The notes beneath the pieces were generated by a model, which was not told the DNA's origin, did no database searches, and worked only from the letters and a program-made list of their open reading frames with translations. The translations under genes and the position numbers were made by a program. 64,000 bases of DNA from Geosiphon pyriformis uo1 (lineage: Eukaryota; Fungi; Glomeromycota). Positions within the stretch are counted from its first letter, which is position 1; the number at the start of each line of letters is the position of its first letter. This document shows positions 1 through 64,000 of this stretch, in pieces. The stretch spans positions 41,951 through 105,950 of the forward strand of contig JAAOMT010000682.1 of assembly GCA_016748015.1 (NCBI GenBank), written 5' to 3'.

Positions 1-3000
1 CCCAACAACAATCAGGCACAAACCAACAGTAGACTATTTCAACCAATCTCTCGCAGTCCTGCCCAATTTTGACTAGCACCAACTGGATACCTGAATCAAG
101 CTTTCTATCTTGGTCTCATAGAAGACCAGAGTTTTGATAAATCTATACCTGTGGAAAGAAGGGATGTAGAACAAATTTCCCAATCTTCCAAGCAAACAAA
201 AAACAATATCCCACCAGCTACTATTACTGAGAACACCACCCTAACCGCCATATTTCTTTTTGACATCAATAATTTGAACACTCATAGCCTTTTTAATAGA
301 GCAGCCATCAATTAGGATAAACCAATAATGGCTCTGTACACCAATACTAAAATCAAAAACATAGAAATTAAATTAATTCTCAATAGCAAATCAGCAAACA
401 GTATAATAATGAAACAATTCATAGATTAATTAGGTCACCAAGTAGATCGTGCCACAACTGTCTGAATTATTACCACAGATGACAATACCAAAACCCTAAT
501 CAGAAAAATTGATAACTTCTTTTTTAAAATCAATGGAATCCAAATTCCTACAAAGATCCTGGTCATAAAAGCCACACAATATCAAGTTCTCATCAGAAAT
601 GACTGGTTGGCCAAAGTCCATGTCACTTTTGACTAAAACACACAGGAATTACAGATTACTTTTAATGGACAACATGTCTGAGTTCTGGCTACATGCAAAC
701 ACTTCAAAGTCCAAAGCTTGGAAGAACTGCTAATTAAATTCGAAGACACAATACTACTACCAACCATAGAAACCTATTAAGTTTCATGAGCAAATGATTA
801 CCGAGCAGAGTTACTCTCAACACCAACTTAGAAAGAAAAGAGAAAAAGAAAAGCAAAAAAAGAACTACAATTAGCACCTGCAGGCTATTCCACCCCAAGT
901 CAAGGAAGTCAATAGTATCGAACCCTGAAATTAACTTGTGTTGACTGTGAGAAAAAGTTATCTTCTATGGGCACATGTATCAAAGATGATGAAAAATGGC
1001 CAACTACTACCAAACATTACTGCAAACCTTGTGTGTTAGAAAAATTTGGCAGACCAAAATAACAAGACAAATAAGACAATACACTATGTCTTGTCTGTAG
1101 TGAGATCCTGCCAAATAAAAAACTATAGAACAATGTTCCCGGCAGAGGAAGAACATATGATGAAGCATGTTAATACACCATCTTGATCAATGATTGGGTA
1201 CAAAAAGGAACTCCAATCAATGACATCTGGAAATGAGTGTTATGATAATTGGATGGATATTCCCACAATAAACATGAGATTTGGAGAATGGCAAATGCAA
1301 AAGCAGAGAGCACTACAATCAGAAAAATATAGAAAATCAAAAACAACCCCTTATCCCTTCCAGAACACAAATATATTATGACTTTTGACATCTTTAGCAA
1401 CATTGAAAATGATCCAGAATACTTCCACAAGCACTACCAAAACCTGGCACCGACTAGAGAAGAGCAGAAACAAAGATTAGCTGGCTTAAACACAAAACTG
1501 TGTGATCATTGTTTGATCTCTTGTCACTTTCAGTACTGTGATGAATGCAATATTATGTTTAACCTGCCTTCAAGAAAACTATACCTGATCATCAAACTAC
1601 TGAAACCTAAGGTAGAAAAGAAATTAATCACTAAGAACATGTTGTTTTAAAGATCCAACTGAGGATACCAAAACAGAACAGTATCTCATGTATTCCGATT
1701 TATCCAAAAAATTAGAATTAAAATAGTACAGTGACAACGAAAAAAAAATCTGCCCCAAAAGAGCACATGACACTGATGCTGGTTTTGACCTATAATATTC
1801 TAGACAATAACCCATAATTATAACCTCACATTCTCTTGTAAAAATAGACCTTAAAATAGTGTTAAAAATTCCTGTTAGTACAATGGTACAAGTTGCCTCT
1901 TAATCTAGTCTAGCCAAGAAAAAAATTGACATAAAAAGAAGAATTATCAATGCCAGTTACATGAGAAACATCATAGTGATGCTACAGAACAATTTGAACA
2001 AATCCTACAAAATAGAATCACAAGAAAAGATTGCCCAAGCTATCTTTCTACTCTTAGTCAAAATACTCCAATTAACTTTAATAACAACCCAAGAAAAATT
2101 AGGCTTCATTGCTCAAGAAATCAATAAATTTGGGTCAAGTAAAAGAGAAAATGTATCAGTTAATTTTACAGAGGAAGACAGTAACAAAGTAAAACTTATC
2201 TACGTCAACACTGTTATTTCTATCCCTCTGTACTGACAATACATTCTTAAAGTGAACAGAACAATCCAAAATCAAGCTCTGTTATTTAAAGTGGACCCCA
2301 AAATCTGTTTTCTAGCCGATGTTATTAACTTATATCTACTAGCAAAGGCCCATAAGCACTTCAAAATCCCTATTCACAATCTGACTGAAGACATTATAGA
2401 AATTCCAGAGAGAATCTTTATTAGTTCTATATTCCCAGATATTCAGAATCCAAATAAACCCCAGCCCATTCCAAAATTTTGCACAATTGTTCTTATTCTG
2501 TGACATTACCTCACAAGTATGGAATCTGCAAAAAAAAAGTTACTTGTTCATGCTAAAAGAAATCAATAAACTCAATTTGGGAAACCTAAACACTCTACAA
2601 CAAATGCAACTTAAGGTTTTACTGAACTAATATGCTGATGTCTTTGCCAGTGAAAATGAGTTCAGATGCACTGACATTGTAAAACATTAGATTGATATGG
2701 GAAACACTTAACTTATTAAACAGCGAACTTACCGAGTACCCTATTTGACAACAATCTTATCAAACAAGAAGTCCAATGAATGCTCAACAATGGCTTAATT
2801 AAAAAATTGTTAAGCTTTTGGTTCTCCCCAGTAGTTTTAGTCACCAAAAAAAATGAAAAGATATGATTCTACATGAATTACTAAAAGTTAAATAGCATCA
2901 CCTAAGGAGATAGTTATCCCACTTCCCTTATCCAAGAAATTCTGGACAATCTAGGAAAAAAAAAATAGTTCTCATCATTAAACTTAGCCAGCAGATATTG

Positions 3001-3970
3001 GCAGATTGAAATAAATCCCAAAGATAAAAAAAAAACGGCATTTACCACTTGAGATAGAAACTTTGAGTTCAATGTAATATCCTTTGAACTCTACAACACT
3101 CCTGTCATGTTCCAATGTCTTATGGATGTCGTGTACAAAAAAATTCTTTGGAAATCAGTTGTAGTTTACTTAAACAACACAAATGTGTTCTTTGAAACAT
3201 TTGACAATCATCTGCTGCACCTTCAACAAGTCTTCGAACATCTTTGAAATGCCGAATTAAAACTCAATCCTGAGAAATGTTTCTTTGGGAAAACCAAGTT
3301 GAAATTCCTAGGACACATGATTGGCAAAGATGAAATCAAATCCAACCCAGACAAGATTCAAAAAGTTAAAGATTTCCCAGTCCCAATCAACCTTCAAGAG
3401 TTATGAGAATTTTTAGGATTGGCAGGATACTACTGCCAATTTATCAAAGGGTTTTCAACTATCACAAAACTCCTTTACTATTTGTTGTCCAAATACATGC
3501 CATACCTGTGGAAGGAAGATCAACAAAAAGCTTTTGACTATCTCAAGCAGCAACTGATCACATCTTTAATATTGATCTGCCCCAATTTCACTAAATGTTT
3601 TATTGTCACTACAGATGCCTTGAAGAATGCATTAGAAGCCATCTTGTTACAAATAGAATCAGACAACAGAGAACATTCAATCATGTATGCTAGTTGTAGC
3701 ACAAGTTTAGCTGAGAAAATCTACAGTGCAATGGATCTAGAATGCCTTACCATTTATTGGGCAATACAAATATGAAAACACTACCTCAGTCAACCATTTA
3801 ACTTATATACAGATCATAAAAAACTTATTTAATTACTCAATAACTCACAACTGGAAGAAAAATATGCAAGATGGAATACTTATTTGCAGCAATTTCTATT
3901 CAAAGTTTATTACAAAGAAGGATCTAAGAACACCAATGTTGACAGTTTGTCGAGAATACCACAGACCTAA
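1..3970 (+). pseudogene. Element A gag end-protease-Cys-rich domain-dUTPase-RT-RNase H (many stops/frameshifts)
   Basis: IKLILNSKSA (degenerate DSG protease site, ~370-396); CVDC/CKPC/CLVC/CDHC..CDEC; RT VVVYLNNT (YLDD-type) ~3160; RNase H FIVTTDA..LEAIL..YAS..ELECL; ends NVDSLSRIPQT* at 3968-3970. Confidence 0.9.
1750..2150 (+). pseudogene. dUTPase domain of element A
   Basis: HDTDAGFDL (motif 1), xSSLA (motif 2), IINASY (motif 3, decayed IIDAGY), EKIAQAIF (motif 4), INKFGSS (motif 5). Confidence 0.88.
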
Positions 3971-3980
3971 TCCCAAACCC

Positions 3981-5348
3981 ATGGACACATTCACTTATCA
4001 ATGACTATATCAGTACCTATTGACACTATGTTTCAAGGAGATATTATCTCAATAGAAACAAAGTATCATATAAAAACAAGCCCAAAATTATTTTATTTAA
4101 GACAACCAACTATATCAACAAGAATGCTGAAACCACTCTATCTCACAACAAGTTATAAAGAACAATGAAAAGAAAACTATATTACATAGTATGCATTCTG
4201 ATCCAACCATAGAACACTTTAACAAAGATATTACTCTCAAAAAAACCCTAAATTTATACTATTGGCCAATGATACACAAAGACATTTTCAAATATGTGCT
4301 TAATTATGACTTATGCCAGTAAAAAGAAGGAGCAAGATCAATAGAACCACTTTGACCCATTCCAATTGAAAATCTATTTAATAGAATTGGAATCAATTTG
4401 GTTGGACCTCTCTCAATTACATCCCAAGGAAATTGCTATATCACTGTAGCCATAGACTATTTTACAAAATGGCCAGAAGCCAGAGCAATTCAAGTGGCTG
4501 ATGCCAAAACAGTAGCCGAATTTGTGCATCAAGACCTAATTTGCTGACATAGATGTCTAAAAGAATTATTATCTAATCAGAGAACACATTTTGTTAATAA
4601 TACATTAACTGAACTAAGCCAATGATTTGGAATAAAATGACTCTTATTGTCACCATACCACTCACAAATAAATAGACTGGTAGAACAATTTAACTGAACA
4701 CTGTGCAAAGCACTAGCAAAAATAAGTCATAAAAACAAACAAGAATGAGACATATTTATATCTTCTGTATTCTTTGCATACCAAATATTGAAACAAAATA
4801 TGACTTAGTTTACACCATTTGAACTAGTTTATAGAAAAAAAGCTACATTACCAATTAAACAAGTGATACTATCATACCTAACAAAAACAATCAACAAAGA
4901 GAATTTTGAAGCTACTTTACACCAAAAAACATACCAGTTAATAGAAACATTAAAAAACAATTGAAGAACAGCAGCTGACAATATTAGTTACATTCAAGAA
5001 TAACAAAAAAAAAGACATAATAACTGCCTACCAAAACAACCAATGGAATTCAAGATTGGAGACCAAGTACTGTTACATAGTACAAAAGCTAAGAAACAGT
5101 GGAGTGGAAAGTTCGACTTAAAGTGAGATAATCCATTTTACATATACAAAGCTTTAGGAAATGAAGCTTACAAATTACAATTGGAAGACAGAATTTTAAA
5201 GAGAGTAGCACATGGAAATCAGTTAAAAATTTATCATACAAAACAGGAATCATCATTATCAGTACCTCAGCTAGGAACACAAAATTCATTAATCAGACCA
5301 GAAAATATACCACGAAATCTAGAACCAATCATTATTATTGAAACATAG
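3981..5348 (+). pseudogene. Integrase ORF of element A
   Basis: ATG at 3981; MHSDPTIEHF (HHCC), IGINLVGPL, DYFTKWPEA, SNQRTHF, YHSQINRLVEQFN, C-terminal GPF/SH3-like segment. Confidence 0.88.
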
Positions 5349-5351
5349 ACA

Positions 5352-6200
5352 ATGTGCAGCAAATTAAATTAAGGAATTCAAATATATATAGCATTCAAAA
5401 AACAGCAAGAAATAATAAAACTTTCAACATAGACCTGTCAAATCAAATTCTACAACTTTTGAAACAACTATTTGACACAATTCAACAATCTTCTGCTCAA
5501 ATAGAAGTGACAATTAATAAAGAAAAAATATGCTATAAAAATAGGAGCAAAAAAAAGATGGGTGTGAGTTCAACTAGAACTAACTTTTTCCATCCCTACA
5601 CTCTGCCCAAGAAAAGAATTTTACAAAAAAAAATTAAATCATCTCAGACAAAGCTTGAAGAAAGCATGGAAGAATGAGAAAAAGTTTATAAAAGAAGATA
5701 CTTGGTCTCCAAGCTTGAAAAAATTAAAGAAGCTTTAGCTTATAGAATCAATCTTCCTGAAACAGGAGAATAGACACCAGACAATACAAAGAAATGAAAA
5801 GAAAAACTTTCTCCAGCTTATTGATTCTACAAAATAGATAAACAATTAAACTTAAAGATACCATATGGAGACTTCAGCCAGAAAACTTTCAACAAAAAAG
5901 CAATGCAACAAGTAGAAAAATTTGTAGAAAAAAGCAATTTGACCCTATATTACAAAGCAGCATATCGACTATATATTACTTTCCAACTTTGTCCAAATAT
6001 ATTGTTGTATGGATCTATAAAGATGATAACAGTTAACAACATAGGACAAATTACCAATTGACAGTTTGAAAACCTACAAAAAACAATATTTGACATAACC
6101 ATTAAATATTACATAAATGAAAATATAGAAACAGATACATATAATTTCACAAGAGCTCAATTCTAAAAAAAAGAGGAATAATGTTACTTGAGTAAAGAAA
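5352..6200 (+). pseudogene. ORF3, accessory protein of unknown function downstream of integrase (element A)
   Basis: ORF 5354-5677 plus downstream in-frame relics AYxFYKI...YKAAYRLYITFQLCPNILL...IGQITN; homologous to ORF3 of B, D, F, G. Confidence 0.72.
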
Positions 6201-7074
6201 CCAATCTGAAGTTATGAAAAAACATGACCAGAACATGACATAACACAGAATAGCACATAATAACATTGGATAATGTGTTATAACTTAGAATAGTACAGAA
6301 TAATATGTTATAACATAGGATAACACAGAATAACATAACAAAACAATCAGAAGTAATCCTGTAAAACCAAAAGAATATATAAAAACAAGTAGCTATAAAA
6401 GGGAGAAAAACAGGACAGATAGATATGAACCACTAGACAAGAATCAAATATCCCTCCTCTTCATCATTTATCATATTCATCTTCTGAAATAAATCAATTA
6501 TTAAGAAATCAGAATTCTGAATTCATGTTCTCAAACTTAGTGAATTTTATGTGAACTAATCATTATTTTGTACCTTTGTTCCAGGACAGATGCTCTTAGC
6601 ATAATCACCTCAAACCATTAATGATTTGGACCAATTGCTCTTGATTACAGCAATTGACGATACCAATTTTTTTTTTTTTCTTTCTTTTATTTATTTTGTG
6701 GAGTGACAATATAGTAAAATCAACTGTCTGAGAATAGATTTTGTGATAGTCTGGTAAAAGAAAGAAGCTTCCTCTAGGTTTTTGGATATTAACATTATCT
6801 TAATAGCTTACCAGAAAAATGAAAAGACAATGCCAGACTCTAATGACTGCGCTTGTTAGCTCGGAGAAGAAAGCTCACCTTTATAAGAAGTTGCAATCAA
6901 TGAGAACCAAAACTCTGTGTTTTATAACCAAAGAACTCAATGGGTAAATTCACAACCAGTAGATAAGACCTTCAGAGACTGATAATCAAGACTAAGCCAA
7001 TGGAATTACATGAATTATGCATTGAGAGCACTAAACATTATCATTTCTCTACTTTACCAAGTTTACTCATAACA
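6182..7074 (+). repeat. 3' LTR of element A (~893 bp)
   Basis: Starts TGTTACTTGAGTAAAG after PPT, ends TTTACTCATAACA (imperfect terminal inverted repeat); ATAACA-rich U3 repeats 6225-6345; TATAAAA ~6394; AATAAA ~6488. Confidence 0.88.
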
Positions 7075-8599
7075 ATGGTCAGGCCATAAAACTGATCCTA
7101 GATAGTGATTCAGCAGGCAGCATTATTACATGACAATTCATGGACCAATTAGATCACCAAGTTGATTGTGCTGCCAGCACCAAAATCATAATAGCCAATG
7201 GAGCAATCAAAATTCTAATTGGTGAAATTGATGACCTACTTATCAAAATCAATGGCATCATAGTACTTATCAAAGTTCTTGTGATGGAAGCAATACAGTA
7301 CCAAGCACTCATTGGCAACAACTGGTTGTTTAAAACCAATGTAATACTTGATTGGAATATACAGAAGCTTCAACTTAGCCAGAATGGTTGATACACATGT
7401 GTACCAGTCATGTGTGGCCACTTCAAGCCTATCATTACACCATCAGCACCCCTTATCGAGTTCAATAATGAAGAAAAAAAACTGACCTGGGAAGCCTATC
7501 AAATTTCTTGGGCTGATAACGACCACAATGAGCTACCACCAGTTCTAAACTGGAAAGAAAAAAACAAAGAAAAAGAGAAAAAAAAAGGAAACATACCTAA
7601 AAAGACCAACAACAAACTGGAAACTAGTGGCTAGAGAAGTCCATACTCCAATACCAGATCAGAACCACCTTATATTTCTCTCAAATGCAAAGACTACAAG
7701 AAGAAACTGTTTTCAATGGAAGCTTGGATTGCACCCAACAAAGATTACTGAATACAAATCCACTATTACTGCAAGCCATGCCACAAAAAATAGTACAGCT
7801 ATCCAAAATGACAAGGCAAGTGGAACAACAAACCATGTCTCACTTGTGGAGAACAGTTGCTTGATAAAAAAATATGGAATAACATTTCTGATTAAGGAGG
7901 AATGTGCAATGCTTTGTGTTAATACATGATCCTTATAAGTGACTGGGTCAGTTGTGGCACTTCTATTACTGCAGCCTGACATTGAGCAATAACTCGGTTG
8001 GATGGTTATCCACATAATGAAAACAAGATTTGGCAGATAGCAAATGCCAAATTTGAAGGAGCCATGTCTAGCAAAATATTGGAAATCAAAAATAATTCTT
8101 CAGAACCAGTTGACATTGTCCTTATTCCAAATTCTAATGCTTTTCTCAACATAGAAACAGGCCCAGAAGAGTTTCATGAGCACTATCAGAATTTAGCACC
8201 CACAAAAGAAGAACAGAAACAGCACTTAGAAAAAATAAACACCTGATTATGTGACTACTGTTTGATTCCATGTGACTTTCAATATTGTAATAAGTGTGAC
8301 CTCATTTATAATCCACCACCACACATGATCTACACAATTCCAAAGGAAGAAGAACCAATTAGCAGCTGTGCATTAGAATCAGAATCAATTTTCAATTTTG
8401 ATTCAAACTCTGACAATGATGACAACAAAAACACTGGTTTCAGCTCTGCTCAATATGGCAACAAAAATAACAATGATCTGAACTCTAATTCAAACCCCAA
8501 AATATTCATTGCACTTTCTGACCTCTCTAAGAAGCAGAAACTAAAATGGTTTAGTGACAATAATAAGGGTATTATGCCAGAATGTACACATAATACTAA

Positions 8600-9506
8600 T
8601 GTTACAAGTGATTATTTGGGGTCTCAAATCAAATAACAAATCTGTAACTTGGTGCTCAATTGCTTGAATGATATGAGTAATATCTAAAAATTGTTTGTAT
8701 TTGAAGGTTTTGTTCGAATTCTTTGTATAATGGACAGAGATTCAATAGTTGTTTTTAGTAGCCTCCCAGAATTGCAATTCTGTCAAATTTTTTTCTTAGC
8801 ATAGTGACCAGTAATCCTCCTAGTAAGCTATCCTCAAATCTATGAGTGTTCTATTTTTGTTTCACAGGTCTTTTACCAGTCCTTATAATGTTTTTATCTC
8901 AGCACTTTTAATCTTTTTAATCAAAACAAAAGAAACAACAAAAGAAAATAAAATAAAAAAAAATAAAAAAATAAAGAAAATAAAATAAGAAATATGTGTT
9001 CTGTTAATAGCCGTGATCAAGAGCTATTGTGCCAGCAGGTTAAATAGTGGATAATAACATGGATTTAAGGATAATGAATGATTTTATTAATATGAAAGCA
9101 ATTTCACTTCAAGTTATAGTATTCTATTTTTTGAAGGAAGGGTATTTAATAATTATGACCTGTGAGTCTAATTAACTCTAAAAGTCCTATTGACTCTCAG
9201 TCTTCTTAACTTTGAGCCTAATTAACTAATTTTTTAGCTTCTGATACTACTGCTATATATACATAATTAAGATTTCTCAATTCCTCAATTCTTTACACTA
9301 GAAATTCTGGAATTCTTAGAATCCTGCAATTCCTTTGAGAGAAATTCTGGAATTCTGGAATCTTGCAATTTCTCATATAAGAATTCTGAAATTCTTGGAA
9401 TCCTGCAATTCTTCTGAGAAAAATCCTGGAATTCCACATTTATTACGTTTATTTTGACTGGCTAATTAATGTACTAATATTTAATTCCTATATTTTATGA
9501 GTAATA
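8600..9506 (-). mobile_element. Solo LTR (~907 bp) inserted in B's dUTPase motif 1
   Basis: TGTTAC...GTAATA ends; flanks CTAA/CTGA (4-bp TSD with one transition); its reverse complement matches the 3' part of B's LTR; removing it restores HNTDAKFNLRY. Confidence 0.9.
9300..9436. repeat. ~40-bp tandem repeat (x3.4) rich in GAATTC/TTCTGGAA in the U3 of the solo LTR
   Basis: Units AGAAATTCTGGAATTCT..GAATCCTGCAATTC.. repeated. Confidence 0.8.
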
Positions 9507-11770
9507 CTGATGCAAAGTTTAATCTGAGATATTTGAAAAAAGATGTCATCAAATTAGAACCACATTCTCACACATGCATTGATCTCAAAATAGCACTGGA
9601 AATTTTAGCAACAACAATAGTTCAACTAGCATTCAGAAATAGTCTGGCAAAAAAGGGAATCAACATTAAAAGAAGAATAATTAATACAAGATATGTAGAA
9701 AATATTATTGCAATGCTACAAAATAACTCAGAAAAGGCCTATATTATAGAACTAAACAAAAAGATAGCACAGGCAATATTTCTGCCTTTGGTTAAAATAG
9801 CTCAATTAGTATTATTAGAAAGCAAAGAAAAATTAAGGATTACAGCTAAAAAAATACAGGAGTTTGGATTCACGAATAAAATAGACATACCAGTTAATAT
9901 GGCAGAGGAAAAAATTGTTAACAAAAGAGAAATTATCTCCACCTGTTAATCAATTTTTATTCCACTATATAATCAGTACATGTTAACTATAAAAAAAAAG
10001 TGAAGGATCAAGCTCAGTTGTTTAAAGCAGAAACAATCATATGTGAATCAGAAAAGATTGGACTCACCAATCTCTATATACCAGCCAAAAGCCCTAAAAA
10101 TATCAAAATTCTAATATATAATACTATTGGAAATGTTATCAAAATCTCAGAAGAAACAATTATTGGATATTTAACCACTGAAGTTGAGGATCAACTACTA
10201 AACCATATTCCAGATTTTCTACAACTGTGCAGATATGTAAATATCATATCTTAAACAATATATAGTTGAAAAGAATGTTATCTGCTCTAACCAGAACAAT
10301 TGGAACAGATGAACTTAAGAAATTTAGACTCACTTTAATGGATGCAACTCAAGAAGTTACTCAACAACTTTAATGACATCTTTGCCAGTGAAAATGAATT
10401 TGGCAGAACTGATATTATCCAATATTAGATCAAGACTAAAGATACAATGCCAATTAAACAAAGAGCATACAGAGTACCACCAGCCAGCCATGAGATTATT
10501 CATCAAAAAATCAATCAGATGCTTGACAATAAGCTAATTCAGCCATTAATAAGCCTATGGTCATTACCAGTAGTACTAGTTCATAAGAAAAATGGGAAAA
10601 TCCACTTTTGTGTAAATTACCGAAAACTGAATAGAATAACAAAAGAAGATAGCTACCTAACTCCAAAGATCTAAAAACTGTTTGATGCTTTTGGAAGAAA
10701 GAAATGGTTCTCAACTTTGGACTTAGACAGTGGTTACTGGCAAGTAGCCATAAAACCGAAAGATAAAAAGAAAACAGCTTTTACAACATAAAAAGAGAAT
10801 TTTAAGTTCAAAGTAATGCCATTTGGCTTGATGAATGCTCCAGCAACATTCCAACAGCTAATGGAAATTGTCTATACTAGACTACTGTGAAAATCAGTAG
10901 TTGTTTATTTAGACAACACCAATGTGTTTTCCAATACATTTGATGGCTATCTATATTATCTTCAACAAGTGTTTGAAAGATTAAGAAAAGCAGAATTGAA
11001 ATTAAATGCAACCAAGTGTTTTTTTGACAAGACAGAATTGAAATTCTTGGAACATATTATAAGCAAAAATGACATTAAAACAGATCCAGATAAAATTGCA
11101 ATAGTAAAAAACTTTTCAGTACCAACCAACTTGACAGAACTGAGAGCATTTTTGGAATTTGCAAGCTATTATTGCTGCTTTATCAAGAATTTTTCTAAAC
11201 TGGCTTAGCCACTTCATCAGCTACAAACCAAAAATGTGAAATACAAATAGACAGAAGCTTAACAAAAAGCTTTTGACATATTGAGTAGAAAGCTTATTCA
11301 AGCTCTAGTATTGATGTATTCAGATTACAGCAAACCATTTATTATCATCACCAATATATTAGATCAAGCATTAAAAGCAGTACTATTACAAAAGAAACTA
11401 GATAGAAGAGAACATCTGGTAGCATACACCAGCCAAAGCTTGAGTTCAGCAGAAAAAAACTATGGAACACCAGCACTAAAACACTTAGCAATCTATTGGA
11501 CAGTTATAAAATGGAGAGAATACTTAAACCAGAAATTTAATATATACACTGATCATAAAAGATTGACTTCAATCCAGAAACAAGAATTTGGAGATAATTG
11601 CCATATTCGATAAAAAATAGAACTTTTATTATTTAATTATACAATACATTACAAAAAGGGAAAAAAAATGGAAATGTTGACAGTTTGTTACAAATGAGAC
11701 AAATCTAAAAACATTTCAACCCAAAAATATAACAAAATCCAAACAGTCAAAACCAAAAATATAACAAAAA

Positions 11771-13153
11771 ATGAACACACAAAAATATTAACAACTCCAG
11801 CACTATATAAATACTTAACAGTTCAAGAAGAAATTATCTCAAAAAGAACAAAACAACATAAAACAACAATTAAAATATTTTATTAATTATTAAAATATAC
11901 TTTACTGGAAAAACAGAAGAAATTTAGATCAACCAACCAGAGTAATTACAGAACCAGAGAAAAAAACAATATTATTCAACATGTACTCAGATCCAACAGC
12001 AGGACATTTTCACAAAGAAGCAATTATGGAAAAAACCAGAAAAAGATACTATTGGCTATTAATGTATTCAGATATCATCTAATATGTTCAAAATTGTAAT
12101 GCTTATTAGAAAAAAGGAGGAACAAAATTCAGTGAACCATTGAGACCAATTAAAATGGGACAACCATTCAATCACATCAGAATTGACTTAATCGGACTAT
12201 TAACCATAACCAGCAGAAACAACAGATATATTGCAGTAGCCATGAACTATCTTACAAAATGGCCAGAAGCAAAAGCTATTCAAAAAGCAAATACAGAATT
12301 TGTTGCCAAATTTGTTTATTAAGATTTGATCTGTTAACATAGATATTCAAAAAAACTATTATCAGATTAAGAAACTCACTTTGTAAATAGAACATTGACA
12401 GAATTAAGTCAAAGATTTGGGATAAAAAGACCATTATTATTATGGTATCATCTACAAACCAATAGACTAGTTGAAAGATTTAATAAAACATTGTGTAAAG
12501 CAATTGCCAAGATCAGTCAAAAAAACCATGATGAATGGGATTTGTTTATACTATCAGTATTATTCACTTATCAAACAATAAAGCAAAATACTACACAAGC
12601 AACACCATTTAAATTAGTATACAATAGAACAGCAATATTATCAGTTGAGATAGAAGTCAAAACATATCCAACAGAACCAATAACAAAAGAAAATTTCCAA
12701 AGAACATTGTTAAGAAGAACATATGACTTAATAGAGACACTAGAAAACAAATGGCAAAGAACAGCTGATAACATCCAAAAGTCACAAAAAAAACAAAAAA
12801 AAAGACATGATAACCAACTACCAGATAAACCAGTTGAATTCAGGATTAGAGACAAAATACTTTTATATTATACCAAAGCAGAAAAGCAATGGAATAAAAA
12901 ATTTGACCCCAAATAAGACAGATCATTTTACATAGAAAAAATTCTAGGAAATGGAGCTTATAAATTAAGATGGAATGACAAAATTTTAGCCAAAGCAGCA
13001 CATGGTGATCGACTGAAACCATATTATCATATAGTGTCACCATCCACCAATAATATTCTACAATTAAGAGTACAGAGAATACTAGTCCAACTAGATGAGA
13101 TTCCACAAGATCTGGAACCAATCATAGTTATTGAACCAAACATGTCAAATTGA
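11771..13153 (+). pseudogene. Integrase ORF of element B
   Basis: ATG at 11771; MYSDPTAGHF, IRIDLIGLL, YLTKWPEA, YHLQTNRLVERFN, VEFRIRDKIL...GNGAYKL. Confidence 0.88.
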
Positions 13154-13855
13154 ACAACCAAAAGAGTATATAAAAACACAGTATACATGACAAAAGCAAC
13201 AAAATAGAAATACCAGACTATATTCACACATTAGCTCAACAATTGTTTCAAGCTTTAAGTTAATAACAAGTCAACATGGAAATTATTATTAACAATTAAA
13301 TGATCTGTTATCAAAACACCAAACAAAAAAGGAAAAGTACACTATATCAGTGACTACAGAAACAATTAATAAACTGATTAGATAAAATAGTAGAGAAAAT
13401 AAAAAACACTTTTAGAAAAATAACCACCATAGTTTCAACAGAAGAACTGGTGAAAGAAAATTAGAACCAATAAATAGACCAACTTCTAATACCATACTGC
13501 TACTATCAATTGGGACGAAAAGTAGATATTCAAAAGTTATATCTTGACAAATCCAAAAGAATCTACAATTAAGAAATAGTTTGGAATATCAAAGACATTA
13601 TTGAAAAGAAAACAAACTTGACATTACACATTAAGACCATTTATTGACTACACACTATAATTCAAAACTACTCAGAAGTATTGTTATACTCTGACATGAA
13701 AACAATAACTATCAACCAATGAGAAAGAATAAACAATTCACAAATTGAAAAAATAAAGAGTAGGATGGAACAGATGCTACTTGAAAAAGAAGAAAATAAT
13801 ATTACTTATAAAAAGAAAACAGATATAGAAAATAGTAGACCAATAGGAGAATAGT
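13142..13855 (+). pseudogene. ORF3 of element B
   Basis: IPDYIHTLAQQLFQAL...MEIIINN.MICYQN; PYCYYQLGRK; TIYxLHTIIQNYSEVLLYS; frame continues through the PPT (LEKEENN) into the LTR. Confidence 0.65.
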
Positions 13856-14591
13856 AGTTAACATGTGAACACATTGCTTAATAATGTGAAGCAATAATAG
13901 AAAATTAGAGCCTATTGTTTAGCAATGTAAGCATTGCTCAAGAAATCATAGCATATTACTTGAGAATGTAAATAATCTTGTAAAACATCAATTATGTATA
14001 TATAGTGGTAGCATTAGAAGAAAAAAAGACAAATCTCTCAATTTAGATTTGATCTAAGCAACCTTCCAATTAACAAATATTAATAAATAATTATTTGTTA
14101 TCTTAATCTACTCTTTACTATTAACATTTCATGTTGATAGTATCAAATACTTAACCATGCTAGAACAATAGCTTTTGATCATAGAATACTAACATCTATT
14201 GTCTTGGCTTATTTTTTTTTATTTTCTTTTGTTATTTTTTTTGTTGTGTACTAATTGATTAAAAAAATTAAAGCATTAAAATATTGATGTCAAAGATAGC
14301 CTGATAAAAGACCCCAAAAGAAGAGTATAACATTGAGAATCTAAGGATAGCTTACCAGAAGGGCATCTCTGCCAGATTACCAGCCACTATGCTGAGAAAA
14401 AAATTTGATGAAATTGCAATTCCAGGAGGCTACTGAAAACAACTATTGAATCTCTGTCCATATATAAAAAACTCCACCAAAACTTTTAGATACCTAAAAA
14501 CCTTCAAAAACTATCAATATTACCAGACCAATTGAGCACCAAGTTACAGATTTGTTATTTGCTTTAAGACCCTAAATAATTACTTGTAATA
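13800..14591 (+). repeat. 3' LTR of element B (~792 bp)
   Basis: TATTAC (decayed TGTTAC) after purine tract GAAAAAGAAGAAAATAA; ends CTTGTAATA; TATA-like TATATATAG ~13998; 3' part homologous to the solo LTR and D LTRs. Confidence 0.87.
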
Positions 14592-17500
14592 ATATCATCT
14601 GTTGTAATAATTACAGTTTGTGCTGATCAATTCATATTTTGTTTGAGTTGTTGTATCAATTGATAAGTAATAATGTTTTTGGCAAATTTACTGTCTAAAA
14701 TTAATTGAATTGGCTTTTTTTTTTACTTTAGCTTCTGTGTATATAGCAGTGATAACTTTTTGTTTATTAGCTGCTGCATTGCTAAACAAGAATAGTAATT
14801 TGTTTGCTTCAAATTTGAAAGGAAAAATATCTGAAAAATTGGCATTTTGGACAATTCTGGCTGATGGAATTGTGTTGTTAAAAAAGTTTTGTCTTAATGC
14901 TACAACTTTATTTTCAGAAAGTGCAATTTGTTGAAAATCTTGTTTTTTGGCTATGATTAAGTAACTTGGTTGGGTATAATAATAATTAGGTTTTTGTTGA
15001 CCAGAATTTCGAAAAACCAACTGGTTGTTTGGATTGATTCTGTTATTGTTATTTTGAAAACAATTTTGAAATATTAATTGGTTTTGGTAAACCAATCTTT
15101 GAGCAGATATTTGGTATTGTTGGAAAGATGTTGTTTGATATTGTTAAGTCTGTGAAAGTTGTTAATATTGTTGTTGTAGAGCTGGTTAATAGAAATTATT
15201 CTGTTGCTAAGGTCTGAAAAAATAATAATCTGTTAATGGAAATTGGTAATAAGATTGCTAAGGTTGAGAATAATATTGATTATTTCTGTTTTGTTGGTCT
15301 TTTTGTATTTTTCTACAATTTCATTTTCAATATTCTGGAATTTCACAATAGTGACAGCTTTGAGTTTGATTATTTAGTATTAAAAAATTACTTGGGTTTT
15401 GTCATTGTAGGGGTTAATATCTTTGTAGTTGCTGTTGTTGTTGATTAATGAAATAGTTTTCAACCTTTTTTATAAGTTGGTCAATTTTCTCTTCAGCAGT
15501 TAAGCTGGTTTTTTTAATAGCAAAATTTACAAGTTTGATATGATTTGCTTCTTCTATTGCTATTTCATATTTTTTTGCATATTAAATAGCTGTAGCTAAG
15601 TCTTTTGGAGCATATGAGCAAACTTTCTTAATAAGTTTGTCTTTTAATCTTGCAATGAACTAATTCAAAATTTGGGCATTGGAATAGTAATTGTTGGTTT
15701 TCAATTGTCAGATTTGTTAAAAAAGTTTGTTGAATTTTCTAAGATAGGTCATGATAAATTTAGATAGTTCTTGCTTGATGTTTTGAAATTGGTTTTGGAG
15801 GGTAATAGAAGTGTTATTGTCAGTAAATTGTTCCAGGAAAGTAATTTTAAATGCTTGCCAATCTTTGAAAAGTTCAGCCAAGTTTTTGAACTATTTGCCT
15901 GCAGTTTTTTAAAAGAAATAAGAGATTGCTTTGAGCATTCTGGCAGCAGTCCATTTATTTGTATCTCCTGCTTTCTGAACTTTGTCAAGCCATTTTTGTG
16001 AGTTGGTGTTAACATCTTTTCTTGTAAATTTAGTGATTTTTACAATATATGTAGTTGCTATTTTTTCTTTATTTTTAGTTGTTTCTTTTTGTTTGGATTT
16101 GGTTTCTTTATTTTTTGGGTTTTTTGAATGATTACTTTGATTTTTTTTTAAGTAATCAAAAAGATTGGTGCTAGTTGATATTAGTTTCTGCTGTTAAATA
16201 AAACTTTTTGTTAAAGTGAAATCTTTTGGCTTCAAAAATCAAATAAGAAGTGAATTTAGTGTTTGTGATTGAGCAAGTAAAATTAGAAATAGTGTATTAG
16301 AAAGTCGTAATTTGATACTAGTTTTTTGTTTAGATGCTTATAGATGTTTATAGATGTTTAACAGATGTTTTTGGTGTATTGTGAGTTGTATGACTAACTT
16401 AAAATGCCTTCATTTGCCTTCTGTTGTTGTTATTTTTTGGTTTTAATTCAAAGTTAAGAGAATATTTGGACTGTACTGGGTATTTTTTTTCACAATATTA
16501 AATAATATTAAAATTAAGTTCTTGAAAGTAGGTGTCAAGTGTTTTACTGTTATGGTCTTTAGTTTTTAGATGTGAATAGTGCAATAGATTGTTGTAGAAA
16601 TTGCTTTTTACTTCTGAAATATTGTAGTTTCTAAAAAGATAATTATTGATGCAGTTTTTAATGTATTGATATAGTAATTTCTTGAAAATTTCAATTTCGT
16701 CTTAAATGTTGAATCTTTGCTTGCAGTAAGTGTAAATTGATTGATAATACTTTAGAGTTGTTGTATTTGCTAAAGTCACCACTTTGAATTTGTTGTTACT
16801 GTGTTTTTTCTGTGAAAGAGCACCAAATATTACCAGAGATTTTTGGTCTTTTTTTTTGAATGTTGTTAATATGTATTTGCTGTGAATTTACATTCTTAGA
16901 AAGTAGTTGAACCTTTGATAACTGAATTTATCTTCAAATTATCTTCTATAATTTGAATTGCTGGACTTATAAGTAAAATGGCCAATTTTGTGCCAGTTAC
17001 TTTATGTAGTTATATTGTAGTAAATGCCAACTTTTTTCTAGGAATTGCTTATTTGAAAGTTTACTAAAAATGTGTAGTTATTTTGCTGTAAAAGTCAACT
17101 TTTTTACAAGAATTTTGTCTGTAGACTACTTTAATAATTATAATAAAAAAAGTAAAGGAAAATAAAAAAAATGTAAAAAAAATGTAAAAAAAATGAAATG
17201 TTTGTCAAGGGAATCATTTTCTATTCAGGTTTGGAGTTATTAACAAATTATTAAAATTGGTAGTTAATCAATTTCAAAAACATTAGTTGGGTTTTTGGAA
17301 TTTTCAAGTGTAATAATTAAAGATTTGGGTTTTCAAATATTTTATTTTTATTTAGTTTATGTAAGAATATGTAAAGATAATTTGTTCTAATTAAGATATC
17401 TAAAGTAAGATAATAAGATACATTTTCTTAAAAAAAGAAGCTCTTCTTTTATATAACTTGTTGTGATACTAGTTTTTAAACTTGTACTTTTCTCTTTTCT

Positions 17501-17803
17501 CTAATTTTGGTAAACTAAAAATACATTTCAGTAAACTACAAGTTATTTTCACAAACTATTAATTATTTCGGCCAATTTCTGCTAATTTCGACGAATTTTT
17601 GAATATTAAATAATTCAGAGTATTGTGTAATTTAATTATTTTAATTTTTATGGTACAAATCGAGTTATTAATTGAATGATAATATTTGATAATTTGATTA
17701 AATAATAAGTAATAATGGAATTAATAATAATATATACTAATTATTAATAGAAATTATAAGAGTAATTTCATGCTAATTAATAGCTAAAATTCTACTGATA
17801 ATA
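14592..17803 (-). mobile_element. 5' part of Ty3/gypsy element C (LTR-PBS-gag-protease), same family as F/G, truncated by insertion of B
   Basis: Gag IQWLDKVQKAG-like capsid, ANFSDIFPFKFEA, protease ending at AQTVIITTDD; LTR 16828-17803; PBS TGGTGCTCTTTC at 16808-16825. Confidence 0.88.
16828..17803 (-). repeat. 5' LTR of element C
   Basis: Homologous along its length to the LTRs at 27041-28003, 46808-47788 and 55860-56798; decayed TG..CA ends. Confidence 0.87.
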
Positions 17804-18862
17804 TTACATTCAAGAAAAATTGAGTATCTAATTGTGCTTTGGCCAAGTTAAACTTAGATAATCTTTTTATTGATAAAAATATATCTTAATACCAATAAAA
17901 TTCATTTTTTCTAACTACTACAATTGATAAGTCACTAATAAACAAAAAAGTTTTCTTAACACTTTGGTTGATAGAAATGGCAACTGTTTTCTCAACATTT
18001 ATAAAAATGTCATTAATTGTAAAGAATTCACTGGTTCTATCCAAAATGTACTGTATAATTGTTTAATTATTGTAAATCCAAATTGTATTATTTATAAAAG
18101 TTCTAACAACAAGGTAAGTAACTATTTTGGCTTAAGTTTTTATTTTGCCAGTTTTTGTTACATACTTTGAATTAACTCTGTATTTATATAAATGGTCATA
18201 TCTTTTAATTTCACACAAAAAAAAGTCATAAAAAATCCTTCAAAAAAGTAGTGAAAAGACTTTATCTTAATCAAATCTATCTTGTATCTTATAACTATTT
18301 GAAAAGCCAAAGTCTGTTATTATTTTGTTGGTTCAGTTCAAGTAAATGTTTTCAAAAACTTAATAAATCTATTGCACATTTTAATATGTTTTAAACTAAT
18401 TTTCAAATGATGTTATTTAATCAAATTATATGTTTTATACATATCTTAAAAAACTAGCCAAAACTTATAATCTTTTTTTAAAGCATTTTTTATTAATAAA
18501 CTAATAGCAAAAATAAGAAATTGAGTTATAATATTCTTTAAAACTAAAAAATTGTTATCTTAGAGAATGTTAAATTCACTATAAGTTGATAAAATACAAT
18601 TTGATAAAATTTTAGACAAAATTTTTCTTGCTATTTTGATTAATACAATAGGCTATGTGTTTATAAGAATTCTATCCCATTTATATGACTTGAGGATTAT
18701 AAAGATCCAGACATTTTTTCAAATAACTAGAATATTACTATAAATTAAACAAAAGTTTAACAAATTTAAAAGACATCCTAATACTAAATTATCACAATAT
18801 TTCTAAAATTTATTTAATATTCCTAAAAGATTGGCAGCTTTGTTATCAGGCAAGTTTTTAAT
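17804..18862 (-). mobile_element. Heavily decayed LINE ORF2 (RT) fragment
   Basis: Minus-strand relics NLPDNKAANLLGILNK, RPIVLIK, colinear with the LINE RT at 32690-33800. Confidence 0.8.
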
Positions 18863-19191
18863 TAAGATTCCAATTGAACCAAATTGAACTGAACTTTGAA
18901 TGTTGTTTAAATTCAGTTTGAATTATAAACCAAATTTAAATTAAACCAATTTTTTAAAGTAAATTTAGTTTGAATTTAGCATTAAATTTTTTTAACAACT
19001 CTGAGTTTAATTCAAGTCTAGTTCAAAGTTTACAAACTTGTTTAAGTTTGATGGAATTAAAAAAATATATAACTTATACTACTTGTTTATCAATTATTAT
19101 TTTGTTTAATTATTATAATTAATTAAAAAAATATATAAAACTATGCATATATAATAACTCCATTTTTCAACTTACCAAAATAAATTCATTG

Positions 19192-20051
19192 TGTTATAGG
19201 TAATTATTTGGGTAGTTGAAGTAAATAACAAATTTGTAACTTGGTATTCAATTGATATAAAATAATAATAATCTGAAGGTTTTCACATTCTGAAGGTTTT
19301 GATTGAGTTTTTTGTATAATGGACAGAGATTTTCGTGTTATTTTATCTGTAGCTTCCCAGAATCACAATTCAGTCAATTTTTTTTCAGCTTAGTGGCCAG
19401 CAATTTTTTGGTAAGCAATTCATAATTTTTATGCATTTTACCCACTTATAAAGGTTTTTTACTAGACAATTTTTAACATCAATAACTCAGTGTTTAATCT
19501 TTAAAAAGTTTAGTAAACCACTAACAAGATACAAAAATAAAAAAAAGATAAAATAAAGACAATTTAGCCATGATCAAAAGCTATTGTTTCTGTGTAGTTT
19601 AAGTATCAATTATTATTAACATTTAGAGTTGATAGCAAGCAATTAGATTTGAAATGCTGAATAAGTATATTTATTGATATTTAAAATGATATGGTTTCTA
19701 ATTAGAAAACAATAACTAATAAATTTCTGTTTGGAAATTCTGTTTTTTTTGCTTCTAATGCTACTATTATATATACATATTTTCTAGTTTTATAGAATTG
19801 CTTTGGATCATCTGTTCTTACTAGCTATTGCTTTATTTTCTTATATTATAACTAATTATCTTATATTATAGCACGTTATCTGATGTTATTATATGTTATT
19901 CTGTGTTATTCTGTATTATAACACATTATTCTATGTTATAACATATTATCCAACATTATTGCACATTATTCTGTGTCTTTTCATGTTTTGTCATGTTTTT
20001 TTAGATCATGTTTTTTTTTTTTTTTGATAGGCTTTCTTTTTTTAAGTAACA
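19192..20051 (-). repeat. 3' LTR of element D
   Basis: TGTTA...GTAACA; direct repeat of 25970-26851; preceded on the minus strand by an A-rich PPT. Confidence 0.92.
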
Positions 20052-20457
20052 TTAATTTTTTTTTTAATATTGAGCTCCTGTAAAATTAGTTGTGTCTGTT
20101 AATAGAACTTCATTTGTGTAATGTTTAATGGTTATGTCAACTATGGTTTTTTGTAGATCTTTAAACTATTGATTAAGTCATTTGTTCTATGTTGTTGACT
20201 GTTATCTTTTTCAAAAATCCATCCAATAATATGTTTGAACAATGTTGGAAAGCAATATATAATCGACATGCTGCTTTGTAGTGTAGTGTTAGATTGCTCT
20301 TTTTTACAAATTTTTCTACTTGTTACATTGCTTCTTTGTTGAAAGTTTTCTGGTTGTAGCCTTTATATGGGGTTTTTAAGTTTAATTGTTCTCCAATTTT
20401 GTAAAACCAATATGTTGAAAGGAGTCTTTCTTTCCACTTCTGGGCATTGTTTAGTGT
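20052..20457 (-). pseudogene. 3' half of ORF3 (element D)
   Basis: KWKERLLSTYWFYKIGEQLNLK...YKAACRLYIAFQHCSNILLDG; close to A's ORF3. Confidence 0.8.
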
Positions 20458-23400
20458 TTACTTATACTTGATATTTTTGGTTTGAAGCTGGTAAAATAGT
20501 TGAGCAAGTTTGGAAAAGTTTTTAATAAAATGGCAGTAGTAACTTGCAAATCTCAAGAATGCCCATAGTTTAATCAAGTTGATTGGTACTGGAAATTTCT
20601 TTACTATCTCAATCTTATCTGGATCTGTTTTGATGCCATCTTTGCTTATGACATGTTTCAAGAATTTTAATTCTGTTTTGCTAAAGAAGCATTTGTTTGT
20701 ATTCAATTTTAATCCTGTACATTTGAGTTTTTTGAAAACTTGTTGGAGATGATAAAAATGATTATCAAATGTTTTTAAAAACACATTGGTGTTATCCAAA
20801 TATACGACTACTGATTTTCATAGTAATCCAATGTAAACAATTTTCATTAATCATTGGAATATGGCTGGAGCATTTATTAAGCCAAATGGCATTACTTCAA
20901 ATTCAAAATTTCTCTTTTTTTTTGTGAATGCAGTCTTTTTTTTGTTGGCTAAATTTATGGCTACTTGCTAGTAACCACTATCTAAATCCAATGTTGAAAA
21001 CCATTTCTTTCCACTGAAAGCATCAAATAATTTTTGGATCTGTGAAATCAGATAACTGTCTCCATGAATAACTCTATTGAGTTTTCTATAATCCACACAA
21101 AAGCGAATTTTTCTGTTCTTCTTATGGACTAGTACTATTGGCAATGACCATAGACTCATGGATGGTTGAATTAATCTGTTGTCTAGCATTTGATTGATTT
21201 CTTGTCAGATGATTTCATGGCTGGCTGGTGGTATTCTGTATGCTTTTTGTTTAATTGGTATGACATTTCCAGTCTTAATCCAATGTTGAATAATGTTAGT
21301 TTTGCCAAACTTATTTTCACTCACAAAAATATCAGTGAAATTGTTAAGTAGCATTTTGATTTGTATATGTTGTAGTGAGTCTAAGTTTCCCAAGTTTATT
21401 TGTTTCAATTGTTCTGATTGGAGCAAATAACATTTATTTCATCCATATATAGCTTGTAATGTGATGTTCACATATTTACATAGTTGTGAGAAATCTGAAA
21501 TGTGGTTTGGTAATTGGTCCTCAACTTTAGTGGTTAAATATTCAATGATAGTTTCTTTTGGTATTTTGACAATGTCTCCAGTCATGTTGTAAATGGAGAT
21601 TTTAATATGATAATAGTTCTTGGCTGGTATATAGAGATTAGTAAGTCCAATCTCTTCTGACTCACAAATAGTTGGCTCTGCTTCAAAAATCTGGGCTTGA
21701 TCCTTTACTTTCTTTTCTATCATTAACATATACTAATCATATGATAGAATAGAAATTGGTTGACAGATGGAAATAATTTTTCTCTTGTCAACAACTTTTT
21801 CTTCTGTCATATTGACTGGTATGTCTATTCTATTCGTGAATTCAAATCCATTTATCCCTCTTGCTGTAATCCCTAATTTTTCCCTATTTTCTACTAAAAC
21901 TAACTGAACTACTTTAACCAAAGACAGAAATATTGCCTGTGCTATCTTTTTATTTGGTTCTATGATGTAGGTTTTTTCTGAGTTATTTTGTAACATTGCA
22001 ATAATATTTTTTACATATTCTGTATCAATTATTCCTCCTTGTATATTAATTTTCTTTTTTACTAAACTATTCTTAGATGCTAGTTAAACCATAGTAGTTG
22101 CTAAAATTTCCAGTGCTATTTTGAGATTAATACAGGTGTGCAAATGTGGTTCCAATTTGATGGCTTCTTTTCCTAAGTATTTCAAATCAAATTTTGTATC
22201 AGTATTATGTGCACATTCTGGCATAATATCTTTATTATTATCACTAAACTATTTAAGTTTCTGCTCCTTAAAAAGATTCAGAAGTATAATGTATTGTTTG
22301 GAATTTAAATTGGAGTTTGAATTGTTATTATTTTGGTTGTTATATTGGACAAAGCTGGAACCATTGTTATTATCATCATTGTTGTTGAAGTTTAAATTGG
22401 GATTAAACATTGATTCCAATTCAGATATACAGCTGTTAATTGGTTCTTTCTCTTCTAAAATTGTGTAGATCATGCATGATGGTAGATTGTAAATGAGGTC
22501 ACACTTATTACAATATTGAAAGTTACAGAGAATTAGACAATGTTGACACAGTTGAGTGTTCAACTGCTCTAAATGTTGTTCTTGTTCTTTCTTGGTATGT
22601 GTTAATTCTTGGTAATTTTTGTGAAATTGTTCTGGATCTATAGAGTCTAAGACAATATCTGAATTTGGGCCCCAATCAAGTTTTATAGGTTCTGGTAGAT
22701 TGTTTTTGATTGTTTTTATTTCTTTTGGTAATGCTTCTTTGATTTTGGTGAAGACCATATGCCAAATTTTATTATTGTTATGTGGACAACTGTCCAGATA
22801 TTTGACTGCTTGTTATCAAATGACTTCTATGGAAGTTTTTTTTCTTACCCAGTTACTAATTAGAATCATGTATTAGCACAATTTGTCACAAGTTTTTCCT
22901 CATCTAGAGATGTTATTTCATATTTTTTTATCTAACAGAGTCTCTTTACAAGTCATGCATAGCTCATTGTCTTATTTTTTTTGTTTTTTTGGTTATCCAA
23001 ACTGTTTGAAGATGCAGAAATGACAATAGAACTTTGTTGCCATTGGCCATTCCTTATTGTTGCTACAGCATGTGCCCATTGATGACAATTTCTTACCACA
23101 GTCGACACATACTAGCTTTGGTTGACAGTAGTTTGGCTGGTTTTGTGTGGTGGTGATGTATGGAGTATGAGTGAAGGTACTTGCTTGTGGTGAGTCATTT
23201 TCTATTTCTTTTTCTTTTTTTGTTGTTGTTTCAAGAAGGTATGGGCAGCAATTTATTGTGGTTTTTATTAGCCCACAAGACTTGGTAGGCTTCTCAAGTA
23301 GGTTTTTTCATTTCCTCTTTAAATTCAATTAGTGGTTGTGTGATGATTGGCTTGAAGTGTCCACAGATTGCTGATACTCATGTGTGATAATCATGTTGGC

Positions 23401-25950
23401 TAAGCTAGAGCTCCTACATAATCCAGTCGAGCATTGCATTGGTTTTAGACAACCAGTTATTACTAATGAGAGCTTGGTACTAAATGGCTTTCATGACTAA
23501 AACCTTGATTGGTACAATAATACTATTAACTTCAATAGAAAATTGTTAATTTTGTCAATTGAAGTTTTGGTAGCTCTATTAGCAGTAATAATTTTGGTAC
23601 TGGCAGCATGATCAACTTGGCAACCTAATTGGTCTATGAGTTGTCATGTGATGATGCTGCCTGCTGTACTATTGTCTAGATCAGCTTGATGGCCTGCCCA
23701 TTAATCTTGGCATTAGTGTATATGGCAGTAATAAGTTTTGTATTAAGGGCAGTTTTATTAAAAAAAGGGGTTTTAGTTGGTTTCTTAATTTTGAAGGAAA
23801 AAATGGCTGCTAACAATTTGTTGTTGGTAATGGTAGCTGAAGATATGTTGTTGTTAATCATTTGCTTCAAGAAGATTTCCAGATTGTTGGTTAAGGTGTT
23901 TTCTGAAGTAACCAAGAAACTCAGATAGTTCTGAAAACTCAGATTTTGGTTGTACCTATTTTCCAAATTTCTGGAACATAATTCTAAAGTGTGTTTGGAT
24001 AAACTGGAGATTGGTTGATAAAAAACTATTGTTAATCTCCAGTTTTGCTAAACAATTCTCAGTCTTTGGTTTTTGGGTAATGTTTGGGTTGAATTTTGTG
24101 ATGGAATTTGAATTTGTTGAGGTTGATATATCACTTGTGGCTGCAGTTGGTAGATAACTGGTGCTAGGGTTTGATACATTGGGGTTTAGTAAATTGGTTG
24201 CTGTACTACTTGAATGTAATGTAGTTAATAATAATCTTGATTTGGATAGTGGTTTGAAGTTTGAAATCTGTGATTGGGGTTTTAATATTAATTTTCTGAC
24301 TGTGGTTGATTGTAATATGCCCTGTAGTTAGCTCTAAGATAATTTTGTTTACCATAATTGTAAAAAATACATGTCTTCTGTTGCCATAGTTAATTGACTG
24401 ATAATGGTAGACATGTCTGATTTTAAGACTAACTAGAGTTTTCTGAGTTGTTGTAATGTTGTGAAGGTTGATAAATAAACTGATTGTTATTAGCTAAGTA
24501 CCCTTCAATTTTCTGATTAATGAAATCACTGAATTGTTTCAGCTTAGAATCCCATTTAGATGACTCATTTATTACTAGATTTACAGCTTGGACATAATTG
24601 GTTTTAAGTTCAGCAGCTTCAAAATCTCTGACATTTGTGACTACAGCTTGGAAATCTGTCAGGTGTAGTGGACATACATGTTGGAGTATGCTACTGTACA
24701 GGCCATGAATAAATTGGTTCAAGATTTGTGGTACTGTAAAATAATCAGCTTGTATTGTCTAAATTTGGCATAGGTTTCTATAAAAGTGTTCCAAGTAAGT
24801 AGTAACTGCTTTGGCATTTCTTTGTTTAATAGTGGTAAAGGTATTGGCCAAGCAATTGATGCTGTTATTGTTGCTAAAATATCTTAGAAACTTAAGCTTA
24901 AATGTGTTAAAATCTTGGGCTTTGTTTACTAAGCTTTAGTATCATGAATTGGCAGTATTCTGAAAAAAATATAGAATGGCTTGTAGGGCTCTGTCATTAT
25001 TTCATCTATTGGCTGTGATGGTTTTTTCTACATCATTTAGCCACACTTGTACATTATCTTTCTCACCAGTAAATTTTTCTATTTTTGCAATTGGAGCATA
25101 GGCCATAGATGCAAAGGGTTGCTGCTGTAATGGCAATTGTTAAAGTAGTTGTTGTGGTTGCTGCTAAGGTTGTATGGGTTGTTGTAGTGGTTTGGCAATT
25201 GAGTCAATGGATGGTTGATTAATTAATTAATATTATCAGGTTTGGGATTGTTCTAAGTTTGAATATTCAGAGTTTTAATTTCTGGGTTTTCTACAATTGA
25301 GTTTTAATAGTTGAATTTTTGATTCTTGTCTTCCTTTTCTTCTGATTCAGTTACTTTTCAAGGATTAGCTATTCCAAAATCTGGTTGGAGTAATGGTAAT
25401 TGAAATCCTGATGGCATAGTTAATTACAATTTAAATTTTTCAAAGTATTTGCCATACATATCTAATAAGTCAGCTTTTAATTGTTTGCTTTGAAATAAGA
25501 TTCAAGCTAGTGGTGTTTTCATGAATGATAATATGAATCCTGATGATATATTAATGATACTTTCTGAGATGTGGTAATAGGATGGATGTGTTGATGAATT
25601 GACTCTTTGTTTCTTCCAAGTGAGTACTTGTATTTCTTTAAGTATTATTGGTGGTGTTTGCAATCTTCCTTTGTCTTTGTTTGTGTAGATGATTAGGTAT
25701 CTTTGTTGAGTGTGGATTTCAATTTCTTTATTGATTTCCATGAGGATTGCTAAAAAATTATGATTTATTGGTAGGCTGGTATTTTGAATTAATTCATTGT
25801 AAAAATTTTTTCTAGCTGAGTCAGTTTCTATTAGTACTTCCAGCAAATATGAAATTCTCTTGTTGACATAAAAGTTGAAGGCTGATTTTGCTAATAGGTA
25901 ATTGTTAGTTAATCCCAAGTATTAATAGTAGTGTTGAAATAAGAATTATA
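20458..25950 (-). pseudogene. Element D gag-protease-Cys-rich-dUTPase-RT
   Basis: MAYAPIAK, WLNDVEK, ILNQFIHGL (gag); IKLIxDNSTAG (PR); CVDC, CQHC..CNKC; dUTPase ~21830-22230 (HNTDTKFDL, GGIIDTEY, KIAQAIF, RGINGF); RT YLDNT. Confidence 0.9.
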
Positions 25951-25969
25951 CCTTACAGGGAGTACCAAA

Positions 25970-26851
25970 TGTTACAAGTAATTATTTGAATAGTTGCAGT
26001 AAATAACAAATCTGTAACTTGGTGTTCAATTGATATAAAATGATAGTAATCTAAAGGTTTTTGTGTTCTGAAAATTTTGATTGAGTCCTTTGTATAATAA
26101 ACAAAGATTCTCATGTTATTTTATTTGTAGCTTCCCAGAATTGCAATTCCATTAATTTTTTTCTCAGCTTGGTGGCCAGCAATTCTTTGGTAAGCAATCT
26201 ATAATTTTTACGTGTTTTATCCACTCACAGGGGTTTTTTGCCAGACAATTTTTGATGTTAATAACTCAGTACTTAATCCTTAAAAAGTTTAATAAACCAT
26301 CAACAAGATACAAAAATAAAAAAAAGATAAAATAAAAACAATTAAGCCAAGGCAATACAAGTTAGTATCCTGTCAATAGTCATAATCAAGAACTATTGTT
26401 TCTGTGTAGTTTAAGTATTAATTACTATCAACATTTAGAGTTGATAGTGAGTAATTAGATTTGAAATACTGAATAAGTATATTTATTGATATTTGGAATG
26501 ATATGGTTTCTAACTAAGAAATAATAACTAATAAATTTCTGTTTTTTTGCTTCTAATGCTACTGCTATATATACATATTTTCTAGTTTTACAGAATTGCT
26601 TTAAATCATCTGTTCTTGCTAACTATTACTTTATTTTCTTACATTATAACTAATTATCTTATGTTATAGCATGTTATCTGATGTTATTATATGTTATTCT
26701 GTGTTATTTTGTGTTATAACACATTATTTTATATTATAATGCATTATCCAATGTTATTGTGCATTATTCTGTGTCTTTTTATGTTTTGTCATGTTTTTTT
26801 TGGTCACATTTTTTTTTTTTTTTTTGATAGGCTTTCTTTTTTCAAGTAATA
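25970..26851 (-). repeat. 5' LTR of element D
   Basis: Direct repeat of 19192-20051, adjacent to the PBS. Confidence 0.92.
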
Positions 26852-27040
26852 ATTGTTAGTATTATCTAATGTTACTGAAGATTTAAAATTCAAAATAATA
26901 GAATTTAATAACTCAAATAGTTTAAATATTAATATATTTAATAAATATAGTTTTTAGAGTAAAATATAGAACTATTTTGATAAGTTTGAGTAAATAAAAG
27001 AAAAAAAATAGCTAAATATATAGTTTCAAAATATGTACAT

Positions 27041-28003
27041 TGTTATCAGTAGAATTTTAGCTATTAATTAGCATGAAATTACCCTCATAATTTCTATTAA
27101 TTTGTATATATTATTATCATTTTTATTATTACTGATTATTTAATCAAATTATCAAATATCATTATTTAATTAATCTGATTTGTACTATAGAAATTAAGAT
27201 GATCAAATTACACAATACTTTGAACCATATAACATAGCCAAAATTCGCCGAAATTGATGAAAATTGGCCAAAATAATTAATAGTTCAGTAAAATAATTTG
27301 TAATTTATCAAAATGTATCTTTAGTTCACCAAAATTAAAGCAAAAAGAAAAGTACAAGTTCAATGACTAGTATTACAACAAGTTGTATAAAAAAAGAGCT
27401 TTTTTTTTTAAGAAAATTATCTTCTTATATCTTATCATAGTATCTTACTTTAGATATCTTAATTAAAACAAATCATTTTTTTACATATTTTAAATAAAAA
27501 TTAAAAAATTCGAAAACCAAATCCTTAAATATTATACTTGAAACTCACAAAAACTCAACTAACATTTTAAAATTGATTAGCTACCAATTTCAATAATCTT
27601 TTAGTAACTTCAGGTCTGGATAAAAAACATTTTTCTTAACAAAATTCTATTTCTTTTATATTTCTTTTATTTTTTTTACTTTTCTTATTATAATCATTAA
27701 AATAGTCTACAGATGAGATTTCTGTAGAAGAGTTGACTTTTACAACAAAGTAACTATACATTTTTAGTAAGTTTTCAGACAAGCAATTTCTGGGAAAGAG
27801 TTAACATTTACTACAACATAACTACACAAAGTAACTGACATAAAATTGGTCATTCTACTTATAAGTCCAGCAGTTCAAATTATAGGAGATAATTTGAAAG
27901 TAAATTTAGTTATTGGAAGTCCAACCATTTCTAAAAAATGTGAATTTACAACCAATAGACATTAACAACAGTAAAGAAAAGAGACCAAAAACTTTTAGTA
28001 ATA
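27041..28003 (+). mobile_element. Solo LTR of the C/F/G family, with non-matching flanks
   Basis: TGTTATCAG...TAGTAATA; closest to C's LTR; flanks ACAT vs TTGT. Confidence 0.86.
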
Positions 28004-28269
28004 TTGTACTGATGTTTTCTTTTGGCTATAAATAAACAGTAATAGAGAACTTTTATGAAGTAAAATAGAAATGATGCAGAGATAGAGCTAATAAAACCAG
28101 CTCGAAACTGATCATTAAAATATTACACACAAAATATCCTATTTACATTAAACAAGTCATACAGTATATCATCTACAGTGCTAATTACACATTTGGAATT
28201 TCAACCAACAAAATTTATGATATTAAAAAAACATCTAATAAAATAATAAGTGTTCTCAGATACAAATCT

Positions 28270-29220
28270 GCTTTTGACAAATAGTTTTTATTATAAATAA
28301 ATATTTTTATTTATTTAATAATAATAGTTTTAATGTAAAAATTTTTATCATTATAAATTTAATTATTTAAAAACTTTATATATTTTTTTATATTATTTAA
28401 GTTATTTATAATATTTAAAACATTAACCAAAAACAAATTATTGAATTTTGTTTATATTTTTATATAGAGTATTTAATTTAATTTATAATCTGGTTTTATT
28501 TTTTAATTTAGTATTTATAATAATTAAAATTAAATTATTTACATTTTTATATTATTTTATAATGTTTTTTTACTTAGTAAAATTGTTTATTTTTTTATAT
28601 TATATATAAAATTTTTTATATTAAATTGGTTATTAAGTTACAATATTATTAAACAATTTTATTAATGTATTTACATTAATTTTAAACATAAAATTTATAA
28701 TATTTTTTAATTTCTTAAATTTAATTTTTTTTGAAAAACTTAAATATATTTTATTAATTGATAAATTTAAAATTAAATTCATAATTATATTCTTAACTAT
28801 AATTTTTTAACAATCTTAACCAAAAACATATTATAAAAATAAATATATTTATAAGTAAAATTAAAATTAAAATTATATTTATAAAATTAATTAAGCTTTT
28901 TTTTAACTTAGTAAATTATAATTTTATTAAATATTATTATTAAAAAAATATGTCTTTGATTCTATTAGTTTTATAAGTTATTTTTTTTAACAAAAAAACT
29001 TGATGTAATTTGTGTTTAAAATTTGTTATAAAATAAAATTAAATAATTAACAAAAGCCAATTTTTCAACATAAATTTGAAAAAAACCAATTTATTGTTTT
29101 TTAAAATTTTTTTGAATTAATAAGTTTTTTATTAAAAAAATTATATTTTAAGAATTTATAATTAAATTATTTATAATTAATATTTTATTTATATTAGTTT
29201 AGTTATATGTAATTATTATT
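28270..29220. other. Extremely AT-rich low-complexity tract
   Basis: Almost no G/C, no ORFs. Confidence 0.8.
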
Positions 29221-29321
29221 GTAAAACTTTTTTCTTTCATTTATTCCAAATTTTCAAAAAAGAGTCAAAAGTTTTTTGAAAGAAGTTTTTCCAACATTCA
29301 ATACAATAAAACCAACCTATT

Positions 29322-31140
29322 TTTTGATTTTAAGGCTACTGTTAGCTCCTGTGTTGTCATCATAAAAAAAACTATTAAAGAGTCTGGCTCTGGTGGGGCT
29401 TTAAGCCTGTTTTATCAAAAAAAAATAGAAAGAGTGTTACTTTGGAAGAAAGTATTGGTGGCGAAGAAGTGTCTACTAAGGTGTCAAGTAGTTGTTTATA
29501 GAGTTCTGAGACTAGTAACACCACTGAGTCTGAAAACATTGATATGGAGAAAGAATGTCTGATAGAGAAAACCAGCTTTGACTATAGCAAGAATGGCTTT
29601 ATTGCTGATAGAAATCATAATCAGACGCTTAAAGGGCCAGATATCAAAACTATGAAAACATTAGGCAAGCCATTAGAGAAGATAAATTTCTCAAGTCATG
29701 TTAATGATGACAATATTCTCTTGAATGCCTCTCTAAAACTTCCACCTCCCTTGAAAAATTTCTGTTAGAAAATTTTTTACTTTAAATATTAGTTTGAATA
29801 AGGTGATTGGAAATTCCTTTTAAGAAAAGTTGATGGTGGTTAGAAAATTATTTTCAAAAGTTAATGGTTTTGAGAAGAGCCTCTACTCCCTCAAAATTTT
29901 CTGAGATCATCCATGCTTCTTTCACTTCTGAATCCAGTTTAGCACAGACTACGGAAAAGGCAAAAGCAGCAAACATTTTGGTAAATACTGATCTTAAGAA
30001 ATCAATTGGTCATTCAGATTGGGCTGTAGTGGTAAAGAAAATTCTAATTGGAACATTAGCTGAGGCTGTGCATGCTGCACTATCCAAGTTTGGAATAATT
30101 AAGTTGATCAAGATGCAATTGGTGGAGCTGTGACAGAAAGCAGTGGTAGAATTTGAGCATTTAGATCATGCTAATTTGGTCACAGCTGAGTGATCTATTC
30201 TAATTAAAAAGAATGCCATGCATGTTGCTAGGGCTAATTTAGACAAAAAAACATGGGATGTAAGAGATTATTATAGAGCACTGCTTTATATACTGCCAAT
30301 AGGGACTAATGCTTATAATATCTGGGACTTTGTTAGATCTGTAGATGAAAAAACTTACATCATCAATTGCCATTCAGTCACATATGCTCGGGTTAGGTGT
30401 GTTGTTGTTTGTTTTGATTCTGTTGAGTTATTGGATTCTGCCATGAGAATTACACCAGTGCTTAAGGCACTAATTTATGTTGGTCTAGCTTTGTTTCTGT
30501 CAGATGTGCCAAGTATGGGAAGTCAGGTCATATGTCTTTAAGCTGTGCTGGGGGTAAGAAAGTTTTTTCTGGTAGCTCATTGCATAGAGTGCTTTCAGAT
30601 GCAGATAAAAGCAGACTGGCTGTGATATATGCCAAATATTCTGTTTTAGTTGCTTGTTCCATTTCTTTTGGTGGTCTTTCTTGGGTAAAGATTGCTAGTG
30701 AATCTTTCCCTCCCCCTCTCTTTGGCTGAGTTGTTTCAGTGAATATTGGCTTCTCTTCAAAGATAAAGCCATTTTTACTGGTTGTGACAGAAATCAATGA
30801 TAGGTTTGCTGCTCTTGAGTACAGTCTCATCAGTCTTGCAAAACATGTTGATATACTGGCTAAGAGGTTGGAAACACCTGAGCCAATGGTTTCTCAACTT
30901 AGCCTTGGATGTCAGCTGTTAGTGACTCTTTCATTACACAATCAAGAGATAGATATAGTGATGAATGAAGGTTCAAGTGTAATCACTGGTGATGAGACTG
31001 TTATAGGGATAGTGGTTTTCGATTTTTCTGTTATTGGGAAAATAGAGAACACTTTAAAAAATCTTGCAATTATGGTTATGAGTCTTTCAGCCAAAATAGA
31101 CAATGCCAGTTTGGTTCCTGCTGCTTCCTTCTCTCAATGA
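29322..31140 (+). pseudogene. LINE I ORF1 (RRM-like segments plus CCHC knuckle)
   Basis: ALSKFGIIKLIKMQLVEL.QKAVVEF; RCVVVCFDS; CAKYGKSGHMSLSC. Confidence 0.78.
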
Positions 31141-34100
31141 CAAAGCTAGTGTGGAGATTTGCTATGTGTAATGTTTGGAGTATCAATGTTCTTGCCAAGC
31201 AGAAAAACATTGTTCATTGGCACATAGAATCTGAAAATATGATTTCTATTATTACAGAAATGAAATTAAGGCTTAATACAAGGCCATAGATCATAAACAG
31301 ATTTGATGGAGTAAGAATATTCTCTTCTGGTTTGGACAAAAAATTTTTTGGTGCTGAGGTAGTGATTATTTTGGACAATTCTCTCATGCATTATGTTGTT
31401 AAAATTGAGGAAGTCTCTGGTTGTTTCATTTTTATTTAGCTCTTTTTTAAAGACAAGCTGTTGATGATAATCTTAACTCTGTATGCTGGGACTTTTGCTG
31501 AGACCAGATTTAGTCAGTCCTTTGTGATCAACTCTTTTATTGCTAAGACTATTAACTTCTTCACATTTGTAATACTAGGTGGAGATTTCAATGAGAATGG
31601 GTCTAAGAAAAGTGCAAGTTTTAAGTTTTGTTCAGATTTGGGCTTAGTCAATGCTTTTAGTAAATTTTTGCTGATTAGAGCTTCCACTTGGGGCAACTCA
31701 AGGGGTGCCATGAAGATTATTGATTATATTTTTGTGAATGAGAGTTTATTATTTGTGGTGACTGACCACAAGATCATTTTGTTTCGGATTTCTTTAATAC
31801 TGATCATAATACTGTCATAGTGTCTATTGGTTTGGGTGGGCTCTTGGATGTTTAGTTGAATAGCTTGTTAACAAAGATTGTTGGAAGTTTAAAATTAAGG
31901 ATACAGATGATGCCAAGTGGTTATGTTATAGAAACTGTTCTTCTGCCAGGCTTTTGTGGGTAAAAAATAGATTTTTTGTTGCTGCTGCTGATAATAATTT
32001 GAACTCAATATGGTTGTTACTGGAGAGTGTGATGGTAGATTCTGCAGATAAGATTTTTTCTAAGTATTGGTTCAGTAAATTTTAGTGTTCGAGAAATAAA
32101 CAGTCCTCCAAATTTTTGGGGCTTGAGTTGCTGGTTGCAAAAATTGTCAAAAGGTTAAGTTTGGCCAATATTTTTGGCTTTGATAATCTTGTGAGAAAGT
32201 GGTTAACATTAGATGCTAAAGACTTTTGTTGTTACTAGCATGGTTTAGGCTAGTAAAAAACAGATGAACATTCTCAAACATTTATTTTTTGTCAAAAGGA
32301 AATATAGGAAATCCAAGATGTATAAGTCGAAATTAGCTAAGAAGACTTCTATTAAGAATGCAGTCGAGAAATGCATGGAGAAGTTTTGCCTAGACAAAGA
32401 TGGCATAATTAGAAGTGTTTTGGATTATCTATTTTACAAGGTGGTGTTGGACTACTTGGTGGTAGATGATGAGTTGGTTTTGGAACCTAAAAAAATGAAG
32501 TCAGATGTAGATAAAATTATGAAAAATTGGACAAGGAAATATGTGATGCTTCCAGTGCTGCCTGATTTGTGGGCTCGCCAGTATGTACCACTGGGCTATG
32601 TTAGAAACAATGTATTTTTTGGTGTAATATCTGCAATTAGTATAAGTAAATTGGTTCTGGTTGTTGGTAGTCTGCCTAATGGCAAGACAACCAGCCTGTT
32701 GGGAATTCCTAATAAGTTATGAAAGCATGGTAGTAAAGAGGTATTAAAGTGTTTATTGGTGCTGTTGAATGTGTGTTTGACTGTTGGTGGAGTGCCTACT
32801 TTGTAGAAAAAAGCATGGGTTTCAATGATTTCTAAACCATATGACTGGAATGGCATTCTTATGAACACTTGACCAATAGTGCTAATTGAGACTGCTGGAA
32901 AGATTCTGTCTAAGGTTTTGTTTGATCATATTTTGTTAGTGTGTAGCAAGTTTAATGTTCTCCAGAGCTACAACTTTTTGGTGCTAAAAGGTACATCCAC
33001 ACAGTTTCTAGTGTTTGTCATCAAGTTAGTGGTTGAGGATGCTTTTGAAAAAAATAGAGAAATTTGGTTGATTCTGTAGAATATGCAGAAAACATATGAT
33101 TCTATTGGATGACATTACTTAAAAGCTAGCTTGTAGCATATCAAAATGTGTAGCAGGTTTATTGAGTTCTTTGAGAATATATATGTAGATAAAATTAACA
33201 GAGTAATAACTGATTTTAGTCTGTCAGATGGCTACAGAGTACATGATGAGTTTGATCAAGATGAGATCTTCTTGCCCTTTTTGTGGAGGATATTTTACAA
33301 TCCACTTTTGTGTGAGGTTAAGAAACATGAACAATTGTGTAAGTACCGAATCAATACTAAGTTTGTTTCAAAAACAGATAAAATTGAGAGTAGTGATGGG
33401 ATAACATCTTGTTTTGCAGCTGGCATATTTGTTGATAATACTATTTGGATTGGGAATTGTCAGGCTTTTACTCAGTATGCTTTGAATATTGCCAGTGAGT
33501 TCTTTATAATTAATGATATCTCTATCAACAGTAAGAAGACAGTAGCTATTCCCATCAATCAAGGTGTTAAAGTAGCTTCTTTGAGTATTTGTGAACAGCT
33601 GATTTCAATAGCCAAAAAAAGCAAAGCACATTGTTACTTAAGAATCTTTTTGTCTATAAAGAGGTTGTTTAAGCCTAGTGTTGCCAGAGCTTATTCTGAT
33701 GTTTGTTTCTTTGTTAATGTTTTGCTTAAGAAGACTGTTTCAGATAAACAGTTTTCATACTTGGTCTCAGCTGTCTTGCAGCCTATAGTTGGTTACTGAA
33801 CTCAGTTTAGTTTTGTTTTGTCAAATGTTTGTCACAAATAAGATGCTATAATTAGGAAGGGTCTCAAGTCTAAAGCATGTTTGCCACGTGATTTCCTTAG
33901 TGAAGCTTTGTATCACCCATTTTTGTATGATTTGAAGTCATTTGAGCAAGTCTAGGCTGAAGGTAAATTGGCTGCTGTAATCTTATTTTCTAATGCTTAT
34001 GGAATTCTTGGTTATTTGTTTTGTCACTGGTTCTTGAATTTGCAGGTTTTGGATTGGGCTTCTTTGGATTCTTTACAGTTTCCTGTTAAGTTATGTGTTA

Positions 34101-35817
34101 GCTCAGTGAACAATTTTTTGGCTGGTGTAGTTAGAATTTTTTTGAACAATATGCTGTCTTTGGTGAACATATTATCTAGTGTTTTTTGTAATCCTGGTGT
34201 ATTTTTGATGATCTTGGTCTTGGGAAAGTCTTTGTTCTTTGATTCTGTTTGTTCCTTAAAGCATTTTGAGATTGTTTTTAGTAACCAACTGTATAATAAG
34301 AAAAAGAGAGTGATAGACTAAAAAACTTTCCACCACTGAAAAAGATTGAATCTTAGGGGTCCTGTGCCCTATTAGTTTGTACTTACTTCTAAATTTTTGA
34401 ATGATAAGGGTTCTTTGGAATCTGTCTCTGTGGCTTCTTCTTCTTCTTTGCCCAGTTTAAGCATTTTGAATTCTAAAAAGTTTTTGGATATTTAGAATGG
34501 CTTATATGAAGTTTGGTTTGGTAATTTTGAAGTCTATATGGATAGTTCATTGAAGAGTGCTGGTTCTGCTGATGTTGTGAGTGGGGCAGCTGCATATTTT
34601 CTAGTTTTGGATATAGGTGTTAACATGAGAGTTCAGGGCCTTTTTTTTTCTACTATGACTGAATTACAAGCAGTTGTCTTGGCTTTGGAGTGTGTTCTAT
34701 TCTCTTGTAGTGTAGATTTATATCTTGACAGTCAAGCTGCTATTGATACATGTGTGTCTGAGATGTTATTTGTCTTTCCCAACTTTTATAATTATTACTG
34801 GGTAGAAAGGAAACATATTTTTAATTTGGTCTAGGATAAAGATTTTATTGTGTATTGGATTAAGATCAAGGATCATTCTGGGATTGCCAGTAATGTGAAG
34901 ACTGATACTTTTGCCAGTGAAGCAGCAGACTCTCCTGTTTTTTTACCTGTGGGTGTGCAGAAACATTTTTTGATAACTGAAAACATGGCCATGTTTGGCA
35001 ATACTTGCCACTTTGTTTGAGATTTGTTCAGGTCTGTTTGTCAAGCTTGTTGGAAAGTGGGTCCTAGTTGTAACATGATTTTGAGGGTGTTAGTCAGTAA
35101 TGTGGATTGGATCGCCACCTCAAGAGTGTGGCATTCCAATTTACACATGCTTACAGGGTTTATTAGTTGGAAGTCAGTCATTTTGCACATGTATATGATA
35201 AAAGCTATGTATTATAGGCTGTCTGTTGCTGTTTGTAAGAGGCTTTATAATAAGAAGTATCCTGGTGTGCTTTGTTTGTTGTGCAGTAAAGTGGAATTGC
35301 CAAATCATGTCTTTACTTGTGCTTGAGATATTAACATTTGAAGAGAGGTTTGTTTAAGGCTTTTGTACTTTGGGCTTCTGTAGTTGGTGTTTATTGCTCG
35401 TTTTTTTCTGCTGTTTCTTGGGTGCTTAATCTTTGTCAATCAGATGTTGGCTTGTATTTGGTAATATGCAAAAGTTTCATGCTGAAGGATTGGTGTGAGG
35501 AGGCTGTTGGGGTCTTTGATGAGAAAGAGAAACCTGTTAACTTTGTTGTTGATTTGGTTAGGTGGTTGGTTGAGCTGTATTATTCTAAAGCATGATTAAT
35601 GAGATTTGAATTTAGAGTGCATATGGAAAAGGCTGGTTTGGTTGGTGATAGTGATATGTTGTCAGGTTTTTCATATTGTGCAGAATCTGTGTTATTGGGT
35701 GGTGTGATCAGATTTCTTGGTGTATTAGAATCTTTTATTGTTGGCTTTGGTTATTGCAGGCTTTGTCTTTTTTTTTTTGGTCTGGATAGTAGTTCCTATG
35801 TTAATATAAATGTGTAG
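31137..35817 (+). pseudogene. LINE I ORF2 (AP endonuclease, RT, RNase H, Zn finger)
   Basis: CNVWSIN, ITEMK, LGGDFN, IDYIF, TDH (APE); PIVLIET, AGIFVDNT (RT); VYMDSS, TELQAV, YLDSQAA, KIKDHSG (RNase H); CLLC..NHVFTC. Confidence 0.9.
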
Positions 35818-35954
35818 TATTGTCTTGTCTGGTCTAAGTGGCTAGCTACATGTAAAAAGTGCATGAATCACATTTAGTTTGAGCCACTTAGTTTGGTTCT
35901 ATGTACTAGATAGTGGTTGGGCTTCACTTGTTAAACACAATAATAATAAAAAAA

Positions 35955-35978
35955 TTATATATATTATATATATATATA
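35955..35978. repeat. (TA)n microsatellite between the two LINE tails
   Basis: TTATATATATTATATATATATATA. Confidence 0.8.
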
Positions 35979-36108
35979 TTTTTTTATGCATTTTATGAAT
36001 AAAGCCCAACTGCTATCTAGTATATAGAACCAAACTAAGTAGAACAAACTAAATGCAGTTTATGCACTGGCTACATGTGGCCAACCACTCAGGCTAGACA
36101 AAGCAACA

Positions 36109-37363
36109 CTACACATCTATGCAAACAAAAACATTACCACCTAAACCAGAAAAAAAATAACAGCAAAAGCTTCTACAATACCAAGCATATGAACAATTCC
36201 ATCCGACAACAAAGATACCAAGCAACAAGACAGGCCTGAGATCCCACTATCATCTTTAAACAAACTAGCTTTTTCCATATTTACCCTATGCTTAGTTCTA
36301 ACAAGTCAGATCTTGGTATAATGTAATTCAACCACAAATTTAACATAATTAATAAGAGCCAAATCAGCCTTTTTTTTTCTTCAAAGATCAAAACAGCTTT
36401 AGCCCACCAGTTCTTTAACACAAAACTCTTGCATATAGTAGTATATAGACCCATATTCAAAGAATATGTTAATAGTGAATGTAAAACAGCTGATGTAGGC
36501 AGGCAAGAGAGGCCTATCAATGACACCTATTTTTTAGCCATCTCCTCCAAAATGTCACCACAGAGACCAATATTACCAAGACAAGCAAAACCATAATCTA
36601 ACAACTCTACATCTTTACACAACAAGCACAACACTCCAGGATAATTTTTATTATACAACCTCTTTCTAACTACTACTGGCAACTGTCTATGCACTATTTT
36701 CATCAAATAAGTGTACATATTAGCTTAGCATCTGCTAATAAACTCAGAGAGCATATGTAAGTCAGGATGTCAAATTTTTGCAGTAGTAACCCAATCTATT
36801 TCATTAACCATAGTATTTAAAACAACATCATAGCCAAGACCAGCCTCCTATTGAGCACGGCAAATTGACTGGTAAATGTCATGAACAAAATAACAAGTAT
36901 TACCAAACATAGCAGTATTCTCAGCAACCAAAAATTTCTTCTGACTTCCAACAGACAACAAAAGTAAAGAACAGGCAGTTTTTCCTGCCAACTTATTAGT
37001 CCTAACATTGCCCAAAACCTCTAAATATCTTTTAACTTTCACCTATTTAATTAAAATGTCTTTACTCCTAATAAGATCAGCTATATGCAATCTTTCAATC
37101 CAGCAACAATTGTGGAAATTTGGCATGGCAGATGAAATCTCTGAAACACAAGCATTAATTACAGATTGGCTGTCCAAATACAAAATCATAGCACAAGAAA
37201 ATGGAATACATTCCAAGGCCAAAGCAATAGCTTGCAACTCAGCCAGAGTAAAAGACAAAAGCCTATTTACTCTAACCCCAACACCCATGTTCATAGCCAA
37301 AAAATATGCAGTCACACCACTAATCACTTTAGCAGAACCAGCATCTTTTAAAGACCTATCTGT
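36109..37363 (-). pseudogene. LINE H ORF2 3' part (RNase H, Zn finger)
   Basis: LAELQAIALAL, YLDSQSVI, VKVK..GNVRTNKLA, CLLCKDVE. Confidence 0.88.
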
Positions 37364-38178
37364 TGTTACCAGACAAAATTAGAGATATTGTTTAGCATGA
37401 AATTACCCTTATAATTCTTATCATTAGTTAGCATATATTATTGTCTCAAATTATCACTTATTACATTAGCAAAATATTCGAAATTATCATTTAATTAATA
37501 ACCCAATTTGTACATAACACAAATATAACCTAATTGTGATGATCAATCATACAATACTCCGAACTATATAACATTCAAAAAGTTTGCCAAAATTTGTAGA
37601 AATTCGCCGAAATAATTGATAGTTCACCGAAATATCTAATAGTTTGCAGAAATAACTTGTAGTTTGCCAAAATGTATCTCTAGTTCAGCGAAATTGTAAA
37701 AAATAGCAAAGTTTAAGTTCATAGAATAGTGTTACGACAAGTTGTATAAAAAAAAAGCTTCTCTTTTTGAAAAAATGTATCTTACTTCAGATTGAACAAT
37801 TAGAATTATTCTTTACACACAAAAACAAAATAAATATCAAATAATTTGAAAAGCCAAATTCTTAATTATTTCCCTTGAAATTAACCAATTCCTATTAACA
37901 GTTTGAAATTGACTAGCTACCAATTTCAGTAAACTGTTAAAGCACTTTCAGGCCTGGATCCAAAACGACTTCCATAAAACATTTTTACTTTTCTTTTACA
38001 TTTCTTTTATTTTCCTTCTTTTCTTATTATAAATCATTTGGGTAGCCTACAGACGAGAATTCCTGTAGAAAATTTGACTTTTACAGTAAAGTAACTACAC
38101 ATTTTAGTAAGCTTTTAGATAAGCATTTCCTAGAAAAGAGTTAACATTTACTATAATGTAACTATACAAAGTAACTGG
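37364..38178 (+). repeat. 5' LTR of G, first segment (continues at 47793-47956)
   Basis: Direct repeat of the start of 55860-56798. Confidence 0.92.
37581..37695 (+). promoter_or_regulatory. U3 array of six ~20-bp units with core AGTTCGCCGAAAT, upstream of a TATA-like box
   Basis: Units at 37581, 37601, 37621, 37641, 37661, 37682; TATAAAA at ~37745. Confidence 0.6.
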
Positions 38179-38876
38179 TGTTACCAGAGGTTTTTGGTCT
38201 CTTTTCTTAAATGTTGTCGATACTTATTTGCTGTGAATTCACGTTTTCTGGATGTGGTTGAACCTCTAGTAACTGAATTTATCTTCAAATTATCTCCTAT
38301 AATTTGAACTGCTGGGCTTATAAGTGGAATGGCCAATTCCATGCCAGTTACTTTATGTAGTTACATTGTAGTAAACATCAACTCTTTCTCAGGAATTGCT
38401 CGTCTGGAAGCTCACTAAAATGTATAGTTATTTTGCTGTGAAAGTCAACTCTTCTACAAAAATCTTGTTTGTAGGCTACCCTAATGATTATAGTAAGAAA
38501 ATAAAAGAAAAAAAATAAAAAGATGTAAAAGAAATAAAATTCTGTCAAGGGAAACGTTTTCAATCCAGGTCTAGAGTCACTAACAGATTATTGAAATTGG
38601 TAGCTAATCAATTTCAAAACTTTAGTTGGGTTTTGAGAATTTTCCAAGTGCAATAATTAAAAAATTTGGTTTTTCGAATTATTTGATATTTATTTCTTTT
38701 TGTGTGTGTAAGAATGGTTCTAAGTGATAAATCTAAAGTAAGATACATTTTCTCGAAGAGAGAAGCTCTTCTTTTTATACAACTTGTCGTAACACTATTC
38801 TATGAACTTGAACTTTGCTATTTTCTACAATTTCACTGAACTAAAGATACATTTTGGCAAACTACAAGTTATTTCT
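38179..38876 (-). repeat. 3' LTR of F (runs into the assembly gap)
   Basis: About 97% identical by eye to 46808-47505. Confidence 0.93.
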
Positions 38877-39064
38877 NNNNNNNNNNNNNNNNNNNNNNNN
38901 NNNNNNNNNNNNNNNNNNNNNNNNNNNNNNNNNNNNNNNNNNNNNNNNNNNNNNNNNNNNNNNNNNNNNNNNNNNNNNNNNNNNNNNNNNNNNNNNNNNN
39001 NNNNNNNNNNNNNNNNNNNNNNNNNNNNNNNNNNNNNNNNNNNNNNNNNNNNNNNNNNNNNNNN
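38877..39064. other. Assembly gap (188 N)
   Basis: Run of n. Confidence 1.
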
Positions 39065-39596
39065 TTGGGTTTTGTAGTACGTTTTCACAGGTGTGGAATA
39101 GGTCATAAAGTCTAAGAGCAGCTCTGAGCCTGTAGCGACTGTTTGTTGATCCAGCTGTTGTCTTGAATTCATTGTGGAGTTGTTTCTGAATAGCTTTTTT
39201 TGTGAGGTTTGCTGTTGTAAGTTCCAGTTTCCATTCGTAGAGTGTTTTTCCAATGTGAAAATATCTATAGATTGGAGGATATTTAGTGTTTTCCTTATTG
39301 AGACACAGTTGAAGTCTTTGTTGAATTGTAGCATTTGGTGGAATACTAATCAGAATGAGCATTAGATTTTCTCTTAAAGCAAGCTTTAAAAGTTCTGGCA
39401 GGTGAATTCCAGTATAACTTCTTGTGTTCTTTTTATACGGGTAATATTTTCATGAATTTGGGGCTAAATTTGTAACTACTTCTGTTTGGGTATAATTAAT
39501 GTAGTTTTCAGTAACAGTAATGGATAATTCAGGTATTGTTTTTAAAGCTAACATTAGTTTTTGGGATAATTGTTGAATGTTTTGAGGAATAGTCAT
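39065..39596 (-). pseudogene. ORF3 of element F (3' end in the gap)
   Basis: ATG at 39596: MTIPQNIQQLSQKLMLAL...IYRYFHIGKTL...LRAALRLYDLFHTCENVLQNP; one internal TGA. Confidence 0.78.
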
Positions 39597-39717
39597 TATA
39601 AGCAATTTGAAATAAAAAAAAATTATTTTTGGTGCATGGGTTTTTATGTTATTTTTGTTTTGTTTTTGTGAGATTGTTTCTAAATTATAAGAAAATAACT
39701 ATAATAATTAATTTAAA

Positions 39718-41103
39718 TTAAGTGTTCAAGTTGGGAGGCTGTTTAATGACAACTATTGATTCTAAATTTTGGGGAATATCTTCGGGATTGATTAAAGGGA
39801 AATGTGTACCAATTTATGGAATTAATGATTCAGGATTGTTTCTGGAATTATAGTGTTTCAAACAATCTCCATGTGCAACTTTTGCTAGAATTTTGTCATC
39901 AAGTCTTAGCTTGTATGATCCGTTGCCTAAAACTTTATGGATAAAAAATGGTCCATTCCATTTATTTTCAAATTTCTCACTCCATTGTTTTTCAGCTTTA
40001 GTTCTGTGTAAGAGAACTTTGTTTCCGATTTTAAATTTATTGGTGACTGGAGGCAATTTGTCATCATGCCATTCTTTTTGTCGAGCTTGGGAGTTTTCAA
40101 TATGGGTGGCTGCTATTCGTTGTTTTCCTTCCAACATGCTAAGCAGAGTGTAGACTCTTTGTTGAAGTGTTTCCTGAAAATTGTTTTTATTGATTGGTTG
40201 TGCTAGGTATGTTTCCACTGTGAACTTAATTGGTAGCATTGCTGTCCTTCTGTAAGTTAAATCAAATGGTGTGTGTTTTGTGGTATCTTGTTTTAGTGTT
40301 CTATATGCTAGTAACACTGATAGAATAAAGATATTCCATTTTTGCTCAAAATCGGTTGAGACTTTGGCTAATGACTCACACAATGTTCTGTTAAAATGTT
40401 CCACAAGTCCATTTGTTTGTGGATGGTAGGGCGAAGACAGAGGTCTTTTGACATTGAATTGTTCACAAATTTTTTGTATTAGGTTGTTCACAAAATGTGT
40501 TTCCTGGTAAGATAAAAGTTCAATTAGACATCCGTGTCTACAAATGATGTTTTCGTAGATGAAATTTGCTACTGATTTCGCATCTGCTCATTGAATGGCT
40601 CTGACTTCAGGCCATTTAGTAAGATAGTCTACAGCTACTGCAATATAACAGTTTTCTTGAGTGGTGATAGATAATGGTCCAACTAAATTGATACCAACTC
40701 GGTTAAAGAGTTGTTCAACTTTGATTGGATTTAATGGTTTAGTAGGGTGTGTTCCTCTTCTTCTTTGACAACTATCACAAGATTCGACATATTTGTGAAT
40801 GTCTTTCCTCATTCGAGGCCAAAAGTAGTATTCTAGTGTTCTTTGAGTGGTGCTATCTTTTCCGAAGTGTGCTGATGAAGGATTTGAGTGCATGTTGTAT
40901 AATATGATCTCTTTTTCCTGTTCTTGTATTAGTCTGAGTGGTTTGTCTGGGTTTTTGAAATTTCGATGATAAATAATGTTGTTGTGTAGAAAATATTGTT
41001 TGGCTTGTTGTTGTAGTTGATGTTTTTTATCTGGAGACCAATCTGTTGAGATTGTTAATGTTTCCAAATATTGTTTGAGATTGTTGTAGTTTTCTAAATT
41101 CAT
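39718..41103 (-). pseudogene. Integrase ORF of element F
   Basis: MHSNPSSAHF...CDSCQR (HHCC), GINLVGPL, HPQTNGLVEHFN, KWNGPFFIHKVLGNGSYKL. Confidence 0.93.
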
Positions 41104-41152
41104 TGTTTGTTGGCTTTTTTGGTTGGTTAAGTTGAGTGTTGGTTTTTGTTTT

Positions 41153-44100
41153 CTAATCTTGTCTCATTCTGGAGAGACAGTCAACATTAGTGTGGAGTTT
41201 TTTTGGTTTGTGATGTACTATGTATCGATAATTTGCTAGAAATCCTGTCTATCAGGTTTGTTTTGCATTCAGCTAAGTATTTTTGTTCTGAAGCCATTTG
41301 AGTCCAATATTATCAGTGATAATATCGAATTCTTTAGGCCTGAGATAAAGATTAAAGTGGTGTAGGGCCCAAATTATGGCTGCTGTTTCTAGTTCTGTGG
41401 CAGGGTAGTTTTTCTCAGCTGGTTTTAATATTCTGCTAGCATAAGCAATTACTCGCTCATTTCCATTGTCATTTAGTTGTGATAAGATGGCACCAAAGGC
41501 AGTATATGAAGCATCTGTAGCTAGTCGAAATCAGTTGCTGAAATCTGGGTAGGCAAGGATTGGGGCTGTTGTCAGTTTTTCTTTGAGAATTTCAAAAGCT
41601 TTTTGGTGTTTGGTAGTCTATTTGTATTCCACATTTTTGGTGGTGAGCTGGTTGAAGAGTTTTGCAATTTCTGAGAATCCTTTGATAAACTTCCGATAGT
41701 AGAATGCTAATCCTATGAATCCTCTTAGTTCTGTAGTATTTCGTAGAACTTTGAAGTTCTTAACAGCACTGATTTTTCCTGGATCTGGTTTGACTCCTTC
41801 TTCACTAACTATGTGACCAAGAAAGGCCAAAGTTGTTTTTCCAAAATGGCATTTTTCAATATTTAGTTTTAATCCTGCTCTACGTAATTGTTGAAAAACT
41901 TCTCACAGGTGAATTAAATGAAGTCCGAAAGATGGGGAATAAACATCAATGTCATCAAGATAAACAACTACTGATTTCCAAAGGAGTCCAGCATATACAA
42001 TATTTATGAGTCTTTGGAATGTTGTTGGCACATTGCATAATCCAAAGGATATTATATTGAATTCGTAGTTTTCTCCTTGTGTTGTAAATGCTGTTTTGGG
42101 ATGGTTCTTGGGATCTATGGCAACTTGCCAGTATCTGCTTTCTAGGTTTAATGTTGAAAAGTATTTAGATTTTCCAAGGGCATCTAACATGTCATTGATT
42201 CGCGGAAGAGGGTAAGCATCTCCAATGGTAACACTGTTGAGTTGTCAATAATCAACACAAAATTGTATCTTTCCATTCTTTTTTTTAACTAGGACCACTG
42301 GTAAGGCCCATGGACTCATTGATGGTTGAATAAGCCCATTGTTAAGCATCTGTTGTACTTCTTCTCGGATAAATTGGTGGCTTTCTGGAGCAACTCGATA
42401 TGCTTGTTGTCTTTTTGGTTTGGCATCTCCTGTATAAATTTGGTATTGGACTAAATCGGTTCTTCCTAAGTCATTGTTGTTTTCAGCAAAGATATCAGCA
42501 AATTCTGCAATTAGTTCTTTGAGCTGGGTCTGTTGTTATGGTTCAAGTTGTCCCATGTTGATTCGAGATAGTTTTTCCATAACAACATGGTAGTTTTTAG
42601 AGCTGAGATTTAGATTGATTTTTAGTAGTGAATGTCCAATAATTTCAGAAAAATTGGGGACTGTTTGGGGTAATTCTTGTTGAAATATGTTACTGTGAAT
42701 AATTCCAATTTCTAAGTTATTTAATAAAACTATGAGATAATTGTTGGGATTGTAAAAAGTAACTCGGACTTTCTTTGTTCCTTTTGGAATATAAATGTTT
42801 GGGATCAAGATATTATGTTTCAAGCAGATTTGTTTGTTTGATTCAAAAATTTGTTGTGTGGTTGTTGGCTTTTCACAAATGTAAATTTCAGAATGTTCTC
42901 TAAAGGGTGAAATGGTAATTGGTTGTGGAAGTTGTAAAATCTGGTGAAATTCTTTCTGTTCATTGAGAGCTATGTTTACTGAAACTGTGAAACGTCCAGT
43001 TGAACCAAAACCTTGTGTTCCTCTTTCACTTTTTTCCAACTGTTCTCTTTGATTAATTAATTGTAAACCCGAAATGTTGATTAAGAGTAGATAGATAGCT
43101 TGAGCAATTTTTTCAGCATATCCAATTTTGAAAAGTTTATCAGTTTCATTTTGTAACATGACTGTGATGTCTCCTGTGTATCCAGCATTGATGATTCCTC
43201 CTGTAATATTGATTCCTTTGATTGCCAAGGATGATCAAGAAGCAATTTGAACCATTGCTCCTGGTGGGATTTCGAAGGCAATTTTGAAGTTGATTTTTGT
43301 AAGAAATTTGGGTTTGAGAGTAAGAATATCTTTTCCTGAATATCTTAGATCATATCTAGCATTGATCTTGTGGGCTTTTTCTGGTTTTATTCCTTGTCCA
43401 TTGTTGTTGAAATATTTGAGTTATAAAGCAGGCTGATTTTTGATGAGATAGATGGGTGTTGTCTCAATTTTTTCTGTTGCTTCAAGTTCTCCGAATTCAA
43501 TTTTGTATTCATCATTTTTGCTGGGCAAGGGAATGCTAAGAGCATAACATTCAGGACACCACTATTCATTACAAGGCATAATACATTCTTCACATAGCCT
43601 AATGTTCATTTGCTCTAATCGTTGAATTTGAGTTTCTTGGGTTGGGTAGGTGTGACTTGCAATTTGGTGGTAGACTTCTACTTTGTCTTCGTAATTGAAT
43701 CCAGCTAATTCCATGGTGTATTCAATGTATTCTGTTTCCTTCATTTGGCAAACATCTTTTTTGGTAGCTCCATTAATTAATGCCATTGCTAGGTCAAAAA
43801 TCATTTCGGCATCATGGGGGTAGTGATAAAGTTTGTTGAGAGCACTATTGTATGCTGCATTAAAGGGTGTTCCTCTTTTTACTTTTTCTGAAATTGATAA
43901 AGCATATTGGCAGGTCTGATCACAGACTCCTTCTTTCATGGCTACATCAATCCAATTGCATTCTTCTGGTAGCATATCTCCACAAGTCAAACAAGAGGTG
44001 TTGTCACATTTTCCGCTCCTTTTTATTAGATGGCCCCATCGTTCTCTGTGACAAGTCTTGCAGTAATAACAAGTATGATTTTCATATTCTTCTTTGGGTG

Positions 44101-46787
44101 AAATGCAGGCTCCCATTGACGATAGTTTCTTGTGGCAGTCTTTACATTTAAGGGGAATATAGGGGCGTTGTTTCTTTGGTTCGGGTTTTGAATAAGGTAT
44201 ATTCCATCCAGAGGTTTCAGATTCAGAGTGCGGGGTAAAATGTTCTTGTTCTGTTTCATCGGCCCAGTTGGACGTTGATTCAAGAGCCATGAATGTTTCA
44301 ATGAGGGGATTTTCCTCTTCCGGTTCAAATTCAAAAGCCGGGGCTTTCTCAGAGCATTTGTTGAATGTACCACAAATGGCAGATATCCGGGCGTGTTGTC
44401 CTTGGTAGGAGATTGTTAACTCTTGTGTTTCCCAATTCAGATTAGCATTGGCTTTTTGAAGCCAATCATTTCCAATAAAAGCTTGGTATTGGGGTGTGTC
44501 CATTACAAGAACTTTGACTGGAATGGTGATTTCATCAAGAGTGAACGGAAAATTGTCAATTTTTCCTATTGGGGTCTTTTTCATACCATCAGCAGTGACA
44601 ATTACTGTTTGAGCTGGTCAGTTAACATTTCTTTTTAACTGTTGCATTAACTGGTAGGTGATAATGCTTCCGGTGGATCTATTGTTTAAGATCAAGCGAA
44701 TTGTCTTTCTTTTGACTTTGGCTTCAGTGTACATGGCCGTGATTGCTTTTTGTTCATTGGCGGCTGCATTGCTAAGCAGAAATGGTGACTTATTTGCTTC
44801 GAACTCAAAAAGGAATATATCTGAAAGGTTAGCATTTTTAGCAATTCTGGCTGATGGAATTGTGGTGGAAGTATAGGAAGGGTTTTGTTGTTGTGCTGCA
44901 GCTCTACCTTCCAAGAGTGCAGTATGGTGAAAATTCTGTTCTTCTGGCATTGTTAAATAACTGGGTTGAGTGTGGTAGTGGTTGGGTCTTGGTTGAGTGA
45001 TATTTCGGGGAACCAATTGGTTGTTCGAACTGATTCTATTGTTGTTTGCTTGGTATTAGTTTTGTGGTGTGAATTGATTTTGTGTAAGCAGTCTTCAAGC
45101 AGGTACTTGATAATGTTGTGTGAGTGGTTGTTGGTATTGCTGTGGGATTGGCTGTGGGACAGGCTGATAATAGTTATTTTGGTATTGGGGTCTTGGTGAA
45201 TAGTAAGCTAGTGGTGGCGGTTAATAATAAGATTGCTGTGGTGAAGAGTAACGTTGATTACTCCTATTTTGTTGGTCTCATTGTAGCTTTCTGCAATCTC
45301 TTTTCCAGTGGCCAGGGATTCTACAGTAATGGCAATTCTGAGGCTGGTTATTGGAAAGTGGTGCAAAGTTATTTTGATTTCGTTTTTGGGGTGGTTGATA
45401 TCTTTGGGGTTGCTGTTGTTGTTAATTGGTAAAATAGTTTTCAACCTTCTTTGTGAGTTGGTCAATTTTTTCCTCAGCTGCTGAGCTGGTTTCTCCAATT
45501 GCCAAATTTACAAGTTTTGTGCGGTTGGCCTCTTCCATAGCCATTTCATATCTTTTTGCATGCTGTATGGCAGAGTTTAAATCTTCTGGCGCATGTGGGC
45601 AAACTTTTTTAATTAGTTTATCTTTTAGACCAGCGATAAATTAATCCAAGATTTGAGCATCGGAATAATAATCATTTGTTTCGAGTTGGTGAATTTGTCT
45701 GAGAAGTTTGTTGAATTTCCTAATATAAGTTATAACGGATTCGGAGGGTTCTTGTTTGATATTTCAAAAACAATTGTGAAGAGTGATGGAGGTGTTATTG
45801 TTGGTGAACTGTTCAAGAAAGGCTGCTTTGAAAGCATTCCAATTATTGAATGGGGTGGCCAAGTTTTCAAACCATTTTCCTGCTGTTCCTTTGAGAAAGT
45901 AGGGAATTGTTCTTAACATTCTGGCAGCATTCCATCCATTTGCATCTCCAGCTTTAGTAACTTGGTTGAGCCATTCTTAGGGACTGGTCTCAATATTTTC
46001 TCTATTGAATTTAGGGATTTTTGTGATGTATGTTGTTATTTTGTCTTTTTTCTTTTCACTGTCTATTGATTCTTCTTCAGTTATTTCAGAGTTGTTTTCT
46101 TTATTTGCTGCTGTCTCAGAGTGTTCACTTTGATTTTCAGCTAGAAAATCAAGGAGATTGGAACTAGTTTGAAGGGGTTCTTGTTGTCTGGTGGGACCTC
46201 TGAGTAATGTAAAATCTTCTGGTCTTGCAAATCGATTTAAGGGTGAATTAGGTGTTTGTGCTTGTGCAAGTAAAGCTAGAAAAGGTGTAATAGTAAGTAG
46301 AAGTTTTGAACTGGTTCCTTGTTCAGGTGTTTGTAAATGTTTGAATAATATTTTGGGAGTATTGGGTGTTGTGTGAACAGGTCAGTTATCTCTTTGTCTT
46401 TTGTTGCTACTTGTTTCAGGTTCAGATTCGAGTTCAAAGACAAATTGTGCGTTTGCAAGATATTTTTCTTCACAGAATCAAATGATATTATAATCAAGTT
46501 CTTCAAAATAAGTAGTGCAAGCTTTAGCACTAATGTTTTCTGATTCAGTGTTGGAATAGTGTAGTATGTTCTCAAGAAGATTTCTTTTAACTATTGTAAT
46601 ATTATAGTTTTCAAAAAGGTAGTCATTGATTCAATTTTCGATGTATTGAAAAAGTGTTTTCTTGAAAGCTATGATTCCATCATGTATTTCAAATCATTGT
46701 TTGCAGTGTGTGTAAATCAATTGATAGTACTCTAAGGTTGTGATGTCTGAGGCAGTCGTCACTTTGAATTTGTTGTTGCTGTGTTAT
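41153..46787 (-). pseudogene. Element F gag-PR-Cys-rich-dUTPase-RT-RNase H
   Basis: CHYCRIPGHWKRDC knuckle; LILNNRSTG; 340-aa ORF with CxxC pairs; GGIINAGYTG, KIAQAI, RGTQGFGSTG; VVYLDD; LATDAS..ELE..ITDN; ends NVDCLSRMRQD*. Confidence 0.93.
42990..43380 (-). pseudogene. dUTPase domain of element F
   Basis: Five motifs: NARYDL, xSSLA, GGIINAGYTGDI, EKIAQAI, ERGTQGFGSTG. Confidence 0.93.
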
Positions 46788-46807
46788 TTCTATGGGAGAG
46801 CACCAAA

Positions 46808-47788
46808 TGTTACCGGAGGTTTTTGGTCTCTTTTCTTAAATGTTGTCAATGCTTGTTTGCTGTGAATTCACGTTTTCTGGATGTGGTTGAACCTCCAGTA
46901 ACTGAATTTATCTTCAAATTATCTCTTATAATTTGAACTGCTGGGCTTATAAGTGGAATGGCCAATTCCATGCCAGTTACTTTATGTAGTTACGTTGTAG
47001 TAAACGTCAACTCTTTCCCAGGAATTGCTCGTCTGGAAGCTCACTAAAATGTATAGTTACTTTGCTGTGAAAGTCAACTCTTCTACAGAAATCTTGTCTG
47101 TAGGCTACCCTAATGATTATAGTAAGAAAATAAAAGAAAAAAAATAAAAAGATGTAAAAGAAATAAAATTCTGTCAAGAGAAACGTTTTCAATCCAGGCC
47201 TGGAGTCACTAACAGATTATTGAAATTGGTAGCTAATCAATTTCAAAACTTTAGTTGGGTTTTGAGAATTTTCCAAGTGCAATAATTAAAAAATTTGGTT
47301 TTTCGAATTATTTGATATTTATTTCTTTTTGTGTGTGTAAGAATGGTTCTAAGTGATAAATCTAAAGTAAGATACATTTTCTCGAAGAGAGAAGCTCTTC
47401 TTTTTATACAACTTGTCATAACACTATTCTATGAACTTGAACTTTGCTATTTTCTACAATTTCGCTGAACTAAAGATACATTTCGGTGAATTACAAGTTA
47501 TTTCTGTGAACTATTAGATATTTCGGTGAACTATCAATTATTTTGGCAAATTTCTATAAATTTTGGCAAACTTTTGAATGTTACATAGTTTGGGGTATTG
47601 CATAATTGATCATTGTAATTAGGTTACATTTGTGTTGTGTACAATTTGGGTTATTAATTAAATGATAATTTTGGACATTTTTGCTAATATAATAAGTAAT
47701 AATTTGAAATGATAATATATGCTAATTAATAATAGGAATTATAAGATAGTTTTATGCTCAATGATATCTCTAATTTTGTCTGGTAACA
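46808..47788 (-). repeat. 5' LTR of F (981 bp)
   Basis: TGTTACC...GGTAACA perfect 7-bp terminal inverted repeat. Confidence 0.94.
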
Positions 47789-47958
47789 CTGGCACAGAAT
47801 TGGCCATTCCACTTATAAGCCCAGCAGTTCAAATTATAGGAGATAATTTGAAGATAAATTCAGTTACTAGAGGTTCAATCACATCCAGGAAATGTGAATT
47901 CACAGCAAACAGGCATCAACAACATTAAGAAAAGAGACCAAAAACCTCCAGTAGCATT

Positions 47959-47976
47959 TGGTGCTTTCCCATGAAA
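47959..47976 (+). promoter_or_regulatory. Primer binding site of G
   Basis: TGGTGCTTTCCC, 2 nt after the LTR end; same arrangement in C, D, F. Confidence 0.75.
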
Positions 47977-47989
47977 ATAACACAGTAAC

Positions 47990-50900
47990 AACAACTTCAA
48001 AAGTGGCAACTCAAACAGATTCAAGAACTCTAGAGTATTATCAGTCAATCTACACCCACTGCAAGCAGAGATTTAACATCCCAGATGGAATTGAAACATT
48101 CAAGAAAACACTTTACCAGTACATTGAAAATTGCATCAACAATTATTTTCTTGGAGACTACAACATTTCAAAAGTTAGACACAACTTATATGAAAGCTTA
48201 ATACATCACTCTCATCTAAACACGCAGGATTTTAACAGTCAAACACTTGAAACATACTTCCAAGAACTCAACTTCAATATTATTCAGTATTGTGAAGAAA
48301 ATTACCCAGTAGAACAGAAATTTTCTCTTAGTTTTGAATCAGAAACCGAAGAAGGAAAAGGAAAAAGAAAACAAAAACTCAGAACTACTCCCAATACACC
48401 TAAAACCACTGCCAAACATTTACAAACTCCAGAACAAGGAACCAGCTTTAAATTATCACTCTCAATCATATCATTTCTAGCTTCACTTGCTCAACCGCAA
48501 ACACCAAGCTCATTACTTATTCAGTTTTCAAAAATAGATGATTTTCAGTCATTCAAAAGCTCTATTTAACAACAGAAACCAATATTAACCAGCACAAATC
48601 TTATTGACTACTTAGCAGAAAATCAAAGTAAAGAGACCGAATTAAAACAAGAAACAGAAGACTTAGAAAATAAAGAAAAAATGGTCTCCATATATATTGC
48701 AAAGATCCCTGAGTTCACAGGAGAAGACAGTGAAACCAGTCCTCAAGAATGGCTTAACAAAGTCTCAAAAGCAAGAGATACAAATGGTTGAAATACTGCC
48801 AGAATATTAAAAGCAATTCTATATTTCTTACAAGGAATGGCTGGCAAATGGTTTGAAAACTTGGAAGCCTCACCAGAAGACTGGAAAGCATTCAAAACTG
48901 CTTTCCTAGAACAGTTCACTGACAATAACACTTCCATTACCCTTCGAAATCGGTTCTGAAATATCAAGCAAGAACCAAGTGAATTAGTTATAACCTATCT
49001 TGAGAGATTCAACAAACTGCTTAGAAGGATTTGCCAATTAGAAACAAATAAATACTACTCTAATGCACAAATTTTGGATCAATTCATTGCTGGATTAAAA
49101 GACAAACTTATTAAGAAAGTTCGCCCACATGCACCAGAAGATTTAGCCACTGCTATTCAATAGGCAAAAAACTATGAAATGGCCATAGAAGAAGCCAACC
49201 GTACCAAACTTGTTAATCTGGCTATTGGAGAAACCAGCTTAGCAGCTGAAAAAAAGATTGACCAATTAACCAAGAAAGTTGAAAACTACTTCACCAACCA
49301 ACAGCAACAACAGCAGCCACAGCAATCACAACAACCACAAAAATACTAACCCTCACAAAGATGAAATCAAAATAACTTTGCACCACTTTCTAATAACCAG
49401 CCTCAGAATTGCCATTACTATGGAATCCCTGGCCACTGGAAAAGAGATTGCAGAAAGCTACAATGAGACCAACAAAATAGGAGTAATCAACGTTACTCTC
49501 TACTACAGCAATCTTATTATCAACCACTACTACTAGCTTACTATCCACCAAGACCCCAATACCAAAGTAACTATTATCAGCCCACTCCACAGCCAATCCA
49601 ACAGCAATACCAACAACCACCCACACAACATTATCAAGTGCCTGCTTGAAGATTGATTCCGCAAAATCAGTTCACACCACAAAACCGATACCAAGTAAAC
49701 AATAATAGAATTAATTTGAACAACCAATTGGTTCCCCGAAATTTAGCTCAACCAAGACCCAACCACTATCATACTCAACTTAGTTATTTTATGATGCCAG
49801 AAGAACAGGATTTTTGCCATACTGTACTCTCAGAAGGTAGAGCTGTAGCACAACAACAAAACCCTTTCTATACTCCTACCACAATCCCACCAGCCAGAAT
49901 TGCTAAAAATGCCAACCTTTCAGATATATTCCCTTTCGAATTTGAAGCAAATGAATTACCATTCTTGCTTAGCAATGCAGTGGCTAATGAGCAAAAAGCC
50001 ATCACTGCAATGTACACAAAAGCTGAAGTAGAAGGAAAGCCAATTCGCTTGATTCTAAACAGTGAATCTGCCAGAAGTATCATCACCTATCAATTGATGC
50101 AACAGCTAAAGAGAAATGTTGACTGACTAGCTCAGACAATCATTGTCACTGCTGATGGCATGAAAAAGACTCCAGTAGGAAAAATTGACAACTTCTCATT
50201 CATAATTGATGAAATCACCATTCCAGTCAAAGTTCTGGTCATGGATGCTCCCCAATACCAAGCTCTTGTCAAAAACAATTGGCTCCAAAAAGCCAATGCT
50301 AATCTGAATTGGGAGACACAAGAGTTAACAATCTTCTACCAAGGATGACATGCTTGAGTACCTGCTACTTGTGGTACATTTAATAAATGCTCCAAAAAAG
50401 CCCCGGCTTTTGAATTCGAACTGGAAGAAGAAAAACCCATCATTGAAACATTTATGGCACTTGAATCAATCTCTAATTGGGCTGATGAAACTGAAAAACA
50501 GTATTTTTCAACAAACAATTCTCTTGAAACAAAAAAATCAGTAACACTCAGATGGAATGTCCCCTATTCAAAACCAGAACCATGAAAACAACACCCTTAC
50601 ATTCCATTTAAATGCAAAGATTGCCACAAAAAACTCTCATCAATAGGAGCTTGTATTTCACCTGAGGAAGAATACAGAAACCATATCTGTTACTATTGCA
50701 AATCCTGCCACTGAGAATGATAGGGACACCTAGTCAAAAAAAGTGGAAAATAGGACAGAATGCCCTGTTTAACTTGTGGAGAACAATTACCTAATGAATG
50801 CAACTGGATTGATGTTGCATTCAGAGAAGGAGTCTGTGATCAAACATGTTAATATGCTTTTTTAATCTCAGAAAAAGTAACAAGAGAAACCTTTTTTGAT

Positions 50901-53606
50901 GCTGCTTACAACAGTGTCCTCAACAAACTGTACCATTACCCTCATGATGCCGAAATGATTTTTGATCTAACAATGGCTTTAATCAATAGAGCCACTCAAG
51001 AAAATGTTTGTCAAATAAAAGAATCAGAATACATTGTATACACTTTTGAAATCACTGGATACAACTATGAAGATGAAGTAGAAGTATATTACCAAATTGC
51101 CAGTCACACTTACCCGACTAAAGAAGCTCAAGCTCAATGGCTAGAGCAAATAAACATTAAATTGTGTAAAGAATGCATAATGCCTTGTGATGAGCAATGG
51201 TGCCCTGAATGCTATGCTCTTAGCATTCCCCTGCCCAGTGAAAATAATGAAAACAAAATTGAATTTGGAGAACCTAAAGCAACAAAAAAAATTGAAGCAA
51301 CACTCATCTATCTTATCAAAAATCAGCCTGCCTTACAACTCAAATACTTCAACAACAATAGATAAGAAATAAAAACCGAAAAAGCACATGAAATTGATGC
51401 TGAATATGACCTAAGATATCCAAACAAGAATACTCTTGTTCTCAAACCCAAATCTCTCACAAAAATCAATCTCAAAATTGCCCTTGAAATTCCACCAGGA
51501 GCAATGGTTCAAATCACCTCCCAGTCCTCTCTGACAAGCAAAGAAATCAATGTCAAAGGAAGAATAATCAATACTAGATATACTGGTGATATAACAGTAA
51601 TACTCTAAAATGAAACCAATAAACCTTTCAAAATTGAACATGCTAAAAAAATTGCTCAAGCTATCTATTTACTCTTAATCAATATTTTGGGTTTACAGTT
51701 AGTCAATCAAAGAGAACAATTGGGAAAAAGCGAAAGAAAAACACAAAGTTTTGGTTCAACTGGATGATTCACAGTTCCAGTAAACATAGCTCTCAATAAA
51801 CAGAAAAAATCTCACCAGTTTCTACAACTTCCACAACCAATTACCATTTCACTTTTTGGAGAACATCATGAAGTTTACACATGTGAAAACCTCATGACTA
51901 CTCAACAAATCTTTGAATCCAATGAACAAATTTGCTTAGAACACAACATTTCAATCCCAAACATCTATGTTCCAAGAGGAGCAAAGAAAGTCCAAGTTAC
52001 TTTTTACAATCTCAACTATCAACCCGTTATTTTATTGAACAAGTTAGAAATAGGAGTCATTCACAGCAACATCTTTCAGCAGGAACAACCCCAAACAGTT
52101 TTAAATTTCTCAGAAATCATCGAACACTCTTTACCAAAAATCAGCCCCAGACCAAGCTTTGAAAACTACCATGTTGTTATGAAAAAACTATCTCGAATCA
52201 ACATGGAACAACTAGAACCATACCAACAAAAACAGCTTAAAAAGCTAATAGCAGAATTTGCCAATATCTTTGCTAAAAACAACAATGACCTAGGAAAAAC
52301 TGATTTAGTACAACACCAAATTTATATTGGAGATGCCAAACCAAGATGACAACAAGCCTACCAAGTTGCTCTAGAAAGTCACCAATTTATCCGAAATGAA
52401 GTACAATGGATGCTTAACAATGGGCTTATTCAGCCATCAATAAGTCCATGGGCCTCACCTGTGGTCCTAGTTAAAAAGAAAAATGGAAAGATATAATTTT
52501 GTGTTGATTATTGACAACTCAACAGTGTCACTATTGGAGATGTCTACCCTCTTCCCTGAATTGATGACATGCTGGATGCTCTTGGGAAGTCCAAATACTT
52601 TTCGACATTAGATTTAGAGAGTGAATACTGGCAAGTTGTCATGGATTCCAAAAATTGCCCCAAAACAGTATTCACTACTCAAAGAGAAAATTACGAGTTC
52701 AACATAATGCCTTTTGGATTATGCAATGCACCAGCAACATTCCAAAGACTCATGGATGTTGTTTACAAAGGCTTTCTTTGGAAATCAGTAGTTGTCTATC
52801 TTGATGATACTGATGTTTATTCACTATCTTTTGAATTACACTTAAAATATCTGCACGAAGTCTTTCAACAATTATAAAAAACAGGATTGAAACTGAACAT
52901 TAAAAAATGCTACTTTGGAAAAACAAGTTTGGCCTTTCTTGGTCACATTGTTAGTAAAGATAAAATCAAACCTGATCCAAGAAAAATAAGCACTGTTAAA
53001 AATTTCAAAACTCCTCAAAATACTACAGAACTAAAAAAATTCATTGGATTAGCATCCTACTATTGGAAATTTATCAAAAAATTCTTAGAAATTGCAAAAC
53101 CCCTCAACCAGCTTACCACCAAAAACGTTGAATACAAATAGACTATTGAACACCAAAAAGCTTTTGAAATTCTCAAGAAAAAACTGACAACAGCTCCAAT
53201 TCTTGCCTACTCAGACTTCAGTAGCCAATTTCAATTAGCAACAGATGCTCCATACACTATCTTTGGTGCCATCTTGTCACAATTAAATGACAATGGAAAT
53301 AAGTGAGTAATTGTTTATGCCAGCAGAACATTAAAACCAGCTGAAAAAAATTATCCTGCCACTGAATTGGAAACAACAGCTGTAATTTGGGCCCTACATC
53401 ATTTCAACCTTTATCTCTGGCCAAAGGAATTTGATATTATCACTGATAATATTGGACTCAAATGGCTTCAGAACAAAAACACTCAGCTGAATATCAAACA
53501 AACCCAATGGACAGAATTTTTAGCCAACTACTAATACATTGTACACTACAAACCAGAAAAACTCCATACCAACATTGATTGTCTCTCCAGAATGAGACAA
53601 AATTAG
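47990..53606 (+). pseudogene. Element G gag-PR-Cys-rich-dUTPase-RT-RNase H (single frame with point stops)
   Basis: ORF-track pieces at 47958, 49653, 50160, 50955, 51894, 52569 and 52887 are all in one frame; knuckle ~49410-49451; dUTPase ~51380-51770; YLDD ~52797; ends NIDCLSRMRQN*. Confidence 0.93.
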
Positions 53607-53654
53607 AAAACACAAATCAACACTCAACTTAACCAACCTAACAACCAACAAACA

Positions 53655-55037
53655 ATGAATTCAAAAGACTACAACAATCTCAAACAATATTTAAAGACAT
53701 TAACAATCTCAACAGATTGGTCTTCAAATGAAAACCATCGATTACAACAAGCCAGACAATATTTCCTACACAACAACATTATTTATTATCAAAATTTCAA
53801 AAACTCAGACAAACCACTCAGATTAATACAAGAACACAAAAAAGAGACTATATTATACAACATGCACTCAGATCTTTCATCAGCACACTTCAAAAAAGAC
53901 AGCACCACTCAAAGAACACTAGAATACTATTTTTGGCTCTAAATGAAAAGAGACATATATCAATATGTTGAATCTTGTGATAATTGTCAAAGAAGAGGAG
54001 GAACATGCCCTATTGAACTTTTAAATCCAATCAAAGTTGGACAACCTTTTGACCAAATTGGTATCAATTTAGTCAGACTGCTACCTATTACCATGTAAGG
54101 AAACCGATACATAGCAGTAGCAATAGATTATCTTACCAAATGGCCCAAAGCCAGAGCTATTCAACAAGCAAATGCAAAATCAGTAGCAAATTTTATCTAT
54201 GAAGACATTATTTGTAGACATAAATGCTCAATTGAACTTCTATCCAATCAGGGAACACATTTTGTGAATAACCTGACACAAAAAATTTGCAAACAATTTA
54301 ATGTCAAAAGACTTTTATCTTTGCCCTATCATCCACAGACAAATGGATTAGTGGAATGTTTCAACAGAATATTGTGTGAATCACTAGCCAAAGTCTCAAC
54401 AGATTTTGAGCAGAAATAGAATATCTTTATTCCATCAGTGTTACTAGCATATAGAACACTAAAACAAAATACAACGAAACACACACCATTTGACCTTACT
54501 TATGGAAGAACAGCAAAACTACCAATTGAATTCACAGTAGAAACATATCTAGTACAACCAATCACAAAAGAAAACTTACAAGAAACACTTCAGCAAAAAG
54601 CTTATACTCTTCTTAGTATTTTAGAAGAAAAAAGACATATAGCAGCCACCCACATTGAAAATTCACAAGCCCAACAAAAAGAGAGACATGACAACAAACT
54701 GCCACCAGTCACCAATGAATTTAAAATTGGAAATAAAGTTCTCTTATACAGAACTAAAGCTGAAAAACAATGGAGTAGAAAATTTGAAAATAAATGGGAT
54801 GAACTATTTTTTATTTATGAAGTTCTAGACAACAGATCATACAAGCTAAGACTTGATGACAAAATCCTAGTAAAAGTTGCACATGAAGATTATTTGAAAC
54901 ACTATAATTTCAAAAACAATCCTGAACCATTAATTCTACAAGTTGGTACACATTCTCCATTAATCAATCCTGAAGATATTTTCCGAAATTTAGAACCAAT
55001 AGTTGTCATTGAACAACCTCCTAACTCGAACACTTAA
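53655..55037 (+). pseudogene. Integrase ORF of element G
   Basis: ATG at 53655; MHSDLSSAHF, CDNCQR, DYLTKWP, SNQGTHF, HPQTNGLVE. Confidence 0.92.
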
Positions 55038-55171
55038 TTTAAATTTACTATAGTTATTCCCTTATAAATTAAAAATTGATTTTACAAAAACAAAACAAAA
55101 ACAAAAATAACATAAGTTCACATACCAAAAATAATTTCAATCTATTTTTTTCTCTTACTCAAGTTTTTATA

Positions 55172-55891
55172 ATAACTATCCCTCAAAATATTTAACAAAT
55201 ATCTTAAAAATTAATGCTAACTTTAAAGACAATACCTGAATTATCTATCACTATTACAGAAAAACATATTAATTATACCCAAACAGAAATAGTTGCCAAT
55301 TTAGCCCCAAATTCACGAAATTATCACTCCTACAAAAAGAACACAAAAAATTATTCTGGAATTCATCTACCAGAACTTTTGAAGCTTGCTTTAAGAGAAA
55401 ATTTAATGTTCACCCTTATTAGTATTTCACCAAATGCTACTATTCAACAAAAACTTTAATTGTGTCTTAATAAAGAAAACCACAACTATACTTCAATATA
55501 TAGATATTTCTACATTGGAAAAACACTTCACAAATGAAAATGGGAGCTTACAGCAGCAAACCTTACAAAAGAAGCTATTCAGAAACAACTCCACAATGAA
55601 TTCAAGACAACAGCTGGACTTATAAATAGTCACTATAAACTAAGAGCTGCTTTTAGACTTTATGACCTATTTTATACTTATGAAAATGTCCTACAAAACC
55701 CAATTTTACAACCACTGAAGATCCAATACATTGGAAAACTCACAGAACTGAAATTTCAACAATTTTCAGACCAAATTTCTTCAGTAATTTTGGATTACTA
55801 TTTGGAATGTGCAGACAGTACTTGGACTTCAATGGAGCTCAGTCTTGAGGAGGAGGTTATGTTACCAGATGAAATTAGAGATATTGTTTAA
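55172..55891 (+). pseudogene. ORF3 of element G (~239 codons), overlapping the PPT and the start of the 3' LTR
   Basis: Start decayed to ATA; colinear with F ORF3; ends ...SLEEEVMLPDEIRDIV* inside the LTR. Confidence 0.78.
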
Positions 55892-56798
55892 CATAAAATT
55901 ACTCTTATAATTCTTATTATTAGTTAGCATATATTATTGTCTCAAATTATCACTTATTACATTAGCAAAATATCCGAAATTATCATTTAATTAATAACCC
56001 AATTAGTATATAACACAAATGTAATCTAATTGTGATGATCAATTATGCAATACCCCGAACTATGTAACATTCAAAAAGTTTGCCGAAATTTGTAGAAATT
56101 TGCCAAAATAACTTGTAGTTTGCCAAAATGTATCTCTAGTTCAGTAAAATTGTAGAAAATAGCAAAGTTCAAGTTCATAGAATAGTGTTATGACAAGTTG
56201 TATAAAAGAAGAGCTTCTCTTTTCGAGAAAATGTATCTTACTTCAGATTGAACAATTAGAATCATTCTTTATACACAAAAACAAAATAAATATCAAATAA
56301 TTTGAAAAGCCAAATTCTTAATTATTTCTCTTAAAATTAACCAATTCCTACTAACAATTTGAAATTGACTAGCTACCAATTTCAGTAAACTGTTAAAGCA
56401 CTTCCAGGTCTGGATCTGAAACAACTTCCATAAAACATTTTTACTTTTCTTTTATATTTCTTTTATTTTCCTTCTTTTCTTATTATAAATCATTTAGGTA
56501 GCTTACAGATAAGAATTCCTGTAGAAGAGTTGACTTTCACAGTAAAGTAACTACACATTTTAGTGAGCTTTCAGATAAGCATTTCCTGGAAAAGAGTTGA
56601 CATTTATTACAATGTAACTATACAAAGTAACTGGCATGGAATTGGTCATTCCACTTATAAACCCAGCAGTTCAAATTATAGAAGATAATTTGAAGATAAA
56701 TTCAGTTACTGAAGATTCAACCACATCCAGGAAACGTGAATTCACAGCAAACAGACATCAACAACATTAAGAAAAGAGACCAAAAACCTCCAGTAACA
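55860..56798 (+). repeat. 3' LTR of G (939 bp)
   Basis: TGTTACC...CAGTAACA after PPT 55847-55859. Confidence 0.94.
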
Positions 56799-59700
56799 CT
56801 GTGTAAACTTCAATACAATTAGACCAAACCTCTATCAGACTACTATAGACATCAGAAAATACTTTAGATTCCAAAACACTTAACACTGGTAAATTAGGAG
56901 CATCAGTAGATCCAGCTCCCAAAAAACATGTTTGCTTATAAACTCAGCTGCCAAAGTGAACCAATAAGGTACAGGTTCTCTCAAATCCAACTTTTTCCAC
57001 TGCCAAAATGTTTTCCATTCTATTACCCTCCCCTTTTTGTCCAAAAGCTTATTATCAAAAGCAACACCAAAATGCTTTAAAGAAAGAACAAAGTCATAAT
57101 ACAAGAGGTGACCCAAGATGCTAGACATTAAAAATCTGCCAGATCTATGAAAAGCACTGAGCAAATTGTTAGCCAAAGATAGCTCATTTTCTAAAAAAAT
57201 CTTTACCATACCAGTCAAAAAATTATTTACAGAACTAACTTTCAATCTGACAGAATACTATAAAGGGTCCAAAAAAGACCACCCCAAAATTTGTAAATCC
57301 AAAAATCTGTGTTCAAACAGATGTCCAAGAATGCCACAGACATTGGAAAAGGAAATTAACAAGACTAATTTACCTTCAGACTGCACTTGCTCAAAAGGTT
57401 TCACACCATATAGAGAAAAATAATGTAAAGTTTTACTGAGAAAATTACATGATAAGCCAGCCTTAAACCTGAGATCTCTTTTCATCAAAGTGTCCCACTT
57501 GTGACATACAGCCAAAAAGACAAAACTAAATTGTATACAATAACTAATTATTGGTTGTAAGACAGCCAAAACCAAGTATGAAAATTGTTTATCCGTGATA
57601 GTCTTTTTTAATACCACATTGGAAAAAAACCTAACATTAGCATAAGCTTGAGCCAAGCTAGGTTTAGAGAGACTTTTAGTAGACAAAAAAATGTTCAGGT
57701 ATCTGTGAGCTTTATCTTTTTTGCAATGGAAATTGGCAAGCCATTAATCAACAGAGAAACAGACTTAACACTTTGATTGATTGGAATAGCCACTGTCTTA
57801 TCATTATTAATCAAAATGTCATTGACCTCAAAAAACTTACTAGTAATGTTTAAAATATACTGCATGGAAGTCTGACAACTTCTAACCCAAATTGTATCAA
57901 CAAAGGCACCAGCAGCCAAAAAAAAAGTCTTCTTACCAGTCACTTTAACCCTACCCAATCTAGTCACAAACCTGGTATCAATTCTGTATTTACATAAATG
58001 CTCTTGTCTTTTAACTTCACACAAAAGTAGATCATAAAAAATTTTCCAGAGAAAAGAAGAGAAAACCTTATCCTAATCCAAGCTATTATGCACTCTATAA
58101 CCATCTGAAAATCTAAAATCTGTCATCACCCTATTAACTCTGTTCTCATGAATGTTACCAAAAAACTTAATAAACTGACTGCATATTTTGATACAGTGCA
58201 GGCTAGTCTTCAAATAATGCCAGCCTACCAAATTATAGGCTTTGCACATGTCTTGCAACACAAGCCAGAGCTCTCTATTTTTTTCCAAAACATTCTCTAC
58301 AACTGACCCAATAGCAAAAATAGAAGATTGAGTTGAAGTGCTTTTCAATACTGAGAAGTTATAACTACAAAAAACGTTGAATTTACTGCAAGCCAAAAAT
58401 ATTCAATTAAAAAGGATCTTTAACAATATCTTCTGGGCTGTTTTGATCAAAACAATAGGCCTAGTGTTTGTTAAAACCCTATTCCATTCATAAGGTTTTG
58501 GAATTATTGAAACTCATGCCCTCTTCCAAGAGGTTAAGACAGCACCAGACAACAAACAAGTATTCAACAGCCCTAAAAAACAAGCCAACACCTCTCCATT
58601 ACAATGCTTCCAAAGTTTATTAAGAATTCCAGACAAACCTGCAGCCTTATTATTAGGCAAATTACTGATCACTAAAGACAATTTACTTATGGTAACCTTC
58701 TTCATAACACCAAAAAAAACAACATTATCCACATAATCCAGAAGCATATATTGACAAGACCAAAGATCAGGCACCCTTGGGAGTACTGACCACTTTCTTG
58801 TCTACCTTTCCATGATTTCATCAATCTTAAGCTTAACCTTCTTAGACTTAACTATCATTTCATCATCTACCACTAAGTGATCTAAAACAACTTTGTGAAA
58901 CAGCCGATCCAGAATGCTTTTAATCATCCTTCCTCTGTTAGAACAGAAATTTTCCATCTGATGGTTAATAGCCTTACTAATCTTAGTATTCTCAGCCAAT
59001 TTAGATTCATAATACTTAGACTTTCAATATTTTTTCTTTATCACTAACAGATGCTTAATTAAAGTCATCGAACACACACTATTAGAAACTATGCCAAACA
59101 CTTTAGATGTCTCAACCTTATTAATAGAAGTCCTAATAAAATGATTAATATTTAAAAAATCTCCAGAATTCCAGCAATTTACAATTTTAACAATAAGCAG
59201 CTCCAGTTTATAAAATTTAGAGGAATGTTTGTTTTTTAAACAATCATATTCACTAAACCAGCTTTTAGAAAACACTTCAATAGCAGCCTGTACCATGACT
59301 TCTTCTAACACACTCTATATCATATCCAAGTTATCACTATCTTTTGCAGTTCTGAATGTAGAAAACCTGGCCAACAACTTGGCAGAAGAACACTTTTTAA
59401 AATGCAACTACTGAACATTATCAGCATTCTTTAACTTGAACTTCTATTGATCTCAGTTGGCCTGCTTACAAGCACTGATAAGACAAGCATTCAGAAGTCC
59501 ATCCAAACCAATTGAAACCAAAACTGACTTATGATCTATATCAAAAAACCTGAAGACATTATTAACTGTTTGCAATACAACTGCAGACCTCAGGTTTCCA
59601 TTCACAAAGATAAAATTGATAATCTTCTTAACACCTCTAGAATTGCTTCAAGTAGGAGCTTTGGTTAATGCATATTTATTGAAAGTATTAACCAGACCCA

Positions 59701-60202
59701 AATCTAAGCAGAACTTGAAACTAGCACTCCTTTTGGATCCATTTTCATTAAAGTTACCACCCAAGACCACAAAAAAGCTAGACTTAACCACCTTAGATAT
59801 CAAAGAGTTGACATCAGCAGCCTGGCCAAAATGAGTACTAATGGAAGCACTAGCATAAAAATCCAAGATAAAAACCGAAAGCTTATTCTTAAATAGAAGA
59901 TGCACAGAAATTAACTGACCAGAAACCTCTTCCCCTATAGAAACATAACAAGCCAAAGAATTGTTCATGATTATGGCAATCCCAGCACCAAAAAAACCTG
60001 TATCCAAACCAGAAGTGAAAACCTGAACACCATTGAACTTATTCTTCATCCACAACTTAATGTTAGACTTAAATTTTGTCTTTGTAATAATTGAAACCAT
60101 GTTCTCTGATTCTATATGCCAACAAACAACATTATTCTGCTTGGCAGGAACATTAACACTTTGAATATTGCATGTAGCAAATTTCCAAACCAAATCACTT
60201 AT
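56799..60202 (-). pseudogene. LINE H ORF2 5' part (APE, RT)
   Basis: WKFATCNIQSVN, LGGNFN, RPIVLIK, LQDMCKAY, AAGAFVDTIW. Confidence 0.9.
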
Positions 60203-62082
60203 TGAAAAATAAGAGAAGCTGATAAGCCCAAACCAGAGCACAAATGATCCAACTTCTTTAAGACTGACTCAACTGATACTTCCAAAGCCACCAACTTAGA
60301 TTCCAATCCACCCACTTTGGTGGTCAAAAACTTTAGAACTACTCAAGCTAAGATTAGCAACTTTGTCTGCAACAATCAAAAGAGGAAGGATGAGAAATGC
60401 CAGCATATTATCCAGAACCATATTTAAATTCAAACCAGAATCCAAAGGCACTGGAATGACCAAAGGTGATGCAGAAGACTTAGATGCCAAGGGCACTAAT
60501 TTCACAAAGCTCAGTTTTTTTATAATAACAGAAATTTGATCTGTCAAAAGCTCCAAAAATCATTCCAAGACTATTAAACAATTAATTAAGTTAGAGGCAT
60601 TAGCAGAAGTGAAAGAAAGGGTACCACCCAAATCTGAGACACCAAGAGGAAGAAAACTAAAACCAGACCCAAAACGAGCACCACCAAAAGACTTAGCAAG
60701 TAAGACTACTTGGGCCCAAGATTTGCCACCAAAAGCAGCAGAGCAAGAGATTAGAACACTTTTTTTTTTATACAACTTAGCAAGCTGAAAGCAAACTTTC
60801 TCTGGGGCAACCTTTTTATATGATTTCTTAGATGATAGTAGCACAATTGTATCTAATGTATCATATTCAAGGACCAAATGCCCAAAACACCTACACTTCT
60901 CACAACAAATCAAATTCATCCTAGCCCAAGAGAGTTTTACTTTACCGAAGATAAGCTCTGTGCAAAAAGCAGATTCCAGATCATTATCAAAGGCAAAACC
61001 AATCACAGTGCAGCAAATCTTATTACCAGTTTCTATAAATCTGTTTATAATACAAGTCTTTTCACCAGCCCTTTTCAAAAGAGTGCCCAAATCATGAGCA
61101 GTTGTTCCTACTGGCAAAGTAAACAGTAAAGCTCTGAACCAATTTCTTGATGTCCACATATCATGATCTCCCACAGCCATAGCCACACGTATTGAATCCT
61201 TACCAATCAAAAAAAACCACTTAGCAGCCAAACACTCAGTCTGATCTAGTTCAGCAAATTCTATCACAGCTTTTTGTCACATTCCAATTAGCTGAATTTT
61301 GATTGACTTAATTTCTCCAAACTCAGTTAATACAACAATAATCATTTCCTTTGGCATGTTCATGGAAATTTTTTTGATGACCACAGTCCGATCTGAGCAA
61401 ATTCCTTGTTTTTTGAGATCACTGTTTATGTTGATCCTCTTTTTTCTGGCCAATAAAGTGGCTATTTCTATACTTTTTCAGAAGTGAAGGTAGATCTAAT
61501 GATCCCTTCAAATTTTGAGAGAATAGTGGCTCCCCCAAAACCATTGACAAAAGAAAAAATTTTTCTAACCAACTGAGTCTTTACTATAACAGATTTGTTT
61601 TTTACTACCAAAAGATTGATATCCAAAGCAAATAATTTCCTAACAGCAACTTCTATAGAAGTTTTCATAATTTTAGGATCTATTCATCTTTTTTTCAAAG
61701 ATATATTAAGGGAGGGTGGGAGAGGTTCCACTTCTTTTTTTATTTCATAATTAGGGGAGCCAAGAAAGGATCCAAGAATCACACCAGTATTTACTCTTTT
61801 TACTTTAGAAGTATTAGCTGCCGAGCCCAAGAGAGACTTACTGTTAATATCTTCTATAATTATATTGTTTTTACTACAACTAGACTTACTATTCAGATCC
61901 AAATACATGCTATCAGAACCAGGTTTAACCAAAAAAATGTCTCTTTCATTACTTGAATATTTAACATTGCCAAGAACCACCTTTTTTTTCTGAGAGAAAG
62001 AACCACTAACAGAACCATAGAAAGCATTTTTAGGTGCCTTTTTCTTAAATATATTACTGCTAAATGCAGCTTTTAAATCCAT
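60199..62082 (-). pseudogene. LINE H ORF1
   Basis: RALLFTLPVGT, CEKCRCFGH knuckle, FGGKSWAQVV; homologous to LINE I ORF1. Confidence 0.82.
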
Positions 62083-62209
62083 GATAAAAGAATTATTAGT
62101 TAAAAAAATGTTGATATAAACTAACAAAAAAAAATAAAAAACTTCTTTTTTAGAAATACATTCTTTAGGGGGTTTTTTTTAAGATATAAGAGAGAAAGAA
62201 GTTTTTTTT

Positions 62210-62668
62210 CTTATTATATTTTTTAAATAAAAAACAACTATTTTAAAACCAATAAATTAATTTAATCTAATTTAATAAATTTTATTACATTTTTTTATTA
62301 AAGATTAATTAACTTAATTTTACCAAATTTAAATAACACTAATTATACAGTTTTTTATATTTTAATTTAAATTTTTTTAATAATTACTTTCTAATTTATT
62401 TGAATTTATTTTTTTAAGATTAATATTAACTATTATATTGTTTTATTAGTCAACCAAACAGTTTTTTTATATTTAATTTAGATATAAATATTACTTTATT
62501 AGTTTTCTTGAATTTTAAAAAGTAAAAGTTTTCTTAAATCTATTTATATCTGAAAATTATTGTAACTTTTTTTAAAATAATTTTTTATTAACTATTAAAA
62601 ATTAATATTTAAAAATTTTTTTGGTTAAAAAAGTAATTAACAAAAATAATTAAAAAAAACTATATTTA

Positions 62669-62710
<42 letters not shown>

Positions 62711-63530
62711 AATTGAGTTTATCTAAAAGCTTTACATTTTTTTAATTATAATTTTGGCAGTTTTAAAGGTATTTTTTTATTATTTTTATAAATTTTATTT
62801 TTAGTATTAAAGCTTGTTTTTTAAATTGAATATTTTTTATTTATATTTATGTATTTATTTTTAGTTTTTTTATTTTATTTTTATTATTTATTTTACTTTA
62901 TAAAATTACAACTTGTTTAAAAAAACCAGTTTTATTATCTAACTTTTTTATATTATTAATTTTTTTTTAAAAAACTAAGCATTTTTAATAACTTTAAATT
63001 CCAAAATTTTTATATTTTTTCTTAGTTATTTTATTATTAGCATTAATATTAACTTTTAATTTTTGCATAAAAAATGTTAAAAATAATATTTTTTAAAAAA
63101 ATTATAAAATTTAATATTAGATTTAATATTAATAATATAATTATATAAATATGTAAATTAATTTTTTATAGCAAAAATTTAAGTTATATAATATTGGTTA
63201 ATTTAAATATAGTTTTGTAAATTTAAGTAATTAATTATATATAAAAAGTACATAATTTTATTTATAATTAATCTTAATACAATAATTTACATAAATTGTA
63301 AAAGTATTACATTTTTTAACACAAATAATAATAAAAAACTTGAAATAATAATAAATATGTTAATTATTTAATATATATATATATATTTAATTATTATAAT
63401 TTTAATATTTATTAACTTAATTTATTACTTGAATTAATTATTAAATTTATTAATAAAATTAATAAAACAAAAATTCTACAATAAAAAAATTGTTTTCAAA
63501 AAATAATTATTAATAACTCAATTAGAATTA
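62210..63530. other. Extremely AT-rich intergenic tract
   Basis: Almost no G/C, no ORFs. Confidence 0.8.
62671..62709. repeat. (TTA)13 microsatellite
   Basis: Perfect trinucleotide run. Confidence 0.92.
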
Positions 63531-63732
63531 TATAAATTAAATCTGAAATACTCATACATAACCATATAATCTAATTACATTCGAAATTTGCTTAATATAA
63601 AATTTATTAAAAAAGATAGAATTATGATAACAGATGGCTAAATAATAAAGCTTAACGAAACCTTTCAAAAGACTAACAGTTAAAATCTAAATAGTAATAT
63701 TCTTGATGTTAAGTGCATATCTATTTTCTGAA

Positions 63733-64000
63733 TCATTCATTCTCCTCTTCTTCATCTTCTTCGGCTTCTTCCAACCATTTAGCAAAAGGTTTAGCCTTGT
63801 TACGAATTTCTTTGTTGATTTCGGGGTCAACATAATTGACGTTGGCTGTCCTCTTGAAATCTTTAGATTCGCTTTCCTCGCCAGCAATCCAGGCTTGAAA
63901 TACCTCTTCTTCGATCAATTCGGCTTGATAATATTCCATCAAAATCTTGCAAATAACTTTACTGTCTAGTAATTCTGGGTACTTCTCTATCAAAATTTCT
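63733..64000 (-). CDS. TIF5: 3' end of a host gene with a W2 (eIF4G/eIF5/eIF2B-epsilon) domain, most likely translation initiation factor eIF5
   Basis: KILMEYYQAELIEEEVFQAW (AA-box 1), YVDPEINKEIRNKAKPFAKWLEEAEEDEEE* (AA-box 2); intact frame, CpGs retained; extends beyond the window. Confidence 0.8.
   Translation of the reverse strand, partial: EILIEKYPELLDSKVICKILMEYYQAELIEEEVFQAWIAGEESESKDFKRTANVNYVDPEINKEIRNKAKPFAKWLEEAEEDEEEENE

Follow-up and report, generated by a model that had tools for sequence, protein, structure and literature searches.

A variant Ty3/gypsy lineage of Glomeromycotina with a predicted stand-alone integrase gene and a conserved third reading frame

The 64,000-nt stretch of Geosiphon pyriformis DNA analysed here (the window) contains copies of a variant Ty3/gypsy lineage of Glomeromycotina that is not a retrovirus. 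Judging from the reading frames, we give about even chances to an arrangement in which the integrase (IN) is a gene with its own AUG, located behind gag-PR-RT-RH and followed by a conserved third gene, with free IN probably arising when ribosomes stop and restart 10–62 nt downstream. In the LTR elements and retroviruses known to us, IN arrives in the particle within Pol and is freed by the protease. An initial annotation had suggested a distinct, possibly undescribed lineage, which agrees with the separate IN and the conserved ORF3; no description of the lineage, or of any gypsy element with a stand-alone IN, was found in the literature searched, and Repbase, GyDB or subscription journals may hold one.

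Nested elements F and G and further copies in the window

The interval 37,364–56,798 consists of element G on the forward strand, with element F (reverse strand, 38,179–47,788) nested inside the 5′ LTR of G. Both are dead Ty3/gypsy LTR retrotransposon copies that were disabled by mutation. The left part of the G 5′ LTR (37,364–38,178) begins TGTTACCAG, with CTGT as the left target duplication, and is followed by the reverse-strand features of F: the portion of its 3′ LTR spared by an assembly gap (38,179–38,876; 3.0% divergence from the F 5′ LTR, transitions only), the gap itself (188 N, 38,877–39,064), which covers the end of ORF3 and the start of the 3′ LTR, and ORF3 (39,065–39,596; ATG at 39,596, one internal stop, truncated by the gap). 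The IN ORF of F has its own ATG (39,718–41,103; H2C2 finger, core and SH3-like GPF end, two internal stops) and is shifted to a different frame from ORF1 by a 49-nt spacer (41,104–41,152) that is A/C-rich and contains a single G and no further ATG. ORF1 (41,153–46,783; 24 internal stops, TAG end) encodes in a single frame an N-terminal extension, capsid, CCHC knuckle, PR, a Cys-rich domain of ~220 aa (43,517–44,173; no Pfam match in F), a dUTPase (42,995–43,384; Pfam E 5e-17), RT and RH. The primer-binding site (46,792–46,805) begins TGGTGCTCTCCC and is followed by the 981-bp 5′ LTR (46,808–47,788).

On the forward strand, the CTGG target duplication of F and the right part of the G 5′ LTR (47,789–47,956) precede the G primer-binding site (47,959–47,972) and the ORF1 frame (47,970–53,606), which has the domain order of F in a single frame, 28 internal stops and a TAG end, and includes the Cys-rich domain (50,586–51,242; F/G dN/dS 0.08) and the dUTPase (51,381–51,764; 0.28). 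A 48-nt spacer without G or ATG (53,607–53,654) separates it from the IN ORF with its own ATG (53,655–55,037; three internal stops, dN/dS 0.26), followed by ORF3 (239 codons, 55,172–55,891; four internal stops, dN/dS 0.21) and the 939-bp 3′ LTR (55,860–56,798; 6.8% divergence from the G 5′ LTR), with CTGT as the right duplication. Target duplications are thus 4 bp in length, CTGT flanking G and CTGG flanking F. In both elements, the Pfam matches to capsid, PR, dUTPase (E 8e-16 and 5e-17), RT and RH share a single frame, and the IN match falls in a stretch of its own. Across nine ORF1 domains, IN and ORF3, F/G dN/dS was 0.08–0.28, with the N-terminal stretch saturated; IN, ORF3, the Cys domain and the dUTPase are under purifying selection.

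Copy A (1–6,351, forward) is truncated by the window start and retains PR-Cys-dUTPase-RT-RH, a stop, a 10-nt spacer, IN (ATG at 3,981), ORF3 and the 3′ LTR. Copy B (7,074–14,589, forward) carries PR-Cys-dUTPase-RT-RH, a stop at 11,706, a 62-nt spacer, IN (ATG at 11,771) and ORF3, its dUTPase being interrupted by a solo LTR at 8,600–9,506. The order that had been ascribed to A, B, F and G alike is reflected in their shared modules and junction, but gag is in place only in F and G, copy A being truncated at the window start and copy B lacking a gag match. The internally deleted copy D (19,192–26,851, reverse; duplication ATTG) fits the layout where it is kept, the deletion having brought gag-PR-Cys-dUTPase-RT up against the 3′ half of ORF3. 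Decay took the form of transitions enriched at CpG. RIP was rejected, with no dinucleotide signature at 36,001–58,000 (TpA/ApT 0.59–0.99, (CpA+TpG)/(ApC+GpT) 1.15–1.67).

The integrase junction and routes to free integrase

In A, B, F and G, the four copies with a preserved junction, the RH stop and the IN ATG align, confirming the separately encoded IN of the initial annotation, and the stop sits five codons past the RNase H end motif D-x-L-S-R. The spacers of 10, 62, 49 and 48 nt, respectively, set IN in frames 1, 2, 1 and 0 and contain at most one G and no additional ATG. Intact relatives, which the annotation had proposed to seek, were found in metagenome loci, with the same split layout in soil DNA. 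RH and IN matches occurred together in 27 of 80 related loci: 16 with a stand-alone IN (33–50% IN identity), 9 with a fused IN (28–32%) and 2 that were distant and ambiguous. The split junctions occupy all three frames (3, 5 and 8 loci); five of the 16 overlap the stop (−1, −1, −4, −11 and −11, the last two from near-identical loci), with TAATG and ATGA among the stop/start overlaps, and one further locus lies 5 nt away. With 16 relatives keeping IN as a separate ORF, in one or another of the three frames, decay does not account for the split. The ancestral reconstruction envisaged from F and G is unnecessary, as intact relatives found in nature already provide the answer.

Among the 120 IN matches listed, 72 of the 76 full-length ones begin with M-[DENK]-x(2-4)-Y, in a search limited by length in which fused forms could not appear. 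The start context is favourable, with a purine at −3 in 29/34 and G at +4 in 25/34. The IN tree places the window copies in a group (SH-aLRT 84) together with eight split loci and seven Rhizophagus proteins and with no fused row; three split loci fall outside this supported group. The RT tree gave no resolution on a single origin of the split (p-AU 0.145). Both trees are composed of metagenome rows and Rhizophagus proteins, without named-clade references from GyDB, REXdb or Repbase. A scan of viral contigs with IN found no relative.

We propose that ribosomes would stop after RNase H and reinitiate 10–62 nt downstream on the genomic RNA, and that the free IN would be recruited in trans to the particle or cDNA, likely via the aromatic, YPYY-like motif conserved in its N-terminal part. 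Precedents for restarting behind a long ORF are CHV1, HvV190S and SART1, in which, according to the portion of PMC10275272 available to us, translation of the second ORF begins close to or directly at the stop of the first; these are, however, RNA viruses or a non-LTR element, and spacers here range from −11 to 727 nt. According to the same portion, TURBS-type reinitiation drops beyond ~30 nt, and the spacers of three of the four window copies lie past this reach. Spacers of up to 156, 278 and 727 nt and additional ATGs in 6 of the 16 split loci argue against reinitiation throughout the clade, and ATG is not depleted in the relatives' spacers (21 observed versus 24.7 expected). A candidate hairpin preceding the RH stop was rejected, 34–228 of 500 synonymous shuffles being equally stable.

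The long spacers with additional ATGs in some relatives and the good start-codon context of IN would also suit translation of IN, and probably ORF3, from subgenomic mRNAs of their own, either spliced from the LTR in the manner of env or started at an internal promoter. T-rich tracts directly 5′ of ORF3 in F and G and the spliced extra ORFs reported for plant elements (PMC7264820, in the text available) point the same way, but in 11 of the 16 split loci the IN ATG has no YAG at a distance of up to 30 nt, and the exact stop/start overlaps of five loci need no splicing and resemble translational coupling. We regard this route as possible, though clearly less probable than reinitiation.

Ribosomes could alternatively be recruited directly to the IN AUG by a structured RNA or, in the window copies, by the A-rich spacer. 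A hairpin motif lies directly 5′ of the IN ATG in relatives, with 8 of 12 pairs changing on both sides (versus 0/500 shuffles, covariation counts being inflated by related rows), and its model matches 16 loci, two of them outside its building set. Internal entry nevertheless appears unlikely, as the motif is missing from the window and from the overlap-type loci and could instead be a packaging or protein-binding signal. Rfam gave no notable match, only two at chance level that lie away from the motif, and a resemblance of the motif to known ribozymes, though considered, gained no support. Fusion of IN to RT-RH by readthrough or frameshifting, or a stop that arose by decay of an ordinary pol, is very improbable and largely refuted: the IN of G is in the pol frame and a TAG can be a product of the C>T/G>A changes by which these copies decayed, but three frames occur among the window copies and among the 16 relatives, most of them stop-free, spacer length varies and the Met is conserved.

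The Cys domain, dUTPase and ORF3

Both extra pol modules that had been annotated are present, the Cys domain lying between PR and dUTPase in A, B, D, F and G, with 11 invariant Cys across the five copies. Profile searches of Pfam and PDB with this domain gave nothing credible, and its predicted model was weak (pLDDT 62.8), with generic helical structural matches (best Z 6.5); it may bind zinc. The dUTPase scored above the Pfam cut-off (PF00692), and what we take to be the five conserved dUTPase motifs are readable across copies; the predicted enzyme would keep uracil out of the cDNA. The two modules are missing from all 80 related loci and were found together only in Geosiphon, and are likely later additions of a Geosiphon sub-lineage; of the architecture proposed as a clade trait, the split IN and ORF3 are clade-wide but the Cys domain and dUTPase are not. 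A dUTPase between PR and RT has already been published for fungal gypsy elements (PMC2864245, PMC6431247, as far as their available text goes), including PosPlaTy3-5 and, as cited in PMC2864245, Tmt1 and Phanerochaete elements; these differ in their ascomycete or basidiomycete hosts, and a split IN or Cys domain is unmentioned in the text available.

The reported overlap of ORF3 with the LTR is directly visible in G, in which ORF3 crosses the polypurine tract and enters the LTR by 10 codons, but F has its gap at this point, and in A and D the ORF ends just 5′ of the polypurine tract; the ending of G is shared by 11 of 18 aligned database copies. The ORF3 sequences of A and B share just 18–19% identity with that of G. 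The family is large (514 clusters), and the window ORF3 matched the wider family weakly (hhalign E 5e-4, probability 30%), as it did a first profile from 10 relatives (E 0.001 for A, 0.38 for F and 0.69 for G). The predicted model (148 aa) is all-helical and gave no significant fold match among PDB and viral structures (best Z 4.5); no Pfam family was common to 117 members, PDB sequences gave nothing better than E 0.3, and a protein atlas gave no usable match for one intact relative. No transmembrane segment was found (maximal 19-residue hydropathy 0.83–1.28 in nine proteins; among 117 family members a single one attains 1.6). The all-helical prediction without a transmembrane segment or fold match makes ORF3 unlikely to be env, and it may be a soluble accessory protein that likely binds nucleic acid.

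Classification and relation to Ginger1

The initial likening to a complex retrovirus was not supported, as ORF3 has neither a transmembrane segment nor a fold match and Pfam assigns the domains to Ty3/gypsy models. With Ty3/gypsy non-chromoviruses the lineage shares direct TG...CA LTRs, a primer-binding site, a polypurine tract, a target duplication, capsid and CCHC knuckle, the PR-RT-RH-IN order, the H2C2 finger and a GPY/F-type IN end; it differs in that IN is its own ORF and in the conserved ORF3. It is filed as a variant because IN is not encoded within the Pol polyprotein. No chromodomain was detected in IN of F and G (Pfam to E 0.5) or of two intact relatives (to E 0.1). A third ORF in sense orientation, located after pol and before the 3′ LTR, is likewise found in errantiviruses, in complex retroviruses and in those plant elements that have extra 3′ ORFs, but ORF3 here is small, predicted to be soluble and not env-like, and to our knowledge IN stays within Pol in all of them. 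For most fungal elements, either a single fused ORF or separate gag and pol ORFs are reported (PMC2864245, in the text available).

The available text of PMC2836005, which discusses the origin of Ginger1 transposons from gypsy integrases, describes for Ginger1 a free-standing gypsy-like integrase, a 4-bp duplication and TGTNR ends; the present elements resemble this, the likeness in duplication and ends being tentative. Duplications were 4 bp in four of five insertions checked (few sites), but read CTGG, CTGT, CT[A/G]A and ATTG versus CCGG/CCGT in Ginger1; three insertions have a central TG, one of them with a single copy of the pair, which is compatible with a decayed CG at these few sites. 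The YPYY-like motif before the zinc finger, matched to Ginger1 through the same text, has Y/F, P, Y/F and Y/F in 74, 64, 70 and 74 of 76 relatives, respectively, and the window INs lack the Pro. Ginger1 is, in contrast, a DNA transposon that lacks RT and has terminal inverted repeats of 40–270 bp, whereas LTRs and RT are present here, and the OTU/Ulp1 domain, a Ginger1 feature, had no match. The likeness was judged by description, as the trees contain no Ginger1 sequence.

A bolder and rather doubtful reading would see here an undescribed, widespread, tricistronic Ty3/gypsy of Glomeromycotina, with free IN made by reinitiation or a new structured RNA and an accessory ORF3 of new fold, its CpG-centred YPYY integrase marking a living intermediate between gypsy and Ginger1. 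The lineage bears on whether Ginger1 transposons came from gypsy integrases. A lineage with free IN requires another route to translate, dose and package its integrase, and the intact relatives make this question testable. The analysis also adds a large family of ORF3 proteins and a new, conserved RNA motif, and many proteins annotated in mycorrhizal fungi as ‘hypothetical’ or as lone ‘integrase core domain proteins’ would be parts of one element.

Nested elements and their companion copies

A comparison of the interval with itself placed element F (minus strand, 38179-47788) in the 5′ LTR of element G (plus strand, 37364-56798). The LTRs of both have the ends TGTTACCAG...GTAACA, and 4-bp target duplications flank F (CTGG, 38175-38178/47789-47792) and G (CTGT, 37360-37363/56799-56802). 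Two more occur in the window, CTAA/CTGA (8596-8599/9507-9510) and ATTG (19188-19191/26852-26855), and three of the four are compatible with a decayed central CG; no matching duplication was found in the flanks of the solo LTR E (27041-28003). The two LTRs of F diverge by 3.0% and those of G by 6.8%, nearly all by transitions, consistent with F being the younger element. Translated with X at stops, F and G each contain a single ~1875-codon frame encoding capsid, PR, dUTPase, RT and RH (24 and 28 internal stops, respectively), followed by an integrase (IN) stretch and then ORF3. Copies A, B and D represent divergent subfamilies with 30-49% identity to G, C is an F/G-type 5′ fragment, and the RTs of all five window copies form one clade in the RT tree (support 100/97). 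LTR elements have been reported at 41% of the Geosiphon pyriformis genome (PMC11952901).

Upstream of the capsid lies an N-terminal extension of ~240 conserved codons (47970-48690, plus strand; 46060-46783 and 16053-16803, minus strand). An in-frame ATG near the PBS was not found and the frame is common to F and G only from a GTG onward, making an ORF1 start by a non-AUG codon or by splicing possible. The 3′ end of the LTR (56632-56770, plus strand, and the equivalent part of other F/G LTRs) holds a ~45-codon reading frame, spliced onto ORF1 by gene callers, which could be an upstream ORF. A second repeated element forms an inverted pair (31149-34377 versus 56959-60190, 65% identical), and G was inserted in the neighbourhood of a 2.8-kb self-inverted region (34541-37360).

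A separately encoded integrase

The pol frame of A, B, F and G stops five codons past the last RNase H motif, and the IN ATG occupies the same position of the IN alignment in all four, after A/C-rich, ATG-free spacers of 10, 62, 49 and 48 nt, respectively. This bears out the initial annotation, as do related elements. Metagenomes were scanned with the IN alignment and 80 of 534 confirmed stretches were kept, 27 of them with both RH and IN matches. IN stands alone in 16 of the 27 (IN identity 33-50%) and is fused to RH in nine (28-32%), while two broken, distant elements at 27% are ambiguous. Most split loci have stop-free frames; their RH-IN junctions use all three frames, with gaps of -11 to 727 nt. 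An intact IN query retrieved 1058 proteins at E <= 1e-30, the length window of this search shutting out fused forms. Seven of the 120 matches listed are named proteins, all from Rhizophagus, and the start M-[DENK]-x(2-4)-Y is found in 72 of the 76 full-length INs among the matches listed. Given the conserved stop and ATG, the stop-free split relatives, the three frames, the variable gaps and the conserved IN start, decay, readthrough or a fixed frameshift is very unlikely as the source of the split, and the sequence comparisons mean that IN is a protein of its own.

In the IN tree, built from 58 of 71 rows after removal of near-duplicates and fragments, the window copies, the Rhizophagus proteins and eight split loci form one group without fused rows (SH-aLRT 84); three split loci are unplaced. 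In the RT tree the split loci are neither recovered as a single clade nor rejected as one (p-AU 0.145).

As for how the IN AUG is reached, we give an even chance to ribosomes terminating after RNase H and then reinitiating there. The short, ATG-free spacers of the window and a stop/start overlap in five relatives favor reinitiation, which is described for fungal viruses and SART1 (PMC10275272), but some relatives have long spacers with extra ATGs, ATG is not depleted in the spacers of split relatives, and the TURBS-type limit is roughly 30 nt. A subgenomic mRNA carrying IN is a distinctly less probable route. Internal ribosome entry at the IN AUG appears unlikely: a covarying hairpin lies directly before this AUG in one subclade, but the motif is without a match in the window. 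That IN is fused to pol after all, or that the split is decay, is highly improbable. Free IN would have to be brought in trans to the particle or the cDNA, for which its conserved N-terminal aromatic motif is a candidate.

The hairpin belongs to a strongly covarying, conserved RNA motif of ~38 nt just 5′ of the IN ATG, with an outer stem, an 11-nt purine-rich bulge, a 6-bp stem and an 8-nt loop. It has 16 matches in the 53 sources searched (metagenome loci L005:5198-5229, L007, L008, L009, L010, L011, L012, L013, L014, L015, L016, L018, L023, L024, L026 and L030) and none in Rfam; the hairpin suggests internal entry or a binding site in that subclade.

Additional pol modules and ORF3

The Cys domain and dUTPase, described initially as two extra pol modules of the lineage, are present in all five window copies (dN/dS 0.08 and 0.28, respectively) but have no match in the 80 related loci, five near-complete split elements among them. 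Geosiphon pyriformis accounts for 32 of the 37 protein matches to this region; the other five are weak and partial, all with a dUTPase domain. Both modules are likely additions of the Geosiphon sub-lineage. A dUTPase between PR and RT has already been published for fungal gypsy elements (PMC2864245). Profile and structure searches returned no family match and no convincing fold match for the Cys domain, which, from its CxxC pairs, we infer to bind zinc. Between dUTPase and RT (51765-52150, plus strand; 42600-42995, minus strand) lie ~130 conserved codons (dN/dS 0.19) without a Pfam match. A different Cys/His-rich extension follows RNase H in L005:4356-5166, L012:3496-4441, L014:2419-3274 and L021:4944-6705, and short Cys stretches precede RT in L006 and L022; the clade seems to have gained Cys-rich modules repeatedly.

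ORF3 is conserved and under selection (dN/dS 0.21), and the 120 matches listed for its profile include 94 Geosiphon proteins and two from Cetraspora. The overlap with the LTR that had been ascribed to it holds for G, where ORF3 runs across the polypurine tract and 10 codons into the LTR, and for 11 of 18 aligned database copies with a similar end, but not for A and D, which stop before the tract. Among relatives, ORF3 passes through the tract, there encoding a Glu run, in L008:2042, L009:1919, L010:2367 and L018:1983, and ends before it in L005, L012 and L006. L006 has gag and pol in different frames, and an additional coiled-coil ORF (7458-8258) between IN and the ORF3 homologue gives a four-ORF 3′ region.

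ORF3 homologues come after IN in the relatives. Their profile matches 514 clusters at 50% identity, with Rhizophagus and Gigaspora named among 10 members looked up. Compared with the window proteins, this family gives an hhalign E of 5e-4. Of 17 ORF3 proteins from Geosiphon or the window, 11 are outscored by no more than 2 of 1700 shuffles, a level that the protein of B does not reach. The evidence for relatedness is weak but consistent. An intact relative is predicted to form eight helices (pLDDT 96.5), and neither PDB nor the viral structure libraries gave a significant match to this fold. With no transmembrane segment found either, ORF3 is not env, and the likeness to a complex retrovirus drawn initially is not supported. 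The median pI of 8.7 and conserved Arg residues suggest that ORF3 may bind nucleic acid.

Standing of the lineage

The N-terminal aromatic motif of the clade's integrases is similar to YPYY, which Ginger1 shares with some gypsy integrases, as defined in the text of PMC2836005; 4-bp duplications and TGTTA ends are also similar, a comparison by description rather than by tree. Our literature search, which covered sources other than Repbase, GyDB and supplements, found no description of a gypsy element with a stand-alone integrase, nor did the parts consulted of PMC3248453, PMC7264820, PMC6431247, PMC12440569, 10.1101/2021.03.30.436303 and 10.64898/2026.05.21.726589 contain one. We regard the lineage as a real new variant of Ty3/gypsy, not as a complex retrovirus. 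What is new here is that clade-wide features are told apart from Geosiphon-specific ones, together with an ORF3 family and its model and the spacer RNA motif.

What the first reader, a model, noticed from the sequence alone, without database searches (positions are those of the whole stretch)
43540..44160. ~250-aa multi-CxxC domain inserted between protease and dUTPase
Seen in F: CKDC..CYYCKTC..CLTC..CDQTC, then a helical stretch with YPHD, then CEEC.xx.C...CPEC. The equivalent Cys pattern occurs in A (~930-1560), B (~7670-8320), D (~22490-23150) and G (~50600-51215). Established: the PR-RT linker of Ty3/gypsy is normally short and has no zinc cluster. Inference: a novel multi-zinc module (LIM/treble-clef-like pairs plus a ribbon), possibly released by the protease alone or fused to the dUTPase.
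Basis: partly seen in the sequence, partly recalled or inferred. Interest (0 to 1): 0.75.

Follow-up and report, generated by a model that had tools for sequence, protein, structure and literature searches.

The report
Three-zinc module inside fungal retrotransposon Pol
The Ty3/gypsy jumping genes of the fungus Geosiphon carry, in frame between their protease and dUTPase, a conserved 205-residue domain with 13 fixed cysteines that matches no catalogued protein family; it is predicted to bind three zinc ions and is likely cut out as a small accessory protein that grips another protein rather than nucleic acid.

Summary
Confirmed. The window is Geosiphon pyriformis DNA packed with decayed Ty3/gypsy elements. 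Five of five pol genes carry a 212-216-codon Cys-rich domain in frame between protease and dUTPase. At 29-37% identity, 11 of 18 Cys columns are invariant against 26 of 191 others (p=1.7e-5); F-G dN/dS is 0.08. Thirteen Cys are the top residue in all five subgroups, including one stop-free metagenome protein: two four-Cys fingers, a helical middle, and a C-terminal ribbon. No Pfam, PHROG, NCBIfam, PDB or viral-structure match; only the first finger models as a generic treble clef. Corrections: the core is about 205 aa, YPHD is not conserved, it is not LIM, and it is net acidic, unlike nucleocapsid. Protease-site-like motifs on both sides favour release over fusion (inferred). Of the hits that could be named, all but one are Geosiphon; ranks 151-424 were not shown. 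The scan earlier noted different Cys/His inserts at the same position in other genomes (unchecked). A new, lineage-restricted Pol accessory domain; function untested.

The parts
43529..44164 (-). Cys-rich domain of element F (212 codons, one TAG stop at 43562-43564)
44051..44146 (-). Finger 1, C-x2-C-x24-C-x2-C; models as a treble clef (pLDDT 63-86 over residues 1-40); mildly basic, invariant KKL
43910..43993 (-). Finger 2, C-x2-C-x19-C-x3-C running into a helix; TRASH/FCS-like spacing, poorly modelled (pLDDT 41-56)
43595..43909 (-). Helical middle: predicted three-helix bundle (model 84-132, pLDDT 78-86) then three acidic helices
43547..43594 (-). C-terminal C-x2-C-x3-C-x4-C-x2-C; four constant Cys (likely one ribbon-type site) plus a more variable middle Cys; not modelled (pLDDT under 50)
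44282..44308 (-). P-x-x-E-T-F-M-A-L, candidate protease site before the domain (inferred)
43442..43456 (-). P-I-Y-L-I, candidate protease site before dUTPase (P-V-N-I-I in P0245) (inferred)
44381..44800 (-). Aspartic protease of F, catalytic motif decayed
42992..43420 (-). dUTPase of F
42539..42988 (-). Unnamed beta-rich segment between dUTPase and RT; weak likeness to dUTPase motifs 3-4
41255..42520 (-). Reverse transcriptase and RNase H of F
39856..40950 (-). Integrase of F, separate reading frame behind the stop that ends RNase H
44900..46099 (-). gag of F with one CCHC knuckle, same frame as pol
46808..47788 (-). 5' LTR of F
38179..38876 (-). 3' LTR of F (97% to the 5' LTR over 698 bases; runs into an N gap at 38877-39064)
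50595..51230 (+). Copy in element G (76% to F)
919..1566 (+). Copy in element A (33% to F)
7668..8315 (+). Copy in element B (37% to F); its dUTPase is pushed to about 9500 by a later insertion
22483..23127 (-). Copy in element D (29% to F)

Best explanation
This is a conserved domain encoded in frame in the Gag-Pol polyprotein of a Geosiphon Ty3/gypsy lineage, predicted to hold three structural zinc ions and likely cut out by the element's protease as a 260-280-residue accessory protein that likely works as an adaptor binding another protein inside the particle. Shown: in-frame position, purifying selection, 12 constant Cys in three groups of four, net acidic charge. Predicted: treble-clef finger 1 and helical bundle. 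Inferred: zinc as the metal, cleavage on both sides, a protein partner. My first candidate for the partner is the element's own integrase, which here is a separate reading frame and so cannot ride into the particle as part of Gag-Pol.
For: Frame continuity gag-PR-domain-dUTPase-RT-RH in F and G, and without a stop in P0245. dN/dS 0.08 for F-G against 0.12-0.25 for PR, dUTPase, RT and IN; 0.17-0.34 in the three other unsaturated pairs. 2155 of 2320 residues at the 12 core columns are Cys, 136 Tyr. Net charge of P0245 by segment +2, -2, 0, -10, -4; medians over all hits +4, -3, +1, -6, -2. A [VI]-N-hydrophobic-hydrophobic word stands at the gag CA/NC junction (LVNLAI, MVNIVI, AVNLIM), right after dUTPase (PVNIAL, LVNMIE, EVNHIY) and right before dUTPase in P0245 (PVNIIE) (read by eye); Ty1 protease sites have Val/Ile at P2 and P2' (PMC6952103, passage). 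A/B/D-type copies have a 60-80-residue low-complexity linker before dUTPase. Integrase starts in a new frame after a stop in 4 of 4 elements inspected. zf-FCS-type fingers are reported in protein-protein as well as nucleic-acid binding (PMC4047054, passages).
Against: No partner is shown. The cleavage motif was read by eye, not counted (the script for it was lost), and F-type copies read PIYLI rather than VNxx. The invariant surface-type residues include Lys12, Lys13, Lys51, Lys141 and Trp52, Trp70, Tyr86, which would also suit nucleic-acid binding. Models are weak overall (pLDDT 58.4 and 68.7, pTM 0.39 and 0.46), so Cys pairing beyond finger 1 rests on spacing. Synonymous sites are near saturation, so dN/dS is rough. 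Earlier scan notes call the stand-alone integrase widespread, while this domain was found almost only in Geosiphon, which weakens a dedicated integrase-recruiting role.
Confidence: 0.42

Rival explanations
1. The domain stays fused to the trimeric dUTPase and tethers it to the RNA/cDNA at the site of reverse transcription, as nucleocapsid does in betaretroviral NC-dUTPase.
For: It always directly precedes dUTPase; NC-dUTPase is a stable zinc-finger-dUTPase fusion that keeps both activities (PMC1802613, abstract and introduction); finger 1 is mildly basic and superposes on RNA-binding L24e/Rlp24 and S14-type fingers at Z about 4; unchecked scan notes report other Cys/His modules in front of dUTPase in other genomes.
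Against: Whole domain is net acidic, -14 in P0245; no CCHC knuckle; a protease-site-like word sits before dUTPase; gag already has its own knuckle; Z about 4 is shared by protein-binding LIM, ZZ, FYVE and Rim fingers.
Confidence: 0.25
2. It is a counter-defence factor, released from Pol, that binds a host protein (for example a uracil-DNA glycosylase, a silencing factor or a ubiquitin ligase), in the manner of lentiviral zinc-binding accessory proteins (analogy recalled).
For: Evolves faster than the enzymes between subfamilies (29-39% against 46-57%) while keeping its metal core; lineage-restricted; acidic helical half; next to a uracil-avoidance enzyme; host DNA shows strong CpG loss (o/e 0.16); Geosiphonaceae underwent a striking LTR expansion (PMC11952901, passage).
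Against: No sequence or fold likeness to any known inhibitor or adaptor; no positive selection seen; no host partner tested.
Confidence: 0.15
3. The cysteines bind another cofactor (iron or an Fe-S cluster), or pair in a cross-braced RING/PHD-like way rather than as three serial zinc sites.
For: One subgroup member scores E=0.0019 to the PHD-like PF13771, below its cut-off (18.8 against 29.1 bits); finger 2 and the ribbon are poorly modelled; five Cys at the C-terminus.
Against: CxxC knuckle pairs with treble-clef geometry for finger 1; no His at a PHD/RING position in all groups; the fifth C-terminal Cys is only 52-57% outside the F group.
Confidence: 0.1
4. It is a functionless captured or decayed spacer kept only as an open frame.
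For: All window copies are dead; no function known; no homologue outside these elements among the hits shown.
Against: Cys and Trp fixed across five subgroups at 30-45% identity; dN/dS as low as in the enzymes.
Confidence: 0.04

Closest known systems
dUTPase-bearing Ty3/gypsy elements: PosPlaTy3-5 of Postia placenta; bdelloid Juno, Vesta, TelKA (PMC2864245, PMC5408684; passages read)
   Same: dUTPase between protease and RT; Juno adds one extra Zn knuckle in this interval.
   Different: No multi-Cys, 205-residue domain before dUTPase is described in the passages read; Juno's knuckle follows dUTPase; here integrase is a separate frame and no chromodomain was detected by Pfam.
Betaretroviral NC-dUTPase (M-PMV, MMTV; PMC1802613, abstract and introduction read)
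   Same: A zinc-finger module directly N-terminal to a retroelement dUTPase.
   Different: NC has CCHC knuckles, is basic and comes from gag by frameshift; this domain lies after the protease, is net acidic, has four-Cys groups and a helical bundle, and is probably cleavable.
TRASH clan fingers (zf-FCS, FLZ, L24e/Rlp24; consensus CX2CX14-30FCSX2C from PMC4047054)
   Same: Finger 2 has C-x2-C-x19-C-x3-C followed by a helix; finger 1 superposes on L24e/Rlp24 (Z 4.5, rmsd 2.7, 42 residues).
   Different: FCS reads V/T/I/M-C-D; no Pfam hit; the structural score is generic.
LIM domain
   Same: Finger 1 superposes on one LIM half (PINCH1, Z 4.2, rmsd 1.8, 37 residues); two fingers in tandem.
   Different: No His third ligand, 19 residues rather than 2 between fingers (LIM pattern recalled), no Pfam LIM hit.

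Membership tests
Ty3/gypsy LTR retrotransposon (host element) | Order PR-RT-RNase H-IN | tested here: met
Ty3/gypsy LTR retrotransposon (host element) | RT closest to Ty3 RT; gag of Ty3 capsid type | tested here: met
   P0245 best PDB hit Ty3 Gag-Pol E=2e-38; PF03732 and PF19259 in a Geosiphon relative
Ty3/gypsy LTR retrotransposon (host element) | Direct LTRs | tested here: met
   46808-47505 against 38179-38876, 97%
Ty3/gypsy LTR retrotransposon (host element) | Integrase continuous with Pol (usual, not obligatory) | tested here: not met
   stop after RNase H and new Met in another frame in 4 of 4 inspected
dUTPase-bearing gypsy elements (PosPlaTy3-5 type) | dUTPase between PR and RT | tested here: met
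LIM domain | His as third ligand and two-residue spacer between fingers (pattern recalled) | tested here: not met
   third ligand Cys in all groups, spacer 18-19 residues
LIM domain | Treble-clef geometry of each finger | tested here: inconclusive
   finger 1 Z about 4; finger 2 poorly modelled
TRASH clan / zf-FCS | C-x2-C-x14-30-C-x3-C spacing followed by helix | tested here: met
   finger 2
TRASH clan / zf-FCS | Phe-Cys-Ser at the third Cys | tested here: not met
   column after the third Cys is Asp in all five groups
TRASH clan / zf-FCS | Profile or fold match to a clan member for finger 2 | tested here: inconclusive
   no Pfam hit in 31 members; region not spanned by the fold-search rows
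Nucleocapsid / NC-dUTPase | CX2CX4HX4C knuckle and basic charge | tested here: not met
Nucleocapsid / NC-dUTPase | Resistance to protease at the junction with dUTPase | not testable with these tools
   only motif inspection
PHD/RING cross-brace finger | Profile score above cut-off and conserved His ligand | tested here: inconclusive
   one member 18.8 bits against cut-off 29.1; 0 of 31 others; no His shared by all groups
Zinc-binding protein | Bound zinc | not testable with these tools
   inferred from Cys spacing only

The most novel reading that the evidence does not exclude
A retrotransposon accessory protein hidden inside Pol: a three-zinc adaptor, released by the protease, that either loads the separately translated integrase into the particle or disarms a host defence against uracil-containing or methylated cDNA; with the unrelated Cys/His inserts noted in other fungal genomes, the protease-dUTPase interval would be a recurrent slot for accessory zinc modules.
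Probability: 0.2. Interest if true: 0.8.

Novelty: new variant of a known kind. Interest (0 to 1): 0.5.

Why it matters
Ty3/gypsy Pol is thought of as PR, RT, RNase H and IN with a few known add-ons. This is an undescribed, selected, multi-metal domain carried by hundreds of copies in the fungus whose LTR elements expanded strikingly, and one stop-free version (P0245) makes it directly testable for metal content, processing and partners. It would also explain a large block of 'hypothetical proteins' in the Geosiphon annotation as transposon remains. Its reach is limited by its narrow known range and the lack of any functional evidence.

Tried and rejected
Profile and sequence searches with no significant match: Pfam on 31 members, best E=0.004, none above cut-off; PHROGs best 0.0095 (72); NCBIfam best 0.02 (73); PDB sequences best 0.12 (29); phage genomes by tblastn best 0.2 (92). 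Fold searches: Foldseek PDB 0 with E<=0.001 for both models; BFVD 0 (67); VIA-align wide best Z 5.5 and 6.6, generic helical bundles over about 50-60 residues; second look best Z 4.7 (90). These do not show the fold is new: finger 2 and the C-terminal third were barely tested. Range: viral contigs, 221 pattern matches, none confirmed; Cys-spacing DNA pattern gave 25 viral and 17 metagenome loci, 0 of 42 scoring with the profile; word search with the P0245 domain returned only itself among 86 candidates; the large alignment was too variable for a locus scan; a one-record search was uninformative. The protein Atlas held none of three sequences. No RNA holder listed. No complex prediction was obtained, so domain-dUTPase and domain-integrase contacts are untested. 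No whole genome was held. YPHD as a catalytic His-Asp motif rejected (Glu in P0245). Cys20 and Cys32 rejected as ligands (not shared across groups). A badnavirus second Cys-rich region was considered from memory; listing only seen, spacing differs, not pursued. Literature searches found no description of this domain; the Geosiphon genome paper itself did not come up in these searches, the Ty3 processing paper is not held, and supplements and repeat libraries were not read.
Full report
Setting. The window is fungal DNA: the F stretch is 100% identical to a predicted protein of Geosiphon pyriformis. It is a stack of decayed retroelements with many stops and CpG at 0.16 of expectation. Element F (minus strand, LTRs at 46808-47788 and 38179-38876, 97% alike over 698 bases) reads gag, protease, the Cys-rich domain, dUTPase, an unnamed segment, RT and RNase H in one frame, then integrase in another. 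RT of a relative is closest to Ty3 RT among solved structures.

The observation. The 13 core Cys codons of F lie between 44146 and 43549. All five pol genes found in the window by tblastn (A, B, D, F, G) have the domain between protease and dUTPase; in B a later insertion separates it from dUTPase. Identities to F are 76, 33, 37 and 29%. Eleven of 18 Cys columns are invariant against 26 of 191 others (p=1.7e-5); the two exceptions among 65 core codons are Tyr codons one transition away. The conserved block is about 205-212 residues, not 250.

Selection. Pairwise dN/dS for F-G is 0.08 in the domain against 0.12 (PR), 0.25 (dUTPase), 0.19 (RT) and 0.22 (IN); three more pairs give 0.17-0.34, and six of ten pairs are saturated. 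So it was a constrained part of the protein while the elements were active, though it diverges faster than the enzymes between subfamilies.

Range. Word searches gave 271 and 361 hits; all 120 listed in each were named Geosiphon. A profile search of 1.84 billion representatives gave 424 hits at E<=0.001, of which 150 were shown: 21 were already named Geosiphon, and of 30 further ones looked up (of 129) 29 were Geosiphon and one, P0245, an unnamed ENA record. Ranks 151-424 were not visible, so relatives in other fungi are not excluded. The Geosiphon proteins are gene models spliced across dead elements and are no evidence of expression. P0245 is a stop-free 1064-residue PR-domain-dUTPase-RT stretch with intact protease and dUTPase motifs, 42% identical in the domain to its nearest neighbour; its host is unknown. 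Viral and metagenome scans gave only chance matches.

Anatomy. Over 368 domain stretches sorted by motif into five groups (241, 92, 27, 7, 1), 13 Cys are the commonest residue in every group: C7/10/35/38, C57/60/80/84 and C193/196/200/205/208. At 12 of them 2155 of 2320 residues are Cys and 136 Tyr; C200 is only 52-57% outside the F group. That gives three groups of four. The YPHD His is Glu in P0245. AlphaFold2 models reach pLDDT 58.4 and 68.7: finger 1 and a three-helix bundle (84-132) are confident, finger 2 and the C-terminus are not. Finger 1 superposes on treble-clef fingers of many kinds (LIM half, ZZ, FYVE, Rim, L24e/Rlp24) at Z about 4; the bundle gives generic matches up to Z 6.6. 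Finger 2 has the spacing of TRASH-clan fingers but Asp in place of the FCS Ser. No family library or structure library gives a significant match.

How it likely works. The domain is net acidic (-14 in P0245; only finger 1 is basic), unlike nucleocapsid. Read by eye, a [VI]-N-hydrophobic-hydrophobic word recurs at the capsid/nucleocapsid junction, after dUTPase and, in P0245, just before dUTPase, and a P-x-x-E-[TA]-[FY] hydrophobic word follows the protease in all groups; Ty1 protease sites have Val/Ile at P2 and P2' (PMC6952103, passage). I could not count these. They suggest release of a 260-280-residue protein. With structural zinc, an acidic helical half and no catalytic motif, a protein-binding adaptor is the best reading (0.42). 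Integrase begins in a new frame behind a stop in 4 of 4 elements inspected (confirming two earlier scan notes), so it needs a route into the particle and is my first candidate partner; this is inference only. Rivals: an NC-dUTPase-like tether (0.25; PMC1802613, abstract and introduction), supported by invariant Lys and Trp residues; a counter-defence factor (0.15); another metal or pairing (0.10); an inert spacer (0.04).

Comparison with what is known. dUTPase between protease and RT is published for Postia and for rotifer elements, and Juno has an extra Zn knuckle there (PMC2864245, PMC5408684, passages), so the interval is not always short. Eight paper searches found no description of this domain; repeat libraries, supplements and the Geosiphon genome paper were not seen. 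PMC11952901 (passages) reports a striking LTR expansion in Geosiphonaceae and Ambisporaceae. The scan's own unchecked notes describe two other Cys/His inserts between protease and dUTPase in other genomes; a look-up by sequence found no look-alike of this one.

Verdict. A real, selected, undescribed multi-Cys domain in the Pol of a fungal Ty3/gypsy lineage: a new variant of a known kind of element. Metal, processing and partner are untested. Interest 0.5.

Noticed in passing
window 40950-41250 (-), 53500-53800 (+), 3860-4150 (+), 11580-11930 (+): RNase H ends at a stop and integrase starts at a new Met in another frame in elements F, G, A and B.
   Followed up: partly
window 42539-42988 (-) and copies: A second unnamed segment of about 150 residues between dUTPase and RT; profile comparison gives a weak likeness to dUTPase motifs 3-4 (P=0.008, probability 5%), possibly a degenerate dUTPase-like copy.
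   Followed up: partly
window 43529-44164 (-) against 50595-51230 (+): Synonymous divergence of F and G is far higher in the Cys domain (dS 1.43) than in dUTPase, RT or IN (0.49-0.56), hinting at recombination that swapped this segment.
   Followed up: no
window 39065-39550 (-), also about 55000-55700 (+): A reading frame with one stop (MTIPQNIQQL...) lies between integrase and the 3' LTR of F and runs into the N gap; no Pfam match. Possible extra ORF.
   Followed up: no
window 46100-46800 (-): About 230 codons of low-stop frame upstream of the capsid region, in the gag frame and present in Geosiphon gene models such as P0064; an N-terminal gag extension of unknown kind.
   Followed up: no
window 46588-48177: Elements F and G stand head to head on opposite strands; G's 5' LTR is cut to about 170 bases at 47788 where F's LTR begins.
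   Followed up: no
window about 30000-37300 and 56900-61300: Two decayed elements 65% alike, apparently non-LTR retrotransposons with an RNase H-like end (read by eye).
   Followed up: no
P0245 (unnamed ENA record, 19 kb contig): A stop-free member of this lineage with intact protease and dUTPase motifs; the natural substrate for experiments.
   Followed up: partly

What the first reader, a model, noticed from the sequence alone, without database searches (positions are those of the whole stretch)
55172..55891. Conserved non-env accessory ORF3 that reads through the PPT into U3
Seen: a ~230-280-codon frame after IN in A (5352-), B (13142-), D (20052-20457), F (39596-) and G. Protein-level motifs are shared despite little DNA identity: I.P..I..L.Q.L...L...I.I....I.Y; Y.[FY][YF].[IL]G; [AT][AI].RL[YH]..[FI]...[NE][IV]L; IG.[LI]T...F. 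In G the PPT encodes EEE and the stop is ~30 nt inside the LTR; B and D also run into the LTR. No signal peptide or TM helix is visible. Inference: a soluble helical accessory factor (trans-activator or anti-silencing protein), positioned like nef/sag.
Basis: partly seen in the sequence, partly recalled or inferred. Interest (0 to 1): 0.8.

Follow-up and report, generated by a model that had tools for sequence, protein, structure and literature searches.

The report
Third gene of fungal gypsy retrotransposons
This is a decayed copy of a real, conserved extra gene at the tail end of a lineage of fungal jumping genes that also keep their integrase as a separate gene; its small membrane-free protein matches no known family and likely helps the element switch on its own expression, though that job is untested.

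Summary
The frame is real. 55172-55891 is a broken copy (start reads ATA, three internal stops) of a 239-codon gene; 209 relatives were found and the 120 listed are all Geosiphon pyriformis proteins, many full length. Copies F and G show dN/dS 0.23, like RT and integrase. One profile finds the gene in A, B, D, F and G; two metagenome lineages carry it at 27-30% identity, one in the same position. No transmembrane segment; no env, Nef, Sag, chromo or TAV match; a confident all-helical core with no significant fold match. Only weak hints point to a helix-turn-helix-like nucleic-acid binder. Read-through of the PPT is not universal: families A and D stop at the tract in another frame, and the read-through tail is low-confidence, so it is probably incidental. 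Best guess: a trans-acting activator of the element's own expression (0.4).

The parts
55172..55891 (+). ORF3 of element G, 239 codons, pseudogene copy (ATA at the start, 3 internal stops)
55172..55282 (+). N-terminal module of ORF3: helix plus beta-hairpin, conserved in all families, low pLDDT
55424..55810 (+). All-helical core of ORF3 (about residues 85-213), confident model, HTH-like pair of helices around a conserved G-x-x-N turn
55847..55856 (+). Polypurine tract, read as Glu-Glu-Glu in ORF3 of the G family
55860..56798 (+). 3' LTR of G (TG...CA), followed by 4-bp target duplication CTGT; ORF3 stop 32 nt inside
56077..56129 (+). Three 13-nt repeats at 20-nt spacing in U3; candidate protein-binding array (untested)
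55038..55171 (+). 134-nt G-poor (3% G) spacer between integrase stop and ORF3 start, non-coding (dN/dS 1.5)
53655..55037 (+). Integrase as a stand-alone ORF2 with its own ATG (H2C2, rve; no chromodomain)
53604..53654 (+). Stop codon ending RNase H plus 48-nt G-free A/C-rich spacer
48702..53606 (+). ORF1, one frame: Gag - protease - Cys-rich domain - dUTPase - RT - RNase H (start not fixed)
37364..38178 (+). 5' LTR of G, first part (preceded by CTGT duplication)
47789..47956 (+). 5' LTR of G, last part, split off by insertion of element F (38179-47788, minus strand, CTGG duplication); tRNA-type primer site follows at 47959
39065..39596 (-). ORF3 of element F (same family, 77% identical), ATG intact, cut by N gap
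5429..6166 (+). ORF3 of element A (other family); stops at the first codon of the PPT
13204..13854 (+). ORF3 of element B (third family); probably reads through the PPT
20064..20463 (-). C-terminal half of ORF3 of element D (A family), joined to RT by an internal deletion; stops at the PPT

Best explanation
ORF3 is a conserved third gene of a fungal Ty3/gypsy lineage laid out as gag-pol, separate integrase, ORF3, and its ~230-245-residue membrane-free protein likely binds the element's own nucleic acid through a predicted helix-turn-helix-like core and likely acts in trans to keep the element expressed. Shown: the gene, its position against the PPT, purifying selection, inheritance with the integrase, absence of a transmembrane segment. 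Predicted: the all-helical core. Inferred: that it is made from its own short (subgenomic) RNA, enters the nucleus, binds repeats in the LTR and raises transcription or opposes CpG-methylation silencing, in the manner of VANC or foamy-virus Tas (both recalled as analogies, not homologues). The acidic tail made by reading through the PPT is likely a by-product of packing the gene against the tract, at most an optional activation tail.
For: Gene: 209 hits among 319 candidates, 68 of the 120 listed pass a loose full-length filter; dN/dS F vs G 0.23 (95% bootstrap 0.14-0.37; RT 0.23, IN 0.29, spacer 1.5); second codon positions most conserved between families (0.55-0.61 against 0.35-0.48); same position in L001. 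ORF3 identity follows integrase identity (A with B, F/G with L001) but is far lower, 18-30% against 47-56%, as expected of a lineage-specific factor. Fold: core pLDDT 82, pTM 0.72. Binding hints, all below significance: DUF1016_N in 4 of 46 members, best E 0.037; profile-profile score 18.1 against 8 DUF1016_N sequences, above 40 of 40 column shuffles (max 16.1) and the reversed profile (11.9); five ParB/Spo0J/SopB/KorB DNA-binding domains among 50 rows, Z 3.2-4.1; core alone: Orc6 Z 5.9, CHD1 C-terminal domain Z 5.5, sigma-F Z 5.0 with rmsd 2.3 over 57 residues; residues 131-170 carry 7 basic against 3 acidic residues. Context: 68 of 86 CpG sites differ between F and G against 24-35% of other C contexts, the mark of methylation decay; CG methylation of TEs is reported in Rhizophagus (10.1101/2021.03.30.436303, passages); phased short repeats in U3 differ between families.
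Against: No match reaches significance: Foldseek best E 1.3, 0.13 and 1.7; VIA Z under 6, where the tool says under 8 (13 for helical bundles) may be a common arrangement; the ParB rows did not stay in the top 50 when the core was searched alone; hhalign probability 0.93%, E 0.059. The invariant columns are mostly structural (N, F, L) and pI ranges 5.4-9.8. LTR repeats are common in retroelements and may bind host factors. No expression data. A stand-alone integrase gives an equally good motive for a translation or packaging role.
Confidence: 0.4

Rival explanations
1. ORF3 is a particle or integration cofactor. Because integrase is not part of the Gag-Pol polyprotein it cannot be packaged passively; ORF3 would bring integrase into the particle, chaperone the RNA, or tether the integration complex to chromatin in place of the missing chromodomain.
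For: Integrase is separate in 5 of 5 elements and ORF3 follows it in every element that has one; integrase has no chromodomain; best VIA rows are chromatin-associated helical domains; nearest named Atlas cluster is a filamentous-virus coat protein, 0.93.
Confidence: 0.2
2. ORF3 is a translational transactivator like caulimovirus TAV/P6: the last gene of a polycistronic retroelement that lets ribosomes restart after the long ORF1 and translate integrase.
For: Stop, then a 10-62-nt spacer with 0-2% G, then ATG in 5 of 5 elements, 3 of 5 out of frame, which fits restart or internal entry rather than read-through. TAV is the 3'-most gene behind a 106-bp spacer with its own promoter (PMC5902531, passages); G has a 134-nt spacer.
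Against: No Pfam match to caulimovirus ORF VI in 46 members at E<=1; that review says no TAV-like activator was known outside Caulimoviridae; cis-acting termination-reinitiation or a subgenomic RNA needs no protein; ORF3 is less than half the size of TAV (recalled).
Confidence: 0.13
3. ORF3 is a counter-defence protein acting on host proteins or small RNAs (RNA-silencing suppressor), without sequence-specific DNA binding.
For: Fast divergence with purifying selection; small-RNA silencing of TEs is reported in a related fungus; LTR elements cover 41.2% of the G. pyriformis genome (PMC11952901, passages).
Against: No similarity to a known suppressor in Pfam, PDB or BFVD; nothing specific points to it.
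Confidence: 0.17
4. ORF3 is an env-like or membrane protein for cell-to-cell spread.
For: It sits in the env slot.
Against: No hydrophobic segment or leader in 13 of 13 proteins, 1-3 cysteines; no env family hit.
Confidence: 0.03
5. ORF3 is a captured host fragment or chance frame carried without function.
For: All five copies in the window are broken; the +1 shadow frame also gives dN/dS 0.36; nearest Atlas cluster is an unnamed 190-aa Mucoromycota family whose genomic context could not be seen.
Against: dN/dS 0.23 equal to RT; kept in frame and position across families only 18-30% identical and in a separate metagenome; the +1 value is the expected shadow of the coding frame and the +2 frame gives 1.5.
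Confidence: 0.03

Closest known systems
Additional ORFs of unknown function in fungal Gypsy elements (Novikova et al. 2010, PMC2864245, Fig. 3 legend; passages seen, supplement in old .doc not read)
   Same: Fungal Ty3/gypsy element with an extra ORF of unknown function; dUTPase between protease and RT is also described there.
   Different: No sequence link tested; the passages seen describe gag and pol in one or two ORFs and mention neither a stand-alone integrase nor an ORF against the PPT.
Non-env ORF3s of bdelloid rotifer LTR retrotransposons (PMC5408684, passages)
   Same: Family-specific ORF3 in the env slot of dUTPase-bearing elements, a separate expression unit.
   Different: Those are GDSL esterases, DEDDy nucleases, coiled-coil or TM proteins; this one matches none and is conserved across several families.
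VANC anti-silencing proteins of VANDAL transposons (PMC13547354, passages; mechanism partly recalled)
   Same: Proposed way of working: fast-evolving element-encoded factor acting on its own repeats.
   Different: DNA transposons of plants; no sequence or fold similarity found; activity untested here.
Caulimovirus TAV/P6 (PMC5902531, passages)
   Same: 3'-most gene of a polycistronic reverse-transcribing element, behind a ~100-130-nt spacer.
   Different: No homology; TAV-like activity not tested.
Lentiviral nef and MMTV sag (recalled)
   Same: Coding frame crosses the PPT into U3.
   Different: nef and sag lie largely in U3; here only ~10 codons do, and families A and D stop at the PPT; no Pfam match.
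DUF1016_N / DUF3102 / ParB-type helical domains of bacteria
   Same: Similar helix pattern (Y-x-x-IG-x-x-L ... G-x-x-N ... R-x-Y-x-x-F) and weak profile, feature and fold hints.
   Different: All scores below significance; no nuclease or ParB catalytic partner domain.

Membership tests
Ty3/gypsy LTR retrotransposon (host element) | Order gag-PR-RT-RH-IN between LTRs with PBS, PPT and target duplication | tested here: met
Ty3/gypsy LTR retrotransposon (host element) | Integrase made as part of the Pol polyprotein | tested here: not met
   stop after RNase H and new ATG in 5 of 5 elements; mechanism of expression not tested
Ty3/gypsy LTR retrotransposon (host element) | RT phylogeny inside a named clade | not tested
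   no reference set was fetched
Chromovirus | Chromodomain at the integrase C-terminus or in ORF3 | tested here: not met
   no Chromo hit at E<=0.1 in G or L001 integrase nor at E<=1 in 46 ORF3 proteins
Env / env-like ORF3 | Signal peptide and transmembrane anchor | tested here: not met
   max 19-residue hydropathy 0.44-1.29 in 13 of 13; no dedicated signal-peptide predictor was run
Env / env-like ORF3 | Similarity to a fusion glycoprotein | tested here: inconclusive
   none listed in Pfam, PDB or BFVD searches
Nef / Sag | Sequence family match | tested here: not met
   no such Pfam family among the 18 that matched any of 46 members at E<=1
Nef / Sag | Coding region lies largely in U3 | tested here: not met
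   32 nt in G; none in A and D
Caulimovirus TAV/P6 | Sequence family match | tested here: not met
Caulimovirus TAV/P6 | Activates reinitiation after long ORFs | not testable with these tools
   needs a bicistronic reporter
VANC-type anti-silencing factor | Binds own-element repeats and removes methylation | not testable with these tools
   U3 repeats and CpG decay are context only
DUF1016_N / ParB-type HTH domain | Significant profile match | tested here: not met
   best E 0.037, under the curated cut-off; hhalign probability 0.93%
DUF1016_N / ParB-type HTH domain | Shared fold | tested here: inconclusive
   Z 3.2-4.1 whole model; not in the top 50 for the core

The most novel reading that the evidence does not exclude
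A fungal LTR retrotransposon lineage has become truly tricistronic, with integrase freed from Pol, and ORF3 is the element's own trans-acting factor that makes this work: a TAV-like reinitiation activator or an integrase-recruiting cofactor, which would be the first such factor outside Caulimoviridae and a new protein fold family, in the elements that fill about 40% of the Geosiphon genome.
Probability: 0.2. Interest if true: 0.85.

Novelty: new variant of a known kind. Interest (0 to 1): 0.52.

Why it matters
Extra ORFs in the env slot of LTR elements are a known class, but few in fungi have a function. This one is a new protein family, kept under the same selection as RT across at least four Geosiphon families or subfamilies and two metagenome lineages, in the element class that covers 41.2% of the G. 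pyriformis genome (PMC11952901). Many intact copies exist, so it is directly testable. If it is an activator or anti-silencing factor it would help explain how these elements expanded against CpG methylation; if it serves the stand-alone integrase it would be a new way for a retroelement to express and package its enzymes. It also shows that more than 200 annotated 'hypothetical' Geosiphon proteins are transposon cargo.

Tried and rejected
Own genome not held, so no genome-wide copy census or family dN/dS. No RNA run was listed; no evidence either way on expression or splicing. Homodimer prediction gave no verdict (0.07). Foldseek PDB and BFVD: no match at E<=0.001. PDB sequence searches: best E 0.31 and 0.095. 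FtsQ hit (NCBIfam, 27 of 53 members, best E 4e-4; also PDB E 0.31) rejected: confined to one family's sequences as far as the alignment shows, and FtsQ's alpha/beta domain (recalled) does not fit the all-helical model. phrog_23683 (21 of 46, best E 1.4e-4): one 45-60-residue stretch, G family only, unknown function; left as an unexplained lead. Closterovirus coat protein (Atlas 0.93, 154 features) below the tool's mark. Phage tblastn: 3 records at E 8. Viral contigs: 0 of 409 pattern matches confirmed. Third homologue search with a divergent profile: 48 hits among 3609 candidates, none new outside Geosiphon. Rfam: 0 matches at E<=1 in 53400-56900. dN/dS between distant families was not computed because synonymous sites are saturated; codon-position identity was used. 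'Read-through is a conserved feature' rejected (A, D). Literature: 8 full-text searches listed no paper describing this ORF or a stand-alone integrase in Glomeromycotina; the Geosiphon genome papers were not in the listings and were not seen, nor were any supplements, which may hold element annotations.

Full report
Setting. The window is a nest of decayed retroelements. Element G is a Ty3/gypsy LTR retrotransposon with a 3' LTR at 55860-56798 and a 5' LTR split in two (37364-38178 and 47789-47956) by the inverted insertion of its relative F; both carry 4-bp target duplications. The 120 listed relatives of ORF3 are all Geosiphon pyriformis proteins, 60-86% identical, so the window is from that fungus or a close relative (inference). 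LTR sequence covers 41.2% of that genome (PMC11952901, passages).

Observation. The frame 55172-55891 has 239 codons, begins 134 nt after the integrase stop with ATA where F has ATG, and holds three stops. The PPT purines read as EEE and the stop is 32 nt inside the LTR. 209 database proteins among 319 candidates match; 68 of the 120 listed are 221-245 residues with a start Met and the PPT tail by a loose filter.

It is a gene. F against G over 176 codons gives dN/dS 0.23 (0.14-0.37), against RT 0.23, integrase 0.29, gag 0.13; the +2 frame and the spacer give 1.5, the +1 shadow frame 0.36. Between families second positions are the most conserved. A profile search of 1.84 billion representatives gave 36 hits; of the nine of them looked up, two are outside Geosiphon: P0158 (E 5e-16) and P0160 (E 6e-12), from metagenomes; the other hits were not traced. 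Locus L001 shows P0160 behind an integrase and reading through the PPT into an LTR; L002 holds a P0158-like gene behind an integrase end and an extra 128-codon ORF. ORF3 identities follow integrase identities but are lower (18-30% against 47-56%): inherited with the element, evolving fast.

The read-through. In every family ORF3 runs up to the conserved motif just before the PPT. In the frame used by G, L001, P0158 and probably B, the tract is open and gives an acidic tail; in the frame used by A and D the first codon of the tract is a stop. What follows the LTR start varies even within the G family, and residues 215-239 have pLDDT under 50. The tail's conservation is therefore explained by the DNA element beneath it; the nef/sag likeness is positional.

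The protein. No hydrophobic segment in 13 of 13 proteins. AlphaFold2 gives a low-confidence N-terminal helix and beta-hairpin, a basic disordered linker and a confident helical core (mean pLDDT 82, pTM 0.72 for the core alone). No Pfam, PHROG, NCBIfam, PDB or BFVD match is convincing. Several weak hints agree on a helix-turn-helix-like nucleic-acid binder: DUF1016_N (E 0.037, 4 of 46); hhalign 18.1 against 8 DUF1016_N sequences, above 40 of 40 shuffles but probability 0.93%; DUF6192 and DUF3102 clusters at 0.86-0.88 in the Atlas; ParB-type domains at Z 3.2-4.1, which fell out of the top 50 for the core alone, where Orc6 (5.9), the CHD1 C-terminal domain (5.5) and sigma-F (5.0) led. None is significant. 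The nearest Atlas cluster is an unnamed 190-residue family of 98 members, mostly Mucoromycota (0.93, 173 features); from memory, Rhizophagus has a high-copy hypothetical family with a similar helix pattern, a lead I could not test.

RNase H ends in a stop, followed by a spacer with 0-2% G and an ATG that opens integrase, in A, B, F, G and L001 (5 of 5; spacers 10, 62, 49, 48, 24 nt; 3 of 5 out of frame). Decay could have shifted a spacer by a base, but the shared stop and new ATG in elements only ~50% identical point to a stand-alone integrase. An earlier unchecked note (e1-7415188) reports a split integrase in another genome, there with overlapping stop and start. So the element has three genes, and both downstream genes need reinitiation, internal entry or subgenomic RNAs (established rule of eukaryotic translation).

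Mechanism. I commit, at 0.4, to a trans-acting factor that binds the element's own nucleic acid, most likely LTR DNA, and sustains its expression against CpG methylation, whose mark is plain (68 of 86 CpG sites changed between F and G; TE methylation in Rhizophagus). U3 holds short phased repeats that differ by family and are the first targets to test. Rivals: integrase/particle cofactor (0.2), RNA-silencing suppressor (0.17), TAV-like reinitiation factor (0.13; PMC5902531, passages), env-like (0.03), passenger (0.03).

Comparison and novelty. Extra ORFs of unknown function are drawn for fungal Gypsy elements (PMC2864245, passages), non-env ORF3s are described in rotifers (PMC5408684, passages) and reviewed generally (PMC6431247, passages); accessory TE proteins such as VANC are discussed in PMC13547354 (passages). 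Eight searches listed no description of this protein or of this three-gene layout in Glomeromycotina; the Geosiphon genome papers and all supplements were not seen. Other windows of this scan hold third genes of fungal gypsy elements, but a sequence look-up found no look-alike. Verdict: a real gene of a new family in a known kind of slot, within an unusual tricistronic element; function inferred only. New variant of a known kind; interest 0.52.

Noticed in passing
window 53604-53657; 41103-41160 (-); A near 3960-3985; B near 11700-11775; L001 772-801: Integrase is a stand-alone ORF: stop after RNase H, G-free A/C-rich spacer of 10-62 nt, new ATG, in 5 of 5 elements.
   Followed up: partly
window 50403-51299 (and 886-1626, 7605-8321, 43460-44308 minus, 22477-23109 minus): A ~300-residue cysteine-rich domain between protease and dUTPase, strongly conserved (dN/dS 0.13), no Pfam match at E<=0.1; several CxxC pairs suggest zinc fingers.
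   Followed up: partly
L002 425-811: An extra open 128-codon ORF between integrase and ORF3, no Pfam match: a possible four-gene variant.
   Followed up: partly
window 38179-47788: Element F (LTRs 97% identical over the sequenced part) is inserted inverted into the 5' LTR of its relative G (LTRs 89-93% identical); 4-bp target duplications CTGG and CTGT.
   Followed up: yes
window 55172, 5429, 13204: The ORF3 start reads ATA in three of the four copies that have one, in line with the general C-to-T/G-to-A decay; CpG sites are hit hardest (79%).
   Followed up: partly
window 56077-56129, 6232-6346, L001 3401-3574: Short U3 repeats with 10- or 20-nt phasing in G and A; a TTTGCC core is shared by G and L001 repeats.
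   Followed up: no
window 29900-36000 (+) and 56900-62200 (-): Two decayed non-LTR (L1/Tx1-like by eye) elements with endonuclease, RT and RNase H-like regions, 65% identical; not analysed.
   Followed up: no
window 34541-37360: A 63% self-complementary region (blastn), apparently ends of two opposed elements.
   Followed up: no
window 47959-47970 and after 46808 (-): tRNA-type primer site beginning TGG two bases after the 5' LTR; the tRNA was not identified.
   Followed up: no
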